Shown: piece by piece, positions 1 to 64,000 of the stretch
How positions within the stretch are numbered: position 1 is the stretch's first letter
Layout of the letters: the number at the start of each line of letters is the position of its first letter
From: a bacterium
Lineage (GTDB): Bacteria; Patescibacteriota; Minisyncoccia; Phycocordibacterales; CAIZLB01
Assembly (NCBI GenBank): GCA_037142735.1
Contig: JBAXAB010000001.1
Coordinates: 36,915-100,914, forward strand
Length of the DNA stretch: 64,000 bases
Reading direction: 5' to 3'
Program-made: the position numbers and the translations under genes
Notes under the pieces: model-generated
The model's database searches: none
What the model was told of the DNA's origin: nothing
Seen by the model: only the letters and a program-made list of their open reading frames with translations

Positions 1-1
1 T

Positions 2-135
2 CAGTTGAAAGCCGCGCTTGTTCATAAGGAGGCAGCTGAGGATCATATGAAAGAAGCTGAAGATCATATAGAAGCTGCTAAGGAAAATAACAAATTTTTG
101 GTAAAAAAAATTCATCTGGACCAAAAAATTAAATA
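2..135 (+). CDS. 3' end of an ORF truncated by the window edge. Hypothetical, charged or coiled-coil-like C-terminus (...KEAAEDHMKEAEDHIEAAKENNKFLVKKIHLDQKIK*).
   Basis: Open frame from the window edge to a TAA at 133-135. No recognisable domain. Confidence 0.3.
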
Positions 136-150
136 AGTTCAACTTTCACT

Positions 151-180
151 ACAATGCTCCAAAGGTGGGAGGATGTTCCC
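151..180. repeat. Degenerate copy of the ~40-bp cassette-boundary repeat (core GGAGGATGTTC).
   Basis: ctccaaaggtgggaggatgttccc matches the core of the repeats at 757-796 and 1286-1325. Confidence 0.5.
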
Positions 181-210
181 GATTTCTTAGCTTCGAAGAA
201 GCTGTTGAAA

Positions 211-240
211 TCGTAGTCCTCGGGAGGATGTTCGAACCTA
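211..240. repeat. Partial copy of the ~40-bp cassette-boundary repeat (gggaggatgttcgaaccta).
   Basis: The 3' two-thirds of the repeat consensus, in tandem with the copy at 151-180. Confidence 0.55.
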
Positions 241-301
241 CCTTTGCCCATAAAACACAAAGCCCACCATCAGACGACAGAGGCTCGTGTTGAGTGGTGG
301 G

Positions 302-682
302 TTATCCAATGCAAGGGCATAGGCACACAAAGAGAATGTCAGTTTCCTGATGACCAGAGGGGTCTTTCTCATATGCGCCAAAGACACCTAGAAATGTATT
401 TGCCTCTGCTGGCCAGACATCACCCATGATGGTTCCTTGGTCTGACATTTCGATGATGTTTTCCCAGTGGATGCTAGTGTAGTATTCAGAGAGTATTTTA
501 CACACTTCTTCAAGTGGTATTTTTTCTTTGAATTTAAAACGCGTAGCATCACAGAGTAAACTATCCAGAGGGTCAACCAATTCACCTACGGTGCCAGGAA
601 TGACAGGCTTGTCTTCTTCAACGGGCAACAGAGCGCCCATGAACCTTGCTAGGAGAAACTCTCCTAAAGTATGTTTGCTCAT
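302..682 (-). CDS. Hypothetical protein (126 aa), cassette gene 1.
   Basis: ORF with an AAAGGA motif 6 nt upstream of the ATG. Flanked upstream by the 757-796 repeat and downstream by the repeat copies at 151-240. No recognisable domain. Confidence 0.5.
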   Translation of the reverse strand: MSKHTLGEFLLARFMGALLPVEEDKPVIPGTVGELVDPLDSLLCDATRFKFKEKIPLEEVCKILSEYYTSIHWENIIEMSDQGTIMGDVWPAEANTFLGVFGAYEKDPSGHQETDILFVCLCPCIG

Positions 683-756
683 ATTTATCCTTTCGTTGAT
701 GTTTATGTTCTGGGGTTCAGATTAAAAATACACTTAAATTATTAAAAGTAAAGTGA

Positions 757-796
757 CGTACTACGGCTCCAAAAGTGGGACGATGTTCGAACTTAC
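757..796. repeat. ~40-bp direct repeat (cgtactacggctccaaaagtgggacgatgttcgaacttac) abutting the NUDIX stop codon.
   Basis: 37/40 identical to 1286-1325. Contains the 8-bp palindrome GTTCGAAC and a small CTCC..GGAG hairpin. Confidence 0.8.
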
Positions 797-1258
797 TTAT
801 CTCAAAGACTTTAAATAAGTATCTAAAACCTCTTTTGTGAGCACAGAGAGATTCGGGGGTAAATTGCTTATTGGAAACCATTCTGTCTTTTTAATTTCCA
901 CTCGATTAAAAATAATCTCTTTTGAATCGCTATGGCCTACAAAAACACTGACAGTGTCATGGTGATAGGAGTGGTAGACATTAACTACCCCTACATTCTT
1001 AAGTTCTGATAATTCCAACTTCAATTCCTCTTCTGTTTCTCGTCTTGCAGCATCAATAGGATTTTCATTTTCCTTTACTCCACCTCCAGGGAAATCCCAT
1101 AAACCCCTATGCATGTATGTATGTTGAATTAATAAAATACTATCTCCGTTCCTTAATATAATCTGAACACCTTGTGTATTTGGGCGAGTAATAAACCACT
1201 TCAAGTAATATACTGCGTATCCAACCTTATATAATAATCTGCCCAAAAGATTTTTCAT
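797..1258 (-). CDS. NUDIX hydrolase (MutT-like).
   Basis: Nudix box GGGVKENENPIDAARRETEEELKLEL (GX5EX7REUXEEXGU pattern). Confidence 0.85.
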   Translation of the reverse strand: MKNLLGRLLYKVGYAVYYLKWFITRPNTQGVQIILRNGDSILLIQHTYMHRGLWDFPGGGVKENENPIDAARRETEEELKLELSELKNVGVVNVYHSYHHDTVSVFVGHSDSKEIIFNRVEIKKTEWFPISNLPPNLSVLTKEVLDTYLKSLR

Positions 1259-1285
1259 TGTTGAAGTATACCAAATCTTCCTAGA

Positions 1286-1325
1286 CGTACTACGGCTCCA
1301 AAAGTGGGAGGATGTTCGAACCTAT
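1286..1325. repeat. ~40-bp direct repeat (cgtactacggctccaaaagtgggaggatgttcgaacctat) overlapping the Fic stop codon.
   Basis: Near-identical to 757-796. Sits between the Fic stop (1322) and the NUDIX start (1258). Confidence 0.8.
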
Positions 1326-2308
1326 CTACTCAATAGCATTACAATCAATCCAACAACTTGATCTTTGTCCTTCGGACTGCTCTCTGCAACAAGGAGGGTT
1401 ATAGCTGTTAAGGCTTCTGGGGTCATACGATTTGTATCAAGCACTTTTGCTTTTCTCAGAAACCAGATAAAAGAAAGGGCGCCGCTTCTTTTATTTCCAT
1501 CAGAGAATGGGTGATTTTTAACGATGAAATATAATAGATGGGCTGCTTTTTCTTCAATACTGCCATAAACATCCTTGCCACCAAAAGATTGAAATACATT
1601 ACCAATAATGCCCGCTACACTTCCTTTTTCTCTTTCTTGCGCGAAAAGTTCTGTTGCCTCGTTAAGTGATAGAAGATTTTGCTTCAAATCGAGGATCGCA
1701 TTATGTAGTTCAGAACCTGTAATGACAACTTGTCTTTTGGTTAGTTTTTTACTTTTGAACTCTGATTTGTCGTACGCATCCAAAGAAAACCATGTGCTTG
1801 CGAATAGTTTTACGAGCTCAAGGGTATCTTGATTTTTTATATTACTTTGCTCTGGTAATAAATTTCTTACCTTCTCGACTGCTGATAGGAACGAATTATA
1901 ATTATGCTGTACGCGGTTTGGATTGATAGTGTAGCCCTTGATTACATGGGATTTTAAAACTTTTGTGGCCCACTGGCGAAATCTTGTGGCTTGCTTTGAA
2001 TTTACTCTATATCCGACAGATATAATTACGTCTAGGTTGTAGCGTTCTATGCTTCGTTCTACCTTTCGCCCACCTTCAGTTTGAACTGTTGCATTTTTTG
2101 CAACAGTTGATTTTCTAGATAATTCTCCCGAACTGTAAATATCCTTGATGTGTCTTGATATAACGGATTTATCACGACCAAAAACATCGGCAATCTGATT
2201 CAAACTCGCCCATAAAGTTTCCTTGTCTGTATCAACTTGAAAGTTGATATCTCCTTTTGAGTCTTTGTATATTGCAATTTCCTTTGTCATTAGGGAATAT
2301 TGTAACAC
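1322..2308 (-). CDS. Fic/DOC family protein with an N-terminal RhuM-like DNA-binding domain.
   Basis: C-terminal Fic motif HPFSDGNKRSG (HPFx[DE]GNGR). The N-terminal ~130 aa resemble the RhuM/virulence-protein family. Confidence 0.8.
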   Translation of the reverse strand: MLQYSLMTKEIAIYKDSKGDINFQVDTDKETLWASLNQIADVFGRDKSVISRHIKDIYSSGELSRKSTVAKNATVQTEGGRKVERSIERYNLDVIISVGYRVNSKQATRFRQWATKVLKSHVIKGYTINPNRVQHNYNSFLSAVEKVRNLLPEQSNIKNQDTLELVKLFASTWFSLDAYDKSEFKSKKLTKRQVVITGSELHNAILDLKQNLLSLNEATELFAQEREKGSVAGIIGNVFQSFGGKDVYGSIEEKAAHLLYFIVKNHPFSDGNKRSGALSFIWFLRKAKVLDTNRMTPEALTAITLLVAESSPKDKDQVVGLIVMLLSR

Positions 2309-2434
2309 AAGGGGACTAAATAAAAATTAAGAAGTTATGAAAATCTAGTTTTTATAATGCTCCCCGCCTGGGGATCGTACCTAAATTGGCAAAAGGCTAT
2401 TAAATCAGTATTTTTATGCTATTATCATTCAACT

Positions 2435-3535
2435 ATGGCAAAACTTTCTATCGGAATTGTAGGGCTCCCGAATGTTGGTAAATCAACATTATTTAACGCG
2501 CTCACAAAAAAATCTGTCCCTGCAGAGAACTATCCATTTTGTACTATTGATCCATCCGTTGGAATTGTTCCAGTACCTGACGAGCGTTTATACAAATTAG
2601 CCTCATTTTCTGAAACAGAAAAAACCGTCCCGGCTGTTATTGAATTTGTTGATATCGCAGGGCTTGTTAAAGGTGCCTCTGAAGGAGAAGGTTTAGGAAA
2701 TCAATTTTTGTCCCATATTCGAGAGGTTGATGCAATTGCCGAAGTGGTTAGAATTTTTGAAGACGGAAATGTAATTCATGTTCATGGGAAAGTTGACCCT
2801 ATTAATGACATTGGTGTTATTAACCTTGAATTGATTTTAGCTGATACAGGCACTGTGACAAAACGCCTTGGCAGTCTAGAGAAAGACGTAAAAAAAGGAG
2901 ACAAACTGGCTATAAAAGAAAAAGAAGCACTCACGAAAATTGCCGAAGGCCTGGAAAATGAAAAACTAGCACGTGAAGTTAATCTGACCCCGGAAGAAAA
3001 CGAAGCGATCAAGAACCTAAGTCTTTTGACCATGAAGCCAATCATGTACATCTTGAATCGTAAGGCGGGAAGTGTAAATTTAGATGATGTGAAGGACGGT
3101 AGATTTGAAAAATTGATCGAATTCTTTAAAGAAAAAAATGCGATGTGGACAATTGTTGACGCAGGAGTTGAACATGAACTAAAAGATTTGGAAGGAGACG
3201 AGAAAGAGATGTTTCGAAAAGAATTAGGGGCAAAAGATGATGGAATTAACGCACTTATTAAAAAAGGGTACGAACTTTTGAATTTAGAAACATATTTTAC
3301 GACTGGAAAGGTAGAGACGAGGGCTTGGACTATTGCCAAAGGTTCGACTGCTCCTGTTGCTGGAATGGCAATTCACACAGACTTCAAGGAAAAGTTCATC
3401 AGAGCTGAAATAATCTTTTGGTCAGATCTTTTAAATGCAGGATCATTTGGAACTGCCAGAGAGAAGGGGTTATTGAGGACAGAAGGGAAGGATTATGTGG
3501 TAAAGGATGGAGATGTGATTGAGTTTAAGATATAA
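2435..3535 (+). CDS. ychF: Ribosome-binding ATPase YchF (Obg-family GTPase).
   Basis: MAKLSIGIVGLPNVGKSTLFNALT G1 motif, NYPFCTIDP, C-terminal TGS-like domain. Start moved to the MAKLS ATG at 2435. Confidence 0.95.
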   Translation: MAKLSIGIVGLPNVGKSTLFNALTKKSVPAENYPFCTIDPSVGIVPVPDERLYKLASFSETEKTVPAVIEFVDIAGLVKGASEGEGLGNQFLSHIREVDAIAEVVRIFEDGNVIHVHGKVDPINDIGVINLELILADTGTVTKRLGSLEKDVKKGDKLAIKEKEALTKIAEGLENEKLAREVNLTPEENEAIKNLSLLTMKPIMYILNRKAGSVNLDDVKDGRFEKLIEFFKEKNAMWTIVDAGVEHELKDLEGDEKEMFRKELGAKDDGINALIKKGYELLNLETYFTTGKVETRAWTIAKGSTAPVAGMAIHTDFKEKFIRAEIIFWSDLLNAGSFGTAREKGLLRTEGKDYVVKDGDVIEFKI

Positions 3536-3619
3536 ACTATGGAAAATAAGGGTTTTTTGCCAATTTTAATATAATACTAAAAAATACTTGACATATATTT
3601 AATATGTGCTAGGGTTTTA

Positions 3620-4215
3620 TCAGCGCGAAGGTTCTTTGAACAAAACATCTACGTATCTTGATGGCCGCGAGGTCAATCAAAGGTAAAGATGTCGAACCCT
3701 CTCCGCTCTGGTTACTCGTCCGACGTGTCGTAAACCAGTGTATGCGAAGAACAAACAGCATGTGAGTACCAAGTCAAAGGCACGCTGTTTCGCTAGGCAC
3801 AAAGATAAGTCCGGCGCACAAATGGATGCTTGTCCAAAGCTCCTACTCTATGGGTCCACAGGCGCCGTAAAGCGACATCGAATCGTCGGGAGGGGCAACG
3901 TGCTACCACCCGCTATCGAACTCGCAGCCGCCACCATCGCCGTCGCACAATGCGCGGCCGAGCATCAGAGATGGCCCAAGAAAATCTCAAGGACGAAAAC
4001 GAGCCGGGCAACCTTGAGAATGGACAGCGCTGCGGCGCAACAGGTTTCGATCAATCCCAGGTCGAAAGTGCAGGCAGTCTCGGCAGACACCGAAGCTGAA
4101 CCCGAAGTTCTTACCCGCACACCGAAGGGTACCCCGCTGTTGCGCGCCCCACGCGTGCACAGCGGGGGCCCGACGGCCTCCCACACACTGATCCCACCCC
4201 GGGGTCTTTTTTTGT
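3620..4215 (+). other. GC-rich island 1: ~600-nt segment ending in an intrinsic terminator. Candidate structured ncRNA or small-ORF cassette. Diverged paralog of the element at 18459-18860.
   Basis: Sharp GC rise versus neighbours. Extended hairpins, e.g. CCCCGCUGU..ACAGCGGGG. Conserved blocks shared with island 2 (TCGAACTC..CGCCACCA, ATGG..GACGAAAAC, GGCCCG..CCTCCCACAC). Only low-complexity overlapping ORFs. Confidence 0.4.
4193..4214 (+). terminator. Rho-independent terminator (CCCCGGGG hairpin plus a T7 run).
   Basis: acCCCGGGGtcttttttt lies immediately upstream of the leuS promoter region. Confidence 0.8.
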
Positions 4216-4267
4216 ACCTGAATTAGCGTTACTATCCATTTTTTGCTACTATTATTTTCATACTTTT

Positions 4268-6694
4268 ATGAAAAAGAAGGCCTCAAAATCTGTCTCAAAA
4301 ATCTCTTCAGTCTACGACCACTTAAAAATCGAAAAAAAGTGGCAAGCTGATTGGAAAAAATCGGGAATTTACAAAACCAAAGAGGGAGGTAAAAAGCCAA
4401 AAGCCTACGTCTTGGACATGTTTCCATATCCATCTGGTTCTGGACTTCACGTTGGGCACCCAAAGGGATACATCGCAACAGACGTATTCGCTCGTTTTAA
4501 ACGCATGTCTGGATTTAATGTTTTACATCCAATGGGTTGGGATGCGTTCGGATTACCAGCAGAGGAGTTTGCTTTAAAAAACAAAATTCATCCGAGTATA
4601 GCAGTCAAGACGAATGTAAAGTGTTATAAGGACCAACTTTCAATCCTCGGTTTCTGCTATGACTGGGATCGAGAAGTAAACACCACTGATCCTGAATACT
4701 ATAAATGGACTCAATGGGCGTTTTTACAGATGCATAAAAAAGGTTTGACGTATGAATCTCACGAACCTATCAATTGGTGTCCTTCGTGTAAAACTGGTCT
4801 TGCTAATGAAGATTTAGACAATGGAAAGTGTGAACGCTGTGGTTCAATTGTCGAAAAGAAGCCGATTCGTCAGTGGGTGATTGGCATTACAAAATATGCA
4901 GATAGACTTTTAAGTGATCTGGATGCTTTAGATTGGCCAAATTCTATTAAAGAGTCTCAGAAAAATTGGATTGGTCGTAGTGAAGGATCAGAATTAACCT
5001 TTGAAATTAAAGGTGGAGAGTCCGTCAGTGTTTTTACTACGCGTCCAGATACAATTTTTGGTGTGACATATCTTGTCCTTGCACCTGAGCATCATTTGAT
5101 TGAAAAAATAAAACCACGAATTGAAAACTGGGATAAAGTTCAGTCATTCATCAAAGACGTAGCCAAAAAAACGCAGATCGAACGAACGGCTGAGGGGAAA
5201 GAAAAAACCGGTGTACATTTATCTGGAATTTCTGCTGTGAATCCTGCGAATGGTGAAAAAGTACCCGTCTGGATTGCGGATTACGTTTTAGCAGATTACG
5301 GAACAGGTGCGGTTATGGCAGTACCGGCACATGACGAACGTGATTTTGTCTTTGCTAAAAAATATAACTTACCGATTATGGCAGTAATTGGATCCGAACA
5401 TGTGTCAGACGAAAAAGCCTACACCGGCGGTGGAACTTTGATTAATTCTGGAAAGTTTAACGGAAAAGATTCAGAATCTGTGATTAAGGAAATCACCAAA
5501 TTCTGTAATGGAAAATTAGTAGTGCGCTATAAATTACGAGACTGGGTATTTTCACGTCAGAGATACTGGGGAGAGCCGATTCCACTTGTTCACTGTGCTT
5601 CATGTGGAGTGGTGCCTGTGCCTGAAAAAGAACTTCCACTAAAACTTCCTAATGTAAAATTCTACGAACCGACAGGGACTGGAGAATCTCCTTTGGCTGC
5701 AATCGACAAATGGGTCAATACTAAATGTCCACAATGTAAGGGTCCTGCAAAACGCGAGACGAATACCATGCCTCAATGGGCTGGATCATGTTGGTATTAC
5801 CTTCGATACATGGATCCGAAAAATAAAAAGATGCTCGTGGATCCTAAAAAAGAAAAGTACTGGTCACCAGTTGATGTGTACGTTGGTGGCACCGAGCACG
5901 CAACGAGACACTTGATCTATGCAAGATTTTGGCACAAGTTTTTATATGATATTGGAGTCGTTTCCCAATCAGAACCATTTACGCAATTGCGAAATCAGGG
6001 ATTGATTATGGGACCTGATGGACAAAAAATGAGCAAGCGTTTTGGAAACGTAGTAAACCCAGATGATATTGTGAAATTATATGGAGCTGACAGTCTACGT
6101 GTATACGAAATGTTTATGGGTCCATTTGAGCAAGCGATCTCATGGAGTACTGACAACATGCTTGGTTCAAGACGATTTATTGAGCGTGTTTGGAGATTGA
6201 AACAGAAAATTTCTAAAGATTCTGTTAAAAAGGATACCGAACAACTTCTACATAAGACAATTAAAAAAGTAGGACAAGACATTCAGGGTTTTTCTCACAA
6301 TACTGCCATTTCATCAATGATGATTCTCTTAAATGCCCTAGAAAGTGAGGCTTCTGTTGATAAAAAAACGTATGAAACTCTTCTTCTTATCCTCGCTCCA
6401 TTTACTCCACATATCACTGATGATTTATGGTCTCAACTAGGACACAAAAAGAGCATACATTTGGAGGTGTGGCCTACATATGATGAATCAAAATTAATCA
6501 GTGATTCATTTAAAATAATGATCCAAGTTAATGGAAAAATACGTGGGTCACTAGAGACTAATAATCCTGAGGAAGCCTTTGTAATTAAGGCTGCAAAGGA
6601 AAAACCCGAGATTAAAAAGTATCTCGATGGTAATGAAATTATCAAGGAAATTTACGTCAAAAATAAGCTTGTCAACTTCGTCGTCAAGGGGTAA
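4268..6694 (+). CDS. leuS: Leucine--tRNA ligase.
   Basis: HIGH motif (HVGHP), KMSKS (QKMSKRFGN), CP1 editing domain, ~808 aa. Confidence 0.97.
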   Translation: MKKKASKSVSKISSVYDHLKIEKKWQADWKKSGIYKTKEGGKKPKAYVLDMFPYPSGSGLHVGHPKGYIATDVFARFKRMSGFNVLHPMGWDAFGLPAEEFALKNKIHPSIAVKTNVKCYKDQLSILGFCYDWDREVNTTDPEYYKWTQWAFLQMHKKGLTYESHEPINWCPSCKTGLANEDLDNGKCERCGSIVEKKPIRQWVIGITKYADRLLSDLDALDWPNSIKESQKNWIGRSEGSELTFEIKGGESVSVFTTRPDTIFGVTYLVLAPEHHLIEKIKPRIENWDKVQSFIKDVAKKTQIERTAEGKEKTGVHLSGISAVNPANGEKVPVWIADYVLADYGTGAVMAVPAHDERDFVFAKKYNLPIMAVIGSEHVSDEKAYTGGGTLINSGKFNGKDSESVIKEITKFCNGKLVVRYKLRDWVFSRQRYWGEPIPLVHCASCGVVPVPEKELPLKLPNVKFYEPTGTGESPLAAIDKWVNTKCPQCKGPAKRETNTMPQWAGSCWYYLRYMDPKNKKMLVDPKKEKYWSPVDVYVGGTEHATRHLIYARFWHKFLYDIGVVSQSEPFTQLRNQGLIMGPDGQKMSKRFGNVVNPDDIVKLYGADSLRVYEMFMGPFEQAISWSTDNMLGSRRFIERVWRLKQKISKDSVKKDTEQLLHKTIKKVGQDIQGFSHNTAISSMMILLNALESEASVDKKTYETLLLILAPFTPHITDDLWSQLGHKKSIHLEVWPTYDESKLISDSFKIMIQVNGKIRGSLETNNPEEAFVIKAAKEKPEIKKYLDGNEIIKEIYVKNKLVNFVVKG

Positions 6695-6757
6695 CTTGAC
6701 GGTATTCCGCATTTATGCTAAAACTAATACTAATTAAACGACAAATTAGCATATAAC

Positions 6758-7810
6758 ATGGCAATAGCAAACCTTCCATTCAAACCAAAACAGGTCACCA
6801 AGAAACTTCTTTCGTCACTGCACGAAAGAGCTCGGTTGGTTATCATAAAAAGATACGGTCTTGATAAAAATTCTGAGAGAATGACGCTTGAAGGTATCGG
6901 CCAGGACTACAATATCACTCGCGAACGTGTCCGCCAGATCGAAAATGCTGCTATTGCTAATATTCGTAAATCCTCACAATTCAGAGAAGAGGCCGCTTCT
7001 TTCTTGGCTCTTGAAACATTGATCCGTGACCTTGGTTCATTAATTTCAGAAGAAGATTTATTGAATCATCTTGCGAAAGATCCTTCTACAAAGAATCATT
7101 TCCATTTCATGCTCACTGTTGGTCTAACATTTAAAAAAGAACGCGAAGACGAAGAGTTTAAACACCGATGGCACGTTGATCCTGAATTAACTAAAAGAAT
7201 TCACGAAGCACTTAGAAAACTTTACAAATCTCTTTCAAATGATGACCTTGTTCCAGAATCTGAAATGATTCAGATGTTTTTCGATAACTTAAAAGACATT
7301 AATGACAAGTACAAGAGCGATGAAGTGTCCAAACGATGGTTACGCATTTCAAAACACATTGATAAGAATCCATTGGGTGAATGGGGCAAGACAAGTTCGC
7401 CAAATGTAAAGACAAAAGGCATCAGAGACTTTGCTTTTTTGGCTATGCGAAAACATGGTTCTCCAATCCACTTCCGAGACATTGCAAAATTGATCGAAAA
7501 ACTTTTCAACAAGAAAGCGCACATCGCAACGACTCATAATGAACTGATCAAGGATAAACGATTCGTCTTAGTTGGACGAGGTTTATATGCATTGGCAGAA
7601 TGGGGATACCTCAGTGGTGTTGTAAAGGATGTTATAAAGAAAGTTCTAGACAAACACGGTCCACTTCCAAAGGATGAAATCATTCAAAAAGTTTTAAAGG
7701 AAAGATTTGTAAAAGAAAACACTATCCTCGTTAACTTACAGAACAACAAATTCTTCAAAAAGGACAAAGATGGACGTTACCACATGGTAGATTTCACTGC
7801 TACTAAATAA
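6758..7810 (+). CDS. Sigma-70 region 4 domain protein with a C-terminal HARE-HTH domain.
   Basis: N-terminal region-4.2-like GIGQDYNITRERVRQIENAAIANIRK. C-terminal HARE-HTH signature FVLVGRGLYALAEWGY. Confidence 0.8.
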   Translation: MAIANLPFKPKQVTKKLLSSLHERARLVIIKRYGLDKNSERMTLEGIGQDYNITRERVRQIENAAIANIRKSSQFREEAASFLALETLIRDLGSLISEEDLLNHLAKDPSTKNHFHFMLTVGLTFKKEREDEEFKHRWHVDPELTKRIHEALRKLYKSLSNDDLVPESEMIQMFFDNLKDINDKYKSDEVSKRWLRISKHIDKNPLGEWGKTSSPNVKTKGIRDFAFLAMRKHGSPIHFRDIAKLIEKLFNKKAHIATTHNELIKDKRFVLVGRGLYALAEWGYLSGVVKDVIKKVLDKHGPLPKDEIIQKVLKERFVKENTILVNLQNNKFFKKDKDGRYHMVDFTATK

Positions 7811-7851
7811 TCGACTAGTATTTTCATACACAGTAAGTTAAAATACTACTG

Positions 7852-9144
7852 ATGTATCTTGCTCTCATTCAATCTTCACTTGGGCCAGCTTTCACCTTTA
7901 TCTATTTGGTTGCTATTATCGCGATACCAATAGTGTTGTTTTTTGAACTTAATAAGAAATGGCAGAAATACCTACATGCTTATTATTTTAACAAACAAAC
8001 ATACACAGTTCTTGAATTAAAGATTCCAAAAAACAATACCAAATCACCACTTGCCATGGAGATTTTTCTTAATGCCCTTCAACAACCAGGAAAGGATTAC
8101 GAATGGAGAAAAAAATGGTGGACAGGAGAGGTTCGTGCCTGGTTCTCGCTAGAGATATGTTCGTTCGAAGGTAATGTACGTTTTTTTATATGGACAAAAA
8201 CAAAATATAAAGATTTACTAGAGAACCAGTTGTATTCTCAGTATCCAGATATTGAAATTAGTGACGTCGGCGCGCGTGACTATACGTACAACATACCCTT
8301 TGATGAAAGTAAGTATGAATACTGGGCTACCGAATGGAGAAAAAGAGAGCCTTCTCACTTACCTATAAAAACCTACATGGCTTTTGGACTTCAAGATGAT
8401 CCAAAAGAAGAATTTAGAATCGATCCAATTACACCACTTTTTGAATTTTTAGGATCACTGAAAAAAGGAGAACAGGTATGGTATCAAATTTGTGTCCGAG
8501 CACACGGAAAGGACAAATTTGATAAGGGAAAAGGTGCCTACGTTGACTGGAAGCACGCTGCTCAGAAGGATGTGTTGAAACTGACAAAACGAGATGCTCC
8601 TAATAAAGATGATAAATTTAATTTCATCATTTTGACCAAGGGTGAAAAACAAGCAGCGGATGCAATTGAAGACAACATTACAAAAGCAGCTTTCGATGTC
8701 GGAATTCGTGTTATCTATGCGGCAGAGAAAAGTGTATATCAAAAAAGTACCGTAGGTCGTATTAAAGCTTCGTTTAACCAGTTCAATGCCCCGAATTTGA
8801 ATAGTTTTGCTCGTGTGAATGACATTGACGATGACAAGTGGCGTTACCATTACTTACCATTCGGAAACAAGAGACTTTCTCGTCATAAAAAAAGACTTTT
8901 CGATCTTTATCGGCACCGATCGTTCTTTTATAGAGACTTTGTTCCGTATCCTCACAAAGAGGAAGAATTGATTTCGAACTTCTGGGTTTCAGATATAACA
9001 ACATGGTTTGATTCAAAAATCACCACATTCAGTGCTGAAGAGCTAGCAACTATTTACCACTTCCCAGGAGAAGTCGCAAAGACGCCAAGTGTAAACCGTG
9101 TGACTGCCAAGAAAGCCGAACCACCATCAAACTTACCTCAATAA
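7852..9144 (+). CDS. Hypothetical membrane-anchored protein (430 aa).
   Basis: N-terminal TM helix, Trp/Lys-rich, no recognisable catalytic motif. Directly downstream of the sigma-r4/HARE-HTH gene. Confidence 0.65.
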   Translation: MYLALIQSSLGPAFTFIYLVAIIAIPIVLFFELNKKWQKYLHAYYFNKQTYTVLELKIPKNNTKSPLAMEIFLNALQQPGKDYEWRKKWWTGEVRAWFSLEICSFEGNVRFFIWTKTKYKDLLENQLYSQYPDIEISDVGARDYTYNIPFDESKYEYWATEWRKREPSHLPIKTYMAFGLQDDPKEEFRIDPITPLFEFLGSLKKGEQVWYQICVRAHGKDKFDKGKGAYVDWKHAAQKDVLKLTKRDAPNKDDKFNFIILTKGEKQAADAIEDNITKAAFDVGIRVIYAAEKSVYQKSTVGRIKASFNQFNAPNLNSFARVNDIDDDKWRYHYLPFGNKRLSRHKKRLFDLYRHRSFFYRDFVPYPHKEEELISNFWVSDITTWFDSKITTFSAEELATIYHFPGEVAKTPSVNRVTAKKAEPPSNLPQ

Positions 9145-9160
9145 TTTTAATTCATATCTA

Positions 9161-10159
9161 ATGAGAATCTTTAAAGAACATATATTTGTAATCTACTCGG
9201 TACTTCTAGCAGTGTTGATATTGGTAGTTGGAATAGCTGCTAAAATATTTATACCAGTTGAAATCCCACGGGACGGATCAGTGATTGTACATATTGATAA
9301 AGGGCAAAGCCTTATTAGTATTTCACATGAATTAGAAAAAGAGCAGATCATTGATTCTCCATTCCTTTTCCGCCTGATTATTACATTGCGTGGAAGTGAA
9401 AACAGTATCCCAGCTGGTTATTACTTATTCTCAGATGACAGCGGCCAATCTGGTAGAAGTCGTTACAGTCTAAGTGCAATTGCCAGGCGCTTAGCTCAAG
9501 GAGAAATGGGTTTTAGGCCACAGAAAATTACCATACCAGAAGGGTTGAACGTTATTGACATTGGAAATAAGGTACACCAAGAATTTCCAGCCATTGACGC
9601 ATTAGAGTTTGCGAGCTCTGCTAAGCCTTATGAAGGATACCTTTTCCCAGATACGTACCTCTTTATGCCTTATGCAACATCTGGTGAAATTATACATAAA
9701 ATGAGGGATACCTTTGAACAAAAAGTGACTGATAATCCTTTATTCGCTGAGGCAATCGCAAGTTCTACACACTCATTTGCAGATATTATAAAAATGGCCT
9801 CAATTCTAGAAGGAGAAGTGAGAACTTTAGAGGATCGCAAAATTGTATCCGATTTGCTATGGCGCAGAATAAAAAAAGGCATGCCATTACAAGTCGATTC
9901 TACTTTTAAGTATATAAATCAAAAAACATCTGCTCAACTAACTTTAGGCGACTTAAAAATTGACTCTCTCTACAATACCTACAAATATAAAGGTTTGCCT
10001 CCGACACCAATTTCAAATCCAGGCCTTGAAACATTATTTGCGGCGGCAGAACCGACTCCAAATCAATATGTATTCTTTTTAAATGATAAGGATGGAATAA
10101 GTCATTTCGCTAAAACATTTGCAGAGCACATTCGTTACAAAAACCAATATTTGAAATAG
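9161..10159 (+). CDS. mltG: Endolytic murein transglycosylase MltG (YceG family).
   Basis: N-terminal TM, YEGYLFPDTY and GLPPTPISNPG motifs typical of YceG/MltG. Confidence 0.9.
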   Translation: MRIFKEHIFVIYSVLLAVLILVVGIAAKIFIPVEIPRDGSVIVHIDKGQSLISISHELEKEQIIDSPFLFRLIITLRGSENSIPAGYYLFSDDSGQSGRSRYSLSAIARRLAQGEMGFRPQKITIPEGLNVIDIGNKVHQEFPAIDALEFASSAKPYEGYLFPDTYLFMPYATSGEIIHKMRDTFEQKVTDNPLFAEAIASSTHSFADIIKMASILEGEVRTLEDRKIVSDLLWRRIKKGMPLQVDSTFKYINQKTSAQLTLGDLKIDSLYNTYKYKGLPPTPISNPGLETLFAAAEPTPNQYVFFLNDKDGISHFAKTFAEHIRYKNQYLK

Positions 10160-10202
10160 CCTGGAAATGGCATCGAGCCATTAAATGGTGTAGTATCCTT
10201 GG

Positions 10203-11282
10203 ATGATTGGAAAGTCTAAAAAGGTCTGGGTAGGAATGTCGGGCGGGGTCGACTCGTCTGTTTCAGCGTACCTTTTAAAGCAACAAGGTTACGACGTAAC
10301 CGGTGTTTTTATAAAAGTTTGGCAACCAAACGATGTTGAATGTACCTGGAAAGACGAACGACGAGACGCCATGCGAGTCTGCGCAGAGCTGGATATTCCT
10401 TTTTTAACTCTTGACCTAAGCGTTGAATATAAAATGCAGGTAGTTGACTATATGATCAGTGAATATGCCAAAGGGCGCACTCCAAATCCGGACATTATGT
10501 GTAATCGTCACATTAAATTTGGCGGTTTTCTAGATATGGCCAAAAGAATGGACATTGATTATGTAGCCACTGGTCACTATGCAAATGTTAAAAAAACTGA
10601 TGACGGCTATTTTTCATTATTTGAAGGAAAGGATCCATCCAAAGATCAAAGTTACTTTTTATGGACTCTTAATTCAGATGATTTGTCCAGAGTGCTTTTT
10701 CCTGTTGGACACTTGCTCAAAACGGAAGTGCGTAAGATTGCTCAAAAGGCAAAATTACCAGTTTTTGACAAAAAAGACAGCCAGGGAATTTGTTTCATTG
10801 GCCATGTTGATATGAAAGAATTCCTAAAGAAAAATATAGAGACCAGATCTGGATCTGTTCTTGATATTGATGGAAATGTAATAGGGGAACACGATGGTGC
10901 AATTCTATACACAATAGGAGAACGTGTTGGATTTAAGGCTTTTAAAACTGGCGCAGACGACAAAGCGATGTATATTCTAAGTAAAGACGTTTCAAATAAT
11001 ACTATCACCGTCATAGAAAATAATCTTTTAACCGTTGAAGGTTCTGAACACAATCAAGGCATAAGGATTGCCCAGCTAGCCGACGTTAACTGGAACACTG
11101 AAAAGACAAATACTGTCAGCAATTTAAAGGCTAGAGTTAGATACAGACAAGAAAAACAGGACTGTATTTTTGACCCAAATACGAGCAGGGTGACATTTTC
11201 TAAAGCGCAGGTCCTAGCAAGCGGACAATCCGTCGTTTTGTACAGTGGCGAAAGGTGCCTAGGTGGTGGTATTATAAGCTAA
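10203..11282 (+). CDS. mnmA: tRNA-specific 2-thiouridylase MnmA.
   Basis: PP-loop SGGVDSS, catalytic Cys motifs, C-terminal beta-barrel region. Confidence 0.93.
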   Translation: MIGKSKKVWVGMSGGVDSSVSAYLLKQQGYDVTGVFIKVWQPNDVECTWKDERRDAMRVCAELDIPFLTLDLSVEYKMQVVDYMISEYAKGRTPNPDIMCNRHIKFGGFLDMAKRMDIDYVATGHYANVKKTDDGYFSLFEGKDPSKDQSYFLWTLNSDDLSRVLFPVGHLLKTEVRKIAQKAKLPVFDKKDSQGICFIGHVDMKEFLKKNIETRSGSVLDIDGNVIGEHDGAILYTIGERVGFKAFKTGADDKAMYILSKDVSNNTITVIENNLLTVEGSEHNQGIRIAQLADVNWNTEKTNTVSNLKARVRYRQEKQDCIFDPNTSRVTFSKAQVLASGQSVVLYSGERCLGGGIIS

Positions 11283-11284
11283 TC

Positions 11285-12154
11285 ATGTTTCAGGAAGTTT
11301 TATTAGTAAAGACTGACGGCACCAAAGAGGTTTATGAACCTCATAAATTAAGAAATTCTCTCATTAAAGCTGGTGCCGGTGGTCATTCGGCTGATAAAGT
11401 TCTGACCGAAGTTTCAAATTATCTAGAAGAACATCTGAAAGGCAAAAAGAAATCTGAGGTAACGGTTTCCGAATTATACAAACTAGCTTTTGAATGTCTC
11501 AAAAAATATGCGGGGGATGCGGCGTTGCGATATTCACTTAAGAGGTCTCTTTTTGAACTTGGCCCGACCGGTTTTCCTTTTGAAAAATATATCGCTGAAA
11601 TTTTCAAGACTCAGGGTTTTGAAACCTTAACTGGCCAAATGGTGATGGGTAGCTGTGTTCCTCACGAGGTAGATCTAGTGGCGTGGAACGCTGATAAATT
11701 AATTATGGGTGAAGTAAAATATCACAACGATCCTGCTTCAAAGACAGATTTAAAAGTCGCCCTTTACGTAAGTGCGCGTTATAACGATATAAAACAAAAC
11801 ATGTTTGATTACGGCGGCACACCTCGTAAATTGGCCGAGTGGTACTTAATTACAAATACAAAGTTTACGGACACTGCGATCACCTATGCTGTGTGTAACG
11901 GAGTCAAATTATTAAGCTGGGTGTATCCAGAGACTGGAAATTTGCATGACATGATTGAAGACACCAAATCGCACCCGATTACATGTCTAAGCGCTCTTGA
12001 TGCAAGCCAAAAGAAGATGTTGATAGACAAAAATGTGATCCTTTGTCGACAGTTACATTCAAATACCGCCATTATGAAAGAACTTCACTTCAGCGAAGAG
12101 ACTATTTTTAACGTTCTAGAAGAAACAAATAAAATTATTACCACAAAAAAATAA
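11285..12154 (+). CDS. ATP-cone domain fused to an Mrr-like restriction-endonuclease (PD-(D/E)xK) domain.
   Basis: N-terminus LVKTDGTKEVYEPHKLRNSLIKAG..RYSLKR fits the ATP-cone consensus. C-terminus EVDLVAW..GEVKYH is an Mrr_cat-type D..E.K core. Start taken at MFQE, directly after the mnmA stop. Confidence 0.75.
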   Translation: MFQEVLLVKTDGTKEVYEPHKLRNSLIKAGAGGHSADKVLTEVSNYLEEHLKGKKKSEVTVSELYKLAFECLKKYAGDAALRYSLKRSLFELGPTGFPFEKYIAEIFKTQGFETLTGQMVMGSCVPHEVDLVAWNADKLIMGEVKYHNDPASKTDLKVALYVSARYNDIKQNMFDYGGTPRKLAEWYLITNTKFTDTAITYAVCNGVKLLSWVYPETGNLHDMIEDTKSHPITCLSALDASQKKMLIDKNVILCRQLHSNTAIMKELHFSEETIFNVLEETNKIITTKK

Positions 12155-12158
12155 GATT

Positions 12159-12956
12159 ATGGCTTTTATTCCGTACAAAAAGAAATTATATATTCCAGAC
12201 AGTACCGAACCCTTCAAATTAAGCCGCTCGAAGATCGACATGTTTCTTGAATGTGCCCGTTGCTTTTATTTAGACCGTAGAATTGGGGTCTCTCGACCTG
12301 ATAGCTTTCCTTTTAATCTCAACAGTGCTGTTGATCATCTCTTAAAAAAAGAATTTGATATCCATCGTAGTGCAAAGACGGCGCACCCCCTCATGGTGAG
12401 TTACAAAATTGATGCGGTACCTTTTATCCACAAAGATCTAGATGTCTGGAGAGAAAATTTTGTCGGAGTGCAATATTTGGATAAGAAAAATAACTTTATC
12501 ATCTTTGGCGCTGTGGATGATGTATGGGTGAATAAAATGGGTGAATTGATTGTAGTCGACTATAAATCAACCAGCAAAGACACCGAAGTAAACCTTGATG
12601 CAGACTGGCAAATCGCCTACAAACGCCAAATGGAGGTGTACCAGTGGCTATTGGAGAAGAATGACCACAAAGTATCTACTACGGGTTATTTCGTGTATGC
12701 CAATGCCACCAAAGCTCGTGATTCCTTCGAAGCTCGCCTTGAATTTGAAATGACAGTAATACCATATACAGGCGATAATTCATGGATAGAAGAGACACTT
12801 GTTTCAATTAAAAAATGCCTTGACGGAAATGACATACCAAAAGAATCAGCTACGTGTAAATATTGCGAATACAGGACAAAAGCAGGCAATGCTTTTAAAG
12901 ATCATGTTCAAAAATATGGAGCAGTAAAGGCAGCCAGTCCTAAGAAAAAGAAATGA
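12159..12956 (+). CDS. PD-(D/E)xK nuclease, Cas4/RecB-like, with Cys cluster.
   Basis: N-terminal LSRSKIDMFLECARCFYL (Cas4/Dna2-like Cys), VVDYKS (D-x-K), QxxxY (EVYQWL), C-terminal CKYCEY cysteines. Confidence 0.7.
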   Translation: MAFIPYKKKLYIPDSTEPFKLSRSKIDMFLECARCFYLDRRIGVSRPDSFPFNLNSAVDHLLKKEFDIHRSAKTAHPLMVSYKIDAVPFIHKDLDVWRENFVGVQYLDKKNNFIIFGAVDDVWVNKMGELIVVDYKSTSKDTEVNLDADWQIAYKRQMEVYQWLLEKNDHKVSTTGYFVYANATKARDSFEARLEFEMTVIPYTGDNSWIEETLVSIKKCLDGNDIPKESATCKYCEYRTKAGNAFKDHVQKYGAVKAASPKKKK

Positions 12957-14743
12957 AAAAGCCTGCGTACAAAACTGAATGGGACTTTGCAAACTTATTT
13001 TACAAAAAAAGCATTAAGGACCCTTTAATAGAAATTGATGTAGCTGCTGCTGAAAACATGTGTGTGGGTTTTGAAAAAAAATACACCAACAATCAAGAAT
13101 ACTTACATGACGTAGCTACACTTAAAACAGCGTTGGACGATTACGAAATATTATTAGCAGGGGTGATGTCTTCAAAGCCACTTTTTTATTTGCAGATGCT
13201 CCTTGCTGTTGATAGTCAAAACAATGCGGCCCAAGCCAAGATGAACCTTCTGAGCAGTCGCCTTACTGCCGCATTCAATAAAATTATTTTCTTTGAACTA
13301 CGATTGGGTAAAGTCTCCGAGTCACAACAGAATAAGTTTTTACAGGCCACGGAATTAAAGAAATATAAATACCTACTAGACAGACTATTTTTAACTGCAA
13401 AATATCAATTATCTGAACCTGAGGAAAAGATTTTAAACTTAAAATATCCCTCTTCTCGAGGGATGTGGAATGACTATTCTGAAAAACTCCTCAATGCGCA
13501 AACGCTTGTGTGGAAAGGTAAGAATCTACCATTGCCAGAAGCGACAAACATGATCCGTAGCCTTCCAAAAAAAGAACGTCATGCTCTGCACACCCTTCTT
13601 TGTCAGAAACTTCAAGAGATCAGTTTTTTTGCTGAGGCCGAGATGACTGCCATCTTGACCGATAAAAAAACTACCGATGAATTAAAAGGTTTCAAAAAGC
13701 CTTACGAATCATGGATCATTGGTAATCAAAATTCAATAGCAAGTATCGAAAATCTTGTGACAACGATTACAAAAAATTTTAATATCAGCCACAAATTTCA
13801 TGCTTTACAAGCAAAACTACTGAAAGAAAAAACCTTATCTTACCCGGATCGGGCTGTGGGTATTAGCAAAAAAGTTACACCATTCGCTTTTGAAGAAGGG
13901 GTATCTCTTTTTACTTCAGCATTGAAAAAAACTGATCCGATGTTTGCTGAAATTTTCCAGAAGCTTTTAAAAAATGGCCAGGTTGATGTTTACCCCAGAA
14001 AAGGTAAAGGCGGCGGAGCATTCTGTTCGTCTTCAATAAATCAACCGACGATGATTATGCTAAATAACACTCCAAACGTTGATTCATTTTTTACTCTTGC
14101 TCATGAGATGGGGCACGCTTTTCACGGAGAATTATCCAAAACTCAAAGTCCAATGTACCAAGATTACACCATTTCTGTAGCCGAAGTAGCCAGCACTTTC
14201 TTTGAAAATATTGCAGTTGAAGCCATTAGTGCAAAACTCACTGACAAGGAAAGAGTTGAATTAGAATTCCAGCGCTTACAAGATGACATCGGTACAATTT
14301 TTCGCCAAGTAGCATGTTTTAATTACGAAATAGAAATTCATAATGAAGTTAGGAGTAAGGGATCAATTACCAAAGAAAGGTTAGCGGATCTGCATAATCA
14401 GCATATGTCCAAATACCTAGGCCCACTATATAAGATGAAGGATGTTGATGGGTATATGTTCGTACAATGGACTCATATTAGACACTTTTTCTATGTTTAC
14501 ACTTATGCTTACGGCCAGATAATCAGTAAAGCTTTATATGCTCGATATAAAAAAGACCCGACGTTTATACATTCCATCATCAAGTTTCTTTCAGCTGGAG
14601 GCAGTATGTCACCTGACGATATTTTTAAATCAATTGGCATAGATACGACACAGCCAGAATTTTTTCTTGACGGACTACGAGAAGTTGAATCTAGTATAAA
14701 AAGAATTGAAATAATGGCCAAAAAACTTGGAATGATAAAGTAG
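12953..14743 (+). CDS. pepF: Oligoendopeptidase F (M3B metallopeptidase).
   Basis: HEMGHAFH zinc motif, ~596 aa, M3B family. Confidence 0.9.
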   Translation: MKKPAYKTEWDFANLFYKKSIKDPLIEIDVAAAENMCVGFEKKYTNNQEYLHDVATLKTALDDYEILLAGVMSSKPLFYLQMLLAVDSQNNAAQAKMNLLSSRLTAAFNKIIFFELRLGKVSESQQNKFLQATELKKYKYLLDRLFLTAKYQLSEPEEKILNLKYPSSRGMWNDYSEKLLNAQTLVWKGKNLPLPEATNMIRSLPKKERHALHTLLCQKLQEISFFAEAEMTAILTDKKTTDELKGFKKPYESWIIGNQNSIASIENLVTTITKNFNISHKFHALQAKLLKEKTLSYPDRAVGISKKVTPFAFEEGVSLFTSALKKTDPMFAEIFQKLLKNGQVDVYPRKGKGGGAFCSSSINQPTMIMLNNTPNVDSFFTLAHEMGHAFHGELSKTQSPMYQDYTISVAEVASTFFENIAVEAISAKLTDKERVELEFQRLQDDIGTIFRQVACFNYEIEIHNEVRSKGSITKERLADLHNQHMSKYLGPLYKMKDVDGYMFVQWTHIRHFFYVYTYAYGQIISKALYARYKKDPTFIHSIIKFLSAGGSMSPDDIFKSIGIDTTQPEFFLDGLREVESSIKRIEIMAKKLGMIK

Positions 14744-14749
14744 GGGGGC

Positions 14750-15919
14750 TTATTTATTTTCGTAGACTGCTACAGTTTTCTTGACCATTCGATCGAGTGA
14801 AAAGTTTTCAGCAATTCTCTTTTTAAAATTATCTGTCTGGAGTCGCACATCAAATTCTGAATTTAACGTCATGCGTAGTGCCAAAGCGAAAGCTTTTTTA
14901 TCTCTTGGGGCAATTAAAATACCACACGGATTGTGTTCGGTCGTGAGGACTGTTTCTGGAATTCCACCCACATTTGAGGCGATAACAGGGACCTCCGCCA
15001 TTCCAGCTTCAATAATAACGTAACCGAATGCTTCAGAGAAAGAGGGAAGCACAAACACGTCAAAGGCCTTCAGCAACCGAGGAGCTTCGTCCACAAACCC
15101 TGTCAGAAACACATGGGCCTGCAAACCTCTCTCTGTAATAAACTTAGCCAGATCTGTTTTAAGCTCTCCTTCACCAATGATCACATATCTAGTATCAATC
15201 TCTGGGTTCGTTTTCATTAAAATATCTACTGCCTCGATAGAACTATAGAGATTCTTCACAGGATGAAGTTCTGCAAGTGTGCCTATCCATTTTGTAGTTG
15301 GTGAAAAATTAAATTGAGCCTGAGAGTTTTTTTCTACCTCTAGGATTGTTGAAATTTTATTCTGAGCGTCCTCACGTGAATAAAAATCAATGGCCGGGCT
15401 CGCTGGATGAATAACTTTGATTTTATTTTTTACAAACGGCATCCACATGACTTGATTTTTTACAGACTCTGAAACGGCGATAGTTTTATGGTTCAGCACA
15501 ATAGTCAGCCAATGAAGGCAACCGATAATAAACTGCTGCACGTGCGAACGATTTTCATTAAAAGCCCATGCATGAGCGGTAAATACCACTCTTTTGACCC
15601 ATAACAAACGAGCAATGAAGGCGCCAATGCCTCCTGCTTTCGAACTATTCACATGCACTACATCCGGTCGTACTTTCCAAATAATTCTACCTAGCGTGAA
15701 GAAAGTCTTAATTTCGTCTTTGAAACTAATATCTCTTTTCATTGAGCCAACATTAAAAACATTAATACCAGCATTTTTTAGTTTTTCAGACAATAAACCA
15801 TTTCCACCCAACACCACCGAAACGTCGTGACCTTGGGAGGACAAGCTGGTCGCAAGATCATAAACATATCTTTGTGCACCACCCCAGTTTGATTTTGTAA
15901 TGACATACAGAATTTTCAT
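14750..15919 (-). CDS. Glycosyltransferase family 4 (GT-B).
   Basis: N-terminal MKILYVITKSNWGGAQRYVYDLA, C-terminal EAFGYVIIEAGMAEVPVIASNVGGIPE. Confidence 0.9.
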   Translation of the reverse strand: MKILYVITKSNWGGAQRYVYDLATSLSSQGHDVSVVLGGNGLLSEKLKNAGINVFNVGSMKRDISFKDEIKTFFTLGRIIWKVRPDVVHVNSSKAGGIGAFIARLLWVKRVVFTAHAWAFNENRSHVQQFIIGCLHWLTIVLNHKTIAVSESVKNQVMWMPFVKNKIKVIHPASPAIDFYSREDAQNKISTILEVEKNSQAQFNFSPTTKWIGTLAELHPVKNLYSSIEAVDILMKTNPEIDTRYVIIGEGELKTDLAKFITERGLQAHVFLTGFVDEAPRLLKAFDVFVLPSFSEAFGYVIIEAGMAEVPVIASNVGGIPETVLTTEHNPCGILIAPRDKKAFALALRMTLNSEFDVRLQTDNFKKRIAENFSLDRMVKKTVAVYENK

Positions 15920-15952
15920 ACGTTTAGTCAGTTTAACTTAAAATGTGACAAT

Positions 15953-17347
15953 GTGGAATTAGTTGTAATGAGGCCTTTTTGGCTGTACTATAATACTAAT
16001 ATGAAAGTTGCGAATAAGCGAGAACCTTTTCTCCTTTTGATCGGGGATATTGCATGTCTTACTTTATCTCTTTGGTTAATGCTGTACTTGCGTGCATTTA
16101 ATATTCCTTCACTTGCCGTTTTTACAGCCCACCTGGCACCATTCGGTATTCTTTTTCTGGCTTCATTGGTTGTGTACTATATCTCTGGTTTATACGAAAA
16201 ACATAACAGTATTCTGCGCTCTCGCCTGGCATCAGTAATTATAAAGGCTCAGATCGCAAACAGTTTAGTTGCAATTGCTTTCTTTTACTTTGTTCCATAT
16301 TTTGGCATCACACCGAAAACAAACCTTTTCTTGTACTTACTTATTTCCATAATTATCATCACATTATGGCGACTCATTTTCTATCCATTCTTTTTGCCTG
16401 GCAAAAAACGTCGTGCAGTTATTATTGGATCTGGTACAGAAATGGAAGATATTATTCGTGAAGTAAACAATGATCCACATTATGACTTCCAATTGTCACG
16501 AATTATTGATCTAACTGAGACAGACAAGGCCACTATTCCGGATATTATTAAACAAGAAGTAATGGATAATGATGTTTCGATGATAGTGATCGACCTCGAT
16601 CACGCTAAAATCAAAGACGTATCACCAAAATTATTTGATTTAATTTTTATGAATGTAGATTTTGTCCCAATGTATAGCGTATACGAACACGTGTTCTACC
16701 GTATTCCATATTCAGCTTTAAAGCATGATTGGTTTATTGAAAATATCTCTTCTCGAGCTAAAGGCAGCTATTCGTTTGGTAAGCGCGTAATCGACATTAC
16801 ACTGGCGGGAATTGCCTTCATAATTTCTCTAATATTTTATCCACTAATTTGGATCGCCATCAAGATTCAAGACGGGGGGCCACTTTTCGTCTATCAAGAA
16901 AGACTCGGGCAGGGTAATAAGAAATTTATGATTAGAAAGTTTAGAAGTATGCGCGCAGCCAAGCATGATGATGGGGCTTGGGTGGGAAAAGACGATATGA
17001 GAATAACAACACTTGGTCGCATTATGCGAAAAACCAGCATTGATGAACTTCCTCAATTATGGAGCGTTCTGAAAGGAGACTTGTCCCTCATAGGCCCACG
17101 TCCTGACTTGTATGATCGAGGAATAGAACTGTCTCAACAAATTCCTTACTACAATATAAGAAACCTTTTAAAACCAGGACTGTCTGGTTGGGCACAGGTT
17201 AGTCAGGCACTACCACCGCAATCATTAGAAGAGACTAAGCTCCGCCTTGCATATGACATTTATTATGTAAAAAATAAATCATTGTTCATGGACTTTGTCA
17301 TTGTGCTTCGCACCATTCGATCCCTCTTTTTGCGTTTAAAGCAATAA
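15953..17347 (+). CDS. Polyprenyl glycosylphosphotransferase (WbaP/CpsE-type sugar transferase).
   Basis: Multi-TM N-terminus. C-terminal bacterial sugar-transferase domain (KRVIDITLAGIAFII..GPLFVYQERLG..MIRKFRSM..GDLSLIGPRP). True start may be the MKVANK ATG at 16001. Confidence 0.88.
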   Translation: MELVVMRPFWLYYNTNMKVANKREPFLLLIGDIACLTLSLWLMLYLRAFNIPSLAVFTAHLAPFGILFLASLVVYYISGLYEKHNSILRSRLASVIIKAQIANSLVAIAFFYFVPYFGITPKTNLFLYLLISIIIITLWRLIFYPFFLPGKKRRAVIIGSGTEMEDIIREVNNDPHYDFQLSRIIDLTETDKATIPDIIKQEVMDNDVSMIVIDLDHAKIKDVSPKLFDLIFMNVDFVPMYSVYEHVFYRIPYSALKHDWFIENISSRAKGSYSFGKRVIDITLAGIAFIISLIFYPLIWIAIKIQDGGPLFVYQERLGQGNKKFMIRKFRSMRAAKHDDGAWVGKDDMRITTLGRIMRKTSIDELPQLWSVLKGDLSLIGPRPDLYDRGIELSQQIPYYNIRNLLKPGLSGWAQVSQALPPQSLEETKLRLAYDIYYVKNKSLFMDFVIVLRTIRSLFLRLKQ

Positions 17348-17384
17348 CCATTTATAATCTGTACACAAATTTAACCAATAACAC

Positions 17385-18458
17385 ATGAAGCTATTTATTA
17401 CCGGAGGAGCAGGATACGTCGGGGCAATGTTGGCAGATCAGTTCAGCGGGCGGGCAGATGTTGAAAAGATTTTATTGGTAGACAAAGAAGCAGAGCCACA
17501 GTTACTAAAGAACAATCCCAATTATTCAAAAATTCAATTTATTCAAAGCAATCTTGGAGATACAAACTGGCAGGATCAGGTTCGTGCATTTACACCTGAT
17601 GTCGTCATTCACACTGCGTGGCAAATTCGTGAAATGTTTGGCAAAAAAGAATTACAGTGGAAATGGAATGTGACAGGCTCTGATAATGTCTTCGATGTCG
17701 CCTTTGAATTAACTTCTGTGAAGAAACTGATTTATTTCTCTACTGTTTCAAGTTACGGAGCATTTTCAGACAACCAACTTGATCACTTTATAAAAGAAGA
17801 AGAGCCTTTTCGTGAAAACACTTATTTATACGGTGTTGAAAAAAAGGAAGTTGAGGTGCATCTCCATAAAAAATATGAAGAGGCCAAGAAAGCTGGAACA
17901 CATGTGCCCCAGATCTTCATTGTACGACCCGCAGCAATCACTGGAACACGTGGACGCTACATGCGCGTACGATTTGGTCTCCAGGCGGCCCTTTCTGGTC
18001 AATTAAAGGGTAATTTTGTGTACAGAATGATCTCATTCATGGTTTCTTTTGTGCCGGCAACTAAAAAATGGTGTCGACAATTTATTCATGAAGATGATGT
18101 GTGTAATATTGTGGAATTATTTACTTTTACTGAACTGAAGGGAGACTACGAGGTTTTTAACATCTGTCCACCTGGCCAAATCGTGACTGCTACTGATATG
18201 GCCAAAGCCGTGGGTAAAAAACCAATCTTTTTGCCTCCATGGTTAATTCGTATTGTTTTTGCCTTTATGTGGAATGTATTCCGGGGAAGAGTGCCGACTT
18301 CAAAGGGTGGCTGGAAATTCTATTCATATCCAGTTGCAGTTGATGGTTCAAAACTGACGAAACAATATGGTTATCAATACAAATACAATTCTTTAGATGC
18401 GTTTACTAAAAGGGAGGGCAGATATTCTAAATATACAGAATCTGAGACTAAGTTATAA
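17385..18458 (+). CDS. NAD-dependent epimerase/dehydratase (SDR family).
   Basis: [20 protein letters not shown] Rossmann motif and the YxxxK region. Confidence 0.85.
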
Positions 18459-18502
18459 AAAAATCCCGCGGACAAGTCGATGGGGGTCGGCTCATCCGCG
18501 GG
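18455..18502 (-). terminator. Intrinsic terminator for a minus-strand transcript.
   Basis: Minus strand reads CCCGCGGA..UCCGCGGG (8-bp stem) followed by AUUUUUUUAU. Confidence 0.7.
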
Positions 18503-18860
18503 AAGCGTGTGGAGGGGGAATTGTTTACGGGCCGCCTGCTACAGGTGACCTACGCTGACGATTTCTGCGGAACCTCCGGACGTATTTTCGTTTTTCTCGT
18601 CCATGGTCAGTGGGCTTGAAGGGACTCGCCCTTCAGGTTGGTTGGGCCGGGCGTGACCTTGGCTGGTGGGCGGAGAGTTCCGACTGGGGTGTCCCAGTTT
18701 TTCTGGAGCTGTTTCCTGTAGTGATCGTGGGATTGAGGCTTTGCAGGCGCCTCGGGTGTTGCTGTCATGGTTTCGTTGGTGGTTGGTTGCTTCGTGGCTA
18801 CGTGAACTTCTGGCGCCGACTATCGGCGTCAAAAAATCCATCGCAGGGTTCAAAAAATAA
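18459..18860 (-). other. GC-rich island 2: minus-strand paralog of island 1 with A/C-rich leader, two tiny coupled ORFs and a terminator. Candidate ncRNA or small-ORF cassette.
   Basis: Shares ordered blocks with island 1 (TCGGAACTCTCCGCCCACCA, ATGGACGAGAAAAACGAAAA, GGCCCG..CCTCCACAC). Leader ..aaccaaccaccaacgaaaccATG. Inverted repeat TCCATCGCA..TGCGATGGA at the 5' end. Confidence 0.4.
18607..18768 (-). CDS. Candidate small ORF (53 aa, MTATPEAPAKPQSHDHYRKQ...) after the A/C-rich leader of island 2.
   Basis: ATG right after the ACCACCAA leader. Its stop lies 2 nt before the ATG of a second 21-aa ORF (18539-18604). No homology recognised; may be non-coding. Confidence 0.25.
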   Translation of the reverse strand: MTATPEAPAKPQSHDHYRKQLQKNWDTPVGTLRPPAKVTPGPTNLKGESLQAH

Positions 18861-18996
18861 GTGACTTACTTTCTAAACTTTGCGATGGATACACCTTTGA
18901 TGAACTTATTCTGTGGAGCAGTATAATACCTTTTGTTAAAAAAGTCAATATTTTGAATCTTTCTGCCACGATTGCTTTATGTTAATATCAAACGCA

Positions 18997-20844
18997 ATGA
19001 AATCATCCGAAATTAGGAAGCGTTTTATAGACTTCTTCAAAGAGCAGGGGCACGCAGAAATCCCATCCGCCTCTCTTGTTCCTGAAAATGACCCGTCGGT
19101 TTTATTTAATACTGCTGGAATGCAGCCCCTTGTTCCATATTTATTAGGTGAAAAACACCCGCTTGGTGTTAGATTGGTAGATTTTCAAAAATGTGTAAGA
19201 ACAGTAGACATTGATGACATCGGGGACAACACTCATGCCACTTTTTTTGAAATGATGGGGAATTGGTCTTTGGGAGATTATTTTAAAAAGGAAGCAATTG
19301 AATGGAGTTACACGTTATTAACAGACAAAGAGAAAGGTTTTGGTCTTGATCCGCAGAGACTATATGTGACATGTTTTGAAGGCGATGAAAATGCCCCAAG
19401 AGACGAAGAGAGCGCAAGTATTTGGAAATCAATTTTTGAAAAAAACAAGGTAACTGGAAACAGAATCTATTTTTTAAATGCAAAAAGTAACTGGTGGAGC
19501 CCGGGAGAGAACGGCCCGTGCGGCCCTGATACAGAAATGTTTTATGACGTTACAGGCACATTAAACCAAGGATTAACACATGAAGAATATCTAAAGGCAG
19601 ATGAGAAACAACAAGTGGTAGAGATCTGGAACGATGTTTTCATGGAATATGAAAAGAGGGATGGAAAAGTGGTAGGGAAATTGGCTAATAAAAATGTAGA
19701 TACTGGTTCAGGATTTGAACGTGTCACTATGGTTCTTCAAGGTAAAGATAATATCTTTGACACAGATATTTTTAGCCCGATTATCCAAAAAATTGAAGAA
19801 TTTGTGGGAGAAGTAAGTTTGGAAGTAGGCGAGCTCAAAAAACTAAAGCGTATTATTGCTGATCACGTTCGAACATCAGTGATGTTAATTTCTGACGGTG
19901 TTTTGCCTTCAAATACGGATCAAGGATATATATTGAGGCGTCTTATCAGACGAGCGGTTCGATGTGCTGACAGATTGGGTCTAAAAGCAGGTTCATTGTT
20001 TTGGATTGCGGAGACAGTGGTTGATCAATACGAAGAGGTATATAGAAATGTAAAGCAACAACGCGAAACCATCAAGGTAGCAATCGATAAAGAAGAACAG
20101 AAATTTAGAAATACATTACATGATGGACTCAAACTGCTCGACAAAATCTTAAATAAGTCTTCTGATCAAACAATCACAGGTGAAACTCTTTTTAAGATGT
20201 ACACCACGTATGGTTTTCCGCTTGAAAATTCATTTGATGAAATTAATCATATGCGCATTTCAAAAGGTCTAGGAATCTTAGATTCCGTCACTCGTCAAAA
20301 ATTAGTAGAAGAATTTAATTCTTTTATTCATCAACACCAAGACGTGTCAAAAGCCGGCTCTGAACAAAAATTCAAAGGAGGCCTTGGTGGTCACGGAGAG
20401 GTGGAAACAAGGTATCACACTGCTACACACTTACTCCACCAGGCCCTGAGAGAAGTACTTGGTGATCATGTCTCTCAAAAAGGAAGCAACATCACGGCCG
20501 AAAGAATGCGTTTTGACTTTACTCATCCGACCAAAATGACTGAAGCTGAAAAATCTAAAGTTGAAAAAATCGTTAATGACAAAATCCAAGCAAGTCTTCC
20601 TGTGAACGTGGTTGAATTAGATCGTGAAGCAGCCGAAAAAACTGGGGCGCTTCACTTTTTTGGTGACAAATATGGAGACAAAGTGACGGTGTATTACATT
20701 GGTGACTCAATCGAGGCTGCATTTTCAAAAGAATTTTGTGGAGGACCGCATGTGAAAAATACAAAGGAATTAGGAACCTTCAAAATTGCAAAGGAAGAGG
20801 CAGTCGCGTCAGGTGTTCGTCGTATCAAAGCAGTCCTAGAATAA
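18997..20844 (+). CDS. alaS: Alanine--tRNA ligase, short form lacking the C-terminal C-Ala/DHHA1 domain.
   Basis: Class II catalytic core (FEMMGNWSLGDYFK), editing-domain HxxxH (HTATHLLHQALREVLGDHVSQKGS) and CGGPHV motif. Protein ends ~616 aa. Start taken at MKSSEIRK. Confidence 0.92.
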   Translation: MKSSEIRKRFIDFFKEQGHAEIPSASLVPENDPSVLFNTAGMQPLVPYLLGEKHPLGVRLVDFQKCVRTVDIDDIGDNTHATFFEMMGNWSLGDYFKKEAIEWSYTLLTDKEKGFGLDPQRLYVTCFEGDENAPRDEESASIWKSIFEKNKVTGNRIYFLNAKSNWWSPGENGPCGPDTEMFYDVTGTLNQGLTHEEYLKADEKQQVVEIWNDVFMEYEKRDGKVVGKLANKNVDTGSGFERVTMVLQGKDNIFDTDIFSPIIQKIEEFVGEVSLEVGELKKLKRIIADHVRTSVMLISDGVLPSNTDQGYILRRLIRRAVRCADRLGLKAGSLFWIAETVVDQYEEVYRNVKQQRETIKVAIDKEEQKFRNTLHDGLKLLDKILNKSSDQTITGETLFKMYTTYGFPLENSFDEINHMRISKGLGILDSVTRQKLVEEFNSFIHQHQDVSKAGSEQKFKGGLGGHGEVETRYHTATHLLHQALREVLGDHVSQKGSNITAERMRFDFTHPTKMTEAEKSKVEKIVNDKIQASLPVNVVELDREAAEKTGALHFFGDKYGDKVTVYYIGDSIEAAFSKEFCGGPHVKNTKELGTFKIAKEEAVASGVRRIKAVLE

Positions 20845-20888
20845 ATTTCAAATTTTATTCATGAATTAGTCATGATATAATATTCGGT

Positions 20889-21968
20889 ATGAGAATCCCT
20901 GCGAACCTCACATTTTTTATTGATGATTGTCACATCTCGGCAATTATTATTCCGCAGTCAAAAGAAAGGCAAAACATTGCGACAATTTTTACATCAGAAA
21001 AAAAGAGCCCTCGTGAATTGGGTGACAAAGAAGGCCTCACTATTTCCTTATTAAAAGAATTATGTAAAGACATTCGTGACTGGTCATCAAAGGCTGAATC
21101 AAGGGCCTATGACATATCAAGTACTCAGGTTATTTTGTCTCCTTCATGGTACGTCTCTCAAACCACACTTGTGTTAAAAGAGAGTTTAAAACCAATTATC
21201 TTTAGTGAGACTTCGATTCTAGAGGCTAATATGGAAAATATACCTAAAAACATAGAGGTATTTTCTTCATCCAAAGATCTTGTCCTTATTGAAAAGCAAG
21301 TCTCACACGTGTCTTTGAATGGATATCCAGTGGCTAGTTTAAATAGACAGAAGGCCACTATATGTAAAGCATCCGTCTACTATTGCTACATGAACAAACG
21401 CTTCCAAAATCTTATTTCAGAATGTCTAAAAACTTTACCAACCTCAATTAAAAAAGTCTCATTTCAATCTCTGGCCAAAATCACTACAGATAATGCTAAA
21501 AAGGCATTAAATGACAAGAACGACTTGTCTACTTTAAAAAATGGAAGCGTCGTTATAATTAATTTTTGTTCATACATAACAGAAATCGTTTATATCCATA
21601 GTGAAACTACTGTTAACATCCTTTCTCTTCCATTCGGATACAAAGAAACTATACACAAAATGAATAAAGAAACCGGATCTGATCATGCCGCCACAGAATC
21701 ATTACTTGATTTATTCTTAAGTGGAAAATTAAAACCAGAATCTAGAGAACTAGTAGTAGACCTATTGCAAAAAATGGGAACAGACTGGGCAGCTATGGTT
21801 ATGCAAGGTATTTCTCAATTACCAAAGAGTCCAAACGCTTTAACTAAAACTTTCGTGTACGCCCTGGATAAGAGACAAAATGAAGTTGCCAAGATATTTA
21901 CACGTTTACTTCCATTTAATCCAAACGAAAATATCACCGTGAGTGATTTTGTTGGAATTAGTGCTTAA
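20889..21968 (+). CDS. Hypothetical protein (359 aa), possibly a degenerate actin-like (FtsA/PilM-like) fold.
   Basis: No canonical motifs. Weak resemblance only, so best treated as hypothetical. Confidence 0.65.
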   Translation: MRIPANLTFFIDDCHISAIIIPQSKERQNIATIFTSEKKSPRELGDKEGLTISLLKELCKDIRDWSSKAESRAYDISSTQVILSPSWYVSQTTLVLKESLKPIIFSETSILEANMENIPKNIEVFSSSKDLVLIEKQVSHVSLNGYPVASLNRQKATICKASVYYCYMNKRFQNLISECLKTLPTSIKKVSFQSLAKITTDNAKKALNDKNDLSTLKNGSVVIINFCSYITEIVYIHSETTVNILSLPFGYKETIHKMNKETGSDHAATESLLDLFLSGKLKPESRELVVDLLQKMGTDWAAMVMQGISQLPKSPNALTKTFVYALDKRQNEVAKIFTRLLPFNPNENITVSDFVGISA

Positions 21969-22009
21969 TCCACAACTTGATACTGCTTCAATTGTGATAT
22001 AATGCTGAC

Positions 22010-23296
22010 ATGTCGGCAAAGTTCTCGGACATCATTCCTCCAAATAAGCGTACTATCCGTAATGTACCCCTCACCATTAGCGTCGCTGATGAGCCAAAGC
22101 ATGTTAAACATGCGACTACCCAAAAACACGCAAAGGAACTAATGAAGATTGTAGATAAGGAGGAAAAGTCTAATCGTTCTAAAACTATTTGGGTTGTGGC
22201 CTTTGTCTTTGTCTTAATTCTTGCCTTTATTATTATTTCAAAATTTTCAACAGGTACAGTATCGATAGTGGCAAGCAATAATCCAATACCTGTACAAATG
22301 AATATTCGACTTTCCCACAATGCGACTAGTACGAATTCAGCAGACTACGATGTCGTCACGATGTCGGTAAGTGATAATATACCTGAATCTGCTATCCAAA
22401 ATGCCACGGGGACAGCTGCCTTGGGTTCAAAAGCCAAAGGCACGGTTATTCTGTACAATAATTTTTCATCATCTGCCCAAATTCTTCAAAAAAATACTCG
22501 TTTAGAATCTCCGGACGGTAAAATATTTTTTATTACTGACAAAGTGACCATTCCAGGACAAACAACTAGCAAAGGAAGTACCATCGCTGGCACAGTATTA
22601 GCTAAAGTCGTAGCACAAAAAGAAGGGTCTTCTTACAACATTGGAACCAAAGATTTTACACTGCCTGCTTTGAAGGCAACTCCTCGTTACAAAACAGTCT
22701 ACGCCAAGACAAAAGATTCTATTGACGGTGGCACTAATACTAATTCAAGGCTGGTGATAGATCCCGGCACCTTACAAAATCTACAGGATTCGCTCTTGGT
22801 TAATGCCAAAAAACAAATTGACGCTCAAAAATCTGATGATTACCTCATAGTTCCTGGTGGAACACAAAGTACACTGCATATCAACGGAACAAGTACTGCT
22901 ACTTTGGATGTTTCAACCCTGTTGATTAAAAAGTCAGATTTGGCAGTTCAGATCCAGACTCACAATAATCTAGACATAAATTTATCGCCTGATAACATCA
23001 AGAATCTTCTTGTTGGTACTGCTGACCTGAACCTCTCATTACCTGATGGGGTCAAATTAAACAACATGGGCGCTGATCCTGTTTCTATCGGACTAAATGG
23101 AACCACAACCATTTCAAGTGATCTATCGAGCGACGTAATTACAAAAGAACTGTCTGGTCTGAACTATGATATAGCCGAGAAAGATCTAAAAAATAAAATT
23201 GGAGTGGAGGCAGTCAATCTGGAAATTTGGCCTTGGTGGGTTAAAAACTTTCCTACAAATCCGAATCGAATAACTGTAAAAATTGAAAATAACTAG
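22010..23296 (+). CDS. Hypothetical membrane-anchored protein (428 aa, single TM, Ser/Thr/Asn-rich ectodomain).
   Basis: TM helix WVVAFVFVLILAFIIISKF. No recognisable domain. Confidence 0.7.
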   Translation: MSAKFSDIIPPNKRTIRNVPLTISVADEPKHVKHATTQKHAKELMKIVDKEEKSNRSKTIWVVAFVFVLILAFIIISKFSTGTVSIVASNNPIPVQMNIRLSHNATSTNSADYDVVTMSVSDNIPESAIQNATGTAALGSKAKGTVILYNNFSSSAQILQKNTRLESPDGKIFFITDKVTIPGQTTSKGSTIAGTVLAKVVAQKEGSSYNIGTKDFTLPALKATPRYKTVYAKTKDSIDGGTNTNSRLVIDPGTLQNLQDSLLVNAKKQIDAQKSDDYLIVPGGTQSTLHINGTSTATLDVSTLLIKKSDLAVQIQTHNNLDINLSPDNIKNLLVGTADLNLSLPDGVKLNNMGADPVSIGLNGTTTISSDLSSDVITKELSGLNYDIAEKDLKNKIGVEAVNLEIWPWWVKNFPTNPNRITVKIENN

Positions 23297-23323
23297 CGTT
23301 GTGGTATCATAGAAATCCGTCCA

Positions 23324-23545
23324 ATGACAGAAAATAAAAATATTAAACAATACGTAGAAGGGGTAGTAATCGAAGCTCTTCCTAATACGCAATTCAAGCT
23401 TCAGATTAATGGCACAAATGAGGAAATAAGGGCTTATATGAGCGGTAAAATGAAACAGAACCGTATCAAAGTTTTTGTGGGAGATAGGGTCTCGGTTCTT
23501 TTGGATCAGTACGGAAGTACCCATAGAATCGAACGAAGAGTCTAG
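23324..23545 (+). CDS. infA: Translation initiation factor IF-1.
   Basis: S1-like fold, VEGVVIEALPNTQFKLQ..YMSGKMKQNRIKVFVGDRV. Confidence 0.93.
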   Translation: MTENKNIKQYVEGVVIEALPNTQFKLQINGTNEEIRAYMSGKMKQNRIKVFVGDRVSVLLDQYGSTHRIERRV

Positions 23546-23678
23546 CAATTTACTACAGATTCCCAGTTCCCCTGATCAATTAACAATTATTCACCAAAAA
23601 AGGCTTTACTTCTTATTTTAAATATAGTAGTATATTCCTCACTGTTTAAAACAATGGTTTTTAAAATGGTTTAAAAAA

Positions 23679-23795
23679 ATGCGAGTCAAATCATCCGTAA
23701 AGAAAAAATGTGCTAAATGTAAGGTAGTCCGCAGAAAGGGCTATGTGTATGTTATTTGTAAAGCAAATATCCGACACAAACAGCGCCAAGGTTAG
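23679..23795 (+). CDS. rpmJ: 50S ribosomal protein L36.
   Basis: [38 protein letters not shown], a C4 zinc ribbon of 38 aa. Absent from the ORF track because it is under 60 aa. Confidence 0.9.
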
Positions 23796-23829
23796 ACTTT
23801 ATTAAAATTAAAAATTAACGATCAATTTC

Positions 23830-24207
23830 ATGCGAGTTCTAGGTATTACAATTCCAGATGACAAACGAATAGAAATGGGCCTTACCGCCCTTTACGGTAT
23901 CGGACGATCTCGTGCTCACAAGATCTTGACACAGGCTGGCGTTGATTTCGCAAAACGACCAAAAGATCTTTCAGCAGATGAGGAATCTAAAATTAAGACA
24001 CTTATCGAGGACTTAACCCTAGAAGCTGACCTTAAACGAGAGGTAGGTTCAAATATCAAGCGATTAAAGGATATCAAGAGCTACCGTGGTTCTCGACACG
24101 CACGACGCCTTCCTGCAAGAGGTCAGCGAACCAAGACTAATGCCCGAACGTTAAAGGGTGTTAAGAAGACCATGGGTTCAGGCCGAAAGAAGGAGACAAA
24201 GAAATAA
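23830..24207 (+). CDS. rpsM: 30S ribosomal protein S13.
   Basis: MRVLGITIPDDKRIEMGLTALYGIGRSRA..YRGSRHARRLPARGQRTKTNAR. Confidence 0.95.
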   Translation: MRVLGITIPDDKRIEMGLTALYGIGRSRAHKILTQAGVDFAKRPKDLSADEESKIKTLIEDLTLEADLKREVGSNIKRLKDIKSYRGSRHARRLPARGQRTKTNARTLKGVKKTMGSGRKKETKK

Positions 24208-24234
24208 TAATTAATAATAAATAAAGAAAGACCA

Positions 24235-24657
24235 ATGGGTAAGACAAGAATTGTAAAAAAAGAAGATAGCGCCGAAGCAAGAAAGGCGGCAAACGCAGCA
24301 AGCAAAAAGCGAGTTGACGTGGGCATTTTGAATATTCAATCAACATTCAACAATACAAAGATTGTCCTAGCTGACCCCAAAGGTAACACTTTGACATGGT
24401 CATCGAGCGGAAGCCTAGGCTTCAAGGGTGCCAAGAAAGGTACTCCTTTTGCGGCTGCAAAGATCGCAGAAGTCCTCGCTGACAAAGCGATTGCCATGGG
24501 CATGAAGGAAGTGTCGGTTGTGGTTAAAGGTGTCGGATCTGGACGAGAGTCTGCGATCCGAACTTTTATTTCTAAGGGAATTACTATTTCGGCTATCAAG
24601 GATGCAACACCTGTACCACATAATGGTTGCAAGCCTAAAAAGCCAAGACGAGTTTAA
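24235..24657 (+). CDS. rpsK: 30S ribosomal protein S11.
   Basis: ILNIQSTFNNTKIVLADPKGNTLTWSSSGSLGFKGAKKGTPFAA. Confidence 0.95.
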   Translation: MGKTRIVKKEDSAEARKAANAASKKRVDVGILNIQSTFNNTKIVLADPKGNTLTWSSSGSLGFKGAKKGTPFAAAKIAEVLADKAIAMGMKEVSVVVKGVGSGRESAIRTFISKGITISAIKDATPVPHNGCKPKKPRRV

Positions 24658-24669
24658 TTATATAAATAT

Positions 24670-25290
24670 ATGAAAATAGGTCCAAAATATAAAATTGCAC
24701 GACGTCTAGGAGCTCCAATCTTTGAGAAAACACAAACTCAAAAGTTTAAGATGCGTTCCGAGAGTGGTGAAAAAGGTGCTAAAGGAAAGGGTGGAGGACG
24801 AGGCGCTAAAAGCGACTTCGGAAAGCAATTGATTGAAAAGCAAAAAGCTAGATTTACTTATGGTATTTCAGAAAAACAATTTTCAAATTACGTTAAAAAA
24901 ATAATCGAAAAAAAGAGCCATACTCCTGCAAATGACATTTATGCAGCTCTTGAAACAAGACTCGACAACGTAGTCTTCCGCGCAGGTCTTGTCTCAACAA
25001 GACGCCTTGCACGACAAGTTGTCTCTCACGGTCACATTTTATTGAATGGTAGAAAGAATGGTATTCCATCTGCAGTTGTAAAACCAGGTGATAGTATTTC
25101 TATCCGAGAAGGTAGTCTTAAAACTGCTCTTTTCGTTACCCTTGATGACAAAATTAAAAACGCAACTACTCCAATATGGCTTGCATGGAAAGCAGACGAA
25201 AAGAAAGCATCGGTTCTTCGAGCTCCTTCAATAGAAGGTCAGGAACTCATGTTCGATTTAGGTGCGGTTATAGAATTCTATAAGAGATAA
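24670..25290 (+). CDS. rpsD: 30S ribosomal protein S4.
   Basis: S4 RNA-binding domain RLDNVVFRAGLVSTRRLARQVVSHGHILLNGR. Confidence 0.95.
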   Translation: MKIGPKYKIARRLGAPIFEKTQTQKFKMRSESGEKGAKGKGGGRGAKSDFGKQLIEKQKARFTYGISEKQFSNYVKKIIEKKSHTPANDIYAALETRLDNVVFRAGLVSTRRLARQVVSHGHILLNGRKNGIPSAVVKPGDSISIREGSLKTALFVTLDDKIKNATTPIWLAWKADEKKASVLRAPSIEGQELMFDLGAVIEFYKR

Positions 25291-25316
25291 TATTTAAATT
25301 AAATAATAACAAAGCC

Positions 25317-26300
25317 ATGTCAAACAACAATATTCTATTACCATCTAAACCAAGAGTCGTTGAAGAATCAGCGAATATCGGACGATACGAAATCGACGGT
25401 CTTTATCCTGGTTACGGGCACACATTGGGTAACTCTCTCCGAAGAATCATCCTTTCATCACTTACAGGAGCGGCTATAACAAGTGTGAAAATTAAAAGCG
25501 TTAGTCACGAATTTTCAAGCATTAAAGGCGTAAAGGAAGACGTTATTAACATCATTCTTAATCTTAAAAAATTCCGTTTCTCTATCTCATCTGATGAGGT
25601 TCAAACGGTGACTGTCAAAGTAAAGGGTGCTAAAAAAGTAACAGGTGATGACCTTAAATTGCCCGGACAAGTTACATTAGCAAATCCTGACATGCCCATC
25701 TGTACAATCACAGATAAGGACACTGAATTTGATGCTGAATTTACTATCGAAAAGGGAATTGGTTACGTACCAAAGGAACTTTTGAAAAAAGATCGTGTAG
25801 AAATCGGTACAATTCACCTTGACGCTGCTTTTTCACCAGTTGTACAGGCAAACTACGATGTAGAACAAATGCGAGTAGGTGATCGAACAGACTTCAACAA
25901 ATTGAAATTGTTTATCCAGACTGATGGAACTATTTCTCCAAAGGAAGCTCTAGAAAAATCTATCGAGATCATGATCACACAATTAAAGGCCATTGTTGGC
26001 TTCAAAGAAGACGATCTAGAAGACTTCAAAAAAGCAAAGACAGAATCTGTTTCTGAAGAAAGTGAAAAGCACGAAGCAGAGGACAACGAAGCTATGTCTG
26101 AAGTATTAAAGACTCGCATCGAATCTTTGGAATTGTCGAACCGTACAATGAACTCGTTGGTATCGGCAAATATCCGAAGTGTTGGAGGCTTGATCAGAAA
26201 GAAAGAGAAAGATATCCTTGAATTCGAAGGAATCGGAGCAAAAGGCCTTGATGAAATTAAGGACGTTTTGAAGGGTATGGGACTTTCACTTAAAGCATAA
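25317..26300 (+). CDS. rpoA: DNA-directed RNA polymerase alpha subunit.
   Basis: N-terminal dimerisation domain (GYGHTLGNSLRRILLSS) and a C-terminal alphaCTD-like region. Confidence 0.95.
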   Translation: MSNNNILLPSKPRVVEESANIGRYEIDGLYPGYGHTLGNSLRRIILSSLTGAAITSVKIKSVSHEFSSIKGVKEDVINIILNLKKFRFSISSDEVQTVTVKVKGAKKVTGDDLKLPGQVTLANPDMPICTITDKDTEFDAEFTIEKGIGYVPKELLKKDRVEIGTIHLDAAFSPVVQANYDVEQMRVGDRTDFNKLKLFIQTDGTISPKEALEKSIEIMITQLKAIVGFKEDDLEDFKKAKTESVSEESEKHEAEDNEAMSEVLKTRIESLELSNRTMNSLVSANIRSVGGLIRKKEKDILEFEGIGAKGLDEIKDVLKGMGLSLKA

Positions 26301-26333
26301 TTAGCAACTTATTATTACTATTACAAAACTGCC

Positions 26334-26684
26334 ATGAGACATCACAACGCAAACCGAAAACTAAAACGAGAACGAAATCAGCGACGAGCATTGTTGCGCT
26401 CTCTTGCGCGTGAACTTTTCCTTCGTGGAAAAATCACAACAACTGAGGCCAAAGCCAAAGAAGTTCGTCCATTTGCAGAAAAACTAATCACCAATGCTAA
26501 AGGTGCTACTTTAGCTGCACGCCGATTGGTTGCTGGAAGAATGTCAAATAATATCATTGTCGGCAAGTTAGTTGATGTTATTGCTAAGAAATATGAAGAC
26601 AGAAAGGGTGGATATATCCGAATTATCAAAATGAATCGACGTCCTTCAGACGGTAGCAAAATGGCCGTTGTTGAGCTAGTATAA
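26334..26684 (+). CDS. rplQ: 50S ribosomal protein L17.
   Basis: MRHHNANRKLKRERNQRRALLRSLAREL. Confidence 0.95.
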   Translation: MRHHNANRKLKRERNQRRALLRSLARELFLRGKITTTEAKAKEVRPFAEKLITNAKGATLAARRLVAGRMSNNIIVGKLVDVIAKKYEDRKGGYIRIIKMNRRPSDGSKMAVVELV

Positions 26685-26698
26685 TTCACATCAAATTT

Positions 26699-27043
26699 AT
26701 GAAACACGTAATTGACGCAAAAAACAAAAAGATCGGCCGAGTATGCTCACAGGTAGCTATGATTCTTATGGGTAAAAACGCTCCTACATACGAAAGAAAC
26801 AAAATCCCCGTTGTTGAAGTAGAAATCATCAACACTTCAAAAGCTGATATTTCTAATACAAAGAAGGATGAAAAGACGTATCGAACATACTCTGGATATC
26901 CAGGTGGACAGAAGAATGAAAAACTTGCTGATCTTGCAACACGAAAAGGTCATTCGGAACTTTTCAAGAGAGCAGTTTACGGAATGCTTCCTTCAAACAA
27001 ATTACGCTCAAAAATGATGCTTAATTTAAAAATTAGCGAGTAA
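26699..27043 (+). CDS. rplM: 50S ribosomal protein L13.
   Basis: IDAKNKKIGRVCSQVAMILMGK..TYRTYSGYPGG. Confidence 0.93.
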   Translation: MKHVIDAKNKKIGRVCSQVAMILMGKNAPTYERNKIPVVEVEIINTSKADISNTKKDEKTYRTYSGYPGGQKNEKLADLATRKGHSELFKRAVYGMLPSNKLRSKMMLNLKISE

Positions 27044-27067
27044 TACTTATTATAAATTATCAAAACT

Positions 27068-27490
27068 ATGTCAGCAGAAAAAAACAAAGGTACGGAAAAA
27101 TATATAGAAGCAGTGGGCCGAAGAAAGACAGCGATCGCTCGTGTTCGCATGACTCCGGCTACTAAAAACTCAATTACAGTAAACGATAAAGCGTTAAATG
27201 AATTTTTTACTGTTTCAAATCTACAGAAGGTTGCTCTTGAGGCACTTGAAAAATACACGTCCGTTACTGAAGAAAAATTTTCAGTTATTGCAAAGACAAT
27301 TGGCGGAGGTATGGCAGGTCAGGCTGAAGCTGTCCGACACGGAATTGCTCGCGCCATCATCAAACATGCCCCACATCACCGTACAACCATGAAGAAAGAA
27401 GGTTTCTTAACTCGAGACCAGCGAGCCAAGGAACGAAGAAAGTTCGGTTTGAAGAAGGCGAGAAAGGCTCCACAGTGGTCAAAGCGATAA
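27068..27490 (+). CDS. rpsI: 30S ribosomal protein S9.
   Basis: AVGRRKTAIARVRM..GGGMAGQAEAVRHGIARAI..RDQRAKERRKFGLKKARKAPQWSKR. Confidence 0.95.
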   Translation: MSAEKNKGTEKYIEAVGRRKTAIARVRMTPATKNSITVNDKALNEFFTVSNLQKVALEALEKYTSVTEEKFSVIAKTIGGGMAGQAEAVRHGIARAIIKHAPHHRTTMKKEGFLTRDQRAKERRKFGLKKARKAPQWSKR

Positions 27491-27514
27491 AACTTCAAAA
27501 GATTCAAACGTCAA

Positions 27515-27556
27515 AAACGCCTCACACCCATATTTCAGGGGGAGGCGTTTTGCGTT
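27515..27556 (+). terminator. Intrinsic terminator after rpsI.
   Basis: AAACGCCUC..GAGGCGUUUUGCGUU hairpin with a U-run. Confidence 0.6.
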
Positions 27557-27577
27557 GGGTGAGCATACGAAGCGGGA

Positions 27578-27859
27578 TTACATCCCTTCCTCGTCGCTTA
27601 TAGATTTTTTCTGTGCAGGAGCAAATCCCATTACTTCGTTGTGTTCTCTGGCGGACCGTGCCTCCATCCAGTTCAAAATATGCTTTGGCAGGATGATGAC
27701 AGCGGCAAGATACGGGAAACCAAAATACACAATAGCGCTGAGAATTTTGCCAAAGTTCCAGTCCTCGAAGTACCCCATAAACAGGAGCCCGACACCAAGG
27801 ACTATTACCAAGCCTGTGCACATAAAAAAATTGACCCACTTGCTTATTTTTGCGCTCAT
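27578..27859 (-). CDS. Small membrane protein (93 aa, 2 TM), hypothetical.
   Basis: Two hydrophobic helices, SD-like AGAGGGAGG 6 nt upstream. Best of several overlapping ORFs here. Confidence 0.5.
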   Translation of the reverse strand: MSAKISKWVNFFMCTGLVIVLGVGLLFMGYFEDWNFGKILSAIVYFGFPYLAAVIILPKHILNWMEARSAREHNEVMGFAPAQKKSISDEEGM

Positions 27860-27998
27860 CTGATGAAATTCCTCCCTCTTTTTTTTGTTGTTGTACGTGA
27901 CTCGTGTCCACGAGTGTTAGCCCCATAAATAAAGTAACATGGTATGAAAAAAATTCCAAACTTTTGTTAAAAAATGAGAATACTATATACTTTACTCA

Positions 27999-28271
27999 AT
28001 GGATTATTTAACAAAAATTTTAAGACGCATCTCTATTAAAAGCGTCCTAGTTCACATCATCGCACTATCTGCGTCAATCGGAGTGATCTGGGGAATTAGT
28101 TATTTGATTCTGGTCACCTTTTCCATTCAGGACAGTGCCGTTGTGGTAGTTCCGGCTAGTGAAGTTATACCCAAAATCGCATCTAACACCGCTTCATCTA
28201 CTTTAAAAAATAGTAAAAAGGGGACAGGGCATGCAACATCAACTAGTAGTAGTACGAAAAGTAAGAAGTAG
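27999..28271 (+). CDS. Small membrane protein (90 aa), hypothetical.
   Basis: TM helix LVHIIALSASIGVIWGISYLILVTF and a Ser/Thr/Lys-rich tail. Confidence 0.45.
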   Translation: MDYLTKILRRISIKSVLVHIIALSASIGVIWGISYLILVTFSIQDSAVVVVPASEVIPKIASNTASSTLKNSKKGTGHATSTSSSTKSKK

Positions 28272-28280
28272 ATTCCAAAG

Positions 28281-28304
28281 AAGACTCTACCCTCCGCGTT
28301 TAAT
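28281..28304 (-). terminator. Weak intrinsic terminator for the island 3 genes.
   Basis: CCCUCCCC..GGAGGG hairpin followed by UAGAGUCUUCUUUGG on the minus strand. Confidence 0.4.
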
Positions 28305-28317
28305 CGGGGAGGGTAGG

Positions 28318-28545
28318 TTAGTTGTCTCGTCCGTCTTCTTCTGCTGGCTCAAGGTAGCCTTCTCGGTCTCTTTTTTCCTTGAGTAAAAACTGAATCTCCC
28401 TCTCTCGCTCTGCCTCGATTTCAGCTTCTCGCTCTGCTCTTTTTACCTCATCTTCGGCAAGCCATTTTGCTGTGAGAGCATCATCAGCTTCTCCGCCAGA
28501 GGCGAGCCATTTTCTGTCTGGGATATCGCTATGACTTTCTTTCAT
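28318..28545 (-). CDS. Small acidic protein (75 aa) in GC-rich island 3. Hypothetical.
   Basis: Strong SD AAGGAGGTG 9 nt upstream of the ATG at 28545. The GTG at 28602 lacks an RBS. Glu/Arg-rich, coiled-coil-like. Confidence 0.55.
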   Translation of the reverse strand: MKESHSDIPDRKWLASGGEADDALTAKWLAEDEVKRAEREAEIEAEREREIQFLLKEKRDREGYLEPAEEDGRDN

Positions 28546-28696
28546 TTGTGTATTCACCTCCTTACGGTGTGTGGAGTTTATTAAAATGGGAACTGTTCCC
28601 ACCTAAAATATAGCATAGTTAATATAAAAAAACTCTACCCCCAGCACCTTTGCAGATGATGGGGGTATGTGAGGTTTGAGAATGGGGGAGGCAATC

Positions 28697-29044
28697 TTAC
28701 CCCATTAAGAATCTCGGGGTATCCCGTTGAGTAGAGTCACCCGGGAGACGCGAAATCTCGCAAGCGGTAATGCGGGGATCATCGATCAATATCCTTCCGT
28801 CAATCTCGACAGCGCTGAACGTGTGTTGAATCCTCCCGTTAACCGTCTGGTGAACTGGGCCCAGAACGGTGGTCCGTTTAGGGGGAACAGGACTCGCTTG
28901 AACCATATCGCCCTCTTGGCGGACAGCGTATGGTTCATCATCGCGATCATTGGCGGACAGCCGCTTACGATCAACAGAAGTCGCACTTGGCATATCGAGT
29001 CCGTGTTGATGGCTTAGCTTTTTCCTACTGTGTTTTCCTCTCAT
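28697..29044 (-). CDS. Hypothetical protein (up to 115 aa) in GC-rich island 3. Possible swapped-hairpin (AbrB/MazE-like) fold, very tentative.
   Basis: ATG immediately after the A/C-rich leader ..ccaccactaactccaaccactgaagaaacaactaccgacc. Internal alternative start with AGAGGG SD at MVQASP. Confidence 0.45.
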   Translation of the reverse strand: MRGKHSRKKLSHQHGLDMPSATSVDRKRLSANDRDDEPYAVRQEGDMVQASPVPPKRTTVLGPVHQTVNGRIQHTFSAVEIDGRILIDDPRITACEISRLPGDSTQRDTPRFLMG

Positions 29045-29144
29045 GGTCGGTAGTTGTTTCTTCAGTGGTTGGAGTTAGTGGTGGTAGGAAGCAGGTACTG
29101 TTTCCCGACCAAAACTATACCACAATATAGGAAATGTGGAAAGT

Positions 29145-29600
29145 CTAGCTAAACAACCCTTCAACCACAGCCTTTACATCAGACCCATCCGCTTTACCCT
29201 TTAATTCGGTCATAACTGCCTTCATAAGCAATCCTTGCTTGGATTTATCATCAATACCTAATTCTGCCTTTTTCGCCTCTACAACAGCTTTTATATCGTC
29301 ACGAGACATCATCTGAGGCAAGAACTTTTCTAATACTAACAATTCCGCTTGTTCACTTTCTGCAAGATCAGGTCTGCCACCAGAAGTGAATTGTTCAATG
29401 GAATCTTTTCTCTGTTTTACATTTCGACGAATAACTGCCAATACTTCTTCATCATTTAAAAAGTCTTGCGGCTTTCTTTGTGTTGCCACAAGCTCGTTTG
29501 TGAAGGCACTTACCAAGCCTCGTAGTGTTGTCAGTCTGACGGCGTCCTTGGCCATCATGGCTTCTTTAATTTGTCCTTTGATTTCTTCGTGTAAGCTCAT
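29145..29600 (-). CDS. GatB/YqeY domain protein.
   Basis: YqeY-family signature across the whole 151 aa (LTTLRGLVSAF..LLVLEKFLPQ..). Confidence 0.88.
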   Translation of the reverse strand: MSLHEEIKGQIKEAMMAKDAVRLTTLRGLVSAFTNELVATQRKPQDFLNDEEVLAVIRRNVKQRKDSIEQFTSGGRPDLAESEQAELLVLEKFLPQMMSRDDIKAVVEAKKAELGIDDKSKQGLLMKAVMTELKGKADGSDVKAVVEGLFS

Positions 29601-29634
29601 ATAAATTTATATTAAGTTTGTTATACTATACCGT

Positions 29635-30744
29635 ATGACTAATACTGTGCTCATCATTCTAGCCTTAATCGTAATTATATTCAACGTAATTTTTGTGTTC
29701 TGGCAGAGTCGAAAAAAAGAGGGAGGAGTTGATGTGACCTCCATATTGACCCAATCAACAGCGCAATCAGCTGCTCAAAATGCCAGCCTTCAAATGCTCA
29801 CCCAGCAGTTAAATGAACTTTCACGTACTGTTGATGGAAAAATGGGGGACACATCTAGAATGGTTCAAGAATCTTTTCGTAACCAGGCGAATGAGTCTTT
29901 TAAAGTAATTAAGGATATCACCGAGCGTCTAACCAAATTAGACGAGACAAACAAACAAGTAGTCTCTTTTGCCGATCAACTGCAATCTTTACAGGATGTA
30001 TTGAAGAATCCAAAACAGAGAGGAATTCTTGGTGAATACTTTTTGGAGACGTTGTTAAAGAACGTTCTGCCTTCAGGTTCGTTCCAAATGCAATATCCAT
30101 TTAAAGATGGAACGATTGTGGACGCAGTGGTATTTGTGAAGGATAAAGTTATACCTATTGATTCCAAATTCAGTTTGGAAAATTATAATCGATTATCAGA
30201 AGAGCGGGATCCGGTCGAGCGTGAAAAATTAGAAAAGGCTTTTCGTAATGACCTTAAAAATCGCATTGATGAAACCAGCAAATATATCAAACCGGATGAA
30301 GGAACCATGGAATTCGCATTTATGTTCATCCCTCACGAAGCGATCTATTATGAACTGCTAATTGCTCAAATCGGATCAGTTAAAGTAAACACCCGAGACC
30401 TCATCGAATACGCCTTTAAGGAAAAACATGTGTGCATTGTGTCACCAACCTCATTCTTAGCATTCCTGCAGACAGTTCTACAGGGATTAAAAGCTCTCCA
30501 AATTGAAGAATCCGCAAAAGACATCAGAAAGCGAGTAGGGGAATTGGGCAAGCATTTGTCGGCGTATGATCAGTATATGAAATCTTTAGGTAAGTCTCTT
30601 GGAACTTCTGTTAGTCATTACAACAAGGCTGACCTTGAACTAAGGAAGATTGATAAGGATGTTTTTCGCATCACCGAAAAGGAAGTATCCATTGGGATTG
30701 AGCCACTTATTCTAGAAAAGCCGAATGAGGATGAGGAAGTTTAA
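29635..30744 (+). CDS. rmuC: DNA recombination protein RmuC.
   Basis: N-terminal TM, long coiled coil, C-terminal RmuC nuclease-like domain (VDAVVFVKDKVIPIDSKFSL..FAFMFIPHEAIYYEL). Confidence 0.88.
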   Translation: MTNTVLIILALIVIIFNVIFVFWQSRKKEGGVDVTSILTQSTAQSAAQNASLQMLTQQLNELSRTVDGKMGDTSRMVQESFRNQANESFKVIKDITERLTKLDETNKQVVSFADQLQSLQDVLKNPKQRGILGEYFLETLLKNVLPSGSFQMQYPFKDGTIVDAVVFVKDKVIPIDSKFSLENYNRLSEERDPVEREKLEKAFRNDLKNRIDETSKYIKPDEGTMEFAFMFIPHEAIYYELLIAQIGSVKVNTRDLIEYAFKEKHVCIVSPTSFLAFLQTVLQGLKALQIEESAKDIRKRVGELGKHLSAYDQYMKSLGKSLGTSVSHYNKADLELRKIDKDVFRITEKEVSIGIEPLILEKPNEDEEV

Positions 30745-30755
30745 ATTTTAGAGAT

Positions 30756-31643
30756 ATGTTCGAAATACAGAAAATCCAACCTGAAGAATCCCACGCGGTC
30801 ATTGATTCTTTTTTAAAATCTAGAAAATTTGTACCTATTTTCTTTTATTCTCCGTATACCATTAACACCTGGCTCAATCATCAGAACAAATCGCTTTATG
30901 TTGCGACCTTAGATCATGAGCGTGTATTCATGATTCATAAGGAAGTGACAAATGAGGTAAGGTTTCTTTTTTCTGAACCTTCTGATCAAATGTGTACAGA
31001 AATTAAGGCTCATTTCAAGCCTCAATTTATTTCAGCCAATGAATTAGGTGAGGCCTCTCATCCTGTAGAGTTATACACGTCCTATAATGAACTCATGATT
31101 GATGTCACAAAGGTTGCCAATTTAGAAGACCCTGAAGTATCCAAAGATTACAAAAAATGTCAGCTTCGGCATCCAGATTTAAAAGTGGTCAAATACACTG
31201 TAAACGAAATGGAATCCATAAAAACCTTTTTAAATGAGTGGTCACACACAAGAAGTGCAGAAATGAACAAGCGTGCCAAAATCGAGAACGATCTGCGCTT
31301 TTTTAGTTTGTATATGAATGCACTGGAGCTAAAAGGACTTTTAATTAAAGATGCAGACAAAGTCATTGCAATTAGTTTTTTTATTCCTAGTCTTGATGGA
31401 AAAGTGATTGGGGTTATTAATAAATGTTTAAGAGGCTATACACAATTGGGTGTTTACACTTTTGTTGAAAGAGCGAAAATGATGCTAAGCCTCGGTTATA
31501 CCGAAGCCTATATTGGAGCGATAAATAATGACTTTAAAAAGAGATTTATTAATAGTGCCGTTATACACAAAACTCTTGCTAGGGAGATATTTAGAAGCCC
31601 AGAATTTGTGACCTCTGGGCCTTATATCTTGAGGCTCTTTTAG
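30756..31643 (+). CDS. Hypothetical protein (295 aa).
   Basis: No confident motif. Weak resemblance to the DUF2156/GNAT-like fold only. Confidence 0.6.
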   Translation: MFEIQKIQPEESHAVIDSFLKSRKFVPIFFYSPYTINTWLNHQNKSLYVATLDHERVFMIHKEVTNEVRFLFSEPSDQMCTEIKAHFKPQFISANELGEASHPVELYTSYNELMIDVTKVANLEDPEVSKDYKKCQLRHPDLKVVKYTVNEMESIKTFLNEWSHTRSAEMNKRAKIENDLRFFSLYMNALELKGLLIKDADKVIAISFFIPSLDGKVIGVINKCLRGYTQLGVYTFVERAKMMLSLGYTEAYIGAINNDFKKRFINSAVIHKTLAREIFRSPEFVTSGPYILRLF

Positions 31644-31647
31644 CTCT

Positions 31648-31692
31648 ATGCAAAAGGAAAGCCGCCGCTCGGTTGAAAACCAAGCGGCGGCG
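31648..31692 (-). terminator. Intrinsic terminator of the island 4 gene.
   Basis: Minus strand GCCGCCGCU..AGCGGCGGC (9-bp stem) followed by UUUCCUUUUGC. Confidence 0.75.
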
Positions 31693-31712
31693 GTGCCTAC
31701 CAAGGATGAGGC

Positions 31713-31925
31713 CTATTTTTTGGCCACCTTCGGCTGCTCGAACGCGAGCTCGAAGAAGTTTGTTAGGACTTCCTTTTGTCTCTTGTTCAATTGGACTTCG
31801 CCCTCCTTGTCGAGAACTTCCCGCAGCAAACGAAGACTGGCTCTTAGCTCTGTTGCTTTGGGGTGAGTTTTCGGGACGACGAGTGTCTTGCAAAAGGTTC
31901 TGACCGAGCGATCTTTGTCTGCCAT
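31713..31925 (-). CDS. Small protein (70 aa, MADKDRSVRTFCKTLVVPKTHPKATELRASLRLLREVLDKEGEVQLNKRQKEVLTNFFELAFEQPKVAKK) in GC-rich island 4.
   Basis: ATG directly after the A/C-rich leader gcacaaaattcaccacaaccaaaacccactcaccacc. Own promoter and terminator. The GTG at 31979 lies inside the promoter -10. Confidence 0.6.
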   Translation of the reverse strand: MADKDRSVRTFCKTLVVPKTHPKATELRASLRLLREVLDKEGEVQLNKRQKEVLTNFFELAFEQPKVAKK

Positions 31926-31969
31926 GGTGGTGAGTGGGTTTTGGTTGTGGTGAATTTTGTGCCAGTAAC

Positions 31970-31999
31970 ATTTTAACACGAATAAGCTTATACTGTCAA
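31970..31999 (-). promoter_or_regulatory. Sigma70-like promoter (TTGACA-N18-TAAAAT) for island 4.
   Basis: Minus strand TTGACAgtataagcttattcgtgtTAAAATgttactg. Confidence 0.55.
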
Positions 32000-32072
32000 A
32001 TCATCCTCGTGCAGGAAAATCTATACGCTCCTCTTGTCTTTTAACATCTTTTATCATATACTGTCTCACACT

Positions 32073-32468
32073 ATGGCAACTGAAAAAACAATCGTAAAGA
32101 AAGCCCCTAAGGCAAAAAAGGCAACAACAACTGCTCCTGAAAATAATGGTGCTTTTGCAATTATCATGACTGGTGGCAAGCAATACCGAGTATCCGAAGG
32201 AACTACACTTAAAATTGAAAAGATTAAAGGTGAACACAAGGTAGGCGATAAACTTACTTTTGATCAGGTTCTTATGACAGGAAATGGTACTGAAACTACT
32301 CTTGGAAATCCAACAGTGAAGGGTGTTTCTGTTACTGCTGAACTTGTTGAGATCGGACGAAACGCAAAGGTAATCATTTATAAATACAAAAACAAGAGCC
32401 GTTCAGGGACTTCAAGAAAGGGTCACCGACAGCCACATTTTAAGGTAAAGATTTCTTCAATCAAGTAA
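32073..32468 (+). CDS. rplU: 50S ribosomal protein L21 with a Lys/Ala-rich N-terminal extension.
   Basis: FAIIMTGGKQYRVSEG..GDKLTFDQVLM..KGHRQPHFKVKI. Start taken at MATEKT. Confidence 0.9.
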   Translation: MATEKTIVKKAPKAKKATTTAPENNGAFAIIMTGGKQYRVSEGTTLKIEKIKGEHKVGDKLTFDQVLMTGNGTETTLGNPTVKGVSVTAELVEIGRNAKVIIYKYKNKSRSGTSRKGHRQPHFKVKISSIK

Positions 32469-32472
32469 TCTA

Positions 32473-32499
32473 AAAAAAACCCCGAAAGGGGATTTTTTG
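32473..32499. terminator. Bidirectional intrinsic terminator (rplU / recR).
   Basis: AAAAAACCCCgaaaGGGGAUUUUUUG. Confidence 0.8.
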
Positions 32500-32534
32500 T
32501 TTCTGGGCATTTCTAGCAGCTTCTTACTCTGAAC

Positions 32535-33158
32535 CTATCGTCTATTCATCATTGCGCTCTTAATAGTATCCGCATCAGAATATTCCAATTCTGTTCCTGT
32601 TGAAAGTCCACGTCCCAAGGTTGTTACCCTAACTCCATCACCTAATTGTTTCTTTAAAAGTCCTTGAACATAATAAAAAGTGTTCTCACCTTCAGGATTG
32701 GCGCTAGTCGCGATAATTACTTCTTTAAGGCCTGATGAGGTGCTTGAAAGAGATTTCGTGCGTTCTAATAACTGCTCTTGTCTAATGAACGTTGACGGCT
32801 TCTCTTCGAGAATCGGCACATTTCCTCCAAGTACAAAATACAAACCATTAAATGCTCTAGATTTCTCCATATTATCTAAATCAACATCTCGAGCGACAAT
32901 CATCAAAATATTTTGTTCTCTGTTACCATCAACACAGATCTGACAAACATTTGGGATATCCAATTGTTTAACTGAGAAAAATCTTTGACACAATTTACAC
33001 TGTGCCACATCATTGTTTAGTTTTTTAATATTCTCAACTATTTCTTCTACGGTATTGTCGTTTCTTGAAAGCAGGTGATAGACAAATCGTCGGGCTTGGC
33101 GTGGGCCAACTCCGGGAAACTTTCTAAATATTTCAGTTAGTTTGTCGATACTGGACAT
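32535..33158 (-). CDS. recR: Recombination protein RecR.
   Basis: HhH (FPGVGPRQARRFVYHLL), C4 zinc finger (CKLCQRF..CQIC), Toprim domain. Confidence 0.95.
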   Translation of the reverse strand: MSSIDKLTEIFRKFPGVGPRQARRFVYHLLSRNDNTVEEIVENIKKLNNDVAQCKLCQRFFSVKQLDIPNVCQICVDGNREQNILMIVARDVDLDNMEKSRAFNGLYFVLGGNVPILEEKPSTFIRQEQLLERTKSLSSTSSGLKEVIIATSANPEGENTFYYVQGLLKKQLGDGVRVTTLGRGLSTGTELEYSDADTIKSAMMNRR

Positions 33159-33221
33159 ACACGTATTAAGTAATTATCACGTCGCGCTTTAATGGACGGT
33201 GCGCGACGTGATTTCGTAAAA

Positions 33222-34682
33222 TCACATTCCTGGCTCCATACCCATGTGTTCGCTAAAATCACCAAAGTCTTTCTTTTCGACACTTTGGAAGCTGGTAATT
33301 TTATTGTTGAAGTACAACTGTAGACTTCCAGTTGGACCATTTCTATGTTTTTCAATCAAAATTTCAGTCACATTCGGAGCAGAGCCTGGTTCATCCTTGT
33401 ATTTATCCTCACGGTGAATGAACATAACCAAATCGGCGTCCTGTTCAATTGAACCTGAATCTCGAAGGTCAGATAGACGAGGTTTACCTCCACGCTGTTC
33501 TACGGCACGGGATAGCTGAGAAAGGGCAATAACCGGCACCTCTAATTCACGAGCGAGATGTTTTAAAGATCTTGAAATCTCGGTAATCTGCTGAACCACG
33601 TTATCACTTTTAACAGACTGAGTAGGGGCCATGAGTTGCAAGTAGTCTACGATAATAAGTCCAAGACCTTTTTCACTCTTTAAACGTCGGGCCACGCTTC
33701 GCATCTTCAAAATATTATTTCCAGGAGTGTCTTCTATGTAAATTGGTGCTTTTGAAAGACGAGCCATAGCTTCACCAATTTGTGCAAAGTCTTCTTCACG
33801 AGAAAGTTTACCTGTGCGCATTTTCCATGAATCCACCATTGATTCAGCCGAAAGCATACGATTGATCAATTGGGCGGCACTCATTTCAAGCGAGAATATT
33901 CCAACGGGAATATTGTATTTAACCGCAGCATTACGAGCAATGTCCAAAGCGAAAGCTGTTTTACCCACTGATGGTCGCGCGGCAAGAATAATGAGATCAG
34001 ATTTTTGAAAACCAGCTGTTTTTAAGTCTAACTCTGGGAAACCACTCATAACACCTTGCCCAGCCTCACCACCAGAGTTGTGAATTTTATCAATTTGTTC
34101 CCACACACCCTTAAGCACATCTTTTACATCACGGAATTTTGTTGCACTCGTTTTATTTGTCACTTCAAAAATCCTTTTTTCCGCCTGATCGAGTAGTTCG
34201 TCTAGGTGTCCTGCTTCTTCGTAACCGATATGAGCAACATGGTCAGAGGCTAAAATCAAATTACGCATATATGATTTTTTCTGAATAATTTCAGCATAGT
34301 GTTCGAGGTTAGTAGCCGAAGGAACCACATGAACCAATTCAGCAAGGTATGAAGCACCTCCAACCTGATCTAGTATTTGCTTTTCCTGAAGAAGGTTTTT
34401 AACTGCCACCAAATCCATTGGACTGTGAGTATTAAAAAGATCATTCATGACACGGAAAATCAGGCGATGTTTTTCACTATAAAAAGTATCTTCATTGATA
34501 ATGTCCAGAATATCTGAGAAGGCTTGATTGCGAATCATCAAAGATCCTAGAACTGCTTTTTCTGCTTCAAGATTATGAGGGGGGACACGTAAACTATTAG
34601 CACCGACGAAACCAGACTCGATCGAAGTATATGGGGTTTTATATAACCCACGAGATTGTGTACGTTGAGCCATGGTGTACAT
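33222..34682 (-). CDS. dnaB: Replicative DNA helicase DnaB.
   Basis: Walker A ARPSVGKTAFALDIARNAA, DnaB N-terminal domain, Walker B IVDYLQLM. Confidence 0.95.
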   Translation of the reverse strand: MYTMAQRTQSRGLYKTPYTSIESGFVGANSLRVPPHNLEAEKAVLGSLMIRNQAFSDILDIINEDTFYSEKHRLIFRVMNDLFNTHSPMDLVAVKNLLQEKQILDQVGGASYLAELVHVVPSATNLEHYAEIIQKKSYMRNLILASDHVAHIGYEEAGHLDELLDQAEKRIFEVTNKTSATKFRDVKDVLKGVWEQIDKIHNSGGEAGQGVMSGFPELDLKTAGFQKSDLIILAARPSVGKTAFALDIARNAAVKYNIPVGIFSLEMSAAQLINRMLSAESMVDSWKMRTGKLSREEDFAQIGEAMARLSKAPIYIEDTPGNNILKMRSVARRLKSEKGLGLIIVDYLQLMAPTQSVKSDNVVQQITEISRSLKHLARELEVPVIALSQLSRAVEQRGGKPRLSDLRDSGSIEQDADLVMFIHREDKYKDEPGSAPNVTEILIEKHRNGPTGSLQLYFNNKITSFQSVEKKDFGDFSEHMGMEPGM

Positions 34683-34812
34683 TTTACACCTGAATGTAAG
34701 ATAAAGAAAATATCAAAAAACCATCAAAATGTTCACAAGCTGTTAATAGCAACTGAACAAGTTTTCACCTTACAAAAACTATCCCAAAATAGGTTGGAAA
34801 CAAAAGAAAATC

Positions 34813-35388
34813 TTATGATTTGAGATGAATACGGGTGATTCTCTCTTTCAAGAAAGAGAAGAGTTTAATTGAGAAGAACAGCGCTACACAATAGAGAATA
34901 ATAAATGACAACGGGGTAGGCACATTTCGGACACTAGCCAAATATTCATAACTTGTAGCGAGCACAGCACTCACCCACGTGATTGTCGAGACAATCACGG
35001 TGTTAATTAGAGAATCACTGTGATAAATAAAACTATCAGACAAATGCACATTATGTTTTTGATGACGCAAAAGGGTAGGGAGATGAATTTTACGAAGGGT
35101 AAGAGCAGAAAGAAAGATAATAGAGAGAAGAAGAAGTTTCACTAACCAATATGAGAAAGAAGAATCTGATGACTGCATCACTTCGAAAGAAATAATACTG
35201 ACATCTGTCACAAGGGCAATGACTACTGACACAATGGCCGAAAGATTAAGTCTAAAAATCATTTTGACGTCACGTGCCGACAAAATTCTAGTCTTAGCCG
35301 AGGTGACAAAAAATAAATCTATAATAAATGCAGAGCCGGCCCCAAGAGCGAGTGCTGCGAAGTGAATTGAAAATAAAATAATACTCAT
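34813..35388 (-). CDS. Hypothetical polytopic membrane protein (191 aa).
   Basis: 5-6 predicted TM helices, no motif. Confidence 0.65.
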   Translation of the reverse strand: MSIILFSIHFAALALGAGSAFIIDLFFVTSAKTRILSARDVKMIFRLNLSAIVSVVIALVTDVSIISFEVMQSSDSSFSYWLVKLLLLSIIFLSALTLRKIHLPTLLRHQKHNVHLSDSFIYHSDSLINTVIVSTITWVSAVLATSYEYLASVRNVPTPLSFIILYCVALFFSIKLFSFLKERITRIHLKS

Positions 35389-35422
35389 ATGATAATTTTG
35401 TTAAGTGCTCTGTATGTAGATA

Positions 35423-36841
35423 TTATACCTCTAATTTTTTAATTCGGGTACCCTCTGGGGTGTCGAAAACTTCATATCCTTTATTTGTGAGAAAATCACG
35501 TAACTCGTCTGATTTTTTCCATTCCTTATTTTGACGTGCCAAATCTCTTTGTTCAATAATCTTTTTAATATCATCTGAGATAGTATTCTGGAAATCATCT
35601 TCTGATTTAATATTATTTTCAATTTCAATATTTAGATTAAGACCCAACACTTCATCGAACTTAAGTAATGTAGAAATATTTATGCTGTTTGATTTAATTA
35701 GACCCCATACATATGAGACGGCGCCTGGCATGTTCAAATTATCATTCACAATGTCAGTGAATTCAGCGAGTTGCGACTGATCAATAATTTCTGCTGCATT
35801 ACTGTTTGCTTTCATAAGAACGCCTTGTTGGACCAATCTCTGTCGTGCCTGTTTGGCAGCATCTAATGATTCGTAACTAAAATTAAGGGAGGTAGACCAG
35901 TGTGCTGTTAACAGCAAATATCGATAATCAAGAGGGGAGTAGCCTTTTTCGATTAGGTCTTTGAGGCTGATGCCACCTGTGGATTTTGCCATTTTAGCAT
36001 CTTTTAGATTCAAAAAAGCACCATGAAGCCAATAGTGCGCAAAGGCCTTGCCAGTGGCATTTTCAGACTGAGCAATCTCATTATTATGATGTGTAGAAAT
36101 AAGATCTATTCCACCAGTGTGGATATCAAATGTTTCTCCCAAATATTTCATAGACATAGCAGAACATTCAATGTGCCATCCTGGAAAACCTTTTCCCCAG
36201 GGCGCTTCGTATCCCAATTCTGGATTGAACTTCCATAAAGCAAAATCTCGTGGATCTTTTTTTTCTGGGTTTGTCGCAAGTCGACTTTGTAATTCTTTCT
36301 CATCAATAATCGCCACTCCTCCTAATTTTCCATATTCTGGATATTTAATGGTATCGAAGTACAGGCCGTCACTTGTTGCGTATGTCAGTCCTTTCTGTGA
36401 AAGGGTAGCAATTAAATCCATGTCTTCTTGTATGTGATCACTGGCCATAGGCAGTACATGCGGAGTCATGATGTTAAGACCAACTAAATCATTTTTAAAA
36501 GCTTCTGTATAAAACAACGCAATATCCTTCATGTTTTTCAGATTCAGTTCTTTTCCTTCTCTTCTTAAGGCTTTGGTCATTTTGTCATCACCACTATCAG
36601 CATCCGAAATCAGGTGGCCAATATCAGTGACGTTCATAACTTGCTTCACTTTGTATCCATTAAATTGAAAAACTCTTCTTAATAAATCTCCCAACATAAA
36701 TGACCTTAGATTTCCAATCTGCAAATAGTCATACACCGTCGGACCACAATGATACATTGTCACTTCATTCTCCTTAATAGGGGTAAAAACTCTTTTTTCT
36801 TTGTGGAGCGTATCGAAAAGGTATATCGGCTTTGCTGTCAT
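35423..36841 (-). CDS. cysS: Cysteine--tRNA ligase.
   Basis: MYHCGPTVYDYLQIGNLR (HIGH region), KMAKSTGG (KMSKS), Cys zinc ligands. Confidence 0.95.
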   Translation of the reverse strand: MTAKPIYLFDTLHKEKRVFTPIKENEVTMYHCGPTVYDYLQIGNLRSFMLGDLLRRVFQFNGYKVKQVMNVTDIGHLISDADSGDDKMTKALRREGKELNLKNMKDIALFYTEAFKNDLVGLNIMTPHVLPMASDHIQEDMDLIATLSQKGLTYATSDGLYFDTIKYPEYGKLGGVAIIDEKELQSRLATNPEKKDPRDFALWKFNPELGYEAPWGKGFPGWHIECSAMSMKYLGETFDIHTGGIDLISTHHNNEIAQSENATGKAFAHYWLHGAFLNLKDAKMAKSTGGISLKDLIEKGYSPLDYRYLLLTAHWSTSLNFSYESLDAAKQARQRLVQQGVLMKANSNAAEIIDQSQLAEFTDIVNDNLNMPGAVSYVWGLIKSNSINISTLLKFDEVLGLNLNIEIENNIKSEDDFQNTISDDIKKIIEQRDLARQNKEWKKSDELRDFLTNKGYEVFDTPEGTRIKKLEV

Positions 36842-36919
36842 TGTTTTACGAAATTATTAACTGGCATTATACAACCATTTATGAGATACTGCTAACATAA
36901 TTTTTAACAAATAAACCTC

Positions 36920-38197
36920 ATGAATTCTGAATCAGAAACAAACAACGTGGCACATCCTCAACATCCAATTAAAAAAATAGTAGCTATCTTTGTTTTGATT
37001 GCAATGTTTAGTATTGGTTTCGTCACAGGCAAATCAAACGATGTTGAAGCCCGACAATTCAGCGGTAATTCTGCTTCAACTAAGGTCTCTGATTTGGACT
37101 TTAGCCTATTCTGGAAAGTGTGGACTTTGGTAAATGAAAAATACGTACCGACCCATGTAGCGACCTCAACGGCTGGGATTGCCACTACTACAGTAGCTAC
37201 TAATCAGGACAGAATTTACGGAGCCATAAAAGGCATGGTTTCAGCTATGGGAGACCCATATACGACATTCTTTACACCTGAGGAAAATACATCGTTTAAG
37301 ACCCAAATAGACGGTAATTTCGAGGGTATAGGCATGGAAGTAGGCCAAAAAGATGGCATTTTAACGGTGATTGCTCCGATTGCAGGTTCTCCATCAGAAA
37401 GAGCGGGAATAAAGACTGGCGATAAAATCATCAAAATAAATGACACAATATCCTCAGATCTTTCAGTCGATCAAGCAGTTTCTCTAATTCGTGGAAAAAA
37501 AGGGACAAAGGTAATCTTAACTATTTTACGTGAAGGTTCTACAAAACCAATTGTGTATGAAATCACTCGTGACGTTATAAACTTACCGACTCTTGATGCA
37601 AACTACTCTACATCAACTGGAATCTACACAATCAGATTATATTCATTTAATGCAAATTCTCGGGATCTATTCAATAAGGAAATCGACAAATTCGCACTTA
37701 GTGGATCAAATAAATTAATTATTGACCTTCGCGGAAACCCTGGAGGCTTTCTTGACTCAGCAGTATCAATTGCAAGTAACTTCTTACCAGGAGGAGCAGT
37801 AGTGGTTCGTGAAAGCTATGGAACTAACAAGCCCGAAGACGTGATCCGCAGTGAGGGATATAATACTTTTGCAAATAAAAAGCTTCCAAAGATTGTCATC
37901 TTGATAGATGGGGGATCCGCTTCTGCCTCCGAGATTTTGGCAGGTGCCTTACATGAACAAGGAGTGGCAACATTGGTAGGAACTCAGTCTTTTGGAAAAG
38001 GATCAGTCCAGGAATTGGTTCAAGTCACTCCAGACACCTCTTTGAAGGTAACAGTGGCAAGATGGTTAACTCCACAGGGTAATTCAATCTCTCAGGTGGG
38101 CATAAAGCCTGACGTTGAGGTCAAAATCAGTGAAGATGACGTCAAAGCCCAGAAAGACCCCCAGCTGGCCAAGGCGGTTGAAATCCTGACCAAATAG
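36920..38197 (+). CDS. Carboxyl-terminal processing protease (S41 family, CtpA-like) with PDZ domain.
   Basis: PDZ (GIGMEVGQKDGILTVIAPIAGSPSERAGIKTGDKI), IIDLRGNPGG, catalytic GSASASEILAGAL. Confidence 0.9.
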   Translation: MNSESETNNVAHPQHPIKKIVAIFVLIAMFSIGFVTGKSNDVEARQFSGNSASTKVSDLDFSLFWKVWTLVNEKYVPTHVATSTAGIATTTVATNQDRIYGAIKGMVSAMGDPYTTFFTPEENTSFKTQIDGNFEGIGMEVGQKDGILTVIAPIAGSPSERAGIKTGDKIIKINDTISSDLSVDQAVSLIRGKKGTKVILTILREGSTKPIVYEITRDVINLPTLDANYSTSTGIYTIRLYSFNANSRDLFNKEIDKFALSGSNKLIIDLRGNPGGFLDSAVSIASNFLPGGAVVVRESYGTNKPEDVIRSEGYNTFANKKLPKIVILIDGGSASASEILAGALHEQGVATLVGTQSFGKGSVQELVQVTPDTSLKVTVARWLTPQGNSISQVGIKPDVEVKISEDDVKAQKDPQLAKAVEILTK

Positions 38198-38244
38198 TGC
38201 TAGTATTTCACGACTTATCAAATACATATAAATTATCCATACAC

Positions 38245-38688
38245 ATGAAAGTAATCTTACTTCGCGACGTGCCAAAGATTGGTCACAAATATCAGGTTAT
38301 GACAGTAGCTGACGGCTATGCTGGAAACTTCTTGTTTCCAAACAAATTGGCAGAACAGGCTACTCAATCAGCTCTTGTTCGAGTCGAAAAATTAATGGCT
38401 GAGGAAAAAGCTCAGAAATCTATTCGTGAAGACCTCCTTATTAAAAACCTTAAGGCTATTAATGGTGTAACTATCGAAATCACTGAAAAGGCGAACGCGA
38501 AGGGTCACTTGTTCGCTGGGGTACACAAGGACCTTTTGATTCCTGCTCTAAAGGAACAGACTCGATTGGATATCGATGCGGAACACATTGTTTTGGATAA
38601 ACCATTGAAAGAAGTAGGCGAACACAAGGTGACTATTAAAGTTCAGGATAAAACAGCAGAGTTTACGGTAAATATTCTAGCGGCGTAA
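38245..38688 (+). CDS. rplI: 50S ribosomal protein L9.
   Basis: MKVILLRDVPKIGHKYQVMTVADGYAGNFLFP. Start taken at the ATG at 38245. Confidence 0.9.
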   Translation: MKVILLRDVPKIGHKYQVMTVADGYAGNFLFPNKLAEQATQSALVRVEKLMAEEKAQKSIREDLLIKNLKAINGVTIEITEKANAKGHLFAGVHKDLLIPALKEQTRLDIDAEHIVLDKPLKEVGEHKVTIKVQDKTAEFTVNILAA

Positions 38689-38702
38689 AGATTTATATAG
38701 AT

Positions 38703-38737
38703 AAAAACCTCTCACATCTTGAGAGGTTTTTATTTTG
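38703..38737. terminator. Bidirectional intrinsic terminator after rplI.
   Basis: AAAAACCUCUCAcaucuuGAGAGGUUUUUAUUUU. Confidence 0.8.
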
Positions 38738-38744
38738 AAGCAAA

Positions 38745-38783
38745 TCAAAACCCCGGCGGTTCCTTTGGACCGCGCGGGGCGTG
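38745..38783 (-). terminator. Intrinsic terminator for the island 5 operon.
   Basis: Minus strand CCCCGCGCGG..CCGCCGGGG (bulged 9-bp stem) followed by UUUUGAUUUG. Confidence 0.55.
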
Positions 38784-38817
38784 AATTGTTTCGTTTAGTG
38801 GGATTCAGGGTTGGGAA

Positions 38818-39405
38818 CTAGGCCTCGACCCCGATCAGTCCGCTCAACATGCTACGGACCAGGTTTGTCGAGGCCATCACAGGGATTCGGGCCAGTTCGA
38901 ATTGCAGGGCGAAGACAGGATCGTCGAGCACAACGCGCGCGGCGCTGAAAGGCAGATCCACTCGGCCGTTGTAGAGAACCAAGCCTTCAGCCTGAACCGA
39001 GCGCAACTTGAGAACCTCCGAGACTTCCGTTCCGGACAGATCCAGATGAGCCTTGATTTTGACCTGTTCGATGGACAACCTCTTCCATCTGTTCCTGTAC
39101 ATGTCGATGTACCTGACTTCGGCACAATCAGACATGTGAAATGCGGAACCTTCACAGCCGGAGACATGAAGGCCGCCCAGGAGATTGCACTTTTCGAAGC
39201 CGATCCTGCAGTCTGGCTCATTTTCGATGTGAAGCCATCCGTTGAAGGTGGTGTTCCGGAAACAGAGGGAATTGATAGGATTCTTCTTTCCGCCGTTGAT
39301 CGAGAAGTCATCAGTGACGATGAACGACTCGTGAATACCGAGCCCGTGTGGGCTGGTGAGTTTTGCCAGATACTCTGCTGGCTTTATGAGTGTAGGTGAT
39401 GACAT
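38818..39405 (-). CDS. Pentapeptide-repeat protein (195 aa) in GC-rich island 5.
   Basis: Tandem A(D/N)LxX-like pentads (CNLLG GLHVS GCEGS AFHMS DCAEV ..LDLSG TEVSE..). GGAGG SD 9 nt upstream of the ATG. Confidence 0.75.
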   Translation of the reverse strand: MSSPTLIKPAEYLAKLTSPHGLGIHESFIVTDDFSINGGKKNPINSLCFRNTTFNGWLHIENEPDCRIGFEKCNLLGGLHVSGCEGSAFHMSDCAEVRYIDMYRNRWKRLSIEQVKIKAHLDLSGTEVSEVLKLRSVQAEGLVLYNGRVDLPFSAARVVLDDPVFALQFELARIPVMASTNLVRSMLSGLIGVEA

Positions 39406-39520
39406 ATAGAGTTTCCTCCATCGGGTAGACTAATATAATCTACATTTTTATACAAGCAAAAAGCCGCCCACCCATATGCCAAATAGGGTAGACGGCTCTG
39501 CGAAGGTTATCACCAGGACA

Positions 39521-39940
39521 TTATTTCGATTTCGGCCTGATCGGTGACGCCCACCAAAAGGTGTACCCAACGGCACACACAGCTCCGACGATGGTCGCAA
39601 CCTGATACGCAATGAACACCGGGGCAAAAAAGCACCCCGTGATGAAGATCGCCAAGATGCCAATTCCAATCAGCATCCGTCTTCCGGGATGGCTGTCTTG
39701 GGAATCTCCAGATTCATACTCGGAAAAGAACATAAAAGTATTGAATGCAACATAACCGACCCAAAGACACAGGCTAGTAACTGTCGCGGTGTGTTCGAGC
39801 CATTTGTACAGCTTGGCCCAGTGTTTGATCGAGCCGACTTCGATGGCCGCGACAGTGATAAGGATTGCTATGATGAACGCACCGAGGATATACACTGCGC
39901 GATCTTGGGTAGCGGAAGTTGGGACTAGACGATTGCTCAT
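39521..39940 (-). CDS. Hypothetical membrane protein (139 aa, ~4 TM) in island 5.
   Basis: ATG directly after the A/C-rich leader gcgaaatcaccacaaacctaaactccactcctaaaaaacaa. Four hydrophobic helices. Confidence 0.6.
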   Translation of the reverse strand: MSNRLVPTSATQDRAVYILGAFIIAILITVAAIEVGSIKHWAKLYKWLEHTATVTSLCLWVGYVAFNTFMFFSEYESGDSQDSHPGRRMLIGIGILAIFITGCFFAPVFIAYQVATIVGAVCAVGYTFWWASPIRPKSK

Positions 39941-40092
39941 TTGTTTTTTAGGAGTGGAGTTTAGGTTTGTGGTGATTTCGCTTTTTTATCAGCGACACCT
40001 TGGATGGTACTAGGTAAAACTACTACCCTCAAAGATGGCGCTGAATTTCCCATATCAAAAAACTACAATATCTATCTAAAACAATAGTATAT

Positions 40093-40121
40093 AAAAAAGG
40101 CCCCGTAAAGGGGCCTTTTTT
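40093..40121 (-). terminator. Intrinsic terminator of rpmA (bidirectional palindrome).
   Basis: AAAAAAGGCCCCguaaaGGGGCCUUUUUU. Confidence 0.8.
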
Positions 40122-40139
40122 ATAATGTATTTGTATAGA

Positions 40140-40412
40140 TTACTCTACATTCACTACACCTTTCTTACTGACAGTATTATCAAAGTTTACCTTTCGTTTC
40201 GTACCGTAACTAACGGTTCCTTCTTTCTTTGCATACAAAGTGTGATCAGAACCTACACCAACGTTTTTACCAGCCATGATTTTAGTACCACGCTGTCGCA
40301 CGATGATTGCACCGGCACTAGCACGTTCTCCAGCATAGAGCTTAATACCCAAGTACTGTGGGTTTGAATCGGTGAGGTTTTTTGCGCTACCTCCAGCTTT
40401 TTTGGTTGCCAT
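40140..40412 (-). CDS. rpmA: 50S ribosomal protein L27.
   Basis: [55 protein letters not shown]. Confidence 0.95.
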
Positions 40413-40522
40413 TTATCGTAATTTTAAGATTTATTTATGCCTGCTTCATCTGATTTCTTATAAGATAGAGACGCATTCACAAGCCAGAACAGTATATCAA
40501 TTTATTTAATTAAATCAAGCCT

Positions 40523-40780
40523 ATGAGCCTCAAAATCAAAAGCGTCCTTTGGCCCATAATAATGATCGTATCCTTAGGTCTAAGTACCGGTGCCTTTGTT
40601 TTAGGTTCAAAAATCATAGCCAAAGAGCAATCTCCACCTCCAATTTCGATCGCATATCCCGAAGGATACATTGATTTGCCCGAAGAAAAAATAGTTAAAT
40701 CATCTAAGGCCTCAACTAAAACCAAAAAGGTGAGGAAGCCTCGTCAAACTAGCAAAACCCTTAAAAACGTGGTTTTGTAG
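40523..40780 (+). CDS. Small membrane-anchored protein (85 aa), hypothetical.
   Basis: TM helix WPIIMIVSLGLSTGAFVLG and a Lys-rich tail. Confidence 0.4.
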   Translation: MSLKIKSVLWPIIMIVSLGLSTGAFVLGSKIIAKEQSPPPISIAYPEGYIDLPEEKIVKSSKASTKTKKVRKPRQTSKTLKNVVL

Positions 40781-40850
40781 TTTTTCGGTTTATAGGCTTA
40801 TATAGAGCCATATTATCAAGGCTTCCAGACTCTTTTTTCATCAAAAATCA

Positions 40851-40879
40851 TTGACAGGGTGGCGTCTCCGTGCTAGTAT
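40851..40879 (+). promoter_or_regulatory. Sigma70-like promoter (TTGACA-N17-TAGTAT) with a hairpin plus U-run immediately downstream.
   Basis: TTGACAgggtggcgtctccgtgcTAGTAT, followed by ACCACAUGcauucCAUGUGGUUUUAUUG. Possible attenuator or short RNA upstream of the 41001 gene. Confidence 0.5.
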
Positions 40880-41000
40880 GTATGGGTACCACATGCATTC
40901 CATGTGGTTTTATTGTGCAAGCGTATAAACAGACCGCAATCGACATACGCATTATTAATTAAGGAATTGGCTTATTATACAACTCACCATTGGACTCGCG

Positions 41001-41519
41001 ATGCTTACATCAGGATTCTTGGGAACAAATCAGGTTTCTGATACTCCCAATACTTCAACAACCAACGCGATTATCACAACTGCTAGCCCAAGTGCGTTGG
41101 TTGCCTCAACAACAGCAACAGCTTCTGGGGTAACAGTTCAAGCGAAACTTAACAACAATAAAAACTACAATTTTGGCCAAAAGGTTAGAGACAATACGTC
41201 TGACAAACCTTTAATGGCTGAAATTTCTAATTGTGAATCTCACTTTAGACAGTACAACAAAGACGGCTCGGTTCTCCGAGGTATCGTAAACAATCGTGAC
41301 GTTGGACTATTCCAAATTAACGAACATTACCACCTCGACCGGTCCAAGAGACTAGGTTACGACATCTATTCACCAGAAGGAAACATTGGCTATGCCAAAC
41401 TCCTTTTCAACGAAGAAGGTCCGGAACCTTGGATTTCTTCATCACCTTGTTGGTCTAAAACCTCAGCTTACCGTGACTACGTAGCATCAACTCAGAATAA
41501 CTTAGTGGCTATACAGTAA
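41001..41519 (+). CDS. Lytic transglycosylase (SLT-domain) protein with a Ser/Thr/Ala-rich N-terminal region.
   Basis: SLT catalytic region MAEISNCESHF..GLFQINEHYH (E-S..G-L-x-Q motif). Confidence 0.65.
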   Translation: MLTSGFLGTNQVSDTPNTSTTNAIITTASPSALVASTTATASGVTVQAKLNNNKNYNFGQKVRDNTSDKPLMAEISNCESHFRQYNKDGSVLRGIVNNRDVGLFQINEHYHLDRSKRLGYDIYSPEGNIGYAKLLFNEEGPEPWISSSPCWSKTSAYRDYVASTQNNLVAIQ

Positions 41520-41564
41520 TCCCTTAACCTGTGCGAGAACACAAAGTTCTTATAGCACATAACA

Positions 41565-41600
41565 AAACCACCCCTACCGTCATGGTAGGGGTGGTTTTGT
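41565..41600 (+). terminator. Intrinsic terminator after the SLT gene.
   Basis: AAAACCACCCCUACCgucauGGUAGGGGUGGUUUUGU. Confidence 0.75.
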
Positions 41601-41620
41601 ATATGAAAGTATTCAGACAA

Positions 41621-41660
41621 ACGAAAAGGCCTGCATCATTAGTCACTTTTGATGCAGGCC
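41621..41660 (-). terminator. Intrinsic terminator of the island 9 gene.
   Basis: Minus strand GGCCUGCAUC..GAUGCAGGCC (10-bp stem) followed by UUUUCGUUUG. Confidence 0.7.
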
Positions 41661-41689
41661 TCGGGTTCGGTGTTGTTGTTCTGTGATGG

Positions 41690-42262
41690 CTACGGGCCGA
41701 CTTCGAAGTCGAGGTAGCCGGCAACCTCGACTGGTGGCAAAGATGGGTTCTTAACCCGGGCAACGAGATTGGCAATATCTTTGCGACTGGCGTTCACTGG
41801 CTTGTAGGTGAAGTCGGTCTCACTGACTTCGAGATTGACACTGTTGATGTATGACCCGAGCTCTTGAGCGCGAAAGTAATCATCAGCATTCTTCTTTTTG
41901 TCGCTGTTAGCCAGAGCCTTCAGCTCTTCAAGCCTTCGGTTACCGCTTAGGATACGCAAACGCATCCTGTAATCGGCGACCCAGTATGACCCGAAGTAGG
42001 GAAGAGACTTGGTTTTGCTCAGCTCGACAGAGGTCACCTTCCGTTCTTTGAGGGCGACGCTCACCTTGTCGATGAGCCTGGCGATTTCACCCTCTGACAA
42101 TTTGGATTGCTCCATCTTATCGAGGACTTTGACCGCCTCGGCATATGGGGCGATGCGTTTTTGTGCTTTCTCCTTTTCATTTGGCAATGAGACTGCCACC
42201 ATGATCGCGGCCATAAGGCCCGCGAGCATGAAGATAGGGAGAATTTTCTGACTTTGATACAT
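41690..42262 (-). CDS. Hypothetical secreted or membrane-anchored protein (190 aa) in GC-rich island 9.
   Basis: ATG preceded by the A/C-rich leader actgaaccacaaaccaaccaccaatatc. N-terminal signal/TM. Promoter TTGACA-N17-TATTAT on the minus strand at 42377-42405. Confidence 0.6.
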   Translation of the reverse strand: MYQSQKILPIFMLAGLMAAIMVAVSLPNEKEKAQKRIAPYAEAVKVLDKMEQSKLSEGEIARLIDKVSVALKERKVTSVELSKTKSLPYFGSYWVADYRMRLRILSGNRRLEELKALANSDKKKNADDYFRAQELGSYINSVNLEVSETDFTYKPVNASRKDIANLVARVKNPSLPPVEVAGYLDFEVGP

Positions 42263-42376
42263 GATATTGGTGGTTGGTTTGTGGTTCAGTATGAAAGGCC
42301 TTTGGACACTTGCGTGTACTCTAGCCGTTCATTGCTAAACCCAAACTCCATCACAGATGTAAAGAACTTTGATAAA

Positions 42377-42405
42377 ATAATACATTGAATATACAATAGT
42401 GTCAA
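42377..42405 (-). promoter_or_regulatory. Sigma70-like promoter (TTGACA-N17-TATTAT) for the island 9 gene.
   Basis: Minus strand TTGACActattgtatattcaatgTATTAT. Divergent from the pif1-like gene. Confidence 0.5.
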
Positions 42406-42438
42406 CGTCTCCACTTCCTGTGATATAATCTCCCTCAC

Positions 42439-44181
42439 ATGACCCAAGAACAAGCATTGAATATCTTAAAAATGGGTTACAACGCCTACATAACAGGCCC
42501 TGCAGGAAGCGGTAAAACCTACCTCCTAAACAAATATATTAAATATTTAAAGAATCGCGACGTTGAAGTCGGTATCACTGCTTCAACTGGTATTGCAGCC
42601 ACGCACATTGGTGGAGTGACCATTCATTCATGGACAGGACTCGGGATCAAAAGTGTTCTAACAGAATACGATTTGGAAGCGCTTCAAGAAAAACAATATC
42701 TATGGAAGCGCTTTGAAAAAGTTAAAATCTTGGTGATCGATGAGGTCTCGATGCTTCATCATTATCGATTAGATCTCGTCGATCGTGTATGTAAAAGTTT
42801 TAAACGAAACAACAAACCATTCGGCGGTATTCAAATTATTCTATGTGGAGACTTTTTCCAGTTACCGCCAATTTCAGCTTCGTATGAAGACGAAGGGCAG
42901 TTTATTTATCATTCATCTGCGTGGAAAAATGGAAACTTTAAAATATGTTACCTCGAAGAACAGCATCGTCAAACAGACAACGAAACAATTTCCATTCTAA
43001 ATGAAATACGAGTAAACAATGTCAGTCCTAAAAACTTGGCGTTACTAAAAAGCAAAATCGCTAAACCTCACACTGAAAAAGATGGAGCGTTTGAACCGAC
43101 ACGTCTCTACACTCACAATGTTGATGTAGACAATATTAATAATCGGGCTCTGGCTGATTTGAAAGAAGATGAAAAAATATATGACATGATCACCAGGGGT
43201 GGCAACGAAGTCCTAACGGATCTCTTAAAAAAATCATGCCTCGCTATCGAGAGAATTAAATTAAAAGTGGGGGCAAAGGTTATGTTTGTTAAAAATAATT
43301 TTGAAACAGGGTATGTGAATGGAACTTTGGGAACTGTCATTGCCTTAGGCAAGAATGGTCCGACGGTCAGAACATATAAAGGCCAAGTTATAGACGTGGA
43401 ACCGGCTAGTTGGAAAATCGAAGAAGATGGAAAAGTTAAAGCTGAAATTATCCAATATCCACTCCGTCTCGCTTGGGCCATTACGGTCCATAAAAGCCAA
43501 GGAATGAGTTTGGACTATGTCGAGGTAGACTTGTCTAAATCTTTTGAAAAGGGAATGGGGTATGTTGCTTTATCTCGAGTCCGTTCAATAGAAGGACTTC
43601 GAATAATTGGCCTGAACGATATGGCCCTTCAAGTGAGTGACGACATTGTAGAATATGACGAGGAACTACGCGAAAAATCAGCAGGGGCAGTTCGAGGACT
43701 TTTACAATTGGAAAATGCTGACATAAAAAAACGACAAGTAGATTTTTTAAAGCATATTGGTGCTAACAATCTTGATCCGGATGATAATATAAAAAATTAT
43801 ACTAAAAGTAATAGGGCAGGGGACAAAAAGAAAAACACCAGAACAAGCACTTTCGATCTGACTAAAAATTTAATAATGGAAGGTCACACTCTGGATGAAG
43901 TTTCTCGCTTACGCAATCTAAAACCTGAAACCATTCTTGAACACTGTGAAAAAATTCTAGAAGGGGATGCATTTTTTGATTTCTCATCAATATATAAATC
44001 TGTCAGTATTCGAAAACAGCAAAGAATTCTAGCGGCTTTTAAAAAGGCTCACAAACTGGGCGAGTCTACTAAATTGGTATTAGAAAAACTTTCTCTGGCT
44101 CCAGTTAAGCACCTTTTAGACAACACTTTTAGTTATGTTGAAATCCGGGCAATTCGCATGATGCTTATTCAGGGGTTGTGA
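42439..44181 (+). CDS. Pif1/RecD-family ATP-dependent DNA helicase.
   Basis: Walker A GPAGSGKTYLL, AAA_30/Pif1-like motifs (ILVIDEVSM; ITVHKSQGMS..VALSRVRS), extra C-terminal ~150 aa. Confidence 0.85.
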   Translation: MTQEQALNILKMGYNAYITGPAGSGKTYLLNKYIKYLKNRDVEVGITASTGIAATHIGGVTIHSWTGLGIKSVLTEYDLEALQEKQYLWKRFEKVKILVIDEVSMLHHYRLDLVDRVCKSFKRNNKPFGGIQIILCGDFFQLPPISASYEDEGQFIYHSSAWKNGNFKICYLEEQHRQTDNETISILNEIRVNNVSPKNLALLKSKIAKPHTEKDGAFEPTRLYTHNVDVDNINNRALADLKEDEKIYDMITRGGNEVLTDLLKKSCLAIERIKLKVGAKVMFVKNNFETGYVNGTLGTVIALGKNGPTVRTYKGQVIDVEPASWKIEEDGKVKAEIIQYPLRLAWAITVHKSQGMSLDYVEVDLSKSFEKGMGYVALSRVRSIEGLRIIGLNDMALQVSDDIVEYDEELREKSAGAVRGLLQLENADIKKRQVDFLKHIGANNLDPDDNIKNYTKSNRAGDKKKNTRTSTFDLTKNLIMEGHTLDEVSRLRNLKPETILEHCEKILEGDAFFDFSSIYKSVSIRKQQRILAAFKKAHKLGESTKLVLEKLSLAPVKHLLDNTFSYVEIRAIRMMLIQGL

Positions 44182-44211
44182 TGTGTAAAATATGATATAA
44201 TTTTTACATAT

Positions 44212-44703
44212 ATGTTTTATTTTAATCAAATCATGCCCTACATACTTTTGACACTTACTATTCTTCCAACGTCTTTGCTCTTGGTCTATTCTGCTTTTGA
44301 AATTATATGGTCACACAAGCTTTCAATAAAGCCATCTTGGATTTTTACTAAAGCCTCTTTTCTTTTAATTGGGGTTTCTCTGGGTCATCTTTTATTATCA
44401 ATCGGGGATAGAGGACTGGGCTTGATACCGTACGTTCATAATTCTTTTTTCGAAATTGCTTTTTATATTTACAACCTTCTTGCAGGAGCCTACATCTGGA
44501 AACTTATCCGAATTTCATGGCCACACAAAATTGGAATGCTTCTTGTTAAGCAACACATACTTGCCCTAGTGGTTAGATTGATAACTCGCATTCAAAAGTT
44601 CTTGATAGACAGCTATTTTGTGCACATTATTGCCTTTATCGCCCTACTCTTACTACTAGTCAGCTCTCTGTTTGGCAAAAACCTATACGTACAGATTAGA
44701 TAA
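44212..44703 (+). CDS. Hypothetical polytopic membrane protein (163 aa).
   Basis: 4-5 TM helices, no motif. Confidence 0.65.
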   Translation: MFYFNQIMPYILLTLTILPTSLLLVYSAFEIIWSHKLSIKPSWIFTKASFLLIGVSLGHLLLSIGDRGLGLIPYVHNSFFEIAFYIYNLLAGAYIWKLIRISWPHKIGMLLVKQHILALVVRLITRIQKFLIDSYFVHIIAFIALLLLLVSSLFGKNLYVQIR

Positions 44704-44732
44704 ATACCCTTATTTGTAGGGTTGTTTCACGC

Positions 44733-44761
44733 TTGACAAACAATCTAAATAGTAGGATAAT
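44733..44761 (+). promoter_or_regulatory. Sigma70-like promoter (TTGACA-N17-GATAAT) for island 6.
   Basis: TTGACAaacaatctaaatagtagGATAAT. The ~150-nt leader holds an imperfect hairpin (GGATGCAAaaagga..ttctccTTGCATCT) and then the A/C-rich tract. Confidence 0.55.
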
Positions 44762-44918
44762 ATACCTAGTAGATAGGGGTTCTTTACATTGGTTCAGATG
44801 GGCTTTCAAGGATGCAAAAAGGATGGGTCCAGACAAGACCTTTTCTCCTTGCATCTTTGGAAAGCTTACGCCGCCCAAGGGTCACACCACCACACCTAAC
44901 CACCACCGACCACCCACC

Positions 44919-45419
44919 ATGAAAAACATCACCCGCAGCGCCTTCCGTAGGCAAGAACGAAACAAAGGCATTGTAGCCATCGCTGCAACCTTCGTGATCG
45001 CTTTGATCATCGCCGCATTTGCATTCGTCGTCTGGGCTCACACCGAGAACCCCGACAACTGGAAGGCAGAGGCGAAACTGGGAATGAAGCGTCAGCAAGC
45101 CGCGAGGTTTGTTGTCGAGACTCTCCGCGAAGTGAGAATGTTCCAGCAGGAACTCTCAGCGGAGAAAAAAATCACGGTTGCCAAAGCACTAGCCGAAGTC
45201 AAAGAAGGCCTCGCGGACATCAACAACCCTCCAAGCCGACTAACAACTGAGCGGCTGCGCAAGTCACTGGCGAACATCCGCATCTACGAGCACCCCGTGT
45301 TCGAAGAGCTCCTGGAGGAATCCGGAGCCGACTGGTTGCCGACCATTCGTGAGTGCCTCCTTGGGGTGTCAACACACCGCGAGGTCAAGCTCATCGTCCA
45401 AAGCGCCGAAATCGAGTAG
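44919..45419 (+). CDS. Membrane-anchored protein (166 aa, single TM) in GC-rich island 6.
   Basis: ATG directly after cacaccaccacacctaaccaccaccgaccacccacc. TM IVAIAATFVIALIIAAFAFVVWA. The upstream in-frame extension from 44733 overlaps the promoter and is unlikely to be coding. Confidence 0.6.
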   Translation: MKNITRSAFRRQERNKGIVAIAATFVIALIIAAFAFVVWAHTENPDNWKAEAKLGMKRQQAARFVVETLREVRMFQQELSAEKKITVAKALAEVKEGLADINNPPSRLTTERLRKSLANIRIYEHPVFEELLEESGADWLPTIRECLLGVSTHREVKLIVQSAEIE

Positions 45420-45464
45420 GGGAATAAAGTACCCGAGCTCGGCAAGAGGCCTTCGGGCCAAAAG

Positions 45465-45545
45465 ACACCTGCGCGTAGCACTTCGAAAGAAATCTTCAAA
45501 AATTTCCCGAAGCGCACGCCAGGTGTTTTCTTTTTTATTTTTTGT
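45465..45545 (+). terminator. Long hairpin plus T-run terminator of island 6. A GGCCUUCGGGCC tetraloop hairpin lies just upstream at 45448-45459.
   Basis: ACACCUG..CAGGUGU outer stem followed by UUUUCUUUUUUAUUUUUUG. Confidence 0.55.
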
Positions 45546-45632
45546 AAAAGAATTGATAAATAGACAATATTTAAATTTCCCATTTTTGATGAAAATGTGT
45601 AGAGGGGATATAGGTCGAGAGTATATATGTAT

Positions 45633-45660
45633 GTCGCACAATATATCTTTTGCGACATGT
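45633..45660. promoter_or_regulatory. Perfect 8-bp inverted repeat ATGTCGCA-N11-TGCGACAT (operator-like).
   Basis: Seen directly, in an otherwise non-coding AT-rich stretch. Confidence 0.3.
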
Positions 45661-46006
45661 GCCTATAGGCAGACTCTGAATGCACTACTTGGTTCTATCA
45701 ACAAAGCCATGCTAGTCTTATGCACAGACCAAGCTCCATTTGCTTTTCAAATGAATCAGGTCAAATTCACCGCAACCCAAATCCACAACTGCCACAAATG
45801 AAAAAAAAATAATCCTTGCAATTCAACCACAGCGATCTGATCTTAGGCACCGTCCACTGTTATTTTCTGTGCCGATACCTCAGTACCAATGCCATCGGCC
45901 GTTTCTTCAATTGCCCGTTGGAATGTTGAAGAGATTCTACAATGCCGGTGCCACTGTATGTAGGCGCTAAAGTTCACATTCACCCAAAACAAAAAACAAC
46001 CCAAAC

Positions 46007-46043
46007 CTACCGTCGCCGCAAGGCCGCGGTAGTTTGTTTTTTA
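46007..46043 (+). terminator. Intrinsic terminator on the plus strand with no annotated gene upstream.
   Basis: CUACCGUCGCCgcaaGGCCGCGGUAG followed by UUUGUUUUUUAUU. Suggests a non-coding transcript from ~45560-46045. Confidence 0.5.
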
Positions 46044-46080
46044 TTGAAGGGGACTCGACTTCCCTATTTTGCCTTTTTAT

Positions 46081-46119
46081 AAAACAACAACCCCGCGTGG
46101 ACAGATTTCCACACGGGGG
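46081..46119 (-). terminator. Intrinsic terminator abutting the stop of the 463-aa minus-strand gene.
   Basis: Minus strand CCCCCGUGUGG..CCACGCGGGG followed by UUGUUGUUUUAU. Confidence 0.6.
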
Positions 46120-47511
46120 TTAAGGTTTGTTTTTTAGTGATTCGCCAGGTTCTAAACCCGACGCTTGATGTTCAATCCTTTGGTGCACCCGAACCAAGTG
46201 CCCTGGGATGATATTAAACATGAGTAGCTGTGCGAGCTGGACAATAAACGGATCTGAGCCAGTGATGAGTCTCTTGTGCAGACGAAGGCGCCCGTAGATG
46301 TGATCACCGTCGAGGAGCTCAACCAGCATGCTATCACCTTTCTTTGTAACCTTGATCTTTGCGATAACTGGCACTCCAATTTTCCGGAAGTACTTGGTCC
46401 ATTCGGCTTTGACCTTGACCCATTCATCTTGGTCTGCAGGTCCAAGTATGATGCCGAAGGACGCGAACACTGACAAAGGCTCAGTGACTTCCTCGGTTAT
46501 CCGACCAGGTAAATCCGCGACCACCAGCTTTGGACCAGGCAGTGATTGAAGCTCGAACATAGACCTCACAGATTCCTGCACAAGCTCTGGGGTCCACTCA
46601 CGCTTATTGGCTTTGGATATTCGCCTGTTTGGAACTGCATGGTTTCTGATAGAATCTGCCACCGGATCTGCGAGGTCAAGCATCTTCATCAATGCACGTA
46701 GTTTACGGATCCTTCTCCAGGGTCCAGGCCGATTACGTAGGCAGTCGAGCTGGCTAGAAAACTCGACGTCCAGTGCAGGCATAGTGGTGCTTTTACTTGT
46801 AGCCGGTGGTCCCCCAATCAAGATTGTTGGTCCTCCCATAAGCATCAAATAAACTACCAACGCCTCGTCCAAGATCATCTGCTTGTAGCCAGTGATATGC
46901 CTTAAGCGATCGGGATCTGTAATACCCTTTCGTCTTTCACTAATTGGGGTAGTAAGAGGCCGAGCATATGCTCCGAGTCTGTAGCGCAGTTGACTGAGCT
47001 CTTCGTACACGCACTTTACCTTAGCATCGAGCTTGTCCGCGATGACGGCTGGGTTGAGGCTCTCCGAATGAATTCGGTCGAACACCTTAGCACAATCAGC
47101 CATCGCTTTTTTGGGTTTACCATGGCGGGAAAGCTGGCCAGTGAAGGCCAACCACTTCCTCCACGCCGTTTTTTGTTTTCCTCCAAACGAAAAGAAATGT
47201 CTCATCCCTTTCAGTTGGAAACGATTTGCATGACAGAGGCCATCCACTGCCAATAATTCTTCGACCAGACCTTGCAAACTCTTTTCAGAGAGATTAAGGT
47301 CGACTATTGCGCCGCATCCACTGAAGAAATCTGCTGGTGACTTTTCAGTCCTCGACAGAGAATTCCAGCGAATGTGATGCTTGCCAAGGAATGACCCTCG
47401 GGCTGTTTTAGCCTTGCTTAAGAGCCAATAGACGAAAGCGTCTAGGGGGCGAAAAGGAAGTGGTATCAACACAATCCTCAGGGCACCCTTCGGTAATTGT
47501 GTGATGTTCAC
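46120..47511 (-). CDS. Hypothetical protein (463 aa), GC-elevated, with a degenerate P-loop-like segment.
   Basis: ILIGGPPATSKSTT resembles a variant Walker A. No SD before the GTG start, so the start is uncertain. Promoter TTGACG-N18-TAAATT on the minus strand near 47600-47640. Confidence 0.55.
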   Translation of the reverse strand: MNITQLPKGALRIVLIPLPFRPLDAFVYWLLSKAKTARGSFLGKHHIRWNSLSRTEKSPADFFSGCGAIVDLNLSEKSLQGLVEELLAVDGLCHANRFQLKGMRHFFSFGGKQKTAWRKWLAFTGQLSRHGKPKKAMADCAKVFDRIHSESLNPAVIADKLDAKVKCVYEELSQLRYRLGAYARPLTTPISERRKGITDPDRLRHITGYKQMILDEALVVYLMLMGGPTILIGGPPATSKSTTMPALDVEFSSQLDCLRNRPGPWRRIRKLRALMKMLDLADPVADSIRNHAVPNRRISKANKREWTPELVQESVRSMFELQSLPGPKLVVADLPGRITEEVTEPLSVFASFGIILGPADQDEWVKVKAEWTKYFRKIGVPVIAKIKVTKKGDSMLVELLDGDHIYGRLRLHKRLITGSDPFIVQLAQLLMFNIIPGHLVRVHQRIEHQASGLEPGESLKNKP

Positions 47512-47649
47512 TTTTTGTATGTAAATGACCTAATGCTCCATCCATCGGAGCACTTTGGTCCGTTTTGTTGAAGCGGGTTTGGGGCCCAGATGGATTGGAA
47601 AACTAGGCCAAATTTAACATTTTATTTTGCATTTCGTCAACATTTCCGT

Positions 47650-47889
47650 TTACCCGTTTATAATACTTTTTATGAAGTGGAAAATATCTACCAAATCGTT
47701 CCATACAAGAATCAAGAGGTCTTTAACATAGAGTCCAAATTCTCTGACTGCAGGTTTAGCCAACACTGTCGTAATATTAATACCCAACAGATGAAGCATG
47801 ACTATTGAAATAATAATGGCTACGATGAATTCGATAAATCCTCCTGATTTGTTACGATAGCCTTTGTACCTTTGTAAATTATGCTTCAT
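47650..47889 (-). CDS. Small type IV pilin/pseudopilin-like protein (79 aa), tentative.
   Basis: N-terminus KSGGFIEFIVAIIISIVML resembles a prepilin class III signal (G|FxxxE). The start overlaps the asnB stop by ~11 nt. No RBS seen. Confidence 0.35.
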   Translation of the reverse strand: MKHNLQRYKGYRNKSGGFIEFIVAIIISIVMLHLLGINITTVLAKPAVREFGLYVKDLLILVWNDLVDIFHFIKSIING

Positions 47890-49768
47890 TTAATTTATCT
47901 GTTAACAACTGTGCTAATTGATCCTGATCTTTAGCTTTTATGTATATATCATACCATAGTGAAAGCATGAGGAGAACAAAAATTCGACGTGAAGTATCCA
48001 CAGCACCACTGGCGTGATCATCAAAAAGCTTTGTGACTACTGATACATTAAAATCACTCTTTATAAGTTCATTATTTAATACATAACGACGAATAGCTGA
48101 CGGGTTTGCCTTAAGCCAATGTTTAATTGGAGTTGGAAATCCAAGTTTTTTACGTCCTGCAGTCGTTTGAGGCAAAATATTTTTGAAGGCTTGACGTAAT
48201 GCATATTTTGTTGTTCCAGCGTAATATTTTAAGCTGTCTGGAATAGTGGACGAAACTCTGTAAACTTCCATATCAAGGAATGGTACACGTGCCTCCAATG
48301 AATGCGCCATGGTCATTTTGTCTGCCTTGGCCAAAATATCTCCTGGCAACCAATAATTAATATCTACCATTTGCATCTTTTTAGAGTCAGAAAGGCCTGT
48401 GAGTTTTCCATAAAAACTTGACAGGAGAGGGGCGCTTTTCACTTCTCCACTTCCCTCTTTTAATATTGAGAGAACTTCATTTTCAGAAAAAACTCGGGCA
48501 TTTCCAATATATCTTTCTTCAATTGGTAGTAAAACTCGGCGTAAATAATTTTTTCCAAAGAAGTTAAAGGGCAACTTTGTACATAGTCTTATTAGAAACT
48601 TTGGGACCCAAGAAATTGCTTTGAGTGCAAACGGTTCTCGATAAATATTATAGCCTCCAAATAATTCATCAGAGCCCTCGCCCGACAGAACAACTTTCAC
48701 TTTTTTAGAAGCCTCACGAGCTAAAAAATATAATGCGACCGCCGATGGATCAGCGACAGGCTGATCGAAGTGCCATGCGATCTTGGGCAAGTTTTTTAAA
48801 TACTCATCAAAATTAATTTTTATTTCTGTATGGTTGGTTCCTAATATATCAGAAACTTCACGTGCCTCACTGTGCTCGCTAACTTCGTTAAAACCAATTG
48901 TAAAAGTTTGTACTGGATCTAATCCATTCGCCGTGCGAATCTGTTGCATTAACGTCACAATGATCGCACTATCAATACCACCTGACAGAAAGGCTCCTAC
49001 AGGAACATCACTGATCATGTGATGTTCGACTGAATCCTTCATAACGTCAAAGATCTTTTTTTGATAATCATCTGCATCCGAATCTTTATTAAATGTGTAT
49101 TCCCAATATTTTTTTATTTCAAAAGATTTGTTGTTAAGATCCACAGTCATTGTGTGCCCAGGTAGTAATGTATAAATATCTTTAAATAATGTTTCTTCAA
49201 GTGGGTTATATTGAAACTCTAAATACAAAGGCAAAACTTTCCTATTTAACTCAATCTTGTATCGATCATCCTTCAATAAAGCTTTTATTTCTGAAGCGTA
49301 AGAAGCGATCTTGCCTACAGAATCTACACGATAGTAAAGTGGCTTGATCCCAAATTGATCCCGAGCAATAAATAAAGTATTTTTCTTTCTATCAAAGATT
49401 GAAAACCCAAACATTCCGCGTAATTTGTCCACCATTTTTTTTCCATACTCTTCATACAAATGCACTAAGGTTTCAGTGTCACTTTCAGTTTTAAAAATGT
49501 GCCCCTTCCCTTTCAGATCAATAGACAATTCTTTATAATTATAAATCTCGCCGTTAAAAACAATCGTGATTGTCCCGTCTTCATTCGAAATCGGCTGGTG
49601 ACCACGACTCAGATCAATAATTGACAAGCGGCGCATGCCAAACGCAAATAAATTTTCAATCAAAAATCCGTCATCGTCGGGCCCTCGATGAGTGATTTCA
49701 CCCACCATCGACTTGATAGCTTTTTCATTTATATCTTTACCCGCAATAATACCAGCAATTCCACACAT
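47879..49768 (-). CDS. asnB: Asparagine synthetase B (glutamine-hydrolysing).
   Basis: N-terminal MCGIAG Ntn amidotransferase, PP-loop SGGIDS. Confidence 0.95.
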   Translation of the reverse strand: MCGIAGIIAGKDINEKAIKSMVGEITHRGPDDDGFLIENLFAFGMRRLSIIDLSRGHQPISNEDGTITIVFNGEIYNYKELSIDLKGKGHIFKTESDTETLVHLYEEYGKKMVDKLRGMFGFSIFDRKKNTLFIARDQFGIKPLYYRVDSVGKIASYASEIKALLKDDRYKIELNRKVLPLYLEFQYNPLEETLFKDIYTLLPGHTMTVDLNNKSFEIKKYWEYTFNKDSDADDYQKKIFDVMKDSVEHHMISDVPVGAFLSGGIDSAIIVTLMQQIRTANGLDPVQTFTIGFNEVSEHSEAREVSDILGTNHTEIKINFDEYLKNLPKIAWHFDQPVADPSAVALYFLAREASKKVKVVLSGEGSDELFGGYNIYREPFALKAISWVPKFLIRLCTKLPFNFFGKNYLRRVLLPIEERYIGNARVFSENEVLSILKEGSGEVKSAPLLSSFYGKLTGLSDSKKMQMVDINYWLPGDILAKADKMTMAHSLEARVPFLDMEVYRVSSTIPDSLKYYAGTTKYALRQAFKNILPQTTAGRKKLGFPTPIKHWLKANPSAIRRYVLNNELIKSDFNVSVVTKLFDDHASGAVDTSRRIFVLLMLSLWYDIYIKAKDQDQLAQLLTDKLNEA

Positions 49769-49778
49769 GTTTTTATAA

Positions 49779-51095
49779 TTATATTTTAGGCCAGTATAAC
49801 ATAGGGTCTAAATAGGCATCGATTGGTGATACTGGCATAGTTAAATTTTTACCAGGACATGAGGCACTGGGTCTGGTCATAACATTCACTGCTGTTGAGA
49901 CGTAGGCACTTATATGAACATGTGGCCCTGTACTATAGCCTGTATTACCACTGTATCCGATGACTTGCCCTGCCTGAACACTATCCCCTGTTTTCACCCC
50001 AATGACCGACAAGTGCCCGTAAGTAGCCGCCAACCCATTATTAAACTTTATAAGTATCCATCGTCCAAATGACACTCTCCTACAATCCAAATCGGTATCT
50101 CCCGCACCTGCAACTACTCCACTGGCCAGAGCCTTGACCGGGGTTCCAATCGGCACCCCAAAGTCTACTCCATTATGAGAACCAGACACATATAATTTTT
50201 TAGCTCCTACTGTTCTTCCGAAATATTGCGTAATACGCACATCATCAACTGGCCAGCCGAGTGGAGAACTTCCTGGAACTGGTAACGCATTCGGGTCAGC
50301 ATTAAATTTTAATTTAGATTCGTAGAGGAAGACTTCTTGTTCGAAGGCATTTTTTTGAGCAGTTCGATCTGCGACCAATGTTTGATATGTTTTTTCCTGA
50401 GACTTAGTGTCAACTAGAATTTTTTGTTGCTCAGTTTTTGTATATTCAACCACTTTCTTTTTCCCATCTAATTGGGTTTTTAAATCCGCCAATTCTTTCT
50501 TTGTTTTTTCTACTGCAGTTTTATTATCCTCAAGTTTCTTTTTTTCATTAAGAATGGAGGTGACTTTATCTTTAATGCTGTTGTTAAATTGGGCTTGATC
50601 ATCGAGCCGACCAAAAAAATCAGAAAAACTTTTATCGTTCAATAATGTTACTACCACATGGAAATTATCGTTTTGAGAGATTTCACGCAAACTTTTTTCT
50701 AACCCGTCTTGAAGAATACTGATCTTGCTTTTAGAATCAGTAATCTTTGAGTTGAGTTGTTTAATACTGAGATTGGTAGCATCGATTTGAGTTTGAATTT
50801 TTTTAGTTTCTAGCGTAAGCTTTTGACGATCCTTTTCAAGCGAATTAATAACTTGTTTTAATGTTGACGATTGTTGATTAGCCTCCGAAGCCAGACTTTG
50901 ATATTTCGCAATTTCAACATTTAAGGCTTGAATTTTCTGATTCTTGTCATCAATTTGTTTCTGTAGATCAGCCACATTCACATCTGCATTGGCAGATTTA
51001 CCTAAAACTGTAAGGCCGACCAAAACAAAAATCGCCAAGGCCGAACCTAGGAGATGTATACCTTTTTTACATGTAGATGAATTATTCGTTTTCAT
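49779..51095 (-). CDS. M23 family peptidase with N-terminal signal and coiled coils (EnvC/LytM-like).
   Basis: C-terminal LytM domain (HNGVDFGVPIGTPVKA..GYSGNTGYSTGPHVHISAY). Long coiled-coil N-terminal half. Confidence 0.9.
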   Translation of the reverse strand: MKTNNSSTCKKGIHLLGSALAIFVLVGLTVLGKSANADVNVADLQKQIDDKNQKIQALNVEIAKYQSLASEANQQSSTLKQVINSLEKDRQKLTLETKKIQTQIDATNLSIKQLNSKITDSKSKISILQDGLEKSLREISQNDNFHVVVTLLNDKSFSDFFGRLDDQAQFNNSIKDKVTSILNEKKKLEDNKTAVEKTKKELADLKTQLDGKKKVVEYTKTEQQKILVDTKSQEKTYQTLVADRTAQKNAFEQEVFLYESKLKFNADPNALPVPGSSPLGWPVDDVRITQYFGRTVGAKKLYVSGSHNGVDFGVPIGTPVKALASGVVAGAGDTDLDCRRVSFGRWILIKFNNGLAATYGHLSVIGVKTGDSVQAGQVIGYSGNTGYSTGPHVHISAYVSTAVNVMTRPSASCPGKNLTMPVSPIDAYLDPMLYWPKI

Positions 51096-52212
51096 GAGAA
51101 AGTCCTATTTTAAGAAGCTCTCTCGCTATCACATTAGATGCATTTTTCTGGGCAGTTTTTTGGGTCGCGTGTCTCATTCTTTCATTTACAGTGGCATTTG
51201 AAATAATACGATCAATTTCATTACAAATAATATTTGAACTAAGATTTGACTCTTCAATGACTACTGCCGCTCCATCTCGTGCATAATTGTACGCGTTCTT
51301 TCTCTGATGATCACCGTTTGAATTAGTAATCGGCACAATAATAGAAGGTAACCCCCAACATGCAATCTCAAAAATACTTGATCCTCCTCGTGATATGACC
51401 AATGAAGCACTTCCTGCGGACATTCTAAGAGCAATAGTAGTGAGGTAGTCAAATGGTCGATAACGATCCTTATGAGGATGGCCTTCGAGGGCGACGTTAG
51501 CGATTCCCTTCACACTCGTGATGTTGGATCGGCCCACCTGGTGAATTATCTGATATTTATTTAACAATACAGGTAATGAGTTTAAAATAGCATCGTTGAT
51601 AATCTGAGCACCTGATGAACCACCTAAGATTAAAATAACCGGTACGTCTTTTTCTAAGTTTAAATATTCAAAAGCACCAGTGCTTAAAACATCACGAATT
51701 TCTCGACGAACTGGCTGGCCTGTATACGCCACTTTATCCTTTGGAAAAAATTCTCCGGCTTCCTTGTATGAGACTGCGATTCTGGCTGCAAACTTACCAG
51801 CCCATGCATTCACACGGCCTGGCACGCTGTCGGATTCGTGAATAAACACAGGTATACCTAAAATTCTAGCTGCCAAATATGCCGGAAAACTTGTATATGC
51901 ACCTTTTCCAAAGACTACATCTGGAAAAATAAAAAACATTTTAACTAATCCAACCAAACATCCCCAGGCCATTTTGAACTTATCAAAGAAATTCAACACT
52001 GACTTGTATAGACGTTTTTTTCCTGCCGGCACATCAACGAACTTAATATCCAGGTCAAACAGTTCCTTTTCGTTATAAGGGTTATTCGACATGAAATAAA
52101 CCTGTGGTTCTAGGATTTTCTCCTCCCTGGAAATTTCACGAATAGATTCTGCCACTGCAATTAAAGGGTAAAAATGCCCTCCACTTCCCCCACCTGTCAT
52201 CAAGATTTTCAT
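51082..52212 (-). CDS. murG: UDP-GlcNAc--undecaprenyl-PP-MurNAc-pentapeptide GlcNAc transferase MurG.
   Basis: MKILMTGGGSGGHFYPLIAVAE, GT28 N- and C-terminal domains. Overlaps the M23 peptidase gene by 14 nt. Confidence 0.93.
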   Translation of the reverse strand: MKILMTGGGSGGHFYPLIAVAESIREISREEKILEPQVYFMSNNPYNEKELFDLDIKFVDVPAGKKRLYKSVLNFFDKFKMAWGCLVGLVKMFFIFPDVVFGKGAYTSFPAYLAARILGIPVFIHESDSVPGRVNAWAGKFAARIAVSYKEAGEFFPKDKVAYTGQPVRREIRDVLSTGAFEYLNLEKDVPVILILGGSSGAQIINDAILNSLPVLLNKYQIIHQVGRSNITSVKGIANVALEGHPHKDRYRPFDYLTTIALRMSAGSASLVISRGGSSIFEIACWGLPSIIVPITNSNGDHQRKNAYNYARDGAAVVIEESNLSSNIICNEIDRIISNATVNERMRHATQKTAQKNASNVIARELLKIGLSHENE

Positions 52213-52219
52213 GCTTGTA

Positions 52220-53329
52220 TTATACTATTTTCTTTTGAAACCTCGAAATGTTAATAACTATACCCACTGAGGCTAAAGCAAAGAATAGCGCCGTGCCACC
52301 ATGGCTGATAAATAACAATGGGGTACCGGAGAGTGGAATAATTGCCAACATGGCCGCAATATTCAAAAAAGATTGTAGCGAAATAAGCACAATAATACCT
52401 ATGGCTAAAATTGAACCGTATGTTTCCGTGGATCGAATGGCCACCCTAAAACCTTGAAACGTAAACATGAGATACAACATAATAATAGCAAGCGAGCCGA
52501 CGAAACCGAATTCTTCAGAAGCCACTGCAAAAATTGAATCACCAATTGGCTCTGGTAAGAAGTTGAATTTCTGAACACTTTGACCAAAGCCTCGACCAAA
52601 CACACCACCTGACCCAATCGCAATGAGAGACTGTTCAATTTGATAACTACTCCCTCTTGGATCTTTAGATGGATCAATAAAAGTTTTGACTCGTTGCATC
52701 AAATATGGGCGCATAAAAACTAAACAGATCAAACCAACCACACCTGCGAGGCCAATAAGCATAACATGTTTCCACCTTCCCCCCGCAGAAATAAACATGG
52801 CTGTTCCTGCTACTGCAACCACAATAAATGTATCGGTATCAGGCTGCATCAATATAAGACCAGCTGAAATTCCCAACATCACCAAAAATGGCAAGGTTCC
52901 GTATTTAAATGTATTAACTTTATTTTTAGTTGCAGTGAGGAGAGTCGCCAAATACATCACGAAACCTAATTTATAAAATTCAGCTGGTTGAAATGTAAAA
53001 GAACCGATTGAGACCCAACGCCTTGCTCCTCCATGGTAAAAACCAAGACCTGGAATAAACACGGCTAACATTGCCAGGAATGAAAACAAAAAGATCCAAA
53101 ACGACAATTTTCTCCACCAGCTGAAATGAACAACGGACATTGCAAGGCAAGCTACTACACCTGCCCCCAGACCAAACACCAACTGATTAAACATCACAGA
53201 ATAATATTTTACTTCTCCTTTATCGGTATTAGCCAAAAGCCCACTCGACGCAGACAGAAAAATAAAAACTCCAAAAATGACGAGGACAAGAACAATGATA
53301 AGAAAAGGTCTATCAGCTTTTTTCTGCAT
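52220..53329 (-). CDS. ftsW: SEDS-family peptidoglycan glycosyltransferase FtsW/RodA.
   Basis: 10-TM SEDS topology with conserved motifs (GGTALF..). Confidence 0.92.
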   Translation of the reverse strand: MQKKADRPFLIIVLVLVIFGVFIFLSASSGLLANTDKGEVKYYSVMFNQLVFGLGAGVVACLAMSVVHFSWWRKLSFWIFLFSFLAMLAVFIPGLGFYHGGARRWVSIGSFTFQPAEFYKLGFVMYLATLLTATKNKVNTFKYGTLPFLVMLGISAGLILMQPDTDTFIVVAVAGTAMFISAGGRWKHVMLIGLAGVVGLICLVFMRPYLMQRVKTFIDPSKDPRGSSYQIEQSLIAIGSGGVFGRGFGQSVQKFNFLPEPIGDSIFAVASEEFGFVGSLAIIMLYLMFTFQGFRVAIRSTETYGSILAIGIIVLISLQSFLNIAAMLAIIPLSGTPLLFISHGGTALFFALASVGIVINISRFQKKIV

Positions 53330-53349
53330 GTAGATATACTATATCAAAA

Positions 53350-53847
53350 TTATTTATGAACTGAAATAAATGGAAATTCAATAATCTGATGTCTACTCTC
53401 TAAACCAGAGGGATTCTCGGCTGAAATAGATAATTTCATTTTTGTATCACTAGGAGCGTTCAAACCCATATCATCTACAACAAAGGAAAAGTTTGTAGTA
53501 GTACTCGCCCAATCAGTAACATGGATTATGTCTTTATTCACAGCTTCCCAAGTTCCAGTATTGTTTAAAAATAAGAGCTGCCAAGTTCCCGCCTGACCTT
53601 CAAACATTGTCCACGAACAGCCTTTATTTGAATTATCAACTACCCCTGAAATAGTGACAGGCAGACTGACTTGGTCATTTGGTTTAAGAGAAGTAATCTT
53701 GAATGCTTCACATTTTGGCACCTCTACAGTAGTAACTTTTACTGGAGCTTCTTTAAACTTTTGTACATATATATAGACCACCAATAAAACAATGACTATG
53801 ATTAAAAATGGAACAATAAAACCACCTTGATGTTTTTTCATATGCAC
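53350..53847 (-). CDS. Hypothetical protein with N-terminal TM (165 aa), in the position usually held by murD.
   Basis: TM IVPFLIIVIVLLVVYIYV. No motif. Confidence 0.65.
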   Translation of the reverse strand: MHMKKHQGGFIVPFLIIVIVLLVVYIYVQKFKEAPVKVTTVEVPKCEAFKITSLKPNDQVSLPVTISGVVDNSNKGCSWTMFEGQAGTWQLLFLNNTGTWEAVNKDIIHVTDWASTTTNFSFVVDDMGLNAPSDTKMKLSISAENPSGLESRHQIIEFPFISVHK

Positions 53848-53865
53848 AAAATTATATCACAAACC

Positions 53866-54930
53866 CTAGCTGATAAGCGCGACAACGGCCCCTAAAAGTC
53901 CACAAATAATCGAGATGACCCAATAACGCATAGTAACTTTATGCGAAGGCCAGCCCATCGCCTCAAAATGATGATGAAGTGGGGCTATTTTGAAAACTTT
54001 TTTACCAAAATATTTTTTAGAAATAAGCTGAATTGTTGATGACAGAGACGTGACCACTAGAGGGAAAGCTACGATCGGCAACACCAACACTTCTTTAGTT
54101 AGGAAAGCAACAACAGCAAGCGTCACTGTAATACCGATCATTCCGGTCTCCCCCAAATAAAATCTAGCCGGTGGAATATTAAACCAAAGGAAGGCCAAAA
54201 TACCCCCGGCGACTACCGCACAAAAAGCCGCGAGGTCAATTTGATGATTTCCAAAAGCGATCACTGCATATGATACAAACGCCGAAGCCATGACACCTGC
54301 AGCCAATCCATCAATTCCATCAATGACTGAACCCGAGAAAGTCCCAAGCACGACTAATATGAAAAAAGGTACAAACCACAGTCCAAGTGCTAAATCCCCA
54401 TCAAAAGGAATGTGAATTGAGAGGTTGCCAAGTTTAAAATAAAACCACCAAGCACCGACCGCCCCGATTAAAATAACCATAAGCGTACGCATTGTGCGAG
54501 AAATACCATCACTCATTTTTAGATCTTTTCCATAAATCTGTAAAAAGTCGTCAACTAATCCCATTAGTGATGCAAAGAGTAAAATAGCTAAAGGTAAAAT
54601 TGTTTGGTTACGACTCAAGAAATTTAATTTTTCTGCCATTGGGCCCGGAAAAATATATGGCAATACGGACACTAACACGCTGACAATGGCGACTGACAAC
54701 CATACAACTACACCCCCGACTCGCGGGGTCGATGTCTCCCCTTTCTCGTTGTGGATTTTAATAAAAGCAGGAGACATAGCTTCGGTATTTTCATGACTAC
54801 GAGACGCCTTTCTCCACATCTTATACTTGTACATGTATCTAGCTAAAATAGGTGTGATCAAAATCCCAACCATAAAGGTCAAGAATGACGGGAAGATTAT
54901 TTTGATAACATCGATGATTAAGTCGCTCAT
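53866..54930 (-). CDS. mraY: Phospho-N-acetylmuramoyl-pentapeptide transferase MraY.
   Basis: Polytopic, conserved DD and HHH motifs (PLHHHFE). Confidence 0.95.
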   Translation of the reverse strand: MSDLIIDVIKIIFPSFLTFMVGILITPILARYMYKYKMWRKASRSHENTEAMSPAFIKIHNEKGETSTPRVGGVVVWLSVAIVSVLVSVLPYIFPGPMAEKLNFLSRNQTILPLAILLFASLMGLVDDFLQIYGKDLKMSDGISRTMRTLMVILIGAVGAWWFYFKLGNLSIHIPFDGDLALGLWFVPFFILVVLGTFSGSVIDGIDGLAAGVMASAFVSYAVIAFGNHQIDLAAFCAVVAGGILAFLWFNIPPARFYLGETGMIGITVTLAVVAFLTKEVLVLPIVAFPLVVTSLSSTIQLISKKYFGKKVFKIAPLHHHFEAMGWPSHKVTMRYWVISIICGLLGAVVALIS

Positions 54931-54935
54931 GTTTT

Positions 54936-55535
54936 TTAATTTTGTGAAGAAAGATTATTATTGGCCCCCTGCTCTTTTTGCTCCTTAAAATTTTGTAATT
55001 CTATTTGAACTTTTTCAAAGTCTGGTAACTTGCTTAATTCAGACACGCCCAAATGGGCAAGAAGATCAAATGAGGCTGAGTACAAAAATGTACGCGAGTC
55101 CTTCGGATCAGATTTTTTTTCAATTAATCCCCGGACAAGAAGATTTCTAATGATAAAGGATGAATTAACTCCTCGTATATAATCAACATCGCTGCGACGA
55201 ATTGGGCCTTTATACAGAATAATAGACAATGTTTCAAGAGAAGCCTTACCAAGTTCAGCAGACTCTTCTTCCATGCTGATTTTTTTAATAAGTTCTGATG
55301 ATTCTGGGCTTGTAGCCAAGAAAACTTCCATATTTTCAGGTTTTGTGTCCCCAGAATTTTTTATGAGCACGATTCCCCTGTTTTCTAAACTTTTTTCAAG
55401 TACTGGAATATGCTCAATTATCACATCAGTTGCCACAGAAAGCATTCGTGATAATTCCTTAACAGACACAGGGGCAGATTTCCAAAAAAGTATGGATTCG
55501 ATTTGTTGTTCAATTTTATGGGTATGCTGTTCCAT
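54936..55535 (-). CDS. scpB: Segregation and condensation protein B.
   Basis: Tandem winged-helix ScpB signature (ESILFWKSAPVSVKELSRML..). Confidence 0.9.
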   Translation of the reverse strand: MEQHTHKIEQQIESILFWKSAPVSVKELSRMLSVATDVIIEHIPVLEKSLENRGIVLIKNSGDTKPENMEVFLATSPESSELIKKISMEEESAELGKASLETLSIILYKGPIRRSDVDYIRGVNSSFIIRNLLVRGLIEKKSDPKDSRTFLYSASFDLLAHLGVSELSKLPDFEKVQIELQNFKEQKEQGANNNLSSQN

Positions 55536-55539
55536 TGAT

Positions 55540-56283
55540 TTACATGTAGTGAGGTGTGCCTATACTATAACTTTCCATTTCAATTTCATCAAACAAACCA
55601 TTTTGACGTGCGTCGACTGTTCCCTGCTTTACCAGTTCAAGAAGGGCCAGGAAGCTGACGATCACATTCACTTTTTCTGCACGACCTTTATTACTAAAAT
55701 CAGAGAATGACATTTTAATAGCAGATTTAATACGAACTGTAAGATTGTCCATCATTTCCTCTAAGCTGATCACTTTTTGTACTTTAACTTTAGGTAATGC
55801 GGCCTCTGTTTTAGGAAGATTATTCAAGACCCTTCCCATTGCGTCTGTTAGGCCCTGCAAAGTCGCATCGGTTCCTGGATTAAAAAAGATCTCTCGTTGT
55901 GGACTATTTTCTTGGAAAAATAAGACCTTTCGTCCAAAAAGTTTTCTAACTTCTAATGATTGCCGACGCATCACTTCTAATTCCTTGAGGCGCGCTTCCA
56001 AATCCTCAATACTACCCTTTTCGTCTTCAGTCAGTGGCAGGTTTGGTAAAAGAGACTTTGCCTTAATCAGGAGGAGTGTGGATGCGATGAGAATAAATTG
56101 AGTTCGATCATCCATCGAATATTCAGGCAATTGCGAGATGTGATTGATGTATTCGTCAGTGACCGATGCCAATGAAATATCACTAATAAATAATTTACGT
56201 TTTTCCACCAACGACAACAACAAATCCAGAGGTCCTTCGAAGACTTCCGTTTTTATTTTGAATGTTGGCGCGGTGGGCTGCAT
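55540..56283 (-). CDS. scpA: Segregation and condensation protein A.
   Basis: FEGPLDLLLSLVEKRKLFISDISLASVTDEY. Confidence 0.9.
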   Translation of the reverse strand: MQPTAPTFKIKTEVFEGPLDLLLSLVEKRKLFISDISLASVTDEYINHISQLPEYSMDDRTQFILIASTLLLIKAKSLLPNLPLTEDEKGSIEDLEARLKELEVMRRQSLEVRKLFGRKVLFFQENSPQREIFFNPGTDATLQGLTDAMGRVLNNLPKTEAALPKVKVQKVISLEEMMDNLTVRIKSAIKMSFSDFSNKGRAEKVNVIVSFLALLELVKQGTVDARQNGLFDEIEMESYSIGTPHYM

Positions 56284-57746
56284 TATTTAGAAGCTTCTGG
56301 TTTTTTAATCATAATACCCAAATCACGTAATTGATCACCAGAAACTGAACTTGGAGCGTTCATCATGAGGTCTCTTCCTTCTCCAGTCTTTGGAAAAGCC
56401 ATAACTTCACGGATATTTGGCTCGTTCTCTAGGATCATCATAAGGCGATCAAATCCCCATGCGATTCCACCATGAGGTGGCGTTCCACTTTTAAATGCGT
56501 GTAACATGTGACCAAAATTATTTTCTACAGTCTCTTTGTCATAACCCATAATTTCAAAGACCTTTAACAATGATTCTGGTTTATGATTTCGAACACTTCC
56601 TCCTCCGATTTCATATCCATTCAATACAATATCGTATTGTGCCGCCAGTAAAGTATTCATGTCTTCAGATCCAGCGCTACTTGCCATCAATTTTTCATTA
56701 AACTCTGGTTTAACTGCTGAAAATGGATTATGGGTAAAAGTCCAATTACTTGTCCCTGCCCCTGTTCCATTCTTACTAGTCCCGTTTGCATTCTTTTCAT
56801 TTTTTTCAAAGAAGGGAAAATCTATTACCCAGCAAAAAGCCAAGAGGTTCAGATCGTTTTTATCCGCCCGTAAGTCTGGTCGATCAATTTTATATTCTGC
56901 CATTGCTTTCGCATATGGAATTCGAGGAAACGGAACTTCTTGAATTTTTTTGTGTGGATAAAGTTCTGCGACAATTTGAATCAGCAATTGTTCGGTAATC
57001 TGCATTATTTCTTCTTCATCTGCAAAACTTAATTCCATATCCAATTGAGTAAACTCGGGCTGACGATCACCTCTTGTGTCTTCATCACGCATACATTTTG
57101 CCATTTGAAAATATCTTTCAATGCCACCCGCCATCAGTAATTGTTTGTACTGCTGTGGTGATTGAGGTAATGCATAAAAACTTCCTACTTCTAAACGAGA
57201 TGGAACAATAAAGTCACGTGCACCTTCTGGCGTCGATTTGGTGAGAAGTGGCGTTTCAACTTCAGTGAAATTGATACCGGCCAAAAAGTTTCGAATATAC
57301 GTAACAACTTTTGCGCGATTGCGAATATTTTTTTGCAGTCTCTCTCCACGCATATCAACGTAACGGTATTTCAAACGAACCTCCTCATTAATTTCGCGAG
57401 TATCAGAATGAATATCAAAAGGTGGAGTCTCTGCTTCATTCAACACGATCATGCTGAGAATTTCCAATTCAATATCGCCATTAAATTTATCTTTTTGAAT
57501 TGCACGTTCAGGTCGAGTATTCACTTTACCCACAACTTCAACTACCCACTCAGAACGTAACGTTGAACCAACCTTATGTGCTTCTGGAGCAGACGGCAAA
57601 ATCACCCCCTGCACCTTCCCTGTCATATCGCGAAAATCAAAAAAGATCATTTTGCCTTGATCACGACGAACATCAATCCAGCCTTTAATCATAACCTCCT
57701 GCCCGGCAGAAGCCTTTAAATCCTTGATAAATACACGTTTTTTCAT
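56283..57746 (-). CDS. aspS: Aspartate--tRNA ligase, short form (487 aa).
   Basis: N-terminal OB anticodon-binding domain. Class II motifs (FRDMTG.., QLDMELSF, GGGSVRNH motif 3). Confidence 0.88.
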   Translation of the reverse strand: MKKRVFIKDLKASAGQEVMIKGWIDVRRDQGKMIFFDFRDMTGKVQGVILPSAPEAHKVGSTLRSEWVVEVVGKVNTRPERAIQKDKFNGDIELEILSMIVLNEAETPPFDIHSDTREINEEVRLKYRYVDMRGERLQKNIRNRAKVVTYIRNFLAGINFTEVETPLLTKSTPEGARDFIVPSRLEVGSFYALPQSPQQYKQLLMAGGIERYFQMAKCMRDEDTRGDRQPEFTQLDMELSFADEEEIMQITEQLLIQIVAELYPHKKIQEVPFPRIPYAKAMAEYKIDRPDLRADKNDLNLLAFCWVIDFPFFEKNEKNANGTSKNGTGAGTSNWTFTHNPFSAVKPEFNEKLMASSAGSEDMNTLLAAQYDIVLNGYEIGGGSVRNHKPESLLKVFEIMGYDKETVENNFGHMLHAFKSGTPPHGGIAWGFDRLMMILENEPNIREVMAFPKTGEGRDLMMNAPSSVSGDQLRDLGIMIKKPEASK

Positions 57747-57870
57747 GAAGGTTAGTTTAGCAAAAATATGCTTAATTTAAAAGGTTTTGAATTAACACGT
57801 ATATTGACAAATATATATAGATATGGTATCATTAGAAAGTAGACAGATCTTTAAAAGCAGGTCATTGGTA

Positions 57871-57917
57871 GGTTACAGACAACTTCTTGTTTCTTAAGTA
57901 AGTAGTTGTCTGTAACC
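57871..57917 (+). promoter_or_regulatory. Perfect 14-bp inverted repeat (GGTTACAGACAACT-N19-AGTTGTCTGTAACC) just upstream of the island 7 leader. Operator-like and overlaps a weak promoter.
   Basis: Seen directly. Followed by taaGGTTGCGGaaaacaacacaccaccaataccc ATG. Confidence 0.5.
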
Positions 57918-57951
57918 TAAGGTTGCGGAAAACAACACACCACCAATACCC

Positions 57952-58428
57952 ATGAAAACACCCCTCAACTTCATCGAAACCCACGCTTACACGCTCGCCA
58001 TCACGATCGGAGGAAGCGTCATCGCCTGCATCCTCATCGGATGCGTGATGCTCCGGCAAGCCTATATCAAGGCGCAAAGTGCAAAGCGCGCCCGCAAGGA
58101 CGAGCTGGACACAGAAACCGCCGTCTGCGCGGAGCTGCGATACCCAATGCTTCGCGACTCTTACCGCAAAGCGGTCAGCACCAGGCGACGGTTCGACACC
58201 AAATCCCCGATCGCCGACGAGATGTACAACCATCTCAGCGACATCCGGTTCGCGTTCTTCGAAGGAGTCGCTCGCCTCATCGGGCGAGGGGCACCACTCT
58301 ACGTAGACAAATTCCCTCGCGGAGTGTGTCACGTGATCTGGAACACGCTCTTCGGTTGGACCATCCTCCTCACCGGCTGGCTTCACCTCGTTGAAGTCGC
58401 CCGGGCGAAGGAGGTCCAAGCGAGCTGA
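57952..58428 (+). CDS. Membrane-anchored protein (158 aa) in GC-rich island 7.
   Basis: ATG after the A/C-rich leader aaaacaacacaccaccaataccc. TM LAITIGGSVIACILIGCVML, Arg-rich cytoplasmic region, second hydrophobic segment near the C-terminus. Confidence 0.6.
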   Translation: MKTPLNFIETHAYTLAITIGGSVIACILIGCVMLRQAYIKAQSAKRARKDELDTETAVCAELRYPMLRDSYRKAVSTRRRFDTKSPIADEMYNHLSDIRFAFFEGVARLIGRGAPLYVDKFPRGVCHVIWNTLFGWTILLTGWLHLVEVARAKEVQAS

Positions 58429-58454
58429 GAGCAGATCGTCCTGGAAAACCCAAA

Positions 58455-58502
58455 GCCGTCAGGCGCAAGTACCCACTCTTGCCCTGGCGGTTTTCCTTTT
58501 GT
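58455..58502 (+). terminator. Intrinsic terminator of the island 7 gene.
   Basis: Long imperfect hairpin CCGUCAGGCGCAAG..CUUGCCCUGGCGG followed by UUUUCCUUUUGU. Confidence 0.5.
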
Positions 58503-58530
58503 ATACATAATTTATTTTAAGTGACAGCAT

Positions 58531-58572
58531 TTTAAAAACGAACACCCGGCCCTTCGTGAGAAATGCCGGGTG
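58531..58572 (-). terminator. Intrinsic terminator of the pilin gene.
   Basis: Minus strand CACCCGGC..GCCGGGUG followed by UUCGUUUUUAAAAUG. Confidence 0.6.
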
Positions 58573-58617
58573 GTGTGAGTTTGATGGACGCTTGTGAAGC
58601 TGCCGGTCGCCGCCGAG

Positions 58618-59031
58618 TTAGTTGTAGGGCGACCAGAAGCTTGCGGCTGCGGGAGTGTCCTTCGTGACGTCGGCGAACGCTTCGACGGTTGCAGACGAAA
58701 CCTTTGCATGTCGGGTTCCGACGGGCAAGGTGATCGCATGACCGAGGATGTCCACGCCGCCGCTCGAGTAGAGACGCGTGCCGGGTTTGAGGTAGGCCTG
58801 GACGTCCATCCACTTGGGGATGACGCCAGGTTCCTTCGCCGCGAGGGCGTATTGGTCGGCAGCGATGTCAACGAGCCGCAGCTCTTCGATCGTCATGTTC
58901 GCCTGCGAACGCTTGCGGCCACGCAGCCAGTTCGGGACGGCGATGGCGGCGAGCAGGGCGATGATCGCGACGACGATCATGATTTCAACGAGCGTAAAGC
59001 CCGTGCGTTTGGTGTTCAGTTTACGGAGCAT
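58618..59031 (-). CDS. Type IV pilin / pseudopilin (138 aa) in GC-rich island 8.
   Basis: Class III signal and N-terminal helix MLRKLNTKRTGFTLVEIMIVVAIIALLAAIAVPNW (G|FTLVE). ATG directly after caacgcaacatcaaaccaacaccaaacaacacacc. The upstream extension to 59163 is unlikely to be coding. Confidence 0.8.
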   Translation of the reverse strand: MLRKLNTKRTGFTLVEIMIVVAIIALLAAIAVPNWLRGRKRSQANMTIEELRLVDIAADQYALAAKEPGVIPKWMDVQAYLKPGTRLYSSGGVDILGHAITLPVGTRHAKVSSATVEAFADVTKDTPAAASFWSPYN

Positions 59032-59094
59032 GGTGTGTTGTTTGGTGTTGGTTTGATGTTGCGTTGCAGAACGCAGCCAATGCCGTGAGGCGCT

Positions 59095-59142
59095 GGTTGC
59101 GGAATAAAGACAATATAAAAATACAGGCTTTATTCCGCAACC
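59095..59142 (-). promoter_or_regulatory. Perfect 15-bp inverted repeat (GGTTGCGGAATAAAG-N18-CTTTATTCCGCAACC) embedding a TTGCGG-N17-TATATT promoter-like sequence upstream of the pilin leader.
   Basis: Seen directly. Shares the GGTTGCGG word with the sequence after the island 7 palindrome. Confidence 0.5.
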
Positions 59143-59272
59143 ATTCACATATGTGTCCATCAATATTTAAGGAACAATTTATTAAAAATTATCACAGATG
59201 TGGGTAAAGTCAAGTGTGTTGTAACCAGTACACAGGGTAAAAAATAAAGGATCAAGAAAACAATAACAAAAA

Positions 59273-59494
59273 CTATAACCCCCCTACCGATTTAATCTGA
59301 TCAAAACTACTAAGAAAATTTGGAATGGCGAAGAGTAAACCTATTAATGGCAACACAACTGCAAGTACAGTCACAACAAAAGCCCACCATATATATTTTC
59401 GAGTTTTTTCTACAGATACGTAGATCTTCTCAATTTTTTCTTCGAGAGTGGCAAGACGGGATTCGATGGTAGAGTTAGGCTGTGTAGAATTCAT
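59273..59494 (-). CDS. Small membrane protein (73 aa), hypothetical.
   Basis: C-terminal TM WWAFVVTVLAVVLPLIGLLFAI. AT-rich, native-like composition. Confidence 0.45.
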   Translation of the reverse strand: MNSTQPNSTIESRLATLEEKIEKIYVSVEKTRKYIWWAFVVTVLAVVLPLIGLLFAIPNFLSSFDQIKSVGGL

Positions 59495-59525
59495 GTGATT
59501 ATTTTAACATATTTTTTTGGGAAAT

Positions 59526-61154
59526 CTAAGAATTTACCATATCAAGTTCTATAAAGAAACTAGCCCCCTTACCAACCCCTTCAGATTCAGCCCATACCCT
59601 ACCATTATGAGCTTCAACCATTTTTTTAGCTACATAGAGGCCCAGACCTGTACCCATAATGTTAGTTTTTGATGCACCAGGTGCCCTAGTAAATTTTTCG
59701 AACAATCTTGGTAACACATCCGGATTGATTCCAACACCGGTATCAGAAATCGTAATCAATATTTTGTTATTCGGGCTCTTGTTCAACCACACATGTATAG
59801 ACCCCTTCGGTGTGTATTTAATTGAATTGTCTATTATGTTGCCTATGACCTGTTTAATTTTTCCTTGATCAGCATTCACTGTAAAGTTACAGTTGGGCTC
59901 ATAATTGAAATCAATTGATAAATTTGCTCTTTCCAAATTCGGTCTTAATTCAGTAATAACAGTTGCTACCAATTCTTTCATATCAAATTGGCTGAAGTCA
60001 TACTGCATTCTTCCTTGTTCAATTCTAGAAACATCTAAGTAATCACCCACTACTATCACCAAATCTTGAGTCGACTTAAATATCTTATCTACAGCGTCAC
60101 GTACACTGTCTTGTATAGCTCCAAAATCATTATCTAGAAGCATAGACGCGTAGCCTTTTACAGCAGTTAACGGACCCCTTAATTGGTGACTAGCCAAAGA
60201 AACGAATTCTGATTTTTGCTGATCAAGTTCTTTGAGGTGTATATTGGCTTGTTCCAAGTCGTTTGCTAACGATTCGATTTTTTCTCTATTCTTAATTTCT
60301 TTTTGAACGTTTTTTATAAGGAAATATCCTATTAAGAGAGTAAACGCAAAAAGTATTATATTACCTAGTCGTTCATTAAACGATTCACTGGCAAATATTT
60401 TTACAAATACAAATATCCATAACAGAAATGTAAGTATTTCAGTTGCAATAACTCTCACGCTGAACAGGTGATACTTCATAATTGCATAAGAAATAGAAAC
60501 GATCATGACGACCACACCCACTTGCCCCATCCAGTTTAATTCAAAGTAGCCTATATAAGGCAGAAACATATTTGTAGTTAAAGCAATCGACGTCGAAAAC
60601 AACGTGCCTATAAAAATCCACATTATCTGTCTATGTACAACATCTTGAGATTGTTTCCATTTTTTAAAAAGAATTAAGTAGCTAGATCCAAAACAAATAA
60701 TTTGATAGAGGACAAAAAACGTGTGGCCAACTAAATTAAATTTAATGATATTTTCAGACTTAGACATTAAATTAACTCCTTCTATCAGATAGCCTGGAAT
60801 GCTTGTAACAACCAAAATTGCAATAAAAAATAATGGCAATAAAAACTTTTCTGTGTAGGTCAACTTGTAAGACCTGTCTGGAAACGTGCAACATAAATAC
60901 AAAAATATAAACGGTATTACATCAGCAGAAAGATAGAGAAGTTTTGAGAAAAACAACGCAGAAATATTATCAATTGCACCTCTATAGAAAAAAATACTTA
61001 TTCCCCAACCGGCCACTGAAAGAGTTAACAATAAGAAGAAGAGATTACTTACCTCCCTTCTGTTTCGAGAGTAAATGATGAGACCGTAAATTAAGTTCGC
61101 AAGAGCGATTAATATAATCAGTACATTTATTGAATCTAATTTAAAGAATATCAT
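59526..61154 (-). CDS. Sensor histidine kinase with multi-TM sensor domain.
   Basis: ~7 TM N-terminus, HisKA (SLASHQLRGPL), HATPase_c (DTGVGINPDVLPRLFEKF..GTGLGLYVAKKMVEAHNGRVWAES). Confidence 0.9.
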   Translation of the reverse strand: MIFFKLDSINVLIILIALANLIYGLIIYSRNRREVSNLFFLLLTLSVAGWGISIFFYRGAIDNISALFFSKLLYLSADVIPFIFLYLCCTFPDRSYKLTYTEKFLLPLFFIAILVVTSIPGYLIEGVNLMSKSENIIKFNLVGHTFFVLYQIICFGSSYLILFKKWKQSQDVVHRQIMWIFIGTLFSTSIALTTNMFLPYIGYFELNWMGQVGVVVMIVSISYAIMKYHLFSVRVIATEILTFLLWIFVFVKIFASESFNERLGNIILFAFTLLIGYFLIKNVQKEIKNREKIESLANDLEQANIHLKELDQQKSEFVSLASHQLRGPLTAVKGYASMLLDNDFGAIQDSVRDAVDKIFKSTQDLVIVVGDYLDVSRIEQGRMQYDFSQFDMKELVATVITELRPNLERANLSIDFNYEPNCNFTVNADQGKIKQVIGNIIDNSIKYTPKGSIHVWLNKSPNNKILITISDTGVGINPDVLPRLFEKFTRAPGASKTNIMGTGLGLYVAKKMVEAHNGRVWAESEGVGKGASFFIELDMVNS

Positions 61155-62310
61155 CAGTTGATTGAATAATTGATCTTACGGACTCAAGTTTAGCTAATGG
61201 TATTATACCCTTTCTATTTTGATATTGTCCAAGACTAAAACTTAACTTTCTGCCCATTTTAGAAACTTCATCAACAAGATCTAAGGTTGCTTTGTTTATA
61301 ACATAATGTTTATCCCATTCTTCTGCAGATAAAATTAAAAGCTCAGCCATACAGCAAAAATTATCGAATTTGTTCTTCAGCCCAAAGTTAAAATGACTAT
61401 CTATATTTGGTGTGTACACAACACCAGCCTCTATGGTCAAAACATCTCCTCTTTCAAGGACCTCTTCAGCAACATCTGAGGGTTGAGCATCGTCAATAAT
61501 AATGGCACCAGGCTTTACTAAATCATTCGTTATTAACGCTTCAGGTGCGTTAGTGGCAGTAATTATATAATCAGCGCTATAGATATCTTTAACTGTATTA
61601 GTAACTTTTAAATTAACCCTTGGATTAATTTCTAAAATTATTTTCTTCAAACTATCAAATAAGTGATTTTTCCTCTCCAGATCAACCAATGTTATGTTCA
61701 TACACCCGGCCCGGGCCAAAATTTGAGCAGAAGTGGAACCCACAGAACCTGTTGCGCCAACTATAGCAACCTCAATACGATCTTTGTCACTTCCAAAATA
61801 TGCTGCGAGTTCAAAGAAATTTTGGGTTACATTGTAAGCTGTATACGCATGCCCGGTTGTTATATTTATATTTACCTTATCAATTAAATCTAATCCGCCC
61901 TTAGTCAATGAAGAGATAAGCCCTCCTAATCCAACGATTTTTGCCCCTTTCTTCTTCGCCAAGATTAGAGCACGGGTAATATGTTTAAGTGCTAATTTCC
62001 TATTATTTAGCATTTGCTTTGCTGTAAGCAGAACGCTAATAACCCAGCCGTTGATTTCCTTCCCATCTTTCTGGGAAGTAAGACCTGTCACTTTTGACAA
62101 AGTTACTGGCCAAAAGTGACTTAAAACAAATTTTAAAATTGATGCTGGTATAAATTTTGAAAATGGATATTTCCGAGCAAAATCACGATGATCTCTTGGA
62201 TGAACTATAAAGGCGTATGCGTATTCTTTGTTCGATATCCTTCTTTGAGGAAGGATAAGAACGAACAAGTCACCAATCGCTTGGAAAATGCTTCTAAAAC
62301 TTTTTTTCAT
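61141..62310 (-). CDS. NAD(P)-binding oxidoreductase of the acyl-ACP-reductase-like / shikimate-DH-like family.
   Basis: Collinear similarity to cyanobacterial acyl-ACP reductase (FIVHPRD; IVGLGGLISSL; TTGHAYTAYNV; IVGATGSVGSTSAQIL). Overlaps the histidine kinase gene by 14 nt. Adjacent to plsC. Confidence 0.6.
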   Translation of the reverse strand: MKKSFRSIFQAIGDLFVLILPQRRISNKEYAYAFIVHPRDHRDFARKYPFSKFIPASILKFVLSHFWPVTLSKVTGLTSQKDGKEINGWVISVLLTAKQMLNNRKLALKHITRALILAKKKGAKIVGLGGLISSLTKGGLDLIDKVNINITTGHAYTAYNVTQNFFELAAYFGSDKDRIEVAIVGATGSVGSTSAQILARAGCMNITLVDLERKNHLFDSLKKIILEINPRVNLKVTNTVKDIYSADYIITATNAPEALITNDLVKPGAIIIDDAQPSDVAEEVLERGDVLTIEAGVVYTPNIDSHFNFGLKNKFDNFCCMAELLILSAEEWDKHYVINKATLDLVDEVSKMGRKLSFSLGQYQNRKGIIPLAKLESVRSIIQSTDDIL

Positions 62311-62334
62311 TTAACGTCTATTCTAGCTTATAAA

Positions 62335-63030
62335 TTATATAAAGTCTTGTGGTCTTTCTGATAATTTTGCAGTATTTATTTTTATCCTTTCTGTTTCCAT
62401 CTTGTAATAGTCAAGAATTGAAGTGTGTTTTTCATTATCAAATTTTAAATAAATTGGCTCACCAAAGGTTACTGTAATCTTTCTCTTTCTACTAAAAAAT
62501 TCTTTAAATGAAATTCGAAAAGCCCCACTAATAAAAACAGGTATCAGGGGACTGCATGTAGACTCCGACAAATATGCAACCCCACCCTTAAATTCCTTAA
62601 GCTTACCATCTTTTGTTATACCACCCTCTGGAAATATACAAATAGATAAGCCTTTATCTATAAACTCTTTGTGTGCTTTTAACGATTTAGAGTAATCTTG
62701 TTTACCAACTTCAACAGGATATGCGCCCCAGATCTTAAAAAAGGTACTACCGTAAAAAATTTGTCTGAGTCCTGAATTGATATAAAAACTCTTTTCTCTA
62801 GAAGTATAGAATAATGGAAAAAACCTAGAAAAAAATGGGAGTGCAGCTGTTAATATTATTGGATCCATCTCAGAAGTGTGGTTACTTGAGAATATAACAG
62901 GGGAAGAGATATTCCTAAAATTATTTAGGCCCTCAATTTTAAAGTTGACAAACAACAGCAATGTAGCCCTCACAGGAATCCACATTAAAGTTTGAAGTAT
63001 CCAAGGTATAAGGATTCGCGGCTTCAACAT
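62335..63030 (-). CDS. plsC: 1-acyl-sn-glycerol-3-phosphate acyltransferase.
   Basis: HX4D motif NHTSEMD, FPEGG motif. Confidence 0.88.
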   Translation of the reverse strand: MLKPRILIPWILQTLMWIPVRATLLLFVNFKIEGLNNFRNISSPVIFSSNHTSEMDPIILTAALPFFSRFFPLFYTSREKSFYINSGLRQIFYGSTFFKIWGAYPVEVGKQDYSKSLKAHKEFIDKGLSICIFPEGGITKDGKLKEFKGGVAYLSESTCSPLIPVFISGAFRISFKEFFSRKRKITVTFGEPIYLKFDNEKHTSILDYYKMETERIKINTAKLSERPQDFI

Positions 63031-63089
63031 ATTGAATATTTATGTACCACTATTATGGCATAAATATTAGTTTTCTTCAATCCCCCACC

Positions 63090-63584
63090 CTACGCTCTCG
63101 ACGAATACATCAGCGCGAAAACGGCCACAATCAGCATAATCACCGTCCCAGCGGCCGAAGCGACAAACACTTCGACAGACGAAGATAGGTGGTAAAAATC
63201 GGGCAATCCTAATGTCTGAAAAATTAGAACCAAAGATTCTGCAACTAAACCGAGGGAAAGAAAAACTGAATCCAATATTTTATGTAATCCCCTTCTACTA
63301 ATCTCGTACCCGATCAAGCGTTGAATAATGTAAAACATAAAAATATACACTACGAGGAAAAAACCGACTCTGTTCGTAGACGAACCTTCAAAAAAACCTT
63401 TTGGGAAAGCATCCACAAATATACCCCAATGTGTAAATGCCTGATACATCATCACCGCGGGAAAAAATGACAACATAAGACTATATAAAATTTTCCTGCC
63501 TTTAAAAAAAGCTAAAAGTGTCATGACCACTATGACAATACCCAGAGTTAAATTTTCAGGAATGACACTGAGAATGTTTGACAT
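63090..63584 (-). CDS. Hypothetical membrane protein (164 aa, ~4 TM).
   Basis: Hydrophobic helices only. Confidence 0.65.
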   Translation of the reverse strand: MSNILSVIPENLTLGIVIVVMTLLAFFKGRKILYSLMLSFFPAVMMYQAFTHWGIFVDAFPKGFFEGSSTNRVGFFLVVYIFMFYIIQRLIGYEISRRGLHKILDSVFLSLGLVAESLVLIFQTLGLPDFYHLSSSVEVFVASAAGTVIMLIVAVFALMYSSRA

Positions 63585-63699
63585 TAGAAAAATTATAGCA
63601 TGACAACCTTACTTTTTTATACCTGGCTGTGTACAAAAAATCTATATTTCACAAAAAAAATATTGAATAAAATTCACGACGTATTTTATAAAAGCATTT

Positions 63700-64000
63700 T
63701 TACAACCCTTCTCTCTTCAAGTCTTCCAATAAGGCCTTAGCATTTTTTGAAAGCTTATTTGGTATCTCTACTGCAATTTTTAGCATCAAGTCTCCACGCT
63801 TTGGACCTGCACCAATTATAAATCCACGATTTTTTACACGTAACACTTCACCATGACTCACACCAGATGGAACCGATACGGTGACAGGTCCGTCAACGGT
63901 TTCAATTTGTTTGTCGGCCCCTAGTAACGCATCACTAATCTTAATTTTTAAATCACCAATAATATTATGTCCTTCTTTTTTAAAATGAGCGTTCTTTGGC
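63700..64000 (-). CDS. dnaJ: Chaperone DnaJ, C-terminal part (gene continues beyond the window end).
   Basis: The minus-strand frame translates to ..VKIPSGVSHGEVLRVKNRGF..GDLMLKIAVEIPNKLSKNAKALLEDLKREGL*, matching the DnaJ CTD and its terminal region. Confidence 0.85.
   Translation of the reverse strand, partial: PKNAHFKKEGHNIIGDLKIKISDALLGADKQIETVDGPVTVSVPSGVSHGEVLRVKNRGFIIGAGPKRGDLMLKIAVEIPNKLSKNAKALLEDLKREGL

Follow-up and report, generated by a model that had tools for sequence, protein, structure and literature searches.

ATP-cones have so far been understood almost wholly from ribonucleotide reductases (RNRs) and NrdR, where the domain gates activity through nucleotide-dependent oligomerisation and where a basic residue placed after the first lysine contacts phosphates. 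The RecB family of nucleases, for its part, is recognised by a motif set composed of D, D/E-x-K and Q-x-x-x-Y. The relative against which the first gene of our locus is best compared, AF1548, was predicted to be restriction-endonuclease-like in the 2007 GOS work (PMC1821046), with its D, E and K predicted as catalytic; the same three residues are found in G1, the gene described below. No functional study of any ATP-cone nuclease or AF1548 relative was found in the searchable literature.

Herein, we describe a locus where an ATP-cone is fused to an intact nuclease. It lies in a 64,000-nucleotide stretch of DNA from a small-genomed bacterium of the Patescibacteria (CPR; Parcubacteria/Paceibacteria-like), analysed over its whole length and hereafter called the window, and consists of two nuclease genes, G1 and G2, which occupy positions 11285-12956 and are separated by 4 nt. 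The initial annotation had the coordinates and the structure of this pair right, and went on to suggest that the two genes could form a compact module for defence or DNA processing. Our best reading of the whole is another one, and we would give it an even chance of being correct: G1 and G2 are separate core genes, G1 being an adenylate-gated nuclease for nucleotide recycling and G2 being independently engaged in DNA-end processing.

Layout of the locus

The genes and their parts are as follows, with positions given within the window.

4268..11282, + strand: upstream housekeeping block composed of leuS, a Sigma70_r4/HARE-HTH protein, DUF8128, mltG (YceG) and mnmA (Pfam)
11285..12154, + strand: G1, ATP-cone with AF1548-like PD-(D/E)xK nuclease and helical C-terminal domain, 289 aa
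11306..11530, + strand: ATP-cone of G1, residues 8-82 (about 5-92 in the model), PF03477 with E 3.6e-8
11570..11914, + strand: PD-(D/E)xK core of G1, residues 96-210, Mrr_cat 20.4 bits
11666-11674, + strand: codons of the putative catalytic E128 and D130 of G1
11711-11719, + strand: codons of the putative catalytic E143-x-K145 of G1
11975..12139, + strand: AF1548-like helical C-terminal domain of G1, residues 231-285, PF22357 with a sub-threshold E of 0.0028
12159..12956, + strand: G2, stand-alone RecB/Cas4-family nuclease, 265 aa, four invariant cysteines
12252..12263, + strand: N-terminal C32-x-x-C35 of G2, invariant in 20 homologs
12516..12641, + strand: G2 motifs D120, D134-Y-K136 and Q157-x-x-x-Y161, invariant in 20 homologs
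12855..12866, + strand: C-terminal C233-x-x-C236 of G2, invariant in 20 homologs
12953..14743, + strand: pepF-like M3 oligoendopeptidase, with a 4-nt overlap at the G2 stop
18979-20844: alaS, end of the syntenic run that holds pepF

Both genes are intact, and the ORF and start of G1 agree with a database protein of 289 aa at 100% identity. Genes are tightly packed along the local order leuS ... mltG-mnmA-G1-G2-pepF ... alaS: the mnmA stop codon (TAA, 11280-11282) is followed by the G1 ATG at 11285, the G1 stop codon (TAA, 12152-12154) by a GATT spacer and the G2 ATG at 12159, and the G2 stop shares positions 12953-12956 with the pepF start. The 4-nt gap between G1 and G2 is unexceptional, given that the neighbouring junctions of the same co-directional run measure 2 nt and -4 nt. 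CPR genes are as a rule closely spaced and co-directional, and two nucleases side by side do not amount to a defence module. A promoter and terminator scan revealed no terminator-like + strand site in the intergenic gaps from leuS to pepF; thus, G1 and G2 are probably co-transcribed with their neighbours. Promoter-like sites of the same scan occurred at chance level only, and an Rfam scan of the window for riboswitches or other RNAs near the genes gave zero matches.

Gene calls and Pfam showed housekeeping genes only in the window. A CRISPR context was considered and rejected, as nothing CRISPR-like emerged when the entire window was scanned for tandem and direct repeats; the same applies to a restriction-modification context, with no DNA methyltransferase among the Pfam-annotated called genes across the window. 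No cas genes were present among its called genes or in related loci. In this respect, the initial annotation, which had reported neither methyltransferase nor cas genes nor a CRISPR array, was accurate. A mobile or phage origin was also rejected, since a tblastn search of 50,697 phage records returned no homologs of either G1 or G2.

Domains and active sites of G1 and G2

The ATP-cone that the initial annotation had read from the letters of G1 is borne out by Pfam (34.3 bits against a gathering cutoff of 25.8) and by structure. In the model, the cone superposes on the four-helix and beta-hairpin fold of the NrdR cones 9fxk, 9fvr and 9gex at Foldseek E values of about 1e-4, with an rmsd of about 2.9 A over about 88 columns. 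In RNR and NrdR cones, the nucleotide is contacted by a K-R...E...K-I/L set and by basic residues of the last helix. Across 26 homologs of G1, there is no variation at K9, G12, E15, K21, L22, Y83, S84 and L85 and hardly any at R87, and the position after K9 is taken by T, E or A, not by R. As the basic residue after K9 is not conserved, the ligand of G1 may not be ATP or dATP.

Residues 102-285 of G1 align with AF1548 (PDB 1Y88) at E 3.9e-24 in phmmer. The AlphaFold (AF2) model of G1, with a pLDDT of 90.5, matches the same structure with a Foldseek E value of 1e-13 and a TM score of 0.80, the C-terminal domain being aligned to 1Y88 residues of about 140-196. The nuclease domain had initially been described as Mrr-type. 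Its PD-(D/E)xK fold and the retained D, E and K stand, but the score of Mrr_cat remains short of the Pfam gathering cutoff of 21; as 133 of 150 family representatives match Mrr_cat at E<=1e-3, the relationship is best regarded as borderline and clan-level.

D130, E143 and K145 are invariant in the 26 homologs, in the 150 family representatives and in AF1548, and H127/E128 are nearly invariant. Judging from the sequence, the active site of G1 is intact and has the residue pattern expected of an active nuclease. It is against this background that one has to weigh another reading, in which G1 would be a non-enzymatic, NrdR-like nucleotide-responsive regulator whose nuclease fold and helical tail bind DNA. 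An ATP-cone joined to a nucleic-acid-binding module is indeed the NrdR design, the N-terminal domain of G1 is matched best in structure by NrdR, and some sources label homologs as 'NrdR family'. However, inactivated PD-(D/E)xK folds normally lose their catalytic residues, and a catalytic triad kept this strictly over 150 divergent representatives argues against such a regulator, as does the absence of nrd genes from the window. We find it very improbable.

The AF1548-like nuclease family to which G1 belongs comprises 825 representatives at 50% clustering (E<=1e-3), and the homolog searches yielded thousands of 90%-identity clusters. The coupling of this nuclease to a predicted ATP/dATP-sensing cone, already recognised in the initial annotation, proved to be the dominant architecture, found in 119 of 150 diverse representatives taken at 50% clustering; 71 of the 150 have the AF1548-like C-terminal domain.

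For G2, the PDDEXK_1 domain (PF12705) is confirmed at E 2.6e-13, and the Pfam model Cas_Cas4 scores 26.2 bits against a cutoff of 22.7. The NCBIfam cas4 equivalog TIGR00372 is missed by far, with 36.7 bits against a cutoff of 65. The earlier description of G2 as Cas4/RecB-like is right as to the family; G2 is Cas4-like at the superfamily level only. Its AF2 model (pLDDT 85.6) is matched in Foldseek by the AdnA nuclease domain, MGME1, lambda exonuclease, RecE, Cas4 SSO0001 and Exo5. As for the cysteines, first described as one at the N-terminus and a CxxC pair at the C-terminus, the C-terminal pair was seen correctly, but the N-terminus likewise carries a CxxC pair; a third cysteine, spaced as in canonical Cas4, is missing from the C-terminus. 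By the precedent of Cas4 and AddB, the four cysteines would cluster in space. Overall, G2 is most likely an independent 4-Cys RecB/Cas4-family exonuclease acting in DNA-end processing or repair. It is often accompanied by a family 4 uracil-DNA glycosylase (UDG) and an ATL/MGMT-like gene.

Gene order in related Patescibacteria

We compared gene order in 80 related Patescibacteria genomes, with 72 loci scored for mnmA and 71 for G2. The order of the upstream block is kept in most of the 80 genomes: mnmA is the immediate upstream neighbour of G1 in 52/72 loci and is within the flank in 67/72, and pepF and alaS recur downstream. The position of G2 is far less constant. It adjoins G1 in 12/71 loci, and another 14 have it inside 6 kb (26/71 in total), leaving 45/71 in which it is absent within that distance. 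Adjacency was seen in 8 of 24 loci where G1 identity is at least 46% and in 2 of 30 where it is below 43%. Unrelated genes, those for DUF7282 and MgtC among them, in some cases separate the two, as happened in locus L168, and locus L170 has G2 without G1. Outside the CPR, none of 80 loci with full-length G1 homologs had a Cas4-like neighbour. On the other hand, G2, where present near G1 in CPR loci, is always downstream and on the same strand, and when the view is centred on G2, G1 lies within two genes in 3/4 sampled loci, so that some weak functional link is possible.

Among the first three ORFs after G1 in CPR loci, UDG family 4 occurs in 31, G2 in 25 and ATL/MGMT in 7; a YfbR-like HD 5'-deoxynucleotidase is found directly 3' of G1 in 9 loci. 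The recurrent CPR neighbours of G1 (UDG family 4, the ATL/MGMT-like gene and G2) are DNA-repair genes and fit a repair role of G1 equally well.

In our best reading, then, G1 and G2 are two core genes, each inherited vertically and neither part of a joint system, and their proximity results from lineage-specific gene order. The region being a frozen housekeeping block, proximity within it says little about function. The initial annotation had named a lack of co-conservation in other genomes as an outcome that would speak against its two-gene module, and the counts given above for CPR and non-CPR loci show that the pair is largely not co-conserved.

The same counts weigh on the idea that G1 and G2 make up a compact nucleotide-sensing anti-phage module, restriction-like or of the abortive-infection kind, triggered by perturbed (d)NTP pools. 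Defence systems commonly join a sensor domain to a PD-(D/E)xK effector, and the nuclease domain of G1 bears a weak resemblance to the CARF nucleases Can2, Cdn1 and Card1 (Foldseek E from 3e-4 to 1e-2). Card1_endonuc was found in 3 of 150 G1 relatives, a Pontibacter homolog of G1 matches the PADLOC model CARF_PDDEXK at E 1e-4, and two non-CPR homologs are carried on plasmids. Checking the pair with PADLOC, as the initial annotation had suggested, gave matches of G2 to Cas4 models only (E about 1e-10), with no partner genes; no model of PADLOC-DB 2.0 matches G1, and zero families were assigned to the operon partners of its non-CPR homologs. Against defence there also stand the lack of homologs among the phage records searched, the window devoid of methyltransferase, cas genes and CRISPR array, and the setting itself, which is a conserved, vertically inherited housekeeping block of very high sequence conservation, not a variable island. 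On balance, a defence role is not supported, and we consider it improbable.

Homologs outside the CPR and a proposed role in nucleotide recycling

A plasmid search yielded only two distant G1 homologs, in Criblamydia and Pontibacter. Both plasmids share one gene order: the G1 homolog, a metallo-beta-lactamase-fold gene (MBL), a gene of the 'thymidine phosphorylase family' (TP) and a PRPP synthetase gene (PRS). The MBL partner has Beta-Casp and RMMBL domains. The TP partner, about 500 aa long and of archaeal type, scores above the TIGR02645 cutoff and reaches 480 bits with the AMP_phos model, below its equivalog cutoff of 535; the PRS partner matches PRK07199. In metagenomes, a beta-CASP gene was adjacent to the G1 homolog in 30 and nearby in 5 of 60 loci with sufficient downstream sequence, and among 40 loci with at least 5 kb downstream, TP was present in 14 and PRS in 13. 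Genes for universal stress proteins (Usp) occur in 25 metagenome loci, and those for Hsp20, P-type ATPase and D-2-hydroxyacid dehydrogenase are also met there. The MBL-PRS-TP trio of Bradyrhizobium, bll3115-3117, is listed as induced in microoxia in a proteomics table (PMC6515984).

Such operons are the reason for the recycling role that we propose: outside the CPR, G1 homologs head a gene set of a beta-CASP hydrolase of RNase type and of AMP-phosphorylase-like and PRPP-synthetase-like enzymes, placed within Usp/Hsp20 stress clusters. In the CPR, the YfbR-like 5'-deoxynucleotidase that adjoins G1 in 9 loci counts in favour of the same role. They also bear on the repair role mentioned above, in which G1 would be a structure-specific, Hjc/Mrr-like DNA endonuclease, tied by its cone to the supply of dNTP or ATP and sharing one repair pathway with G2 (resection), UDG family 4 and ATL, all of them in a compact CPR repair cluster. 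Its strength lies in the CPR neighbourhood, with UDG family 4, G2 and ATL/MGMT soon after G1 and with the constant downstream, same-strand placement of G2, and in the presence of G1 within two genes in three of the four G2-centred loci; the weak Hjc and UPF0102 similarities of G1 and the resemblance of G2 to the resection nucleases AdnA, lambda exonuclease, RecE and Exo5 point the same way. Yet the non-CPR partners are stress proteins, an RNA-type beta-CASP nuclease and NMP-phosphorylase-like and PRPP-synthetase-like enzymes, repair genes being absent from among them, and within the CPR the G1-G2 adjacency becomes rarer in more divergent genomes and is broken by unrelated genes, in a frozen block where proximity has little functional information. 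A repair role seems to us doubtful, though it deserves to be kept in mind.

In the recycling role that we favour, the ATP-cone of G1 would bind ATP and/or dATP, and this binding would bring G1 into another oligomeric or conformational state, as it does with RNR and NrdR. Through such a change, the nuclease activity is proposed to track the adenylate or dNTP pool; the helical tail may bind nucleic acid, and the cleavage products would feed nucleotide recycling. The domain architecture, the intact catalytic residues, the synteny counts and the operon context outside the CPR are observed; that G1 binds nucleotides, in which direction it is gated, whether it cuts RNA or DNA and that it serves salvage are inferred. 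In the CPR, neither TP nor PRS was found near G1 in any of 80 loci and beta-CASP was found in 1 of 80, and the window holds none of these salvage partners; the role is thus transferred from homologs that are only 36-41% identical. CPR bacteria are commonly regarded as lacking de novo nucleotide synthesis and as reliant on salvage, and we propose on this ground that G1 would be a constitutive housekeeping enzyme there.

Taken further, this leads to a tentative scenario, which we put forward as a possibility and not as the expected outcome. ATP-cone nucleases might be a regulated, adenylate-switched entry into a bacterial route in which nucleic acid, probably RNA, is broken down to NMPs, and these are turned into ribose-bisphosphate or PRPP. 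In free-living Bacteroidota and Chlamydiota, it would be arranged as an operon for survival of stress or hypoxia, together with the beta-CASP RNase, the two AMP-phosphorylase-like and PRPP-synthetase-like enzymes and Usp; in the CPR, the nuclease would be kept as a constitutive core enzyme. If true, no ATP-cone before this one would have been shown to control a nuclease in place of ribonucleotide reduction. A cone that gates cleavage would couple nucleic-acid turnover to energy or dNTP state in a simple manner, and such coupling would bear on the physiology of dormancy and hypoxia in free-living bacteria, as well as on the nucleotide supply of ultra-small CPR symbionts. Family members occur in cultured hosts (Pontibacter, for example P. 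actiniarum with WP_237151220, Sporocytophaga, Flavobacterium and Criblamydia), which makes the hypothesis directly testable.

Comparison with known systems

Cas4 and the RecB-family nuclease domains of AddB, AdnA, Exo5 and lambda exonuclease share with G2 the RecB motifs, as well as a set of cysteines of which some lie near the N-terminus and the others near the C-terminus. These cysteines are differently arranged, however, as C...CxxCx5C, ligating an Fe-S cluster, in Cas4 and as CxxC...CxxC in G2, which has no cas1, cas2 or CRISPR array nearby and no fused helicase.

As for the putative pathway, the non-CPR operons of G1 homologs resemble archaeal NMP degradation (the pentose bisphosphate pathway, headed by AMP phosphorylase) in that an AMP-phosphorylase-like enzyme is followed by a PRPP-synthetase-family enzyme; neither R15P isomerase nor RuBisCO turned up in the operon loci.

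Among nucleases, AF1548 and G1 have a homologous core with the same D...ExK and a C-terminal helical domain, but the alignment starts at about residue 23 of the crystal chain of AF1548 (199 aa), which is without the ATP-cone that G1 has. Mrr (type IV) endonucleases have a catalytic fold of the same Mrr_cat Pfam family. In Mrr, this fold is preceded by the Mrr_N winged-helix, while G1 begins with an ATP-cone and is unmatched by Mrr_N; unlike Mrr, G1 has no restriction context, being a core gene with fixed synteny. G1 would work like the type III CRISPR effectors Can2, Card1 and Cdn1, in which a nucleotide-sensing domain at the N-terminus controls a C-terminal PD-(D/E)xK nuclease. Their sensor is CARF and that of G1 would be an ATP-cone; in contrast to CARF effectors, G1 is found in a setting of housekeeping or stress metabolism, with neither a cyclic-oligoadenylate synthase nor a CRISPR context.

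Finally, the cones of RNR and NrdR and that of G1 are the same domain by Pfam and by structure, with a common K-x-x-G...E...K-L core. Directly after the first lysine, the RNR and NrdR cones have a basic residue that is not conserved among G1 and its homologs, and the output domain is another one in each case: a reductase in RNR (class I and III), a Zn-ribbon DNA binder in NrdR and a nuclease in G1.

Genomic setting and gene order of G1 and G2

The two adjacent nuclease genes reported in the initial annotation were confirmed as complete ORFs encoding proteins with nuclease-family domains. Identical (100%), equal-length database entries exist for both, named 'ATP cone domain-containing protein' (G1) and 'PD-(D/E)XK nuclease family protein' (G2).

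11285-12154, + strand: G1, complete ORF, 289 aa
12159-12956, + strand: G2, complete ORF, 265 aa

Both genes belong to a single long run of + strand genes that begins with leuS and continues to pepF. The G1 ATG lies 2 nt after the mnmA stop codon (end at 11282), the G1 stop TAA (12152-12154) is followed by GATT and then the G2 ATG, while the G2 stop overlaps the pepF start by 4 nt. Since the gaps along this run are 63, 41, 16, 43, 2, 4 and -4 nt, the 4-nt spacing between G1 and G2 is the local norm and no sign of pairing. No + strand terminator-like site was found inside any intergenic gap of the run. Pfam annotation of gene calls (~1.3-64 kb of the window) yielded tRNA synthetases, ribosomal proteins, RpoA, cell-wall genes, DnaB, RecR, ScpAB and the like. 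As noted initially, there was neither a DNA methyltransferase nor cas genes among these calls, and repeat scans of the window gave no CRISPR array; across the whole window, Rfam at the gathering threshold returned no RNA gene. Several other genes deserve mention.

~1320-2290, - strand: RhuM + Fic domain gene, 322 aa, just upstream of the housekeeping block
6758-7810, + strand: Sigma70_r4 protein with a faint HARE-HTH match, 350 aa
7852-9144, + strand: DUF8128 protein, 430 aa
18979-20844, + strand: short alaS, 621 aa, tRNA-synt_2c and tRNA_SAD only
29635-30744, + strand: RmuC homolog
42439-44181, + strand: Pif1-family helicase with a C-terminal HTH_40 domain

The RhuM/Fic gene possibly encodes a Fic/Doc-type toxin or AMPylase. 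The Sigma70_r4/HARE-HTH gene (protein identity up to 91% among related Patescibacteria loci) and the DUF8128 gene lie in the leuS-mltG interval in most of the loci that cover this flank among 80 related ones, and look like uncharacterised core genes of the lineage. A similarly short alaS (593-631 aa) occurs in related loci, and the gene stands at the point where the conserved syntenic block ends. In the window, inserted glycosyltransferase, sugar-transferase and epimerase genes (14750-18458) lie between pepF and alaS. In one related genome (L170, 1-1491), a NUDIX domain is inserted into leuS (979 aa). In three 2-kb bins (38001-40000, 46001-48000 and 58001-60000), GC reaches 0.46-0.48 (background ~0.39), and several of the ORFs there lack a Pfam match.

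With each species represented by one genome, a scan gave at least 597 loci with G1 relatives, of which the best 80 (39-84% identity) were sampled, all from Patescibacteria (CPR) of the Parcubacteria/Paceibacteria type. The order leuS, Sigma70_r4/HARE-HTH gene, DUF8128 gene, mltG, mnmA, G1 was kept almost everywhere; of the 72 loci whose sequence reaches far enough, 52 have mnmA as the immediate upstream neighbour of G1 and 67 have it somewhere in the flank. G2 behaved differently: among 71 loci it was adjacent to G1 in 12, stood more distantly downstream (same strand) in 14 and was missing from 45, 37 of which offer 5 kb or more of sequence downstream. Direct adjacency fell from 8/24 loci at G1 identity of at least 46% to 2/30 below 43%, which fits neutral erosion of gene order; the presence of G2 within 6 kb of G1 showed no parallel fall (10/24 vs 12/30). 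When four long contigs were viewed from G2, G1 lay zero to two genes upstream in three (in one contig, DUF7282 and MgtC genes sit between them), and in one G2 came straight after mnmA, without G1. From these counts and contigs we conclude that G1 and G2 share a syntenic block that is slowly eroding and are not an obligate pair, so that the two-gene module suggested initially is not supported.

The commonest products of the first three ORFs after G1 were UDG family 4 (31 loci), G2 (25), AlaS (25) and MgtC (15), followed by a YfbR-like HD 5'-deoxynucleotidase (11), DUF7282 (10), PepF and an ATL/MGMT-like protein (7). The recurrent CPR neighbours of G1 are DNA-repair genes, and for this reason a role of G1 in repair, although we consider it rather unlikely, stays a serious rival to the reading proposed below. 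The YfbR-like gene, which in a subset of Paceibacteria immediately follows G1 (or G2/ATL), represents a second, weaker link of the block to nucleotide turnover.

L006 (CPR locus with a G1 relative) 6837-7442, and 10 other CPR loci: YfbR-like HD 5'-deoxynucleotidase
L167 (CPR locus centred on G2) 7086-7748: YfbR-like HD 5'-deoxynucleotidase

Domains and folds of the two proteins

The initial description of G1 as an ATP-cone fused to an Mrr-type nuclease held for the cone (residues 8-82, E 3.6e-8, above the gathering score), whereas Mrr_cat (residues 96-210) fell slightly short of its cutoff (20.4 vs 21 bits); a weak AF1548-like_C match covers residues 231-285. The best anchor is the A. fulgidus AF1548 structure 1Y88 (E 3.9e-24, residues 102-285). 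An AlphaFold model built with 26 homologs as input (mean pLDDT 90.5) likewise retrieved 1Y88 as the top Foldseek hit (E 1e-13, TM 0.80 on the target), followed by several NrdR ATP-cones (E ~1e-4), while the CARF-nucleases Cdn1 and Can2 were weaker matches. The PD-(D/E)xK residues E128, D130, E143 and K145 are invariant in 26/26 CPR homologs, in Bacteroidota and Chlamydiota homologs and in AF1548, whose D, E and K were predicted to be catalytic in 2007 (PMC1821046). Over 150 representatives spanning the family as a whole, the same D, E and K stay invariant. Among the 26 CPR homologs, the invariant cone residues are K9, G12, E15, K21, L22 and the Y-S-L motif of the last helix; these homologs do not conserve the basic residue that RNR and NrdR cones have after the first lysine.

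G2 had been called Cas4/RecB-like. Its RecB-family character stood, with PDDEXK_1 at E 2.6e-13 and D120, D134-x-K136 and Q157-xxx-Y161 invariant in 20 homologs; Cas_Cas4 was slightly above the Pfam cutoff, but the NCBIfam cas4 equivalog score was far short (36.7 vs 65 needed). Four cysteines, C32-xx-C35 ... C233-xx-C236, are invariant in the same homologs, so that the C-terminal pair described initially is real, while the supposed single N-terminal cysteine is a CxxC pair too. This pattern differs from the canonical one of Cas4/AddB. The G2 model (pLDDT 85.6) folds like the mycobacterial AdnA nuclease domain, MGME1, lambda exonuclease, RecE, Cas4 SSO0001 and Exo5; the structures that this predicted fold resembles are the DNA-end-processing branch of the superfamily. 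The Pif1-family helicase and RmuC, both DNA-metabolism genes, could be partners for a stand-alone RecB-like nuclease such as G2.

The G1 family outside Patescibacteria

At E<=1e-3, a query with the nuclease and tail of G1 retrieved 825 representatives of clusters formed at 50% identity; with E<=1e-10 as the limit, 618 remained. Among the 150 best, Mrr_cat was matched in 133, AF1548-like_C in 71 and the ATP-cone in 119 (domain matches at E<=1e-3); hence, the cone fusion is the normal state of the family and cone-less AF1548 a minority form. Named homologs occur in cultured Pontibacter, Sporocytophaga, Flavobacterium and Cyclobacterium, and our literature search found no functional study of any member.

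A plasmid search revealed full-length homologs, 36-37% identical and with all three G1 domains, in Criblamydia sequanensis and Pontibacter actiniarum. Both plasmids share one operon order: G1 homolog, MBL-fold hydrolase, 'thymidine phosphorylase family' protein (~500 aa) and ribose-phosphate pyrophosphokinase.

Criblamydia plasmid (L083) 7995-12602: ATP-cone nuclease operon
Pontibacter plasmid (L084) 1972-6597: ATP-cone nuclease operon

The hydrolase carries Beta-Casp and RMMBL domains, the latter being an RNA-specificity domain. The phosphorylase is of the archaeal-type group (TIGR02645 above cutoff; AMP phosphorylase model below cutoff, 480 vs 535 bits), and the kinase is a PRPP synthetase of the PRK07199 type. 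The Criblamydia operon is accompanied by a P-type ATPase, phosphoketolase, glgP and acetate kinase. Among 80 metagenome loci nearest the Pontibacter protein, the beta-CASP gene adjoins the G1 homolog in 30 of the 60 with at least 1.5 kb downstream and is nearby in 5 more; the phosphorylase occurs in 14 and the kinase in 13 of the 40 with at least 5 kb downstream. Tandem-Usp genes are found in 25 loci, and Hsp20, P-type ATPase, D-2-hydroxyacid dehydrogenase and AAA_28/dNK-like kinase genes recur. Neither mnmA nor a Cas4-like gene appeared in any of these 80 non-CPR loci, which again speaks against a conserved pair. Often flanked by tandem Usp, Hsp20, P-type ATPase and dehydrogenase genes, the nuclease/beta-CASP/phosphorylase/PRPP synthetase operon resembles a hypoxia or dormancy cluster, and it appears undescribed as a unit. 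In Bradyrhizobium diazoefficiens, a trio of MBL, PRPP-synthetase-like and phosphorylase genes is induced under microoxia at both protein and transcript level (PMC6515984).

Proposed roles and known counterparts

G1 and G2 are highly conserved and hold a fixed place in a housekeeping block; no phage homologs were found for either, and defence-system models matched neither G1 nor its operon partners. The defence role suggested initially is therefore not upheld. Across two or more other phyla, the only partners that return beside G1-family genes are enzymes that degrade RNA or recycle nucleotides and ribose phosphates, and they lie in stress clusters. Together with the unconserved pair, this evidence leads us to propose that G1 may be a nuclease gated by adenylates or dNTPs whose products supply nucleotide recycling, and that G2 would be a RecB-family end-processing nuclease, independent of G1. 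For G1, we infer the binding of nucleotides as well as the substrate and the sign of regulation. The weak point of the recycling reading lies in CPR genomes, where G1 shows no linkage to the recycling partners.

The G1 and G2 of the window are ordinary members of two large families, and the idea of a nucleotide-gated nuclease is plausible for the whole G1 family, whose members in cultured bacteria deserve experimental work. This uncharacterised family would combine two known principles, ATP-cone allostery and the sensor-gated nuclease. We suppose that G1 might work like Can2 and Card1, ligand-gated PD-(D/E)xK effectors, with an ATP-cone as its sensor instead.

Follow-up and report, generated by a model that had tools for sequence, protein, structure and literature searches.

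What, if anything, is produced by the short GC-rich island that separates alaS from a sugar epimerase gene in the Paceibacterota-like genome (~40% GC) studied here? CPR bacteria (Patescibacteria) have tiny genomes, much of their biology, including host attachment and dependence, is unexplained, and their small proteins are almost entirely unannotated. Within the window (the whole 64,000-nt stretch of DNA that was analyzed), annotation pipelines (Prodigal-type callers and NCBI PGAP) called no gene in the island, and a first-pass annotation proposed a minus-strand unit made up of a leader, two tiny coupled open reading frames (ORFs) and a terminator. Our comparison of the locus with its orthologues makes it reasonably probable that this Paceibacterota-like (CPR) lineage has in the island a genuine small-protein locus, unannotated and transcribed on its own, with two tiny proteins as its most likely product.

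The whole unit spans positions 18457-18948 on the minus strand and is longer than the interval originally assigned to it (18459-18860); the features described there are present, and the interval took in neither the promoter nor the first hairpin's 5′ arm. It is intergenic and lies on the strand opposite to alaS and the epimerase gene, divergent from the former and convergent with the latter. The description of the unit as antisense to both flanking core genes therefore holds for its orientation and not for antisense overlap, as it sits between the genes and touches them through its U-tract alone, on the epimerase stop codon (TAA, 18456-18458 of the plus strand).

The island has a GC content of 58-61% (39.8% for the window) and a U-poor base composition (A.28, C.35, G.23, U.13) that is kept between sequence-diverged alleles, and its predicted fold has a z-score of -5.9. 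Both the fold and the retained composition would suit a structured or composition-dependent non-coding RNA comprising the whole ~460-nt island, as would the missing gene call in the window copy; the open frames would then be a by-product of few T residues, long open frames being cheap in a sense strand with only 12% T. We consider this reading quite unlikely. The excess fold stability comes mostly from two 5′ hairpins and the terminator, and Rfam returned no match for the whole window at the gathering threshold, none over 17000-20500 at E up to 1, and a single 15-bit chance match over 18400-18980 at E up to 10. Known structured RNAs (RNase P RNA, tmRNA, 6S, T-box, riboswitches) were rejected on these Rfam results together with an ARAGORN search that found no tRNA or tmRNA.

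Copies elsewhere, the absence of which the first-pass annotation had named as refuting, do exist: the same locus, between the same two flanking genes, was found in nine other distinct sequences from related genomes. All orthologues carry the promoter, hairpin 1, a second hairpin, a C/A-rich leader devoid of a Shine-Dalgarno site, an ATG and a terminator. Behind this shared front the cargo differs. Type A (the window and five others, six distinct alleles from two clades with saturated alaS synonymous sites) has an ORF1 of 53-56 aa ending in AH-stop, 1-4 nt, and an ORF2 of 21-32 aa ending in V-x-x-G-x-L-stop; type B has a single fused-looking ORF of 67-71 aa; and type C is one copy with a rearranged cargo. 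The two-ORF layout has been lost in L086, the closest relative of the window. Among the other loci retrieved, L087 and L088 (reached via a 48-aa “AlaS cluster” member) were discarded as irrelevant rRNA operons, and L089 and L090 as chance 20-mer matches within coding DNA.

A near-consensus sigma-70-type promoter (18920-18948, minus strand; 10 of 12 consensus positions matched), with its -35 element TTGACT at 18948-18943, a 17-nt spacer and the -10 element TATACT at 18925-18920, would give rise to a minus-strand RNA of ~460 nt from a predicted start at ~18913. The pattern TTGACTTTTT...GTATTA(C/T)TAT at the promoter is kept in all orthologues, and promoter identity between the window and L091 is 0.76 despite the saturation of alaS synonymous sites. 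From the predicted start to hairpin 1 runs a single-stranded 5′ segment (CAGRAYAAGTWCA..AAAGG, 18891-18913), which is conserved in alignments A3 and A6 and unpaired in the consensus fold.

The 5′ untranslated region of such an RNA would open with two adjacent stem-loops, the first kept in both sequence and structure and the second in structure only. Hairpin 1 (18836-18890, minus strand) is a 23-bp interrupted stem with the base AUCCAUCGCA/UGCGAUGGAU, an A/U-rich upper stem and a U-run after it; the base has five G-C pairs and is directly followed by U5-6. The 9-bp inverted repeat described earlier (TCCATCGCA at 18889-18881 and TGCGATGGA at 18845-18837) is present and forms this base, its arms being separated by 35 nt rather than by the ~40 nt first given. 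None of the 23 pairs is broken in any of eight sequences, compensatory double changes occur at four of them in L094, and the window and L091 are identical at a fraction of 0.91 of the hairpin though alaS dS exceeds 2. A covariance model of the 5′ module finds a single copy in the window at 105 bits, the next best hit scoring 16. This module does not behave as a regulatory element of alaS: in L094, where an extra gene lies between the island and alaS, it stays with the island, and at 80 more distant alaS loci hairpin 1 and the 5′ module are absent. Hairpin 2 (18807-18835) has an outer stem formed by a U-run (18835-18831) and the purine run CAGAAG (18812-18807), which enclose CGCCGA-UAG-UCGGCG. 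This inner hairpin, GACGCCGA-UAG-UCGGCGCC at 18830-18812 of the minus-strand RNA, is present as claimed earlier, the letters given then being those of the plus strand. Every orthologue has the same fold with an inner sequence in one of six versions, and where the U-run of L086 has C in place of U, this C is paired with G.

In the alignments no other part of the locus comes near the promoter, 5′ segment and hairpin 1 in conservation, and the conserved 5′ module may have a role at the RNA level. The same conservation favors a small RNA gene of ~80 nt, composed of the promoter, the 5′ segment as a “seed”, and hairpin 1 with its U-run as terminator, while the cargo would be separate, read through or silent; five G-C pairs followed by U5-6 have the classic terminator shape, and no separate promoter was found for the cargo. 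We rate this alternative as unlikely. The U-run is paired into hairpin 2 in every orthologue, and its place in a stem with a conserved purine run explains its conservation without termination. Over saturated divergence the cargo has retained a leader, ATG, ORFs and terminator of its own, and it bears coding signatures (see below). The 5′ segment has no complementary site within the window, on which ground a base-pairing sRNA was rejected, and the ~80-nt gene, too, has no Rfam match. Inspection of the alignment likewise revealed no conserved antiterminator, since the sole candidate alternative pairing (GGAUAA/UUAUCC) is unconserved in the window, L093 and L096. Such an RNA would nevertheless be compatible with the small-protein reading if hairpin 1 served as an attenuator: hairpin 1 and its U-run look like a terminator placed only ~80 nt into the transcript, and most transcription could end there without reaching the ORFs. 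A conserved hairpin and U-run between promoter and first ORF are also found in attenuators and riboswitch leaders, from which the locus differs in having no Rfam match, no conserved antiterminator and no recognizable ligand- or tRNA-binding domain, and in that its U-run also belongs to a second conserved stem. In the small-protein reading, hairpin 2 would take up the U-run behind hairpin 1, and hairpin 1 itself may act as an attenuator or stabilizer.

Downstream of the hairpins, a C/A-rich, G/U-poor leader with no Shine-Dalgarno site (18769-18806, minus strand) ends, as first described, at an ATG, ...GCAACCAACCACCAACGAAACC directly abutting 18768-18766. The AACCAAC-type motif of this leader is kept in all orthologues, and the window has at least six further GC-rich genes preceded by a leader of this type; public records list the majority of these as genes. 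The predicted course of translation is that this unstructured leader brings ribosomes to the AUG of ORF1. ORF1 (MTATPEAPAKPQSHDHYRKQLQKNWDTPVGTLRPPAKVTPGPTNLKGESLQAH plus TGA, 18607-18768) is the 53-codon frame proposed in the first-pass annotation, opening at 18768 and closing at TGA 18609-18607; its product would be basic, proline-rich and mostly disordered, with the stretches NWDTPVGTLRPPAK, VTPGPTNLK and GESLQAH, and AF2 modeled it as coil apart from one helix at residues 14-26 (pLDDT 64.5). The TGA indeed lies 2 nt before a second ATG (spacer CC, ATG 18604-18602), and this stop-start junction, TGA-CC-ATG (18602-18609), is a proposed site of termination-reinitiation coupling, at which ribosomes would halt at the UGA and reinitiate 2 nt on. 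All type A alleles have the junction in the form ...GCC CAC TRA, then 1, 2 or 4 nt, then ATG. ORF2 (MDEKNENTSGGSAEIVSVGHL plus TAG, 18539-18604) has the 21 codons previously claimed, ends at TAG 18541-18539 and would encode an acidic peptide; its orthologues (24-32 aa) start with M(A)D(Q/E)(N/S) and end with V(E/S)(F/V)G(D/H/N)L-stop. A programmed frameshift from ORF1 to ORF2 was rejected, as the frame of ORF2 relative to ORF1 is not constant (+2 in the window, +1 in the L091 clade) and the spacer measures 1, 2 or 4 nt.

Several measures suggest that these frames are coding. ORF1 has a codon score of 0.27 bits per codon, which is the level of true frames and above all 459 off-frame windows; the score of ORF2 (0.22) is matched by 0.4% of off-frame 20-codon windows; the best-scoring codon frame changes at the TGA of ORF1; and the codon usage of both ORFs is that of the window’s other GC-rich genes. 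Alignment of ORF1 in frame with ORF1 of L091, L092 and L093 gave z-scores of 3.4, 6.5 and 3.3, and between clades the ORF1-by-ORF1 pairing is the only pairing of frames that is consistently significant. Indels inside the ORFs (3, 3 and 24 nt) are all multiples of three. Orthologues of ORF1 have been called as genes by JGI (P0142-P0145). A two-ORF plan, in which a frame of 40 codons or more is closed by a stop and followed within 4 nt by an ATG-initiated ORF of 15 or more codons, arose in 99 of 20000 composition-preserving shuffles (0.5%), yet it recurs in the five further type A alleles. The pN/pS of ORF2 among five L091-clade alleles is 0.27 (a value reached in 9/1500 column shuffles); for type B the pN/pS is 0.54 (0/1500 shuffles), with an excess of variation at third positions (28/21/41); off-frames were not significant in either comparison.

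The evidence for ORF1 itself is less uniform. Its pN/pS of 0.70 (453/1500 shuffles) is not significant as a sign of purifying selection, its variable sites are spread over the codon positions as 12/10/12, its GC3 periodicity is weak (0.63/0.52/0.65), and in the L091 clade the +1 frame over the ORF1 region outscores the ORF1 frame (0.43, 31/1500). As judged from these alignments, ORF2 and type B bear significant coding signatures and ORF1 weak ones, and the conservation of start, stop and reading frame in the orthologues is that of a small-ORF gene. The weak periodicity and weak ORF1 constraint fit the whole-island non-coding RNA raised above, as does a GAGGCG...CGCCUC hairpin early in ORF1 that is common to the window and the L091 clade. 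The in-frame indels and the frame-specific purifying selection in ORF2 and type B argue against that RNA, and the cargos of 99%-identical strains, which have no nucleotide similarity beyond their shared ends, are hard to reconcile with one RNA structure. When conservation of the frames was set against that of the RNA blocks, a comparison proposed in the first-pass annotation, the ORF2 frame proved constrained and ORF1 barely so, and hairpin 1 was the most conserved element of all. Overall, the minus-strand unit as first drawn is borne out by the layout of the orthologues, the in-frame indels and selection on ORF2, and is not borne out as regards constraint on ORF1 or a fixed layout. A plus-strand antisense ORF (128 aa), called by one pipeline in L098, has an interrupted frame or another start in L093 and L099, has a negative codon-model score and was rejected as a real gene.

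Past the ORF2 stop and a 3′ untranslated spacer (18503-18538, minus strand), the transcript would end at an intrinsic terminator (CCCGCGGA...UCCGCGGG, 18457-18502). It was correctly recognized at first reading: CCCGCGGA at 18502-18495 pairs with TCCGCGGG at 18472-18465 (8 bp plus inner pairs, 22-nt loop), followed by A and by T7 at 18463-18457, and its GC-rich hairpin and U7 would end the RNA against the epimerase stop codon. A simple terminator scan missed it for the sole reason that the loop is 22 nt long. A GC-rich hairpin and T-run occupy this position in every orthologue, and two distinct terminator sequence types recur in the L091 clade, reassorted among its alleles.

The orthologues further show that cargos are exchanged between close relatives. 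L096 (type B) and L098/L099 (type A) have an identical epimerase protein and flanks that are 98.9-99.3% identical over 2274 nt, and their cargos have in common only the first 60 nt, plus the last 43 nt where the terminator type is the same. Since close strains carry type B or C, the two-ORF layout is one allele type and not a fixed design. The cargo would be a modular allele: recombination through the conserved flanks would shuffle its leader, coding part and terminator and leave near-identical strains with type A, B or C. Polymorphism of this kind is suggestive of a role in strain-specific interactions, either fast-evolving or kept polymorphic.

A bolder form of this idea, which we put forward as doubtful, is that CPR episymbionts have here a balanced-polymorphism (“idiomorph”) peptide system, in which hairpins 1 and 2 would form a 5′-UTR riboregulator gating interchangeable peptide alleles, each a basic and acidic pair or a fused single chain. 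If so, the peptides would take part in strain-specific interactions, for example in recognizing kin, host or phage, or constitute a mini toxin-antidote pair, the GC-rich, U-poor module would be held in an AT-rich genome by RNA-level selection or frequent recombination, and the locus would represent a new class of variable small-peptide cassette in Patescibacteria. Idiomorph-type loci (for example peptide-pheromone pherotypes like comC and agrD, or bacteriocin/immunity allele sets) likewise have conserved flanks around unrelated central alleles in ~99% identical strains, mosaic reassortment of leader, coding part and terminator, and small peptide products, here predicted. Unlike them, the island adjoins no receptor, processing, export or immunity gene, its neighbors being the sugar epimerase gene and alaS, and its peptides have no signal peptide or double-glycine leader. 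Class IIb two-peptide bacteriocins also have two adjoining, co-transcribed (here by prediction), strain-variable tiny ORFs, but the present peptides are hydrophilic, one basic and one acidic, without a GG-type leader or GxxxG helix, and no immunity or ABC-transporter gene adjoins. The class was rejected on this inspection and because Pfam, PHROG and PADLOC gave no match for any allele. A type I toxin-antitoxin system was dismissed because ORF1 and ORF2 are hydrophilic, AF2 predicts one short helix, no plus-strand promoter was found inside the island and the antisense ORFs are unconserved. Full-text literature searching yielded nothing on such loci in CPR bacteria.

A close parallel for the small-protein reading is with bacterial sORF operons that use termination-reinitiation coupling, in which two tandem ORFs of fewer than 60 codons on one short transcript (predicted here) are separated by 1-4 nt from stop to start, have their own promoter and intrinsic terminator, and are routinely missed by pipelines. 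The island departs from these operons in that a C/A-rich unstructured leader replaces the Shine-Dalgarno site, the peptides are orphans, and the coding part is swapped wholesale between near-identical strains. A word-index search with ORF1 found no homologue; phmmer with ORF1 against 1.84 billion representative proteins gave a single, spurious match, the repeat protein P0121, to which low-complexity sequence aligned four times; and the concatenated six frames of the island, used as a query, found no protein homologue. On these searches the island was rejected as a piece of a known protein gene, whichever frame is read. Peptide paralogues were not found, blastn of the island against the window returned self-matches only, and viral contigs, phages and plasmids did not match the locus, which speaks against a repeat or mobile element.

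A further reading is that the island, like other GC-rich islands in the window, came from a GC-rich donor by horizontal transfer and is now a decaying, non-functional remnant. A neighboring pilin-like cassette is of a type abundant in GC-rich genomes (one labeled Chthoniobacteraceae) and retains a donor-style leader and terminator, the plan of the island (5′ hairpin, A/C-rich leader, ATG) matches that of the donor units, and the cargos of L086 and L094 (GC 0.51 and 0.48) are partly ameliorated. We nevertheless find this reading very unlikely. The island has no donor homologue in any frame and shows signatures of selection, and the architecture of the locus is kept in clades with saturated alaS synonymous sites, a divergence over which foreign DNA evolving neutrally would have retained neither ORFs and terminator nor GC content. 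Recent horizontal gain from a GC-rich donor was rejected because the ORF1 and six-frame queries found no homologue in GC-rich genomes; as a positive control, the window’s pilin-like gene gave thousands of matches at 58-65% identity.

Taken as a small-protein locus, the island is a testable case of a conserved expression platform with peptide alleles swapped between strains that are 99% identical in their flanks, and its peptides, if made, are candidate strain-specific interaction factors. It bears on translation initiation in a lineage with core genes of leaderless appearance, and on why pipelines miss such genes, the window copy being uncalled and one caller having given the spurious antisense ORF in relatives. 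It also bears on the origin of the wider class of GC-rich cassettes in this genome. The pilin-like units of GC-rich Verrucomicrobiota-like genomes (L083, L085) similarly have a 5′ GC hairpin, an A/C-rich leader ending in ...ACC ATG without a Shine-Dalgarno site, and a small ORF followed by a GC hairpin and U-run; they differ in having sigma-54-type promoters and a recognizable prepilin, whereas the island has a sigma-70 promoter, the additional conserved AT-rich hairpin 1 and orphan peptides. For the pilin-like gene, at least, a GC-rich Verrucomicrobiota-like donor is the apparent source, a possible hint at the host.

On the minus strand between a plus-strand NAD-dependent sugar epimerase gene (17385–18458), which closes a cluster of glycosyltransferase genes, and a short alaS gene lies a compact unit (18457–18948) that we read, on balance, as an unannotated small-protein locus, the best supported of the interpretations considered. 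The first-pass annotation had described a leader, two tiny coupled ORFs and a terminator here, and these elements were recovered: the C/A-rich leader GCAACCAACCACCAACGAAACC abuts an ATG at 18768 that opens a 53-codon frame (ORF1, TGA at 18609–18607), a second ATG (18604) follows this stop after a 2-nt spacer (CC) and opens a 21-codon frame (ORF2, MDEKNENTSGGSAEIVSVGHL), and the terminator, CCCGCGGA...UCCGCGGG with A and U7 after it, closes the unit at 18502–18457. The hairpin GACGCCGA-UAG-UCGGCGCC is likewise present on this strand, and the 9-bp inverted repeat TCCATCGCA/TGCGATGGA exists as proposed, with a spacing of 35 nt rather than ~40 nt. This repeat forms the base of a 23-bp hairpin (hairpin 1, 18836–18890) with a U-run directly after it, and a near-consensus sigma-70 promoter (TTGACT-17-TATACT, 18948–18920) lies outside the region originally delimited. 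The island has a GC content of 58–61% (39.8% for the window), its sense strand is C/A-rich with ~12% U, and its folding is stronger than that of shuffled sequences (z = −5.9), an excess contributed mainly by the 5′ hairpins and the terminator. The two-ORF arrangement arose in only 99 of 20,000 composition-preserving shuffles.

Members of the epimerase 90%-identity cluster led to a first orthologous locus, L086, whose flanks share ~77% nucleotide identity and whose AlaS shares 88% amino-acid identity with the window. Two JGI metagenome loci (L091 and L092) were then picked up with a 20-mer taken from hairpin 1, and members of their epimerase cluster supplied L093–L107, bringing the distinct sequences of the locus to ten, window included. 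The L091 clade has diverged from the window to saturation at the synonymous sites of alaS (dS >2; 74% amino-acid identity), as compared to a dS of 0.27 inside that clade. Two further loci (L087 and L088) were rejected: they had been reached via a 48-aa “protein” listed as an AlaS 90%-cluster representative, which is a spurious ORF within the 5′ end of 23S rRNA and a database clustering artefact. In their rRNA operons, the 16S–23S spacer carries an unusual series of tRNA-like genes.

Common to all sequences of the locus are the promoter, a ~23-nt single-stranded segment and hairpin 1. L086 and the window hardly differ in promoter and hairpin 1, and window and L091 share 91% identity in hairpin 1, compared to 59% in the cargo (the coding part between leader and terminator). 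None of the 23 pairs of hairpin 1 is broken in eight sequences, and four compensatory double changes occur in L094. Every orthologue also forms hairpin 2 (18807–18835), in which a small inner hairpin is enclosed by pairing of the U-run behind hairpin 1 with a purine run further downstream; the inner sequence exists in six versions, and where L086 has a U-to-C change in the U-run, pairing is kept, with G. A covariance model of this 5′ module matched the window only once (105 bits, against 16 for the next-best hit) and matched none of 80 more distant alaS loci. In L094, where island and alaS are set apart by an additional gene, the module remains with the island; together, these two observations indicate that it belongs to the island’s transcription unit and not to alaS. 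Judging from its sequence, hairpin 1 could attenuate transcription as a terminator, stabilise the 5′ end or bind a protein; the alignment of 5′ modules revealed no conserved antiterminator. Alternatively, the conserved part may itself be a ~80-nt small RNA that terminates at hairpin 1, leaving read-through as the only route to cargo expression. The U-run and the strong conservation of hairpin 1 are in keeping with such an RNA, no target for its 5′ single-stranded segment was found in the window, and we consider this explanation unlikely; it is compatible with a small-protein locus controlled by an attenuator.

To evaluate coding capacity, a codon model was built from eight GC-rich genes elsewhere in the window. 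ORF1 scored 0.27 bits per codon (true-frame mean 0.28 ± 0.18), above all 459 off-frame windows, ORF2 scored 0.22, a value reached by 0.4% of off-frame windows, and the top-scoring frame changes at the ORF1 TGA. In its own frame, ORF2 shows a pN/pS of 0.27 (9 of 1500 column shuffles as low) compared to ~0.9–2.1 in other frames. Single-ORF (type B) alleles give 0.54 (0 of 1500 shuffles), with codon-position changes of 28/21/41, a third-position excess. For ORF1, pN/pS is 0.70 and not significant, and variable sites are flat by codon position (12/10/12). When the window was compared with the L091 clade, consistently significant protein similarity was seen only for ORF1-by-ORF1 frames (z of 3.4, 6.5 and 3.3; 26–29% identity), and the JGI pipeline annotates ORF1 as a gene in L091 and L092. 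Indels within the ORFs of five two-ORF (type A) alleles measure 3, 3 and 24 nt. Counting against coding, besides the ORF1 substitution pattern and the +1-frame signal described below, are a weak GC3 periodicity and the U-poor composition, which makes open frames cheap. The latter two points would suit an island that is non-coding RNA in its entirety, but set against the in-frame indels and the substitution patterns of ORF2 and type B they leave that possibility decidedly improbable. A decaying foreign remnant, to which the likeness to other GC-rich islands might point, is to be weighed against the selection signatures, the lack of a donor homologue in any frame and the persistence of ORFs, terminator and GC content across saturated divergence; we attach very little credence to it.

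Within the L091 clade, the +1 frame over the ORF1 region has a pN/pS of 0.43 (31 of 1500 shuffles), nominally below that of the ORF1 frame. Here an internal ATG (ATGCATCC) opens a 53–62-aa ORF in the ORF2 frame that overlaps ORF1 over its 3′ half and takes in ORF2 (L091, 2202–2384, plus strand; L092, 285–103, minus strand; also L093, L098 and L099); the window copy does not contain this ATG. AF2 modeling of ORF1 alone returned a pLDDT of 64.5, with one helix (residues 14–26) and coil elsewhere. A plus-strand, 128-aa, TTG-start ORF annotated antisense to the small ORFs (L098, 2297–2683; also L100–L102) was discarded since it is not conserved, being interrupted or differently started in L093 and L099; it is probably a false call, likely caused by the GC-rich, stop-poor sequence.

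Downstream of the C/A-rich leader, which keeps an AACCAAC-type motif, three cargo types occur. Type A (window, L091, L092/L099, L093, L105 and L098) combines an ORF1 of 53–56 aa, ending in AH-stop in every allele, with an ORF2 of 21–32 aa (N-terminus M(A)D(Q/E)(N/S), C-terminus V(E/S)(F/V)G(D/H/N)L-stop) after a spacer of 1, 2 or 4 nt. Type B (L096/L097 and L107, with a diverged form in L094) has one ORF of 67–71 aa whose N-terminus resembles ORF1 (MSQPVSHQ vs. MQKPAHQ) and whose C-terminus resembles ORF2 (FPPVHVEGG vs. LPPVEVGNL). Type C (L086) is a 76-aa ORF of partly ameliorated composition (GC 0.51). The epimerase protein is identical in L096 (type B) and L098/L099 (type A), whose flanks agree at 98.9–99.3% over 2274 nt, whereas their cargos (identity 0.53) are no more alike than unrelated DNA. 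Between the L091 and L096 cargos, blastn alignments are confined to the initial 60 nt (96.7%) and the final 43 nt (100%). Leader types, cargo types and two terminator types appear in several combinations among alleles, identifying the locus as a recombining mosaic. Such apparently ancient, unrelated alleles in near-identical backgrounds beside a polysaccharide cluster resemble loci under diversifying or balancing selection. Candidate reasons for a cargo that stays GC-rich and U-poor despite saturated divergence would be RNA selection, recombination-associated GC bias and repeated acquisition.

In the small-protein reading, the conserved promoter and structured 5′ UTR would drive a bicistronic mRNA, ORF1 would be initiated from the unstructured C/A-rich leader and ORF2 would be reached through reinitiation at the abutting AUG, with the coding module swapped between strains via the conserved leader and terminator. 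Stop-start adjacency is conserved while spacer and relative frame vary, which favors reinitiation and disfavors programmed frameshifting. The putative peptides would be one basic and proline-rich, the other acidic.

Searches for known families returned no Rfam, tRNA or tmRNA match for the island, no further copy of it elsewhere in the window or among phage, plasmid and viral-contig sequences, and no Pfam, PHROGs or PADLOC match for any allele. No homologue of any of the island’s six frames was found, and among 1.84 billion representatives ORF1 had none bar one spurious repeat-protein match. Small unannotated ORFs, translational coupling, 5′-UTR hairpins and allelic cassettes are known kinds, but our literature search found no description of their combination here: orphan CPR peptides, a strongly conserved 5′ module of two hairpins, a C/A-rich leader that lacks a Shine-Dalgarno site, mosaic exchange and a cargo that stays GC-rich against an AT-rich genomic background.

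The 128-kb contig to which the window belongs was independently assembled from several sources, and another run holds a 100%-identical copy. No annotation pipeline calls a gene inside the window’s island, and the NCBI epimerase and AlaS accessions are consecutive. The closest AlaS relatives (≤69% identity) come from Patescibacteria/Paceibacterota MAGs. One sub-lineage has an extra 131-aa gene without Pfam match between island promoter and alaS (L094, 3084–3479; L095, 2227–2622), and the closest genome-collection relatives (L001–L003) have no epimerase gene upstream of alaS, placing the island at a synteny breakpoint adjoining the polysaccharide gene cluster. The longest alaS ORF starts at 18979 and the publicly annotated one at 18997 (615 aa, MKSSEIRKRF); a conserved TTAATAT just 5′ of 18997 would suit a leaderless mRNA beginning there. 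Core genes of the window (35–41% GC) have no Shine-Dalgarno site, and many show TATAAT 6–8 nt before the ATG (as (TGA)TATAAT, e.g., at ATGs 20889, 22010, 42439 and 44212, plus strand, and 53847, 52212 and 63584, minus strand), which suggests that leaderless mRNAs are widespread in this lineage.

At least nine GC-rich genes, the island included, occur in the window (51–61% GC, GC3 up to 0.78), each preceded by AT-rich, promoter-like DNA and closed by a terminator of its own, and in most of them a C/A-rich leader abuts the ATG. Seven are further monocistronic genes (ATGs 57952 and 44919, plus strand; 42262, 39940, 39405, 31925 and 29044, minus strand; 51–59% GC, GC3 0.59–0.75), all “hypothetical” or unnamed and without Pfam match; the gene at 39405, with a GGAGG site, is an exception to the leader pattern. 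A prepilin-like gene (58540–59145, minus strand; ORF 59031–58618; 61% GC) has thousands of homologues (58–65% identity) on contigs of 62–65% GC, one labelled Chthoniobacteraceae, where they form tandem arrays with sigma-54-type promoters. The gene in the window has retained a donor-style A/C-rich leader, first codons ATGCTCCGTAAA and terminator CACCCGGC..GCCGGGTG, together with a decayed sigma-54-like box (GGCATTGGCTGC) that is 2 nt too short; by these sequence features, the cassette probably moved into the CPR genome as a whole transcription unit, a transfer that may hint at the host. GC-rich cassettes with a C/A-rich leader thus form a class in this genome, at least one of them horizontally acquired.

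Perfect 15-bp-stem hairpins lie between promoter and leader in the cassette of a 158-aa gene (57865–57913, plus strand) and in the pilin-like cassette (59097–59144, minus strand), with the motif GGTTGCGGAA beside one and within the other; they are positioned like hairpin 1 and share no sequence similarity with it. Another GC-rich (56–66%) intergenic unit (island 1, 3590–4215, plus strand), without Rfam match, has a TTGACA-type promoter and a terminator with T-run; its ATG-ORFs score ~0 in the codon model, and one N-terminus (MAQENLKDENE) is reminiscent of the ORF2 type.

Follow-up and report, generated by a model that had tools for sequence, protein, structure and literature searches.

What are the long inverted repeats that precede two GC-rich genes in a low-GC bacterial genome, and where did these genes come from? 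We analysed a stretch of 64,000 nucleotides (the window), in which positions 57895-59117 have a GC content of 57.2% versus 39.8% for the whole window. This region holds two one-gene units that face each other (islands 7 and 8) and lie in the intergenic space between aspS and a histidine-kinase gene, each with an inverted repeat on its 5' side, an A/C leader reaching the ATG and its own terminator. GC3 is 0.78 for the pilin gene of island 8 and 0.75 for the 158-aa ORF of island 7, versus 0.30 for aspS. A preliminary description of the locus had reported a convergent pair of compositionally foreign GC-rich islands, each with a separate terminator; the GC and GC3 values bear this out, and each terminator folds into a stem with a U-run behind it. 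The islands had also been placed downstream of aspS, which holds in plus-strand coordinates only; in gene terms, they lie 5' of aspS and divergent from it.

Genomic context and integrity of the assembly

AspS is 93% identical to that of the unclassified MAG 'bacterium GFS_7744', and its next relatives (59-66% identical) are mostly from Paceibacteria, Nomurabacteria and Patescibacteria MAGs. Judged from sequence, the genome is a low-GC Paceibacteria (CPR) MAG. Since metagenome assemblies can be chimeric and the composition jumps sharply at the flanks, the GC-rich stretches might be an assembly chimera or a contamination foreign to this genome. This is hardly credible, however, because every island (0.3-1.6 kb) is embedded between native low-GC genes within a 128-kb contig, the NCBI (127,938 bp) and ENA (128,110 bp) records agree on this structure, island i41k is found again in a separate assembly (Logan, run SRR7053531), and the pilin is at most 61-68% identical to any other sequence and is thus no read-level contaminant. 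The Logan assembly of SRR7053531 encodes identical proteins, including that of island i41k, and therefore shows no polymorphism.

An empty site was sought in the closest genome (93% AspS identity), whose contig (L003) stops within aspS. In more distant relatives, the histidine-kinase gene and aspS are separated by about 5.6 kb of other genes, and synteny is too rearranged to define an empty site. A metagenome scan with the adjacent histidine kinase detected relatives of at most 37% identity and no close relative. GC-rich islands of this kind are rare in the 34 relatives' loci.

Island 8 carries a pilin gene of foreign origin

Island 8 contains a prepilin-type (type IV pilin-like) gene of 137 aa (58618-59031, minus strand). 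Its N terminus, MLRKLNTKRTG/FTLVEIM, has the features of a class III signal peptide (basic leader, G at -1, F/M at +1 and E at +5), and the type IV pilin motif noted earlier was confirmed by Pfam N_methyl (32.6 bits, cutoff 21.2) and TIGR02532 (29.5 bits, cutoff 16.3); no equivalog-level NCBIfam model reached its cutoff for this protein. The AF2 model (mean pLDDT 79.9) has a long N-terminal helix (residues 14-64) and, where pilins have a globular alpha/beta domain, a C-terminal part made up mostly of short helices and coil. PDB pilins and GspG align to it over the N-terminal part only, and Foldseek of the model against PDB gave nothing at E<=0.001, with the best pilin match at E 5.9. Neither a prepilin peptidase nor an assembly ATPase is present in the gene tables of the 83 kb that were read, and no other prepilin motif was found in the 83 kb.

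The pilin has 7992 relatives, and the sole 100% match is the protein itself. Family members are about 133 aa long; the best 120 of the 7992 are 58-65% identical (BLASTP) and mostly 132-135 aa. When aligned with 27 relatives, the pilin showed 61-68% identity, whereas those relatives are ~80% identical to one another. It departs from the family at 12 otherwise invariant positions and carries a 5-aa insertion. With a best match of 68% (alignment; 65% by BLASTP), either the donor is unsampled or the gene has greatly diverged. Viral matches were weak (40-50% identity) and mostly partial, and the sole named relative is from the Chthoniobacteraceae (Verrucomicrobiota).

Three of the relatives' pilin loci were read, all from GC-rich genomes (two of them, L001 and L041, have a GC median of 65%), and were found to contain tandem paralogs, sigma-54-type promoters (TGGCAY-N6-TGCTT) and A/C-rich leaders. 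The window pilin shares with this 133-aa family a nearly identical stretch of 44 N-terminal residues with the G/FTLVEIM processing motif, a C-terminal FWSPY motif, an A/C-rich leader and a homologous terminator hairpin. The intrinsic terminator of the pilin unit (58530-58572, minus strand) is homologous to those of the relatives' pilin genes: the CACCCGGC...GGCCGGGTGTT(T/C)G hairpin is kept in 7/8 aligned sequences, namely the window (58543-58572) and 6/7 relatives' units, the exception being the unit L063_p2. The window pilin differs from the family in being single-copy rather than one of several tandem paralogs, in having CGGCAT-N4-TGCGTT, which we read as a non-intact sigma-54 promoter with a spacer 2 nt short, and in having a long palindrome and AT-rich DNA in place of the promoter region. 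A small hairpin, TGCGTT-ctgc-AACGCA (59060-59075, minus strand), is placed like the short stem-loop that directly follows the sigma-54-type promoter in the relatives' pilin UTRs, a likeness in architecture only. Local alignment of the 5' UTRs of both islands with those of the relatives' pilin genes yielded scores of at most 21, none of them significant.

A xenolog is expected to have a deviant composition and relatives in another, composition-matched lineage, and the pilin has both; the pilin unit is of foreign origin. BLASTP had been proposed as a check on whether the nearest relatives are native low-GC CPR pilins, and they are not: they form a large family, of which the three loci read are from GC-rich genomes. 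By these comparisons, the pilin gene is a horizontally acquired, divergent member of its family. Its donor was probably a high-GC, Verrucomicrobia-type bacterium, the phylum being suggested by the one named homologue, and natural transformation is a plausible route of acquisition.

Island 7 carries an orphan gene behind a strong predicted promoter

The 158-aa ORF of island 7 (57952-58428, plus strand) has a GC1/2/3 of 0.58/0.45/0.75, and this codon-position GC favours its frame and strand over the antisense ORF called by ENA. The product is probably a membrane protein, as suggested by two hydrophobic segments seen by eye. A protein search with it yielded the self match only (NCBI WCG97_00500), and there was no protein-family, viral-contig or plasmid match; a 463-aa protein likewise had no relatives on viral contigs or plasmids. 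Because it has no homologue, the 158-aa ORF shows the compositional mark of a xenolog only, and its composition and the leader words that it has in common with island 8 suggest that island 7 is foreign too.

Upstream lies a predicted sigma-70-type promoter, TTGACA-N17-TATCAT with a TG extension (57804-57832, plus strand), which matches 11/12 consensus positions; only 6 such sites occur in 82.8 kb of contig, and 4 of the 6 front GC-rich islands. Downstream, an intrinsic terminator (58452-58503, plus strand) folds into a stem-loop (-28 kcal/mol, z -4.1) that precedes UUUUCCUUUU. An A/C-only leader (57928-57951, plus strand) directly abuts the ATG, and the pilin has an A/C-rich leader as well (59032-59066, minus strand); neither contains a Shine-Dalgarno motif, and AAACAACACACC is common to both.

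All promoter matches of island 8 are weak (8/12). TTGCGG-N17-TATATT (59112-59140, minus strand), which lies inside the palindrome of island 8 and had been described as a promoter-like sequence, is weak and fits just 8/12 consensus positions; it was read directly from the sequence and is absent from the output of the promoter scan. A weak candidate further upstream, TTGACT-N16-TAATTT (59186-59213, minus strand), was also read from the sequence and is below the scan threshold. Transcripts of the p73/histidine-kinase genes (59273-61154, minus strand) may also read through into the pilin unit, and no terminator was found between p73 and the palindrome.

Two long inverted repeats at the composition junctions

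The palindrome of island 7, P1 (57869-57919, plus strand), which we read as a 5'-UTR stem-loop, has a perfect 14-nt core formed by GGTTACAGACAACT (57871-57884) and AGTTGTCTGTAACC (57904-57917) with N19 between them, and this core is part of 20-nt arms (57869-57888 and 57900-57919) with 95% complementarity and an 11-nt loop. That of island 8, P2 (59094-59143, minus strand), is interpreted as a stem-loop 5' of the pilin gene, with an 18-nt loop. Its core consists of GGTTGCGGAATAAAG (59095-59109), N18 and CTTTATTCCGCAACC (59128-59142), its arms are perfect over 16 nt (TGGTTGCGGAATAAAG / CTTTATTCCGCAACCA), and they extend to 23 nt at 87%. The perfect inverted repeats of 14 bp (P1) and 15 bp (P2) are therefore present as first described.

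Such repeats are not expected by chance: by our own estimate, perfect repeats of at least 14 bp with loops of 3-30 nt have an expectation of ~0.009. Inverted repeats scoring at least 12 number only 10 in 82.8 kb of contig, of which five are terminators and three, including P1 and P2, are long-loop repeats 5' of GC-rich ORFs. The UTR that contains P1 folds at -35.5 kcal/mol (z -4.46) and that with P2 at -44.8 kcal/mol (z -3.66). P1 and P2 are located at the exact junctions between AT-rich and GC-rich DNA, and are themselves without homologues. Rfam gave zero matches at gathering score in the window, and sub-threshold chance matches overlapped the palindromes (E 0.56-0.69). Intrinsic terminators, which require a G+C-rich stem and a U-tract, were rejected: P1 and P2 have 33-36% GC, loops of 11-18 nt and a T-run on neither side, and the absence of a U-tract after them indicates that they are no terminators.

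The two palindromes have in common GGTTRC, which opens the outer arms of both, and GGTTGCGG(AA), as previously pointed out, but nothing more (6-10 nt). GGTTGCGG occurs four times in the window versus 0.75 expected, a number reached in 0/100 shuffles; with 4 copies in 64 kb, it is much too rare to be a DNA uptake sequence. In island 7, this word is part of a degenerate copy of the P1 5' arm. The copy, GGTTGCGGAAAACAAC (57921-57936, plus strand), lies downstream of P1, and when the 5' arm is left out, the P1 3' arm folds with 57921-57936 instead (-14.1 kcal/mol, z -2.6).

From the common words, it had been suggested that the palindromes are bound by one regulator or serve as a recombination site. 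If P1 and P2 were operators of one DNA-binding regulator co-controlling both islands, the GGTTRC at the start of each outer arm, the common GGTTGCGG(AA) and the position of P1 downstream of a strong predicted promoter, where a bound protein could act as a roadblock, would be accounted for. We consider this very unlikely, because the common stretch is only 6-10 nt, arms of 14-20 bp with a spacing of 11-19 bp are unlike typical operators, the hairpins of other islands are unrelated in sequence to P1 and P2, and GGTTGCGG in island 7 can be accounted for by its alternative pairing with the P1 3' arm. No TetR, Xre or other HTH regulator adjoins the region. The gene tables, which span ~81 of the 83 kb that were read, list no Pfam family of integrases, recombinases, TetR or Xre proteins, and the only HTH-bearing genes in them are sigma factors and a PIF1 helicase. 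Neither P1 nor P2 recurs in 82.8 kb of the contig. A common regulator or recombination site is thus not supported.

Related 5' architectures at about 16 GC-rich cassettes

Islands 7 and 8 belong to a set of ~16 GC-rich single-gene cassettes in 83 kb, which carry unrelated cargos but have 5' regions with common motifs. Most come with a promoter-like site of their own, and at many of them a 5' hairpin, an A/C leader or a terminator is present. A/C runs number 9 in the window versus 1.1 in shuffles, and 6/9 abut the ATG of a GC-rich ORF, in agreement with the A/C-rich leaders reported before; in 445 kb of the relatives' loci, 0/22 such runs abut an ATG. The 5' regions of the islands have 28 common >=10-mers, versus 6.3 in shuffles and 12.3 in native upstream regions. 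Hairpins, leaders and terminators are thus real and non-random features of these cassettes.

Long hairpins were found at 8 islands, always on the 5' side. The sense strand folds more stably than the antisense strand in 8/8 island hairpins, by 1.4 to 11 kcal/mol (P1, -26.8 versus -25.1 kcal/mol, a small difference of 1.7; P2, -29.6 versus -24.7 kcal/mol), and the G.U pairs are on the sense strand. Resemblance between hairpins is limited to those of islands A and B, which are homologous, with 14/14 pairs kept and two compensatory and two wobble changes, a covariation that comes from two sequences and whose observed value is reached in 119/500 shuffles. The strand asymmetry (8/8) and the compensatory changes between A and B point to a function at the RNA level.

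A DNA-level alternative is that the palindromes are small mobile or recombinogenic elements, either of the MITE/Correia type or hairpins recognised by an HUH or tyrosine recombinase, which mark cassette insertion and maybe supply promoters. Their position exactly at the AT-rich/GC-rich junctions, the arms perfect over 14-16 nt, the promoter-like sequence embedded in P2, the relatedness of the A and B hairpins, the excess of common >=10-mers in island 5' regions over controls and a possible decayed cassette at 45769-45812 are all consistent with this. There is also a precedent in the Correia elements of Neisseria, inverted repeats between promoter and gene that can create promoters and give rise to RNase III-sensitive mRNA hairpins in 5' UTRs (PMC2649163). 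Correia elements, however, are present in many copies that share conserved TIRs and a TA duplication, whereas P1 and P2 are single-copy in the 83 kb, differ in sequence and have no target-site duplication. The direct repeats flanking islands 7 and 8 look suggestive, yet they are not significant against shuffles (p 0.07 to 0.5), and no target duplication was found; with these insignificant flanking repeats and their single-copy state in 82.8 kb, P1 and P2 do not have the hallmarks of a MITE/Correia-like repeat.

Integron cassettes resemble the islands in being small, mostly one-ORF foreign units, each with an imperfect palindrome. An attC site, however, follows a promoterless ORF on its 3' side, has the form RYYYAAC...GTTRRRY and is found in arrays of uniform orientation beside intI. 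Here, the palindromes read GGTTAC...GTAACC and GGTTGCGG...CCGCAACC, an orientation of GTT...AAC or GGTT...AACC; they lie 5' of the ORF and downstream of a promoter (strongly predicted for island 7 only); the units are scattered and mostly have their own predicted promoter; and no integrase is present in the gene tables. We therefore rejected attC. This opposite geometry, the lack of a transposase or integrase Pfam family in the gene tables and the G.U pairs on the sense strand, together with the single-copy state and the insignificant flanking repeats, make a mobile element improbable.

It is about equally improbable that the palindromes are functionless by-products, formed by illegitimate integration or by a template-switch 'quasi-palindrome correction' that extended a short donor-type 5'-UTR hairpin. 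The short hairpins CCGCAGCG...CGCTGCGG in the relatives' pilin UTRs do resemble CCGCAACC/GGTTGCGG, the perfect arms suggest recent formation, and islands 7, 8 and A have a 1-2-1' layout (5' arm, 3' arm and degenerate 5'-arm copy). Against such an origin stand the invariable 5' location of the long hairpins at 8 islands, the compensatory change in the A/B pair and the consistent sense-strand advantage, which suggests selection on RNA pairing.

Translation starts of the native genes

A Shine-Dalgarno-like motif was detected in 2/73 native genes and is thus nearly absent from them. A -10 box is located 4-13 nt ahead of the start codon in 26/46 first genes, and native genes are often leaderless-like. 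This agrees with the detection of an anti-SD motif in only 48% of Parcubacteria (PMC9297842). The A/C motif was also considered as an alternative Shine-Dalgarno sequence and was rejected, as native genes do not have it.

Discussion

We give somewhat better than even weight to the explanation that islands 7 and 8 are two foreign high-GC cassettes whose palindromes are stem-loops of the mRNA leaders. They would be two independent, convergent, monocistronic cassettes; the coding sequence and terminator of island 8 would come from a high-GC bacterium of the kind that has tandem 133-aa pilin paralogs, and island 7 would be an orphan of similar composition, probably encoding a membrane protein. The host would rarely use Shine-Dalgarno pairing and would start translation mostly on leaderless mRNAs or on very short leaders, and the foreign genes would instead be expressed from long 5' UTRs. 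Each such UTR would be arranged in the order of a sigma-70-type promoter in AT-rich DNA (predicted to be strong for island 7 and uncertain for island 8), a stem-loop, a G/U-poor A/C-only stretch and the ATG. Action as stem-loops in long mRNA leaders is the most likely role of the palindromes on the sequence features at hand, and we infer this RNA-level role together with the transcription start sites. In the mRNA, the stem-loop may stabilise the transcript, be a site of RNase III-type processing or govern access to the start region, and the A/C stretch may keep the start codon unstructured for Shine-Dalgarno-independent initiation.

Known leader elements include ompA-type 5' hairpins, the RNase III sites of phage early mRNAs and CAA-rich S1-dependent enhancers. 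The leaders proposed here resemble known 5'-UTR hairpins and unstructured leaders in that a stem-loop comes first and a G-poor single-stranded stretch then leads up to the AUG. They differ from the classic 5' stabilisers, which are located at +1, in that the hairpins are predicted to lie 20-30 nt past the transcription start. We know of no description of stem-loop and A/C leaders tied to foreign GC-rich genes in a largely leaderless host.

A bolder reading, which we regard as doubtful and put forward only tentatively as a whole, is that the 5' features form a reusable 'adaptor', in which a strong -35/-10 promoter is joined to a long stem-loop and an A/C-only landing pad. Copies or reconstructions of it would stand in front of ~16 unrelated genes captured from high-GC bacteria, possibly from the organism's own host, and would allow expression of foreign genes within an unusual translation system. 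The host-type pilin and the small membrane proteins that were captured might then serve host attachment or mimicry, and the captured genes might name the host lineage, which would be Chthoniobacterales-like Verrucomicrobiota.

Transferred genes and islands in Patescibacteria (PMC12455944) likewise represent foreign DNA of deviant composition in streamlined CPR genomes, with possible donors in other phyla. The transfers described there are mostly within-phylum, plus larger islands or prophages (PMC12455944), whereas the locus analysed here holds two of ~16 single-gene cassettes dispersed among housekeeping genes in 83 kb. The recently captured pilin unit, with its DNA-level similarity to one outside lineage, provides a concrete lead to a donor or host. 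Hosts have been identified for very few Paceibacteria. The cassettes also illustrate how foreign genes may be expressed where Shine-Dalgarno pairing is rare and mRNAs are mostly leaderless, through predicted long leaders with a stem-loop and an A/C-only stretch. If their 5' features are only convergent, the cassettes would be a well-supported instance of gene transfer between phyla with rewired regulation; if these features are a reusable module, they would represent a new route for domesticating foreign genes and may provide the emerging genetics of CPR bacteria with an expression signal that is ready for use.

GC content, codon usage and relatives of the pilin unit

The stretch 57895-59117, which holds island 7 (plus strand, 158-aa ORF) and the convergent island 8 (minus strand, 137-aa pilin), was 57% GC compared with 39.8% in the window, and both units ended in a stem-loop followed by a U-run, confirming the GC-rich islands and the separate terminators reported in the preliminary description. 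In gene terms, the islands lie 5' of aspS and are divergent from it, not downstream as had been stated. The sharp compositional break could suggest an assembly artefact, but the islands are present in independent records (NCBI; ENA ERZ27300101 k141_330149) and have native flanks on both sides, which makes such an artefact extremely improbable. The window spans positions 37001-101000 of a 128-kb contig (127,938 bp in the NCBI record). The 158-aa ORF had a coding-like codon-position GC, with a GC3 of 0.75, and the pilin gene had a GC3 of 0.78, compared with 0.30 for aspS. By codon-position GC, both ORFs look like genuine genes of a GC-rich genome.

The island 8 product, recognized as a type IV pilin in the preliminary description, has the canonical prepilin leader KRTG|FTLVEIM and passed Pfam N_methyl and TIGR02532, and its AF2 model (pLDDT 80) showed the long N-terminal helix typical of pilins, with no significant PDB match for the C-terminal part. 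The 83 kb held no second prepilin motif, and the gene tables (~81 of 83 kb) contained no pilus machinery. Searching with the pilin gave 7992 relatives, of which the top 120 were mostly 132-135 aa long and 58-65% identical by BLASTP; the only taxonomic name among them was Chthoniobacteraceae. We read the loci of three relatives (L001, L062 and L063), all of which were GC-rich (median 65% for L001), in agreement with the outside affinity suspected from composition. They contained two to four tandem paralogs encoding 133-aa pilins (L001 5950-8320; L062 2000-3800; L063 4200-5420). Each paralog has a sigma-54-type promoter (TGGCAY-N6-TGCTT) and a terminator; its 5' UTR usually contains a short stem-loop, and its leader is A/C-rich and lacks a Shine-Dalgarno motif. 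TPR and DUF2079 genes flanked these paralogs.

The terminator CACCCGGCC...GGCCGGGTGTTTG was found in six of the seven aligned units of the relatives, and the same hairpin closes the window pilin gene (58543-58572); coding sequence and terminator therefore moved together. Judged by sequence, the island 8 leader is of the same character as the relatives' leaders. The sigma-54-type promoter is not intact in island 8, where it reads CGGCAT-N4-TGCGTT with a spacer 2 nt short. The window pilin was 61-68% identical to 27 relatives, which were ~80% identical to one another, and it departed at 12 family-invariant positions and carried a 5-aa insertion, implying that the donor is unsampled or that the gene diverged fast once transferred. 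The pilin unit is very probably foreign in origin.

The 158-aa ORF of island 7

The 158-aa ORF is annotated as WCG97_00500 in NCBI, and ENA calls an antisense ORF instead. Its product has two hydrophobic segments by eye; the search recovered only the protein itself, which matched no family in Pfam, NCBIfam or PADLOC and nothing of viral or plasmid origin. The words GGTTGCGGAA and AAACAACACACC(A) are common to the leaders of islands 7 and 8, and their order with respect to the ATG is also the same. From composition and these leader words, we infer that island 7 is also foreign in origin.

Sequence and surroundings of P1 and P2

The inverted repeats 5' of islands 7 and 8 have the sequences and positions originally reported. 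P1 has the core GGTTACAGACAACT-N19-AGTTGTCTGTAACC (57871-57884/57904-57917), with arms extending to 20 nt (57869-57888/57900-57919), and P2 is GGTTGCGGAATAAAG-N18-CTTTATTCCGCAACC (59095-59109/59128-59142). A survey of the window extended to 82.8 kb on the same contig found ten inverted repeats scoring at least 12: five terminators, two elsewhere, and three long-loop repeats 5' of GC-rich ORFs, two of which are P1 and P2. Between dnaB and recR (33176-33212) lies a GC-rich inverted repeat of 12 bp that has a 13-nt loop and lacks a U-tract. No U-tract is present 3' of P1 or P2, so neither qualifies as a terminator, and no Rfam family matched them. The TTGCGG-N17-TATATT sequence described within P2 is present, but it agrees with the consensus at only 8 of 12 positions and is absent from the promoter-scan output. 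Upstream of P2 on the minus strand, GGTTACAACACAC (59213-59225) resembles GGTTGCGGAAAACAACACAC of island 7 except for a small deletion, and might be what is left of an earlier leader here.

The preliminary description proposed that P1 and P2 mark a common regulator or a recombination site. GGTTRC words do occur in both palindromes, as a common operator would have it, but the two share only 6-10 nt, the hairpins fronting other islands are unrelated in sequence, and no regulator lies nearby; a common operator is thus very unlikely. That the hairpins are mobile or recombinogenic elements is unlikely too. They sit at junctions and the islands have 5' words in common, but no further copies of P1 or P2 occur in 83 kb, flanking direct repeats indicative of target duplication were not significant, and the Pfam-annotated gene tables (~81 of 83 kb) listed no integrase, transposase, TetR or Xre family. 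Integron cassettes are another route for single-ORF capture. The orientation of P1 and P2 (GTT...AAC, 5' of the ORFs) is the reverse of attC, and their cassettes lack the defining features of attC/integron systems, as the palindromes lack those of a multi-copy MITE in 83 kb.

Folding of the island leaders

The predicted 5' UTRs folded far more stably than shuffled sequences (z = -4.46 for island 7 and -3.66 for island 8). The sense RNA was more stable than its antisense counterpart in each of the eight island hairpins, by 1.4-11 kcal/mol, and the G.U pairs therefore lie on the transcribed strand. The island hairpins are non-random and strand-asymmetric. Long imperfect hairpins between a promoter-like site and the ORF were found in the GC-rich islands i18k (18836-18890, minus), i44k (44800-44872, plus) and i27k (27958-28020, minus), with the sense fold beating the antisense in each. 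Islands A and B, neighbours beyond the window end (hairpins at window coordinates 67588-67636 and 67106-67153; read in L002, 1500-1640 and 1990-2060), have homologous 5' hairpins, CGG[TC/CT]GTATCTTTTAG...GAAAGAT[GCGAC/ACAGC], in which 14 of 14 outer pairs are kept with two compensatory and two wobble changes. This covariation, from two sequences and thus short of proof, is suggestive of pairing at the RNA level.

The word GGTTGCGG occurred four times (0.75 expected), and in island 7 it belongs to a degenerate copy of the P1 5' arm, predicted to pair with the same 3' arm (-14.1 kcal/mol) if the 5' arm is absent. A similar 1-2-1' layout is present in island A and, less clearly, in island 8; in island A, the opening 10 nt of the 5' arm (CGGTCGTATC) are repeated ~20 nt upstream of the ATG. 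Such a layout would fit hairpins that have no function and were left behind by integration or grew as quasi-palindromes, but the hairpins recur, are strand-biased and show compensatory changes, and we consider this origin improbable.

Other GC-rich islands on the contig

Islands 7 and 8 are no special pair: ~16 small GC-enriched units lie between housekeeping genes on 83 kb, with mutually unrelated cargos, most of them by eye encoding small, often hydrophobic proteins. GC-rich islands were rare in 34 loci of relatives. Predicted island promoters accounted for four of the six top-scoring sigma-70 matches in 83 kb (perfect TTGACA, N17-18). The window contained nine A/C-only runs compared with 1.1 in shuffles, and six of the nine abut island ATGs, compared with 0 of 22 such runs in 445 kb of relatives' DNA; island start regions are A/C-only. 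Words of at least 10 nt common to island 5' regions, among them AACCAACCACC, AAACAACACAC and CAAAGTTCTTTA, numbered 28, compared with 6.3 in shuffles and 12.3 +/- 3.5 in native upstream sets. The motif CAAAGTTCTTTA/GTTCTTTACAT lies 9-20 nt past the -10 box in three island promoters (i41k, 42358-42369, minus; i44k, 44779-44789, plus; A, L002 ~1560-1580) and may be a shared element at the transcript start.

The GC-rich island at 3590-4230 (plus; 54-61% GC) has its own promoter-like site with TTGACA near 3590 and, near 4205-4222, a terminator. It had no convincing ORF with ATG and A/C leader and no Rfam match, and might encode a non-coding RNA or represent a cassette that has decayed. At 45769-45812 (plus), CCGCAACC, an A/C-rich leader and ATG AAA AAA AAA TAA follow one another, which looks like a decayed cassette with its ORF lost; an A/C run (45975-46040 stretch) precedes a bidirectional terminator-like hairpin near 46000-46040. 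A GC-enriched 463-aa gene (46120-47511, minus; 450 aa in the ENA call) belongs to a small uncharacterised P-loop NTPase family of 94 representative clusters. The protein itself matched nothing in Pfam; other members of the family matched nSTAND3 and AAA_16 weakly, PADLOC gave a weak Csx3-AAA match, and Walker A is degenerate in the window gene (GGPPATSKST, compared with GGPPGSGKST in the family). The GC-enriched genes at 38818-39405 (minus; 195 aa) and at L065 2204-2794 (window coordinates 70791-71381, plus; 196 aa) both have a Shine-Dalgarno-like GGAG(G) before the ATG, unlike other islands; their products matched no family and their mutual similarity was marginal (E 0.05).

Gene starts in the host and a model for the cassettes

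AspS was 93% identical to that of the unclassified MAG 'bacterium' GFS_7744, and its next relatives (59-66% identity) were mostly Paceibacteria, Nomurabacteria and Patescibacteria MAGs. Only 2 of the 73 low-GC, native genes had a Shine-Dalgarno-like motif, and of the 46 genes preceded by intergenic sequence, 26 had a -10 box, in many cases TGnTATAAT, that ended 4-13 nt before the start codon (for example, 20874-20888, 21995-22009, 42424-42438, 44197-44211, 53842-53856 and 63585-63599). This leaderless-like architecture suggests that mRNAs are mostly leaderless in this Paceibacterium. These gene starts fit the detection of an anti-SD motif in only 48% of Parcubacteria (PMC9297842).

One cassette came from a high-GC outside lineage, terminator included, and the cassettes carry long, predicted structured leaders, unlike native genes. 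DNA of co-resident, possibly host, high-GC bacteria might be taken up, plausibly by natural transformation in CPR bacteria, and inserted between genes; cassettes would persist if sigma-70 promoters of the AT-rich flank drove their expression. The stem-loop might stabilise or process the leadered mRNA, or gate access to the start region, and the A/C stretch would hold the AUG unpaired for Shine-Dalgarno-independent initiation. Overall, we lean modestly towards foreign cassettes with an RNA-level hairpin and an A/C leader. Correia elements of Neisseria are hairpin-forming 5'-UTR repeats that supply promoters and RNase III sites (PMC2649163), and Patescibacteria have been shown to acquire genes horizontally, for the most part from within the phylum (PMC12455944). 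The present case is best described as multiple cross-phylum acquisitions of single genes, each with a long stem-loop and an A/C leader; the host is largely leaderless and scarcely uses Shine-Dalgarno pairing.
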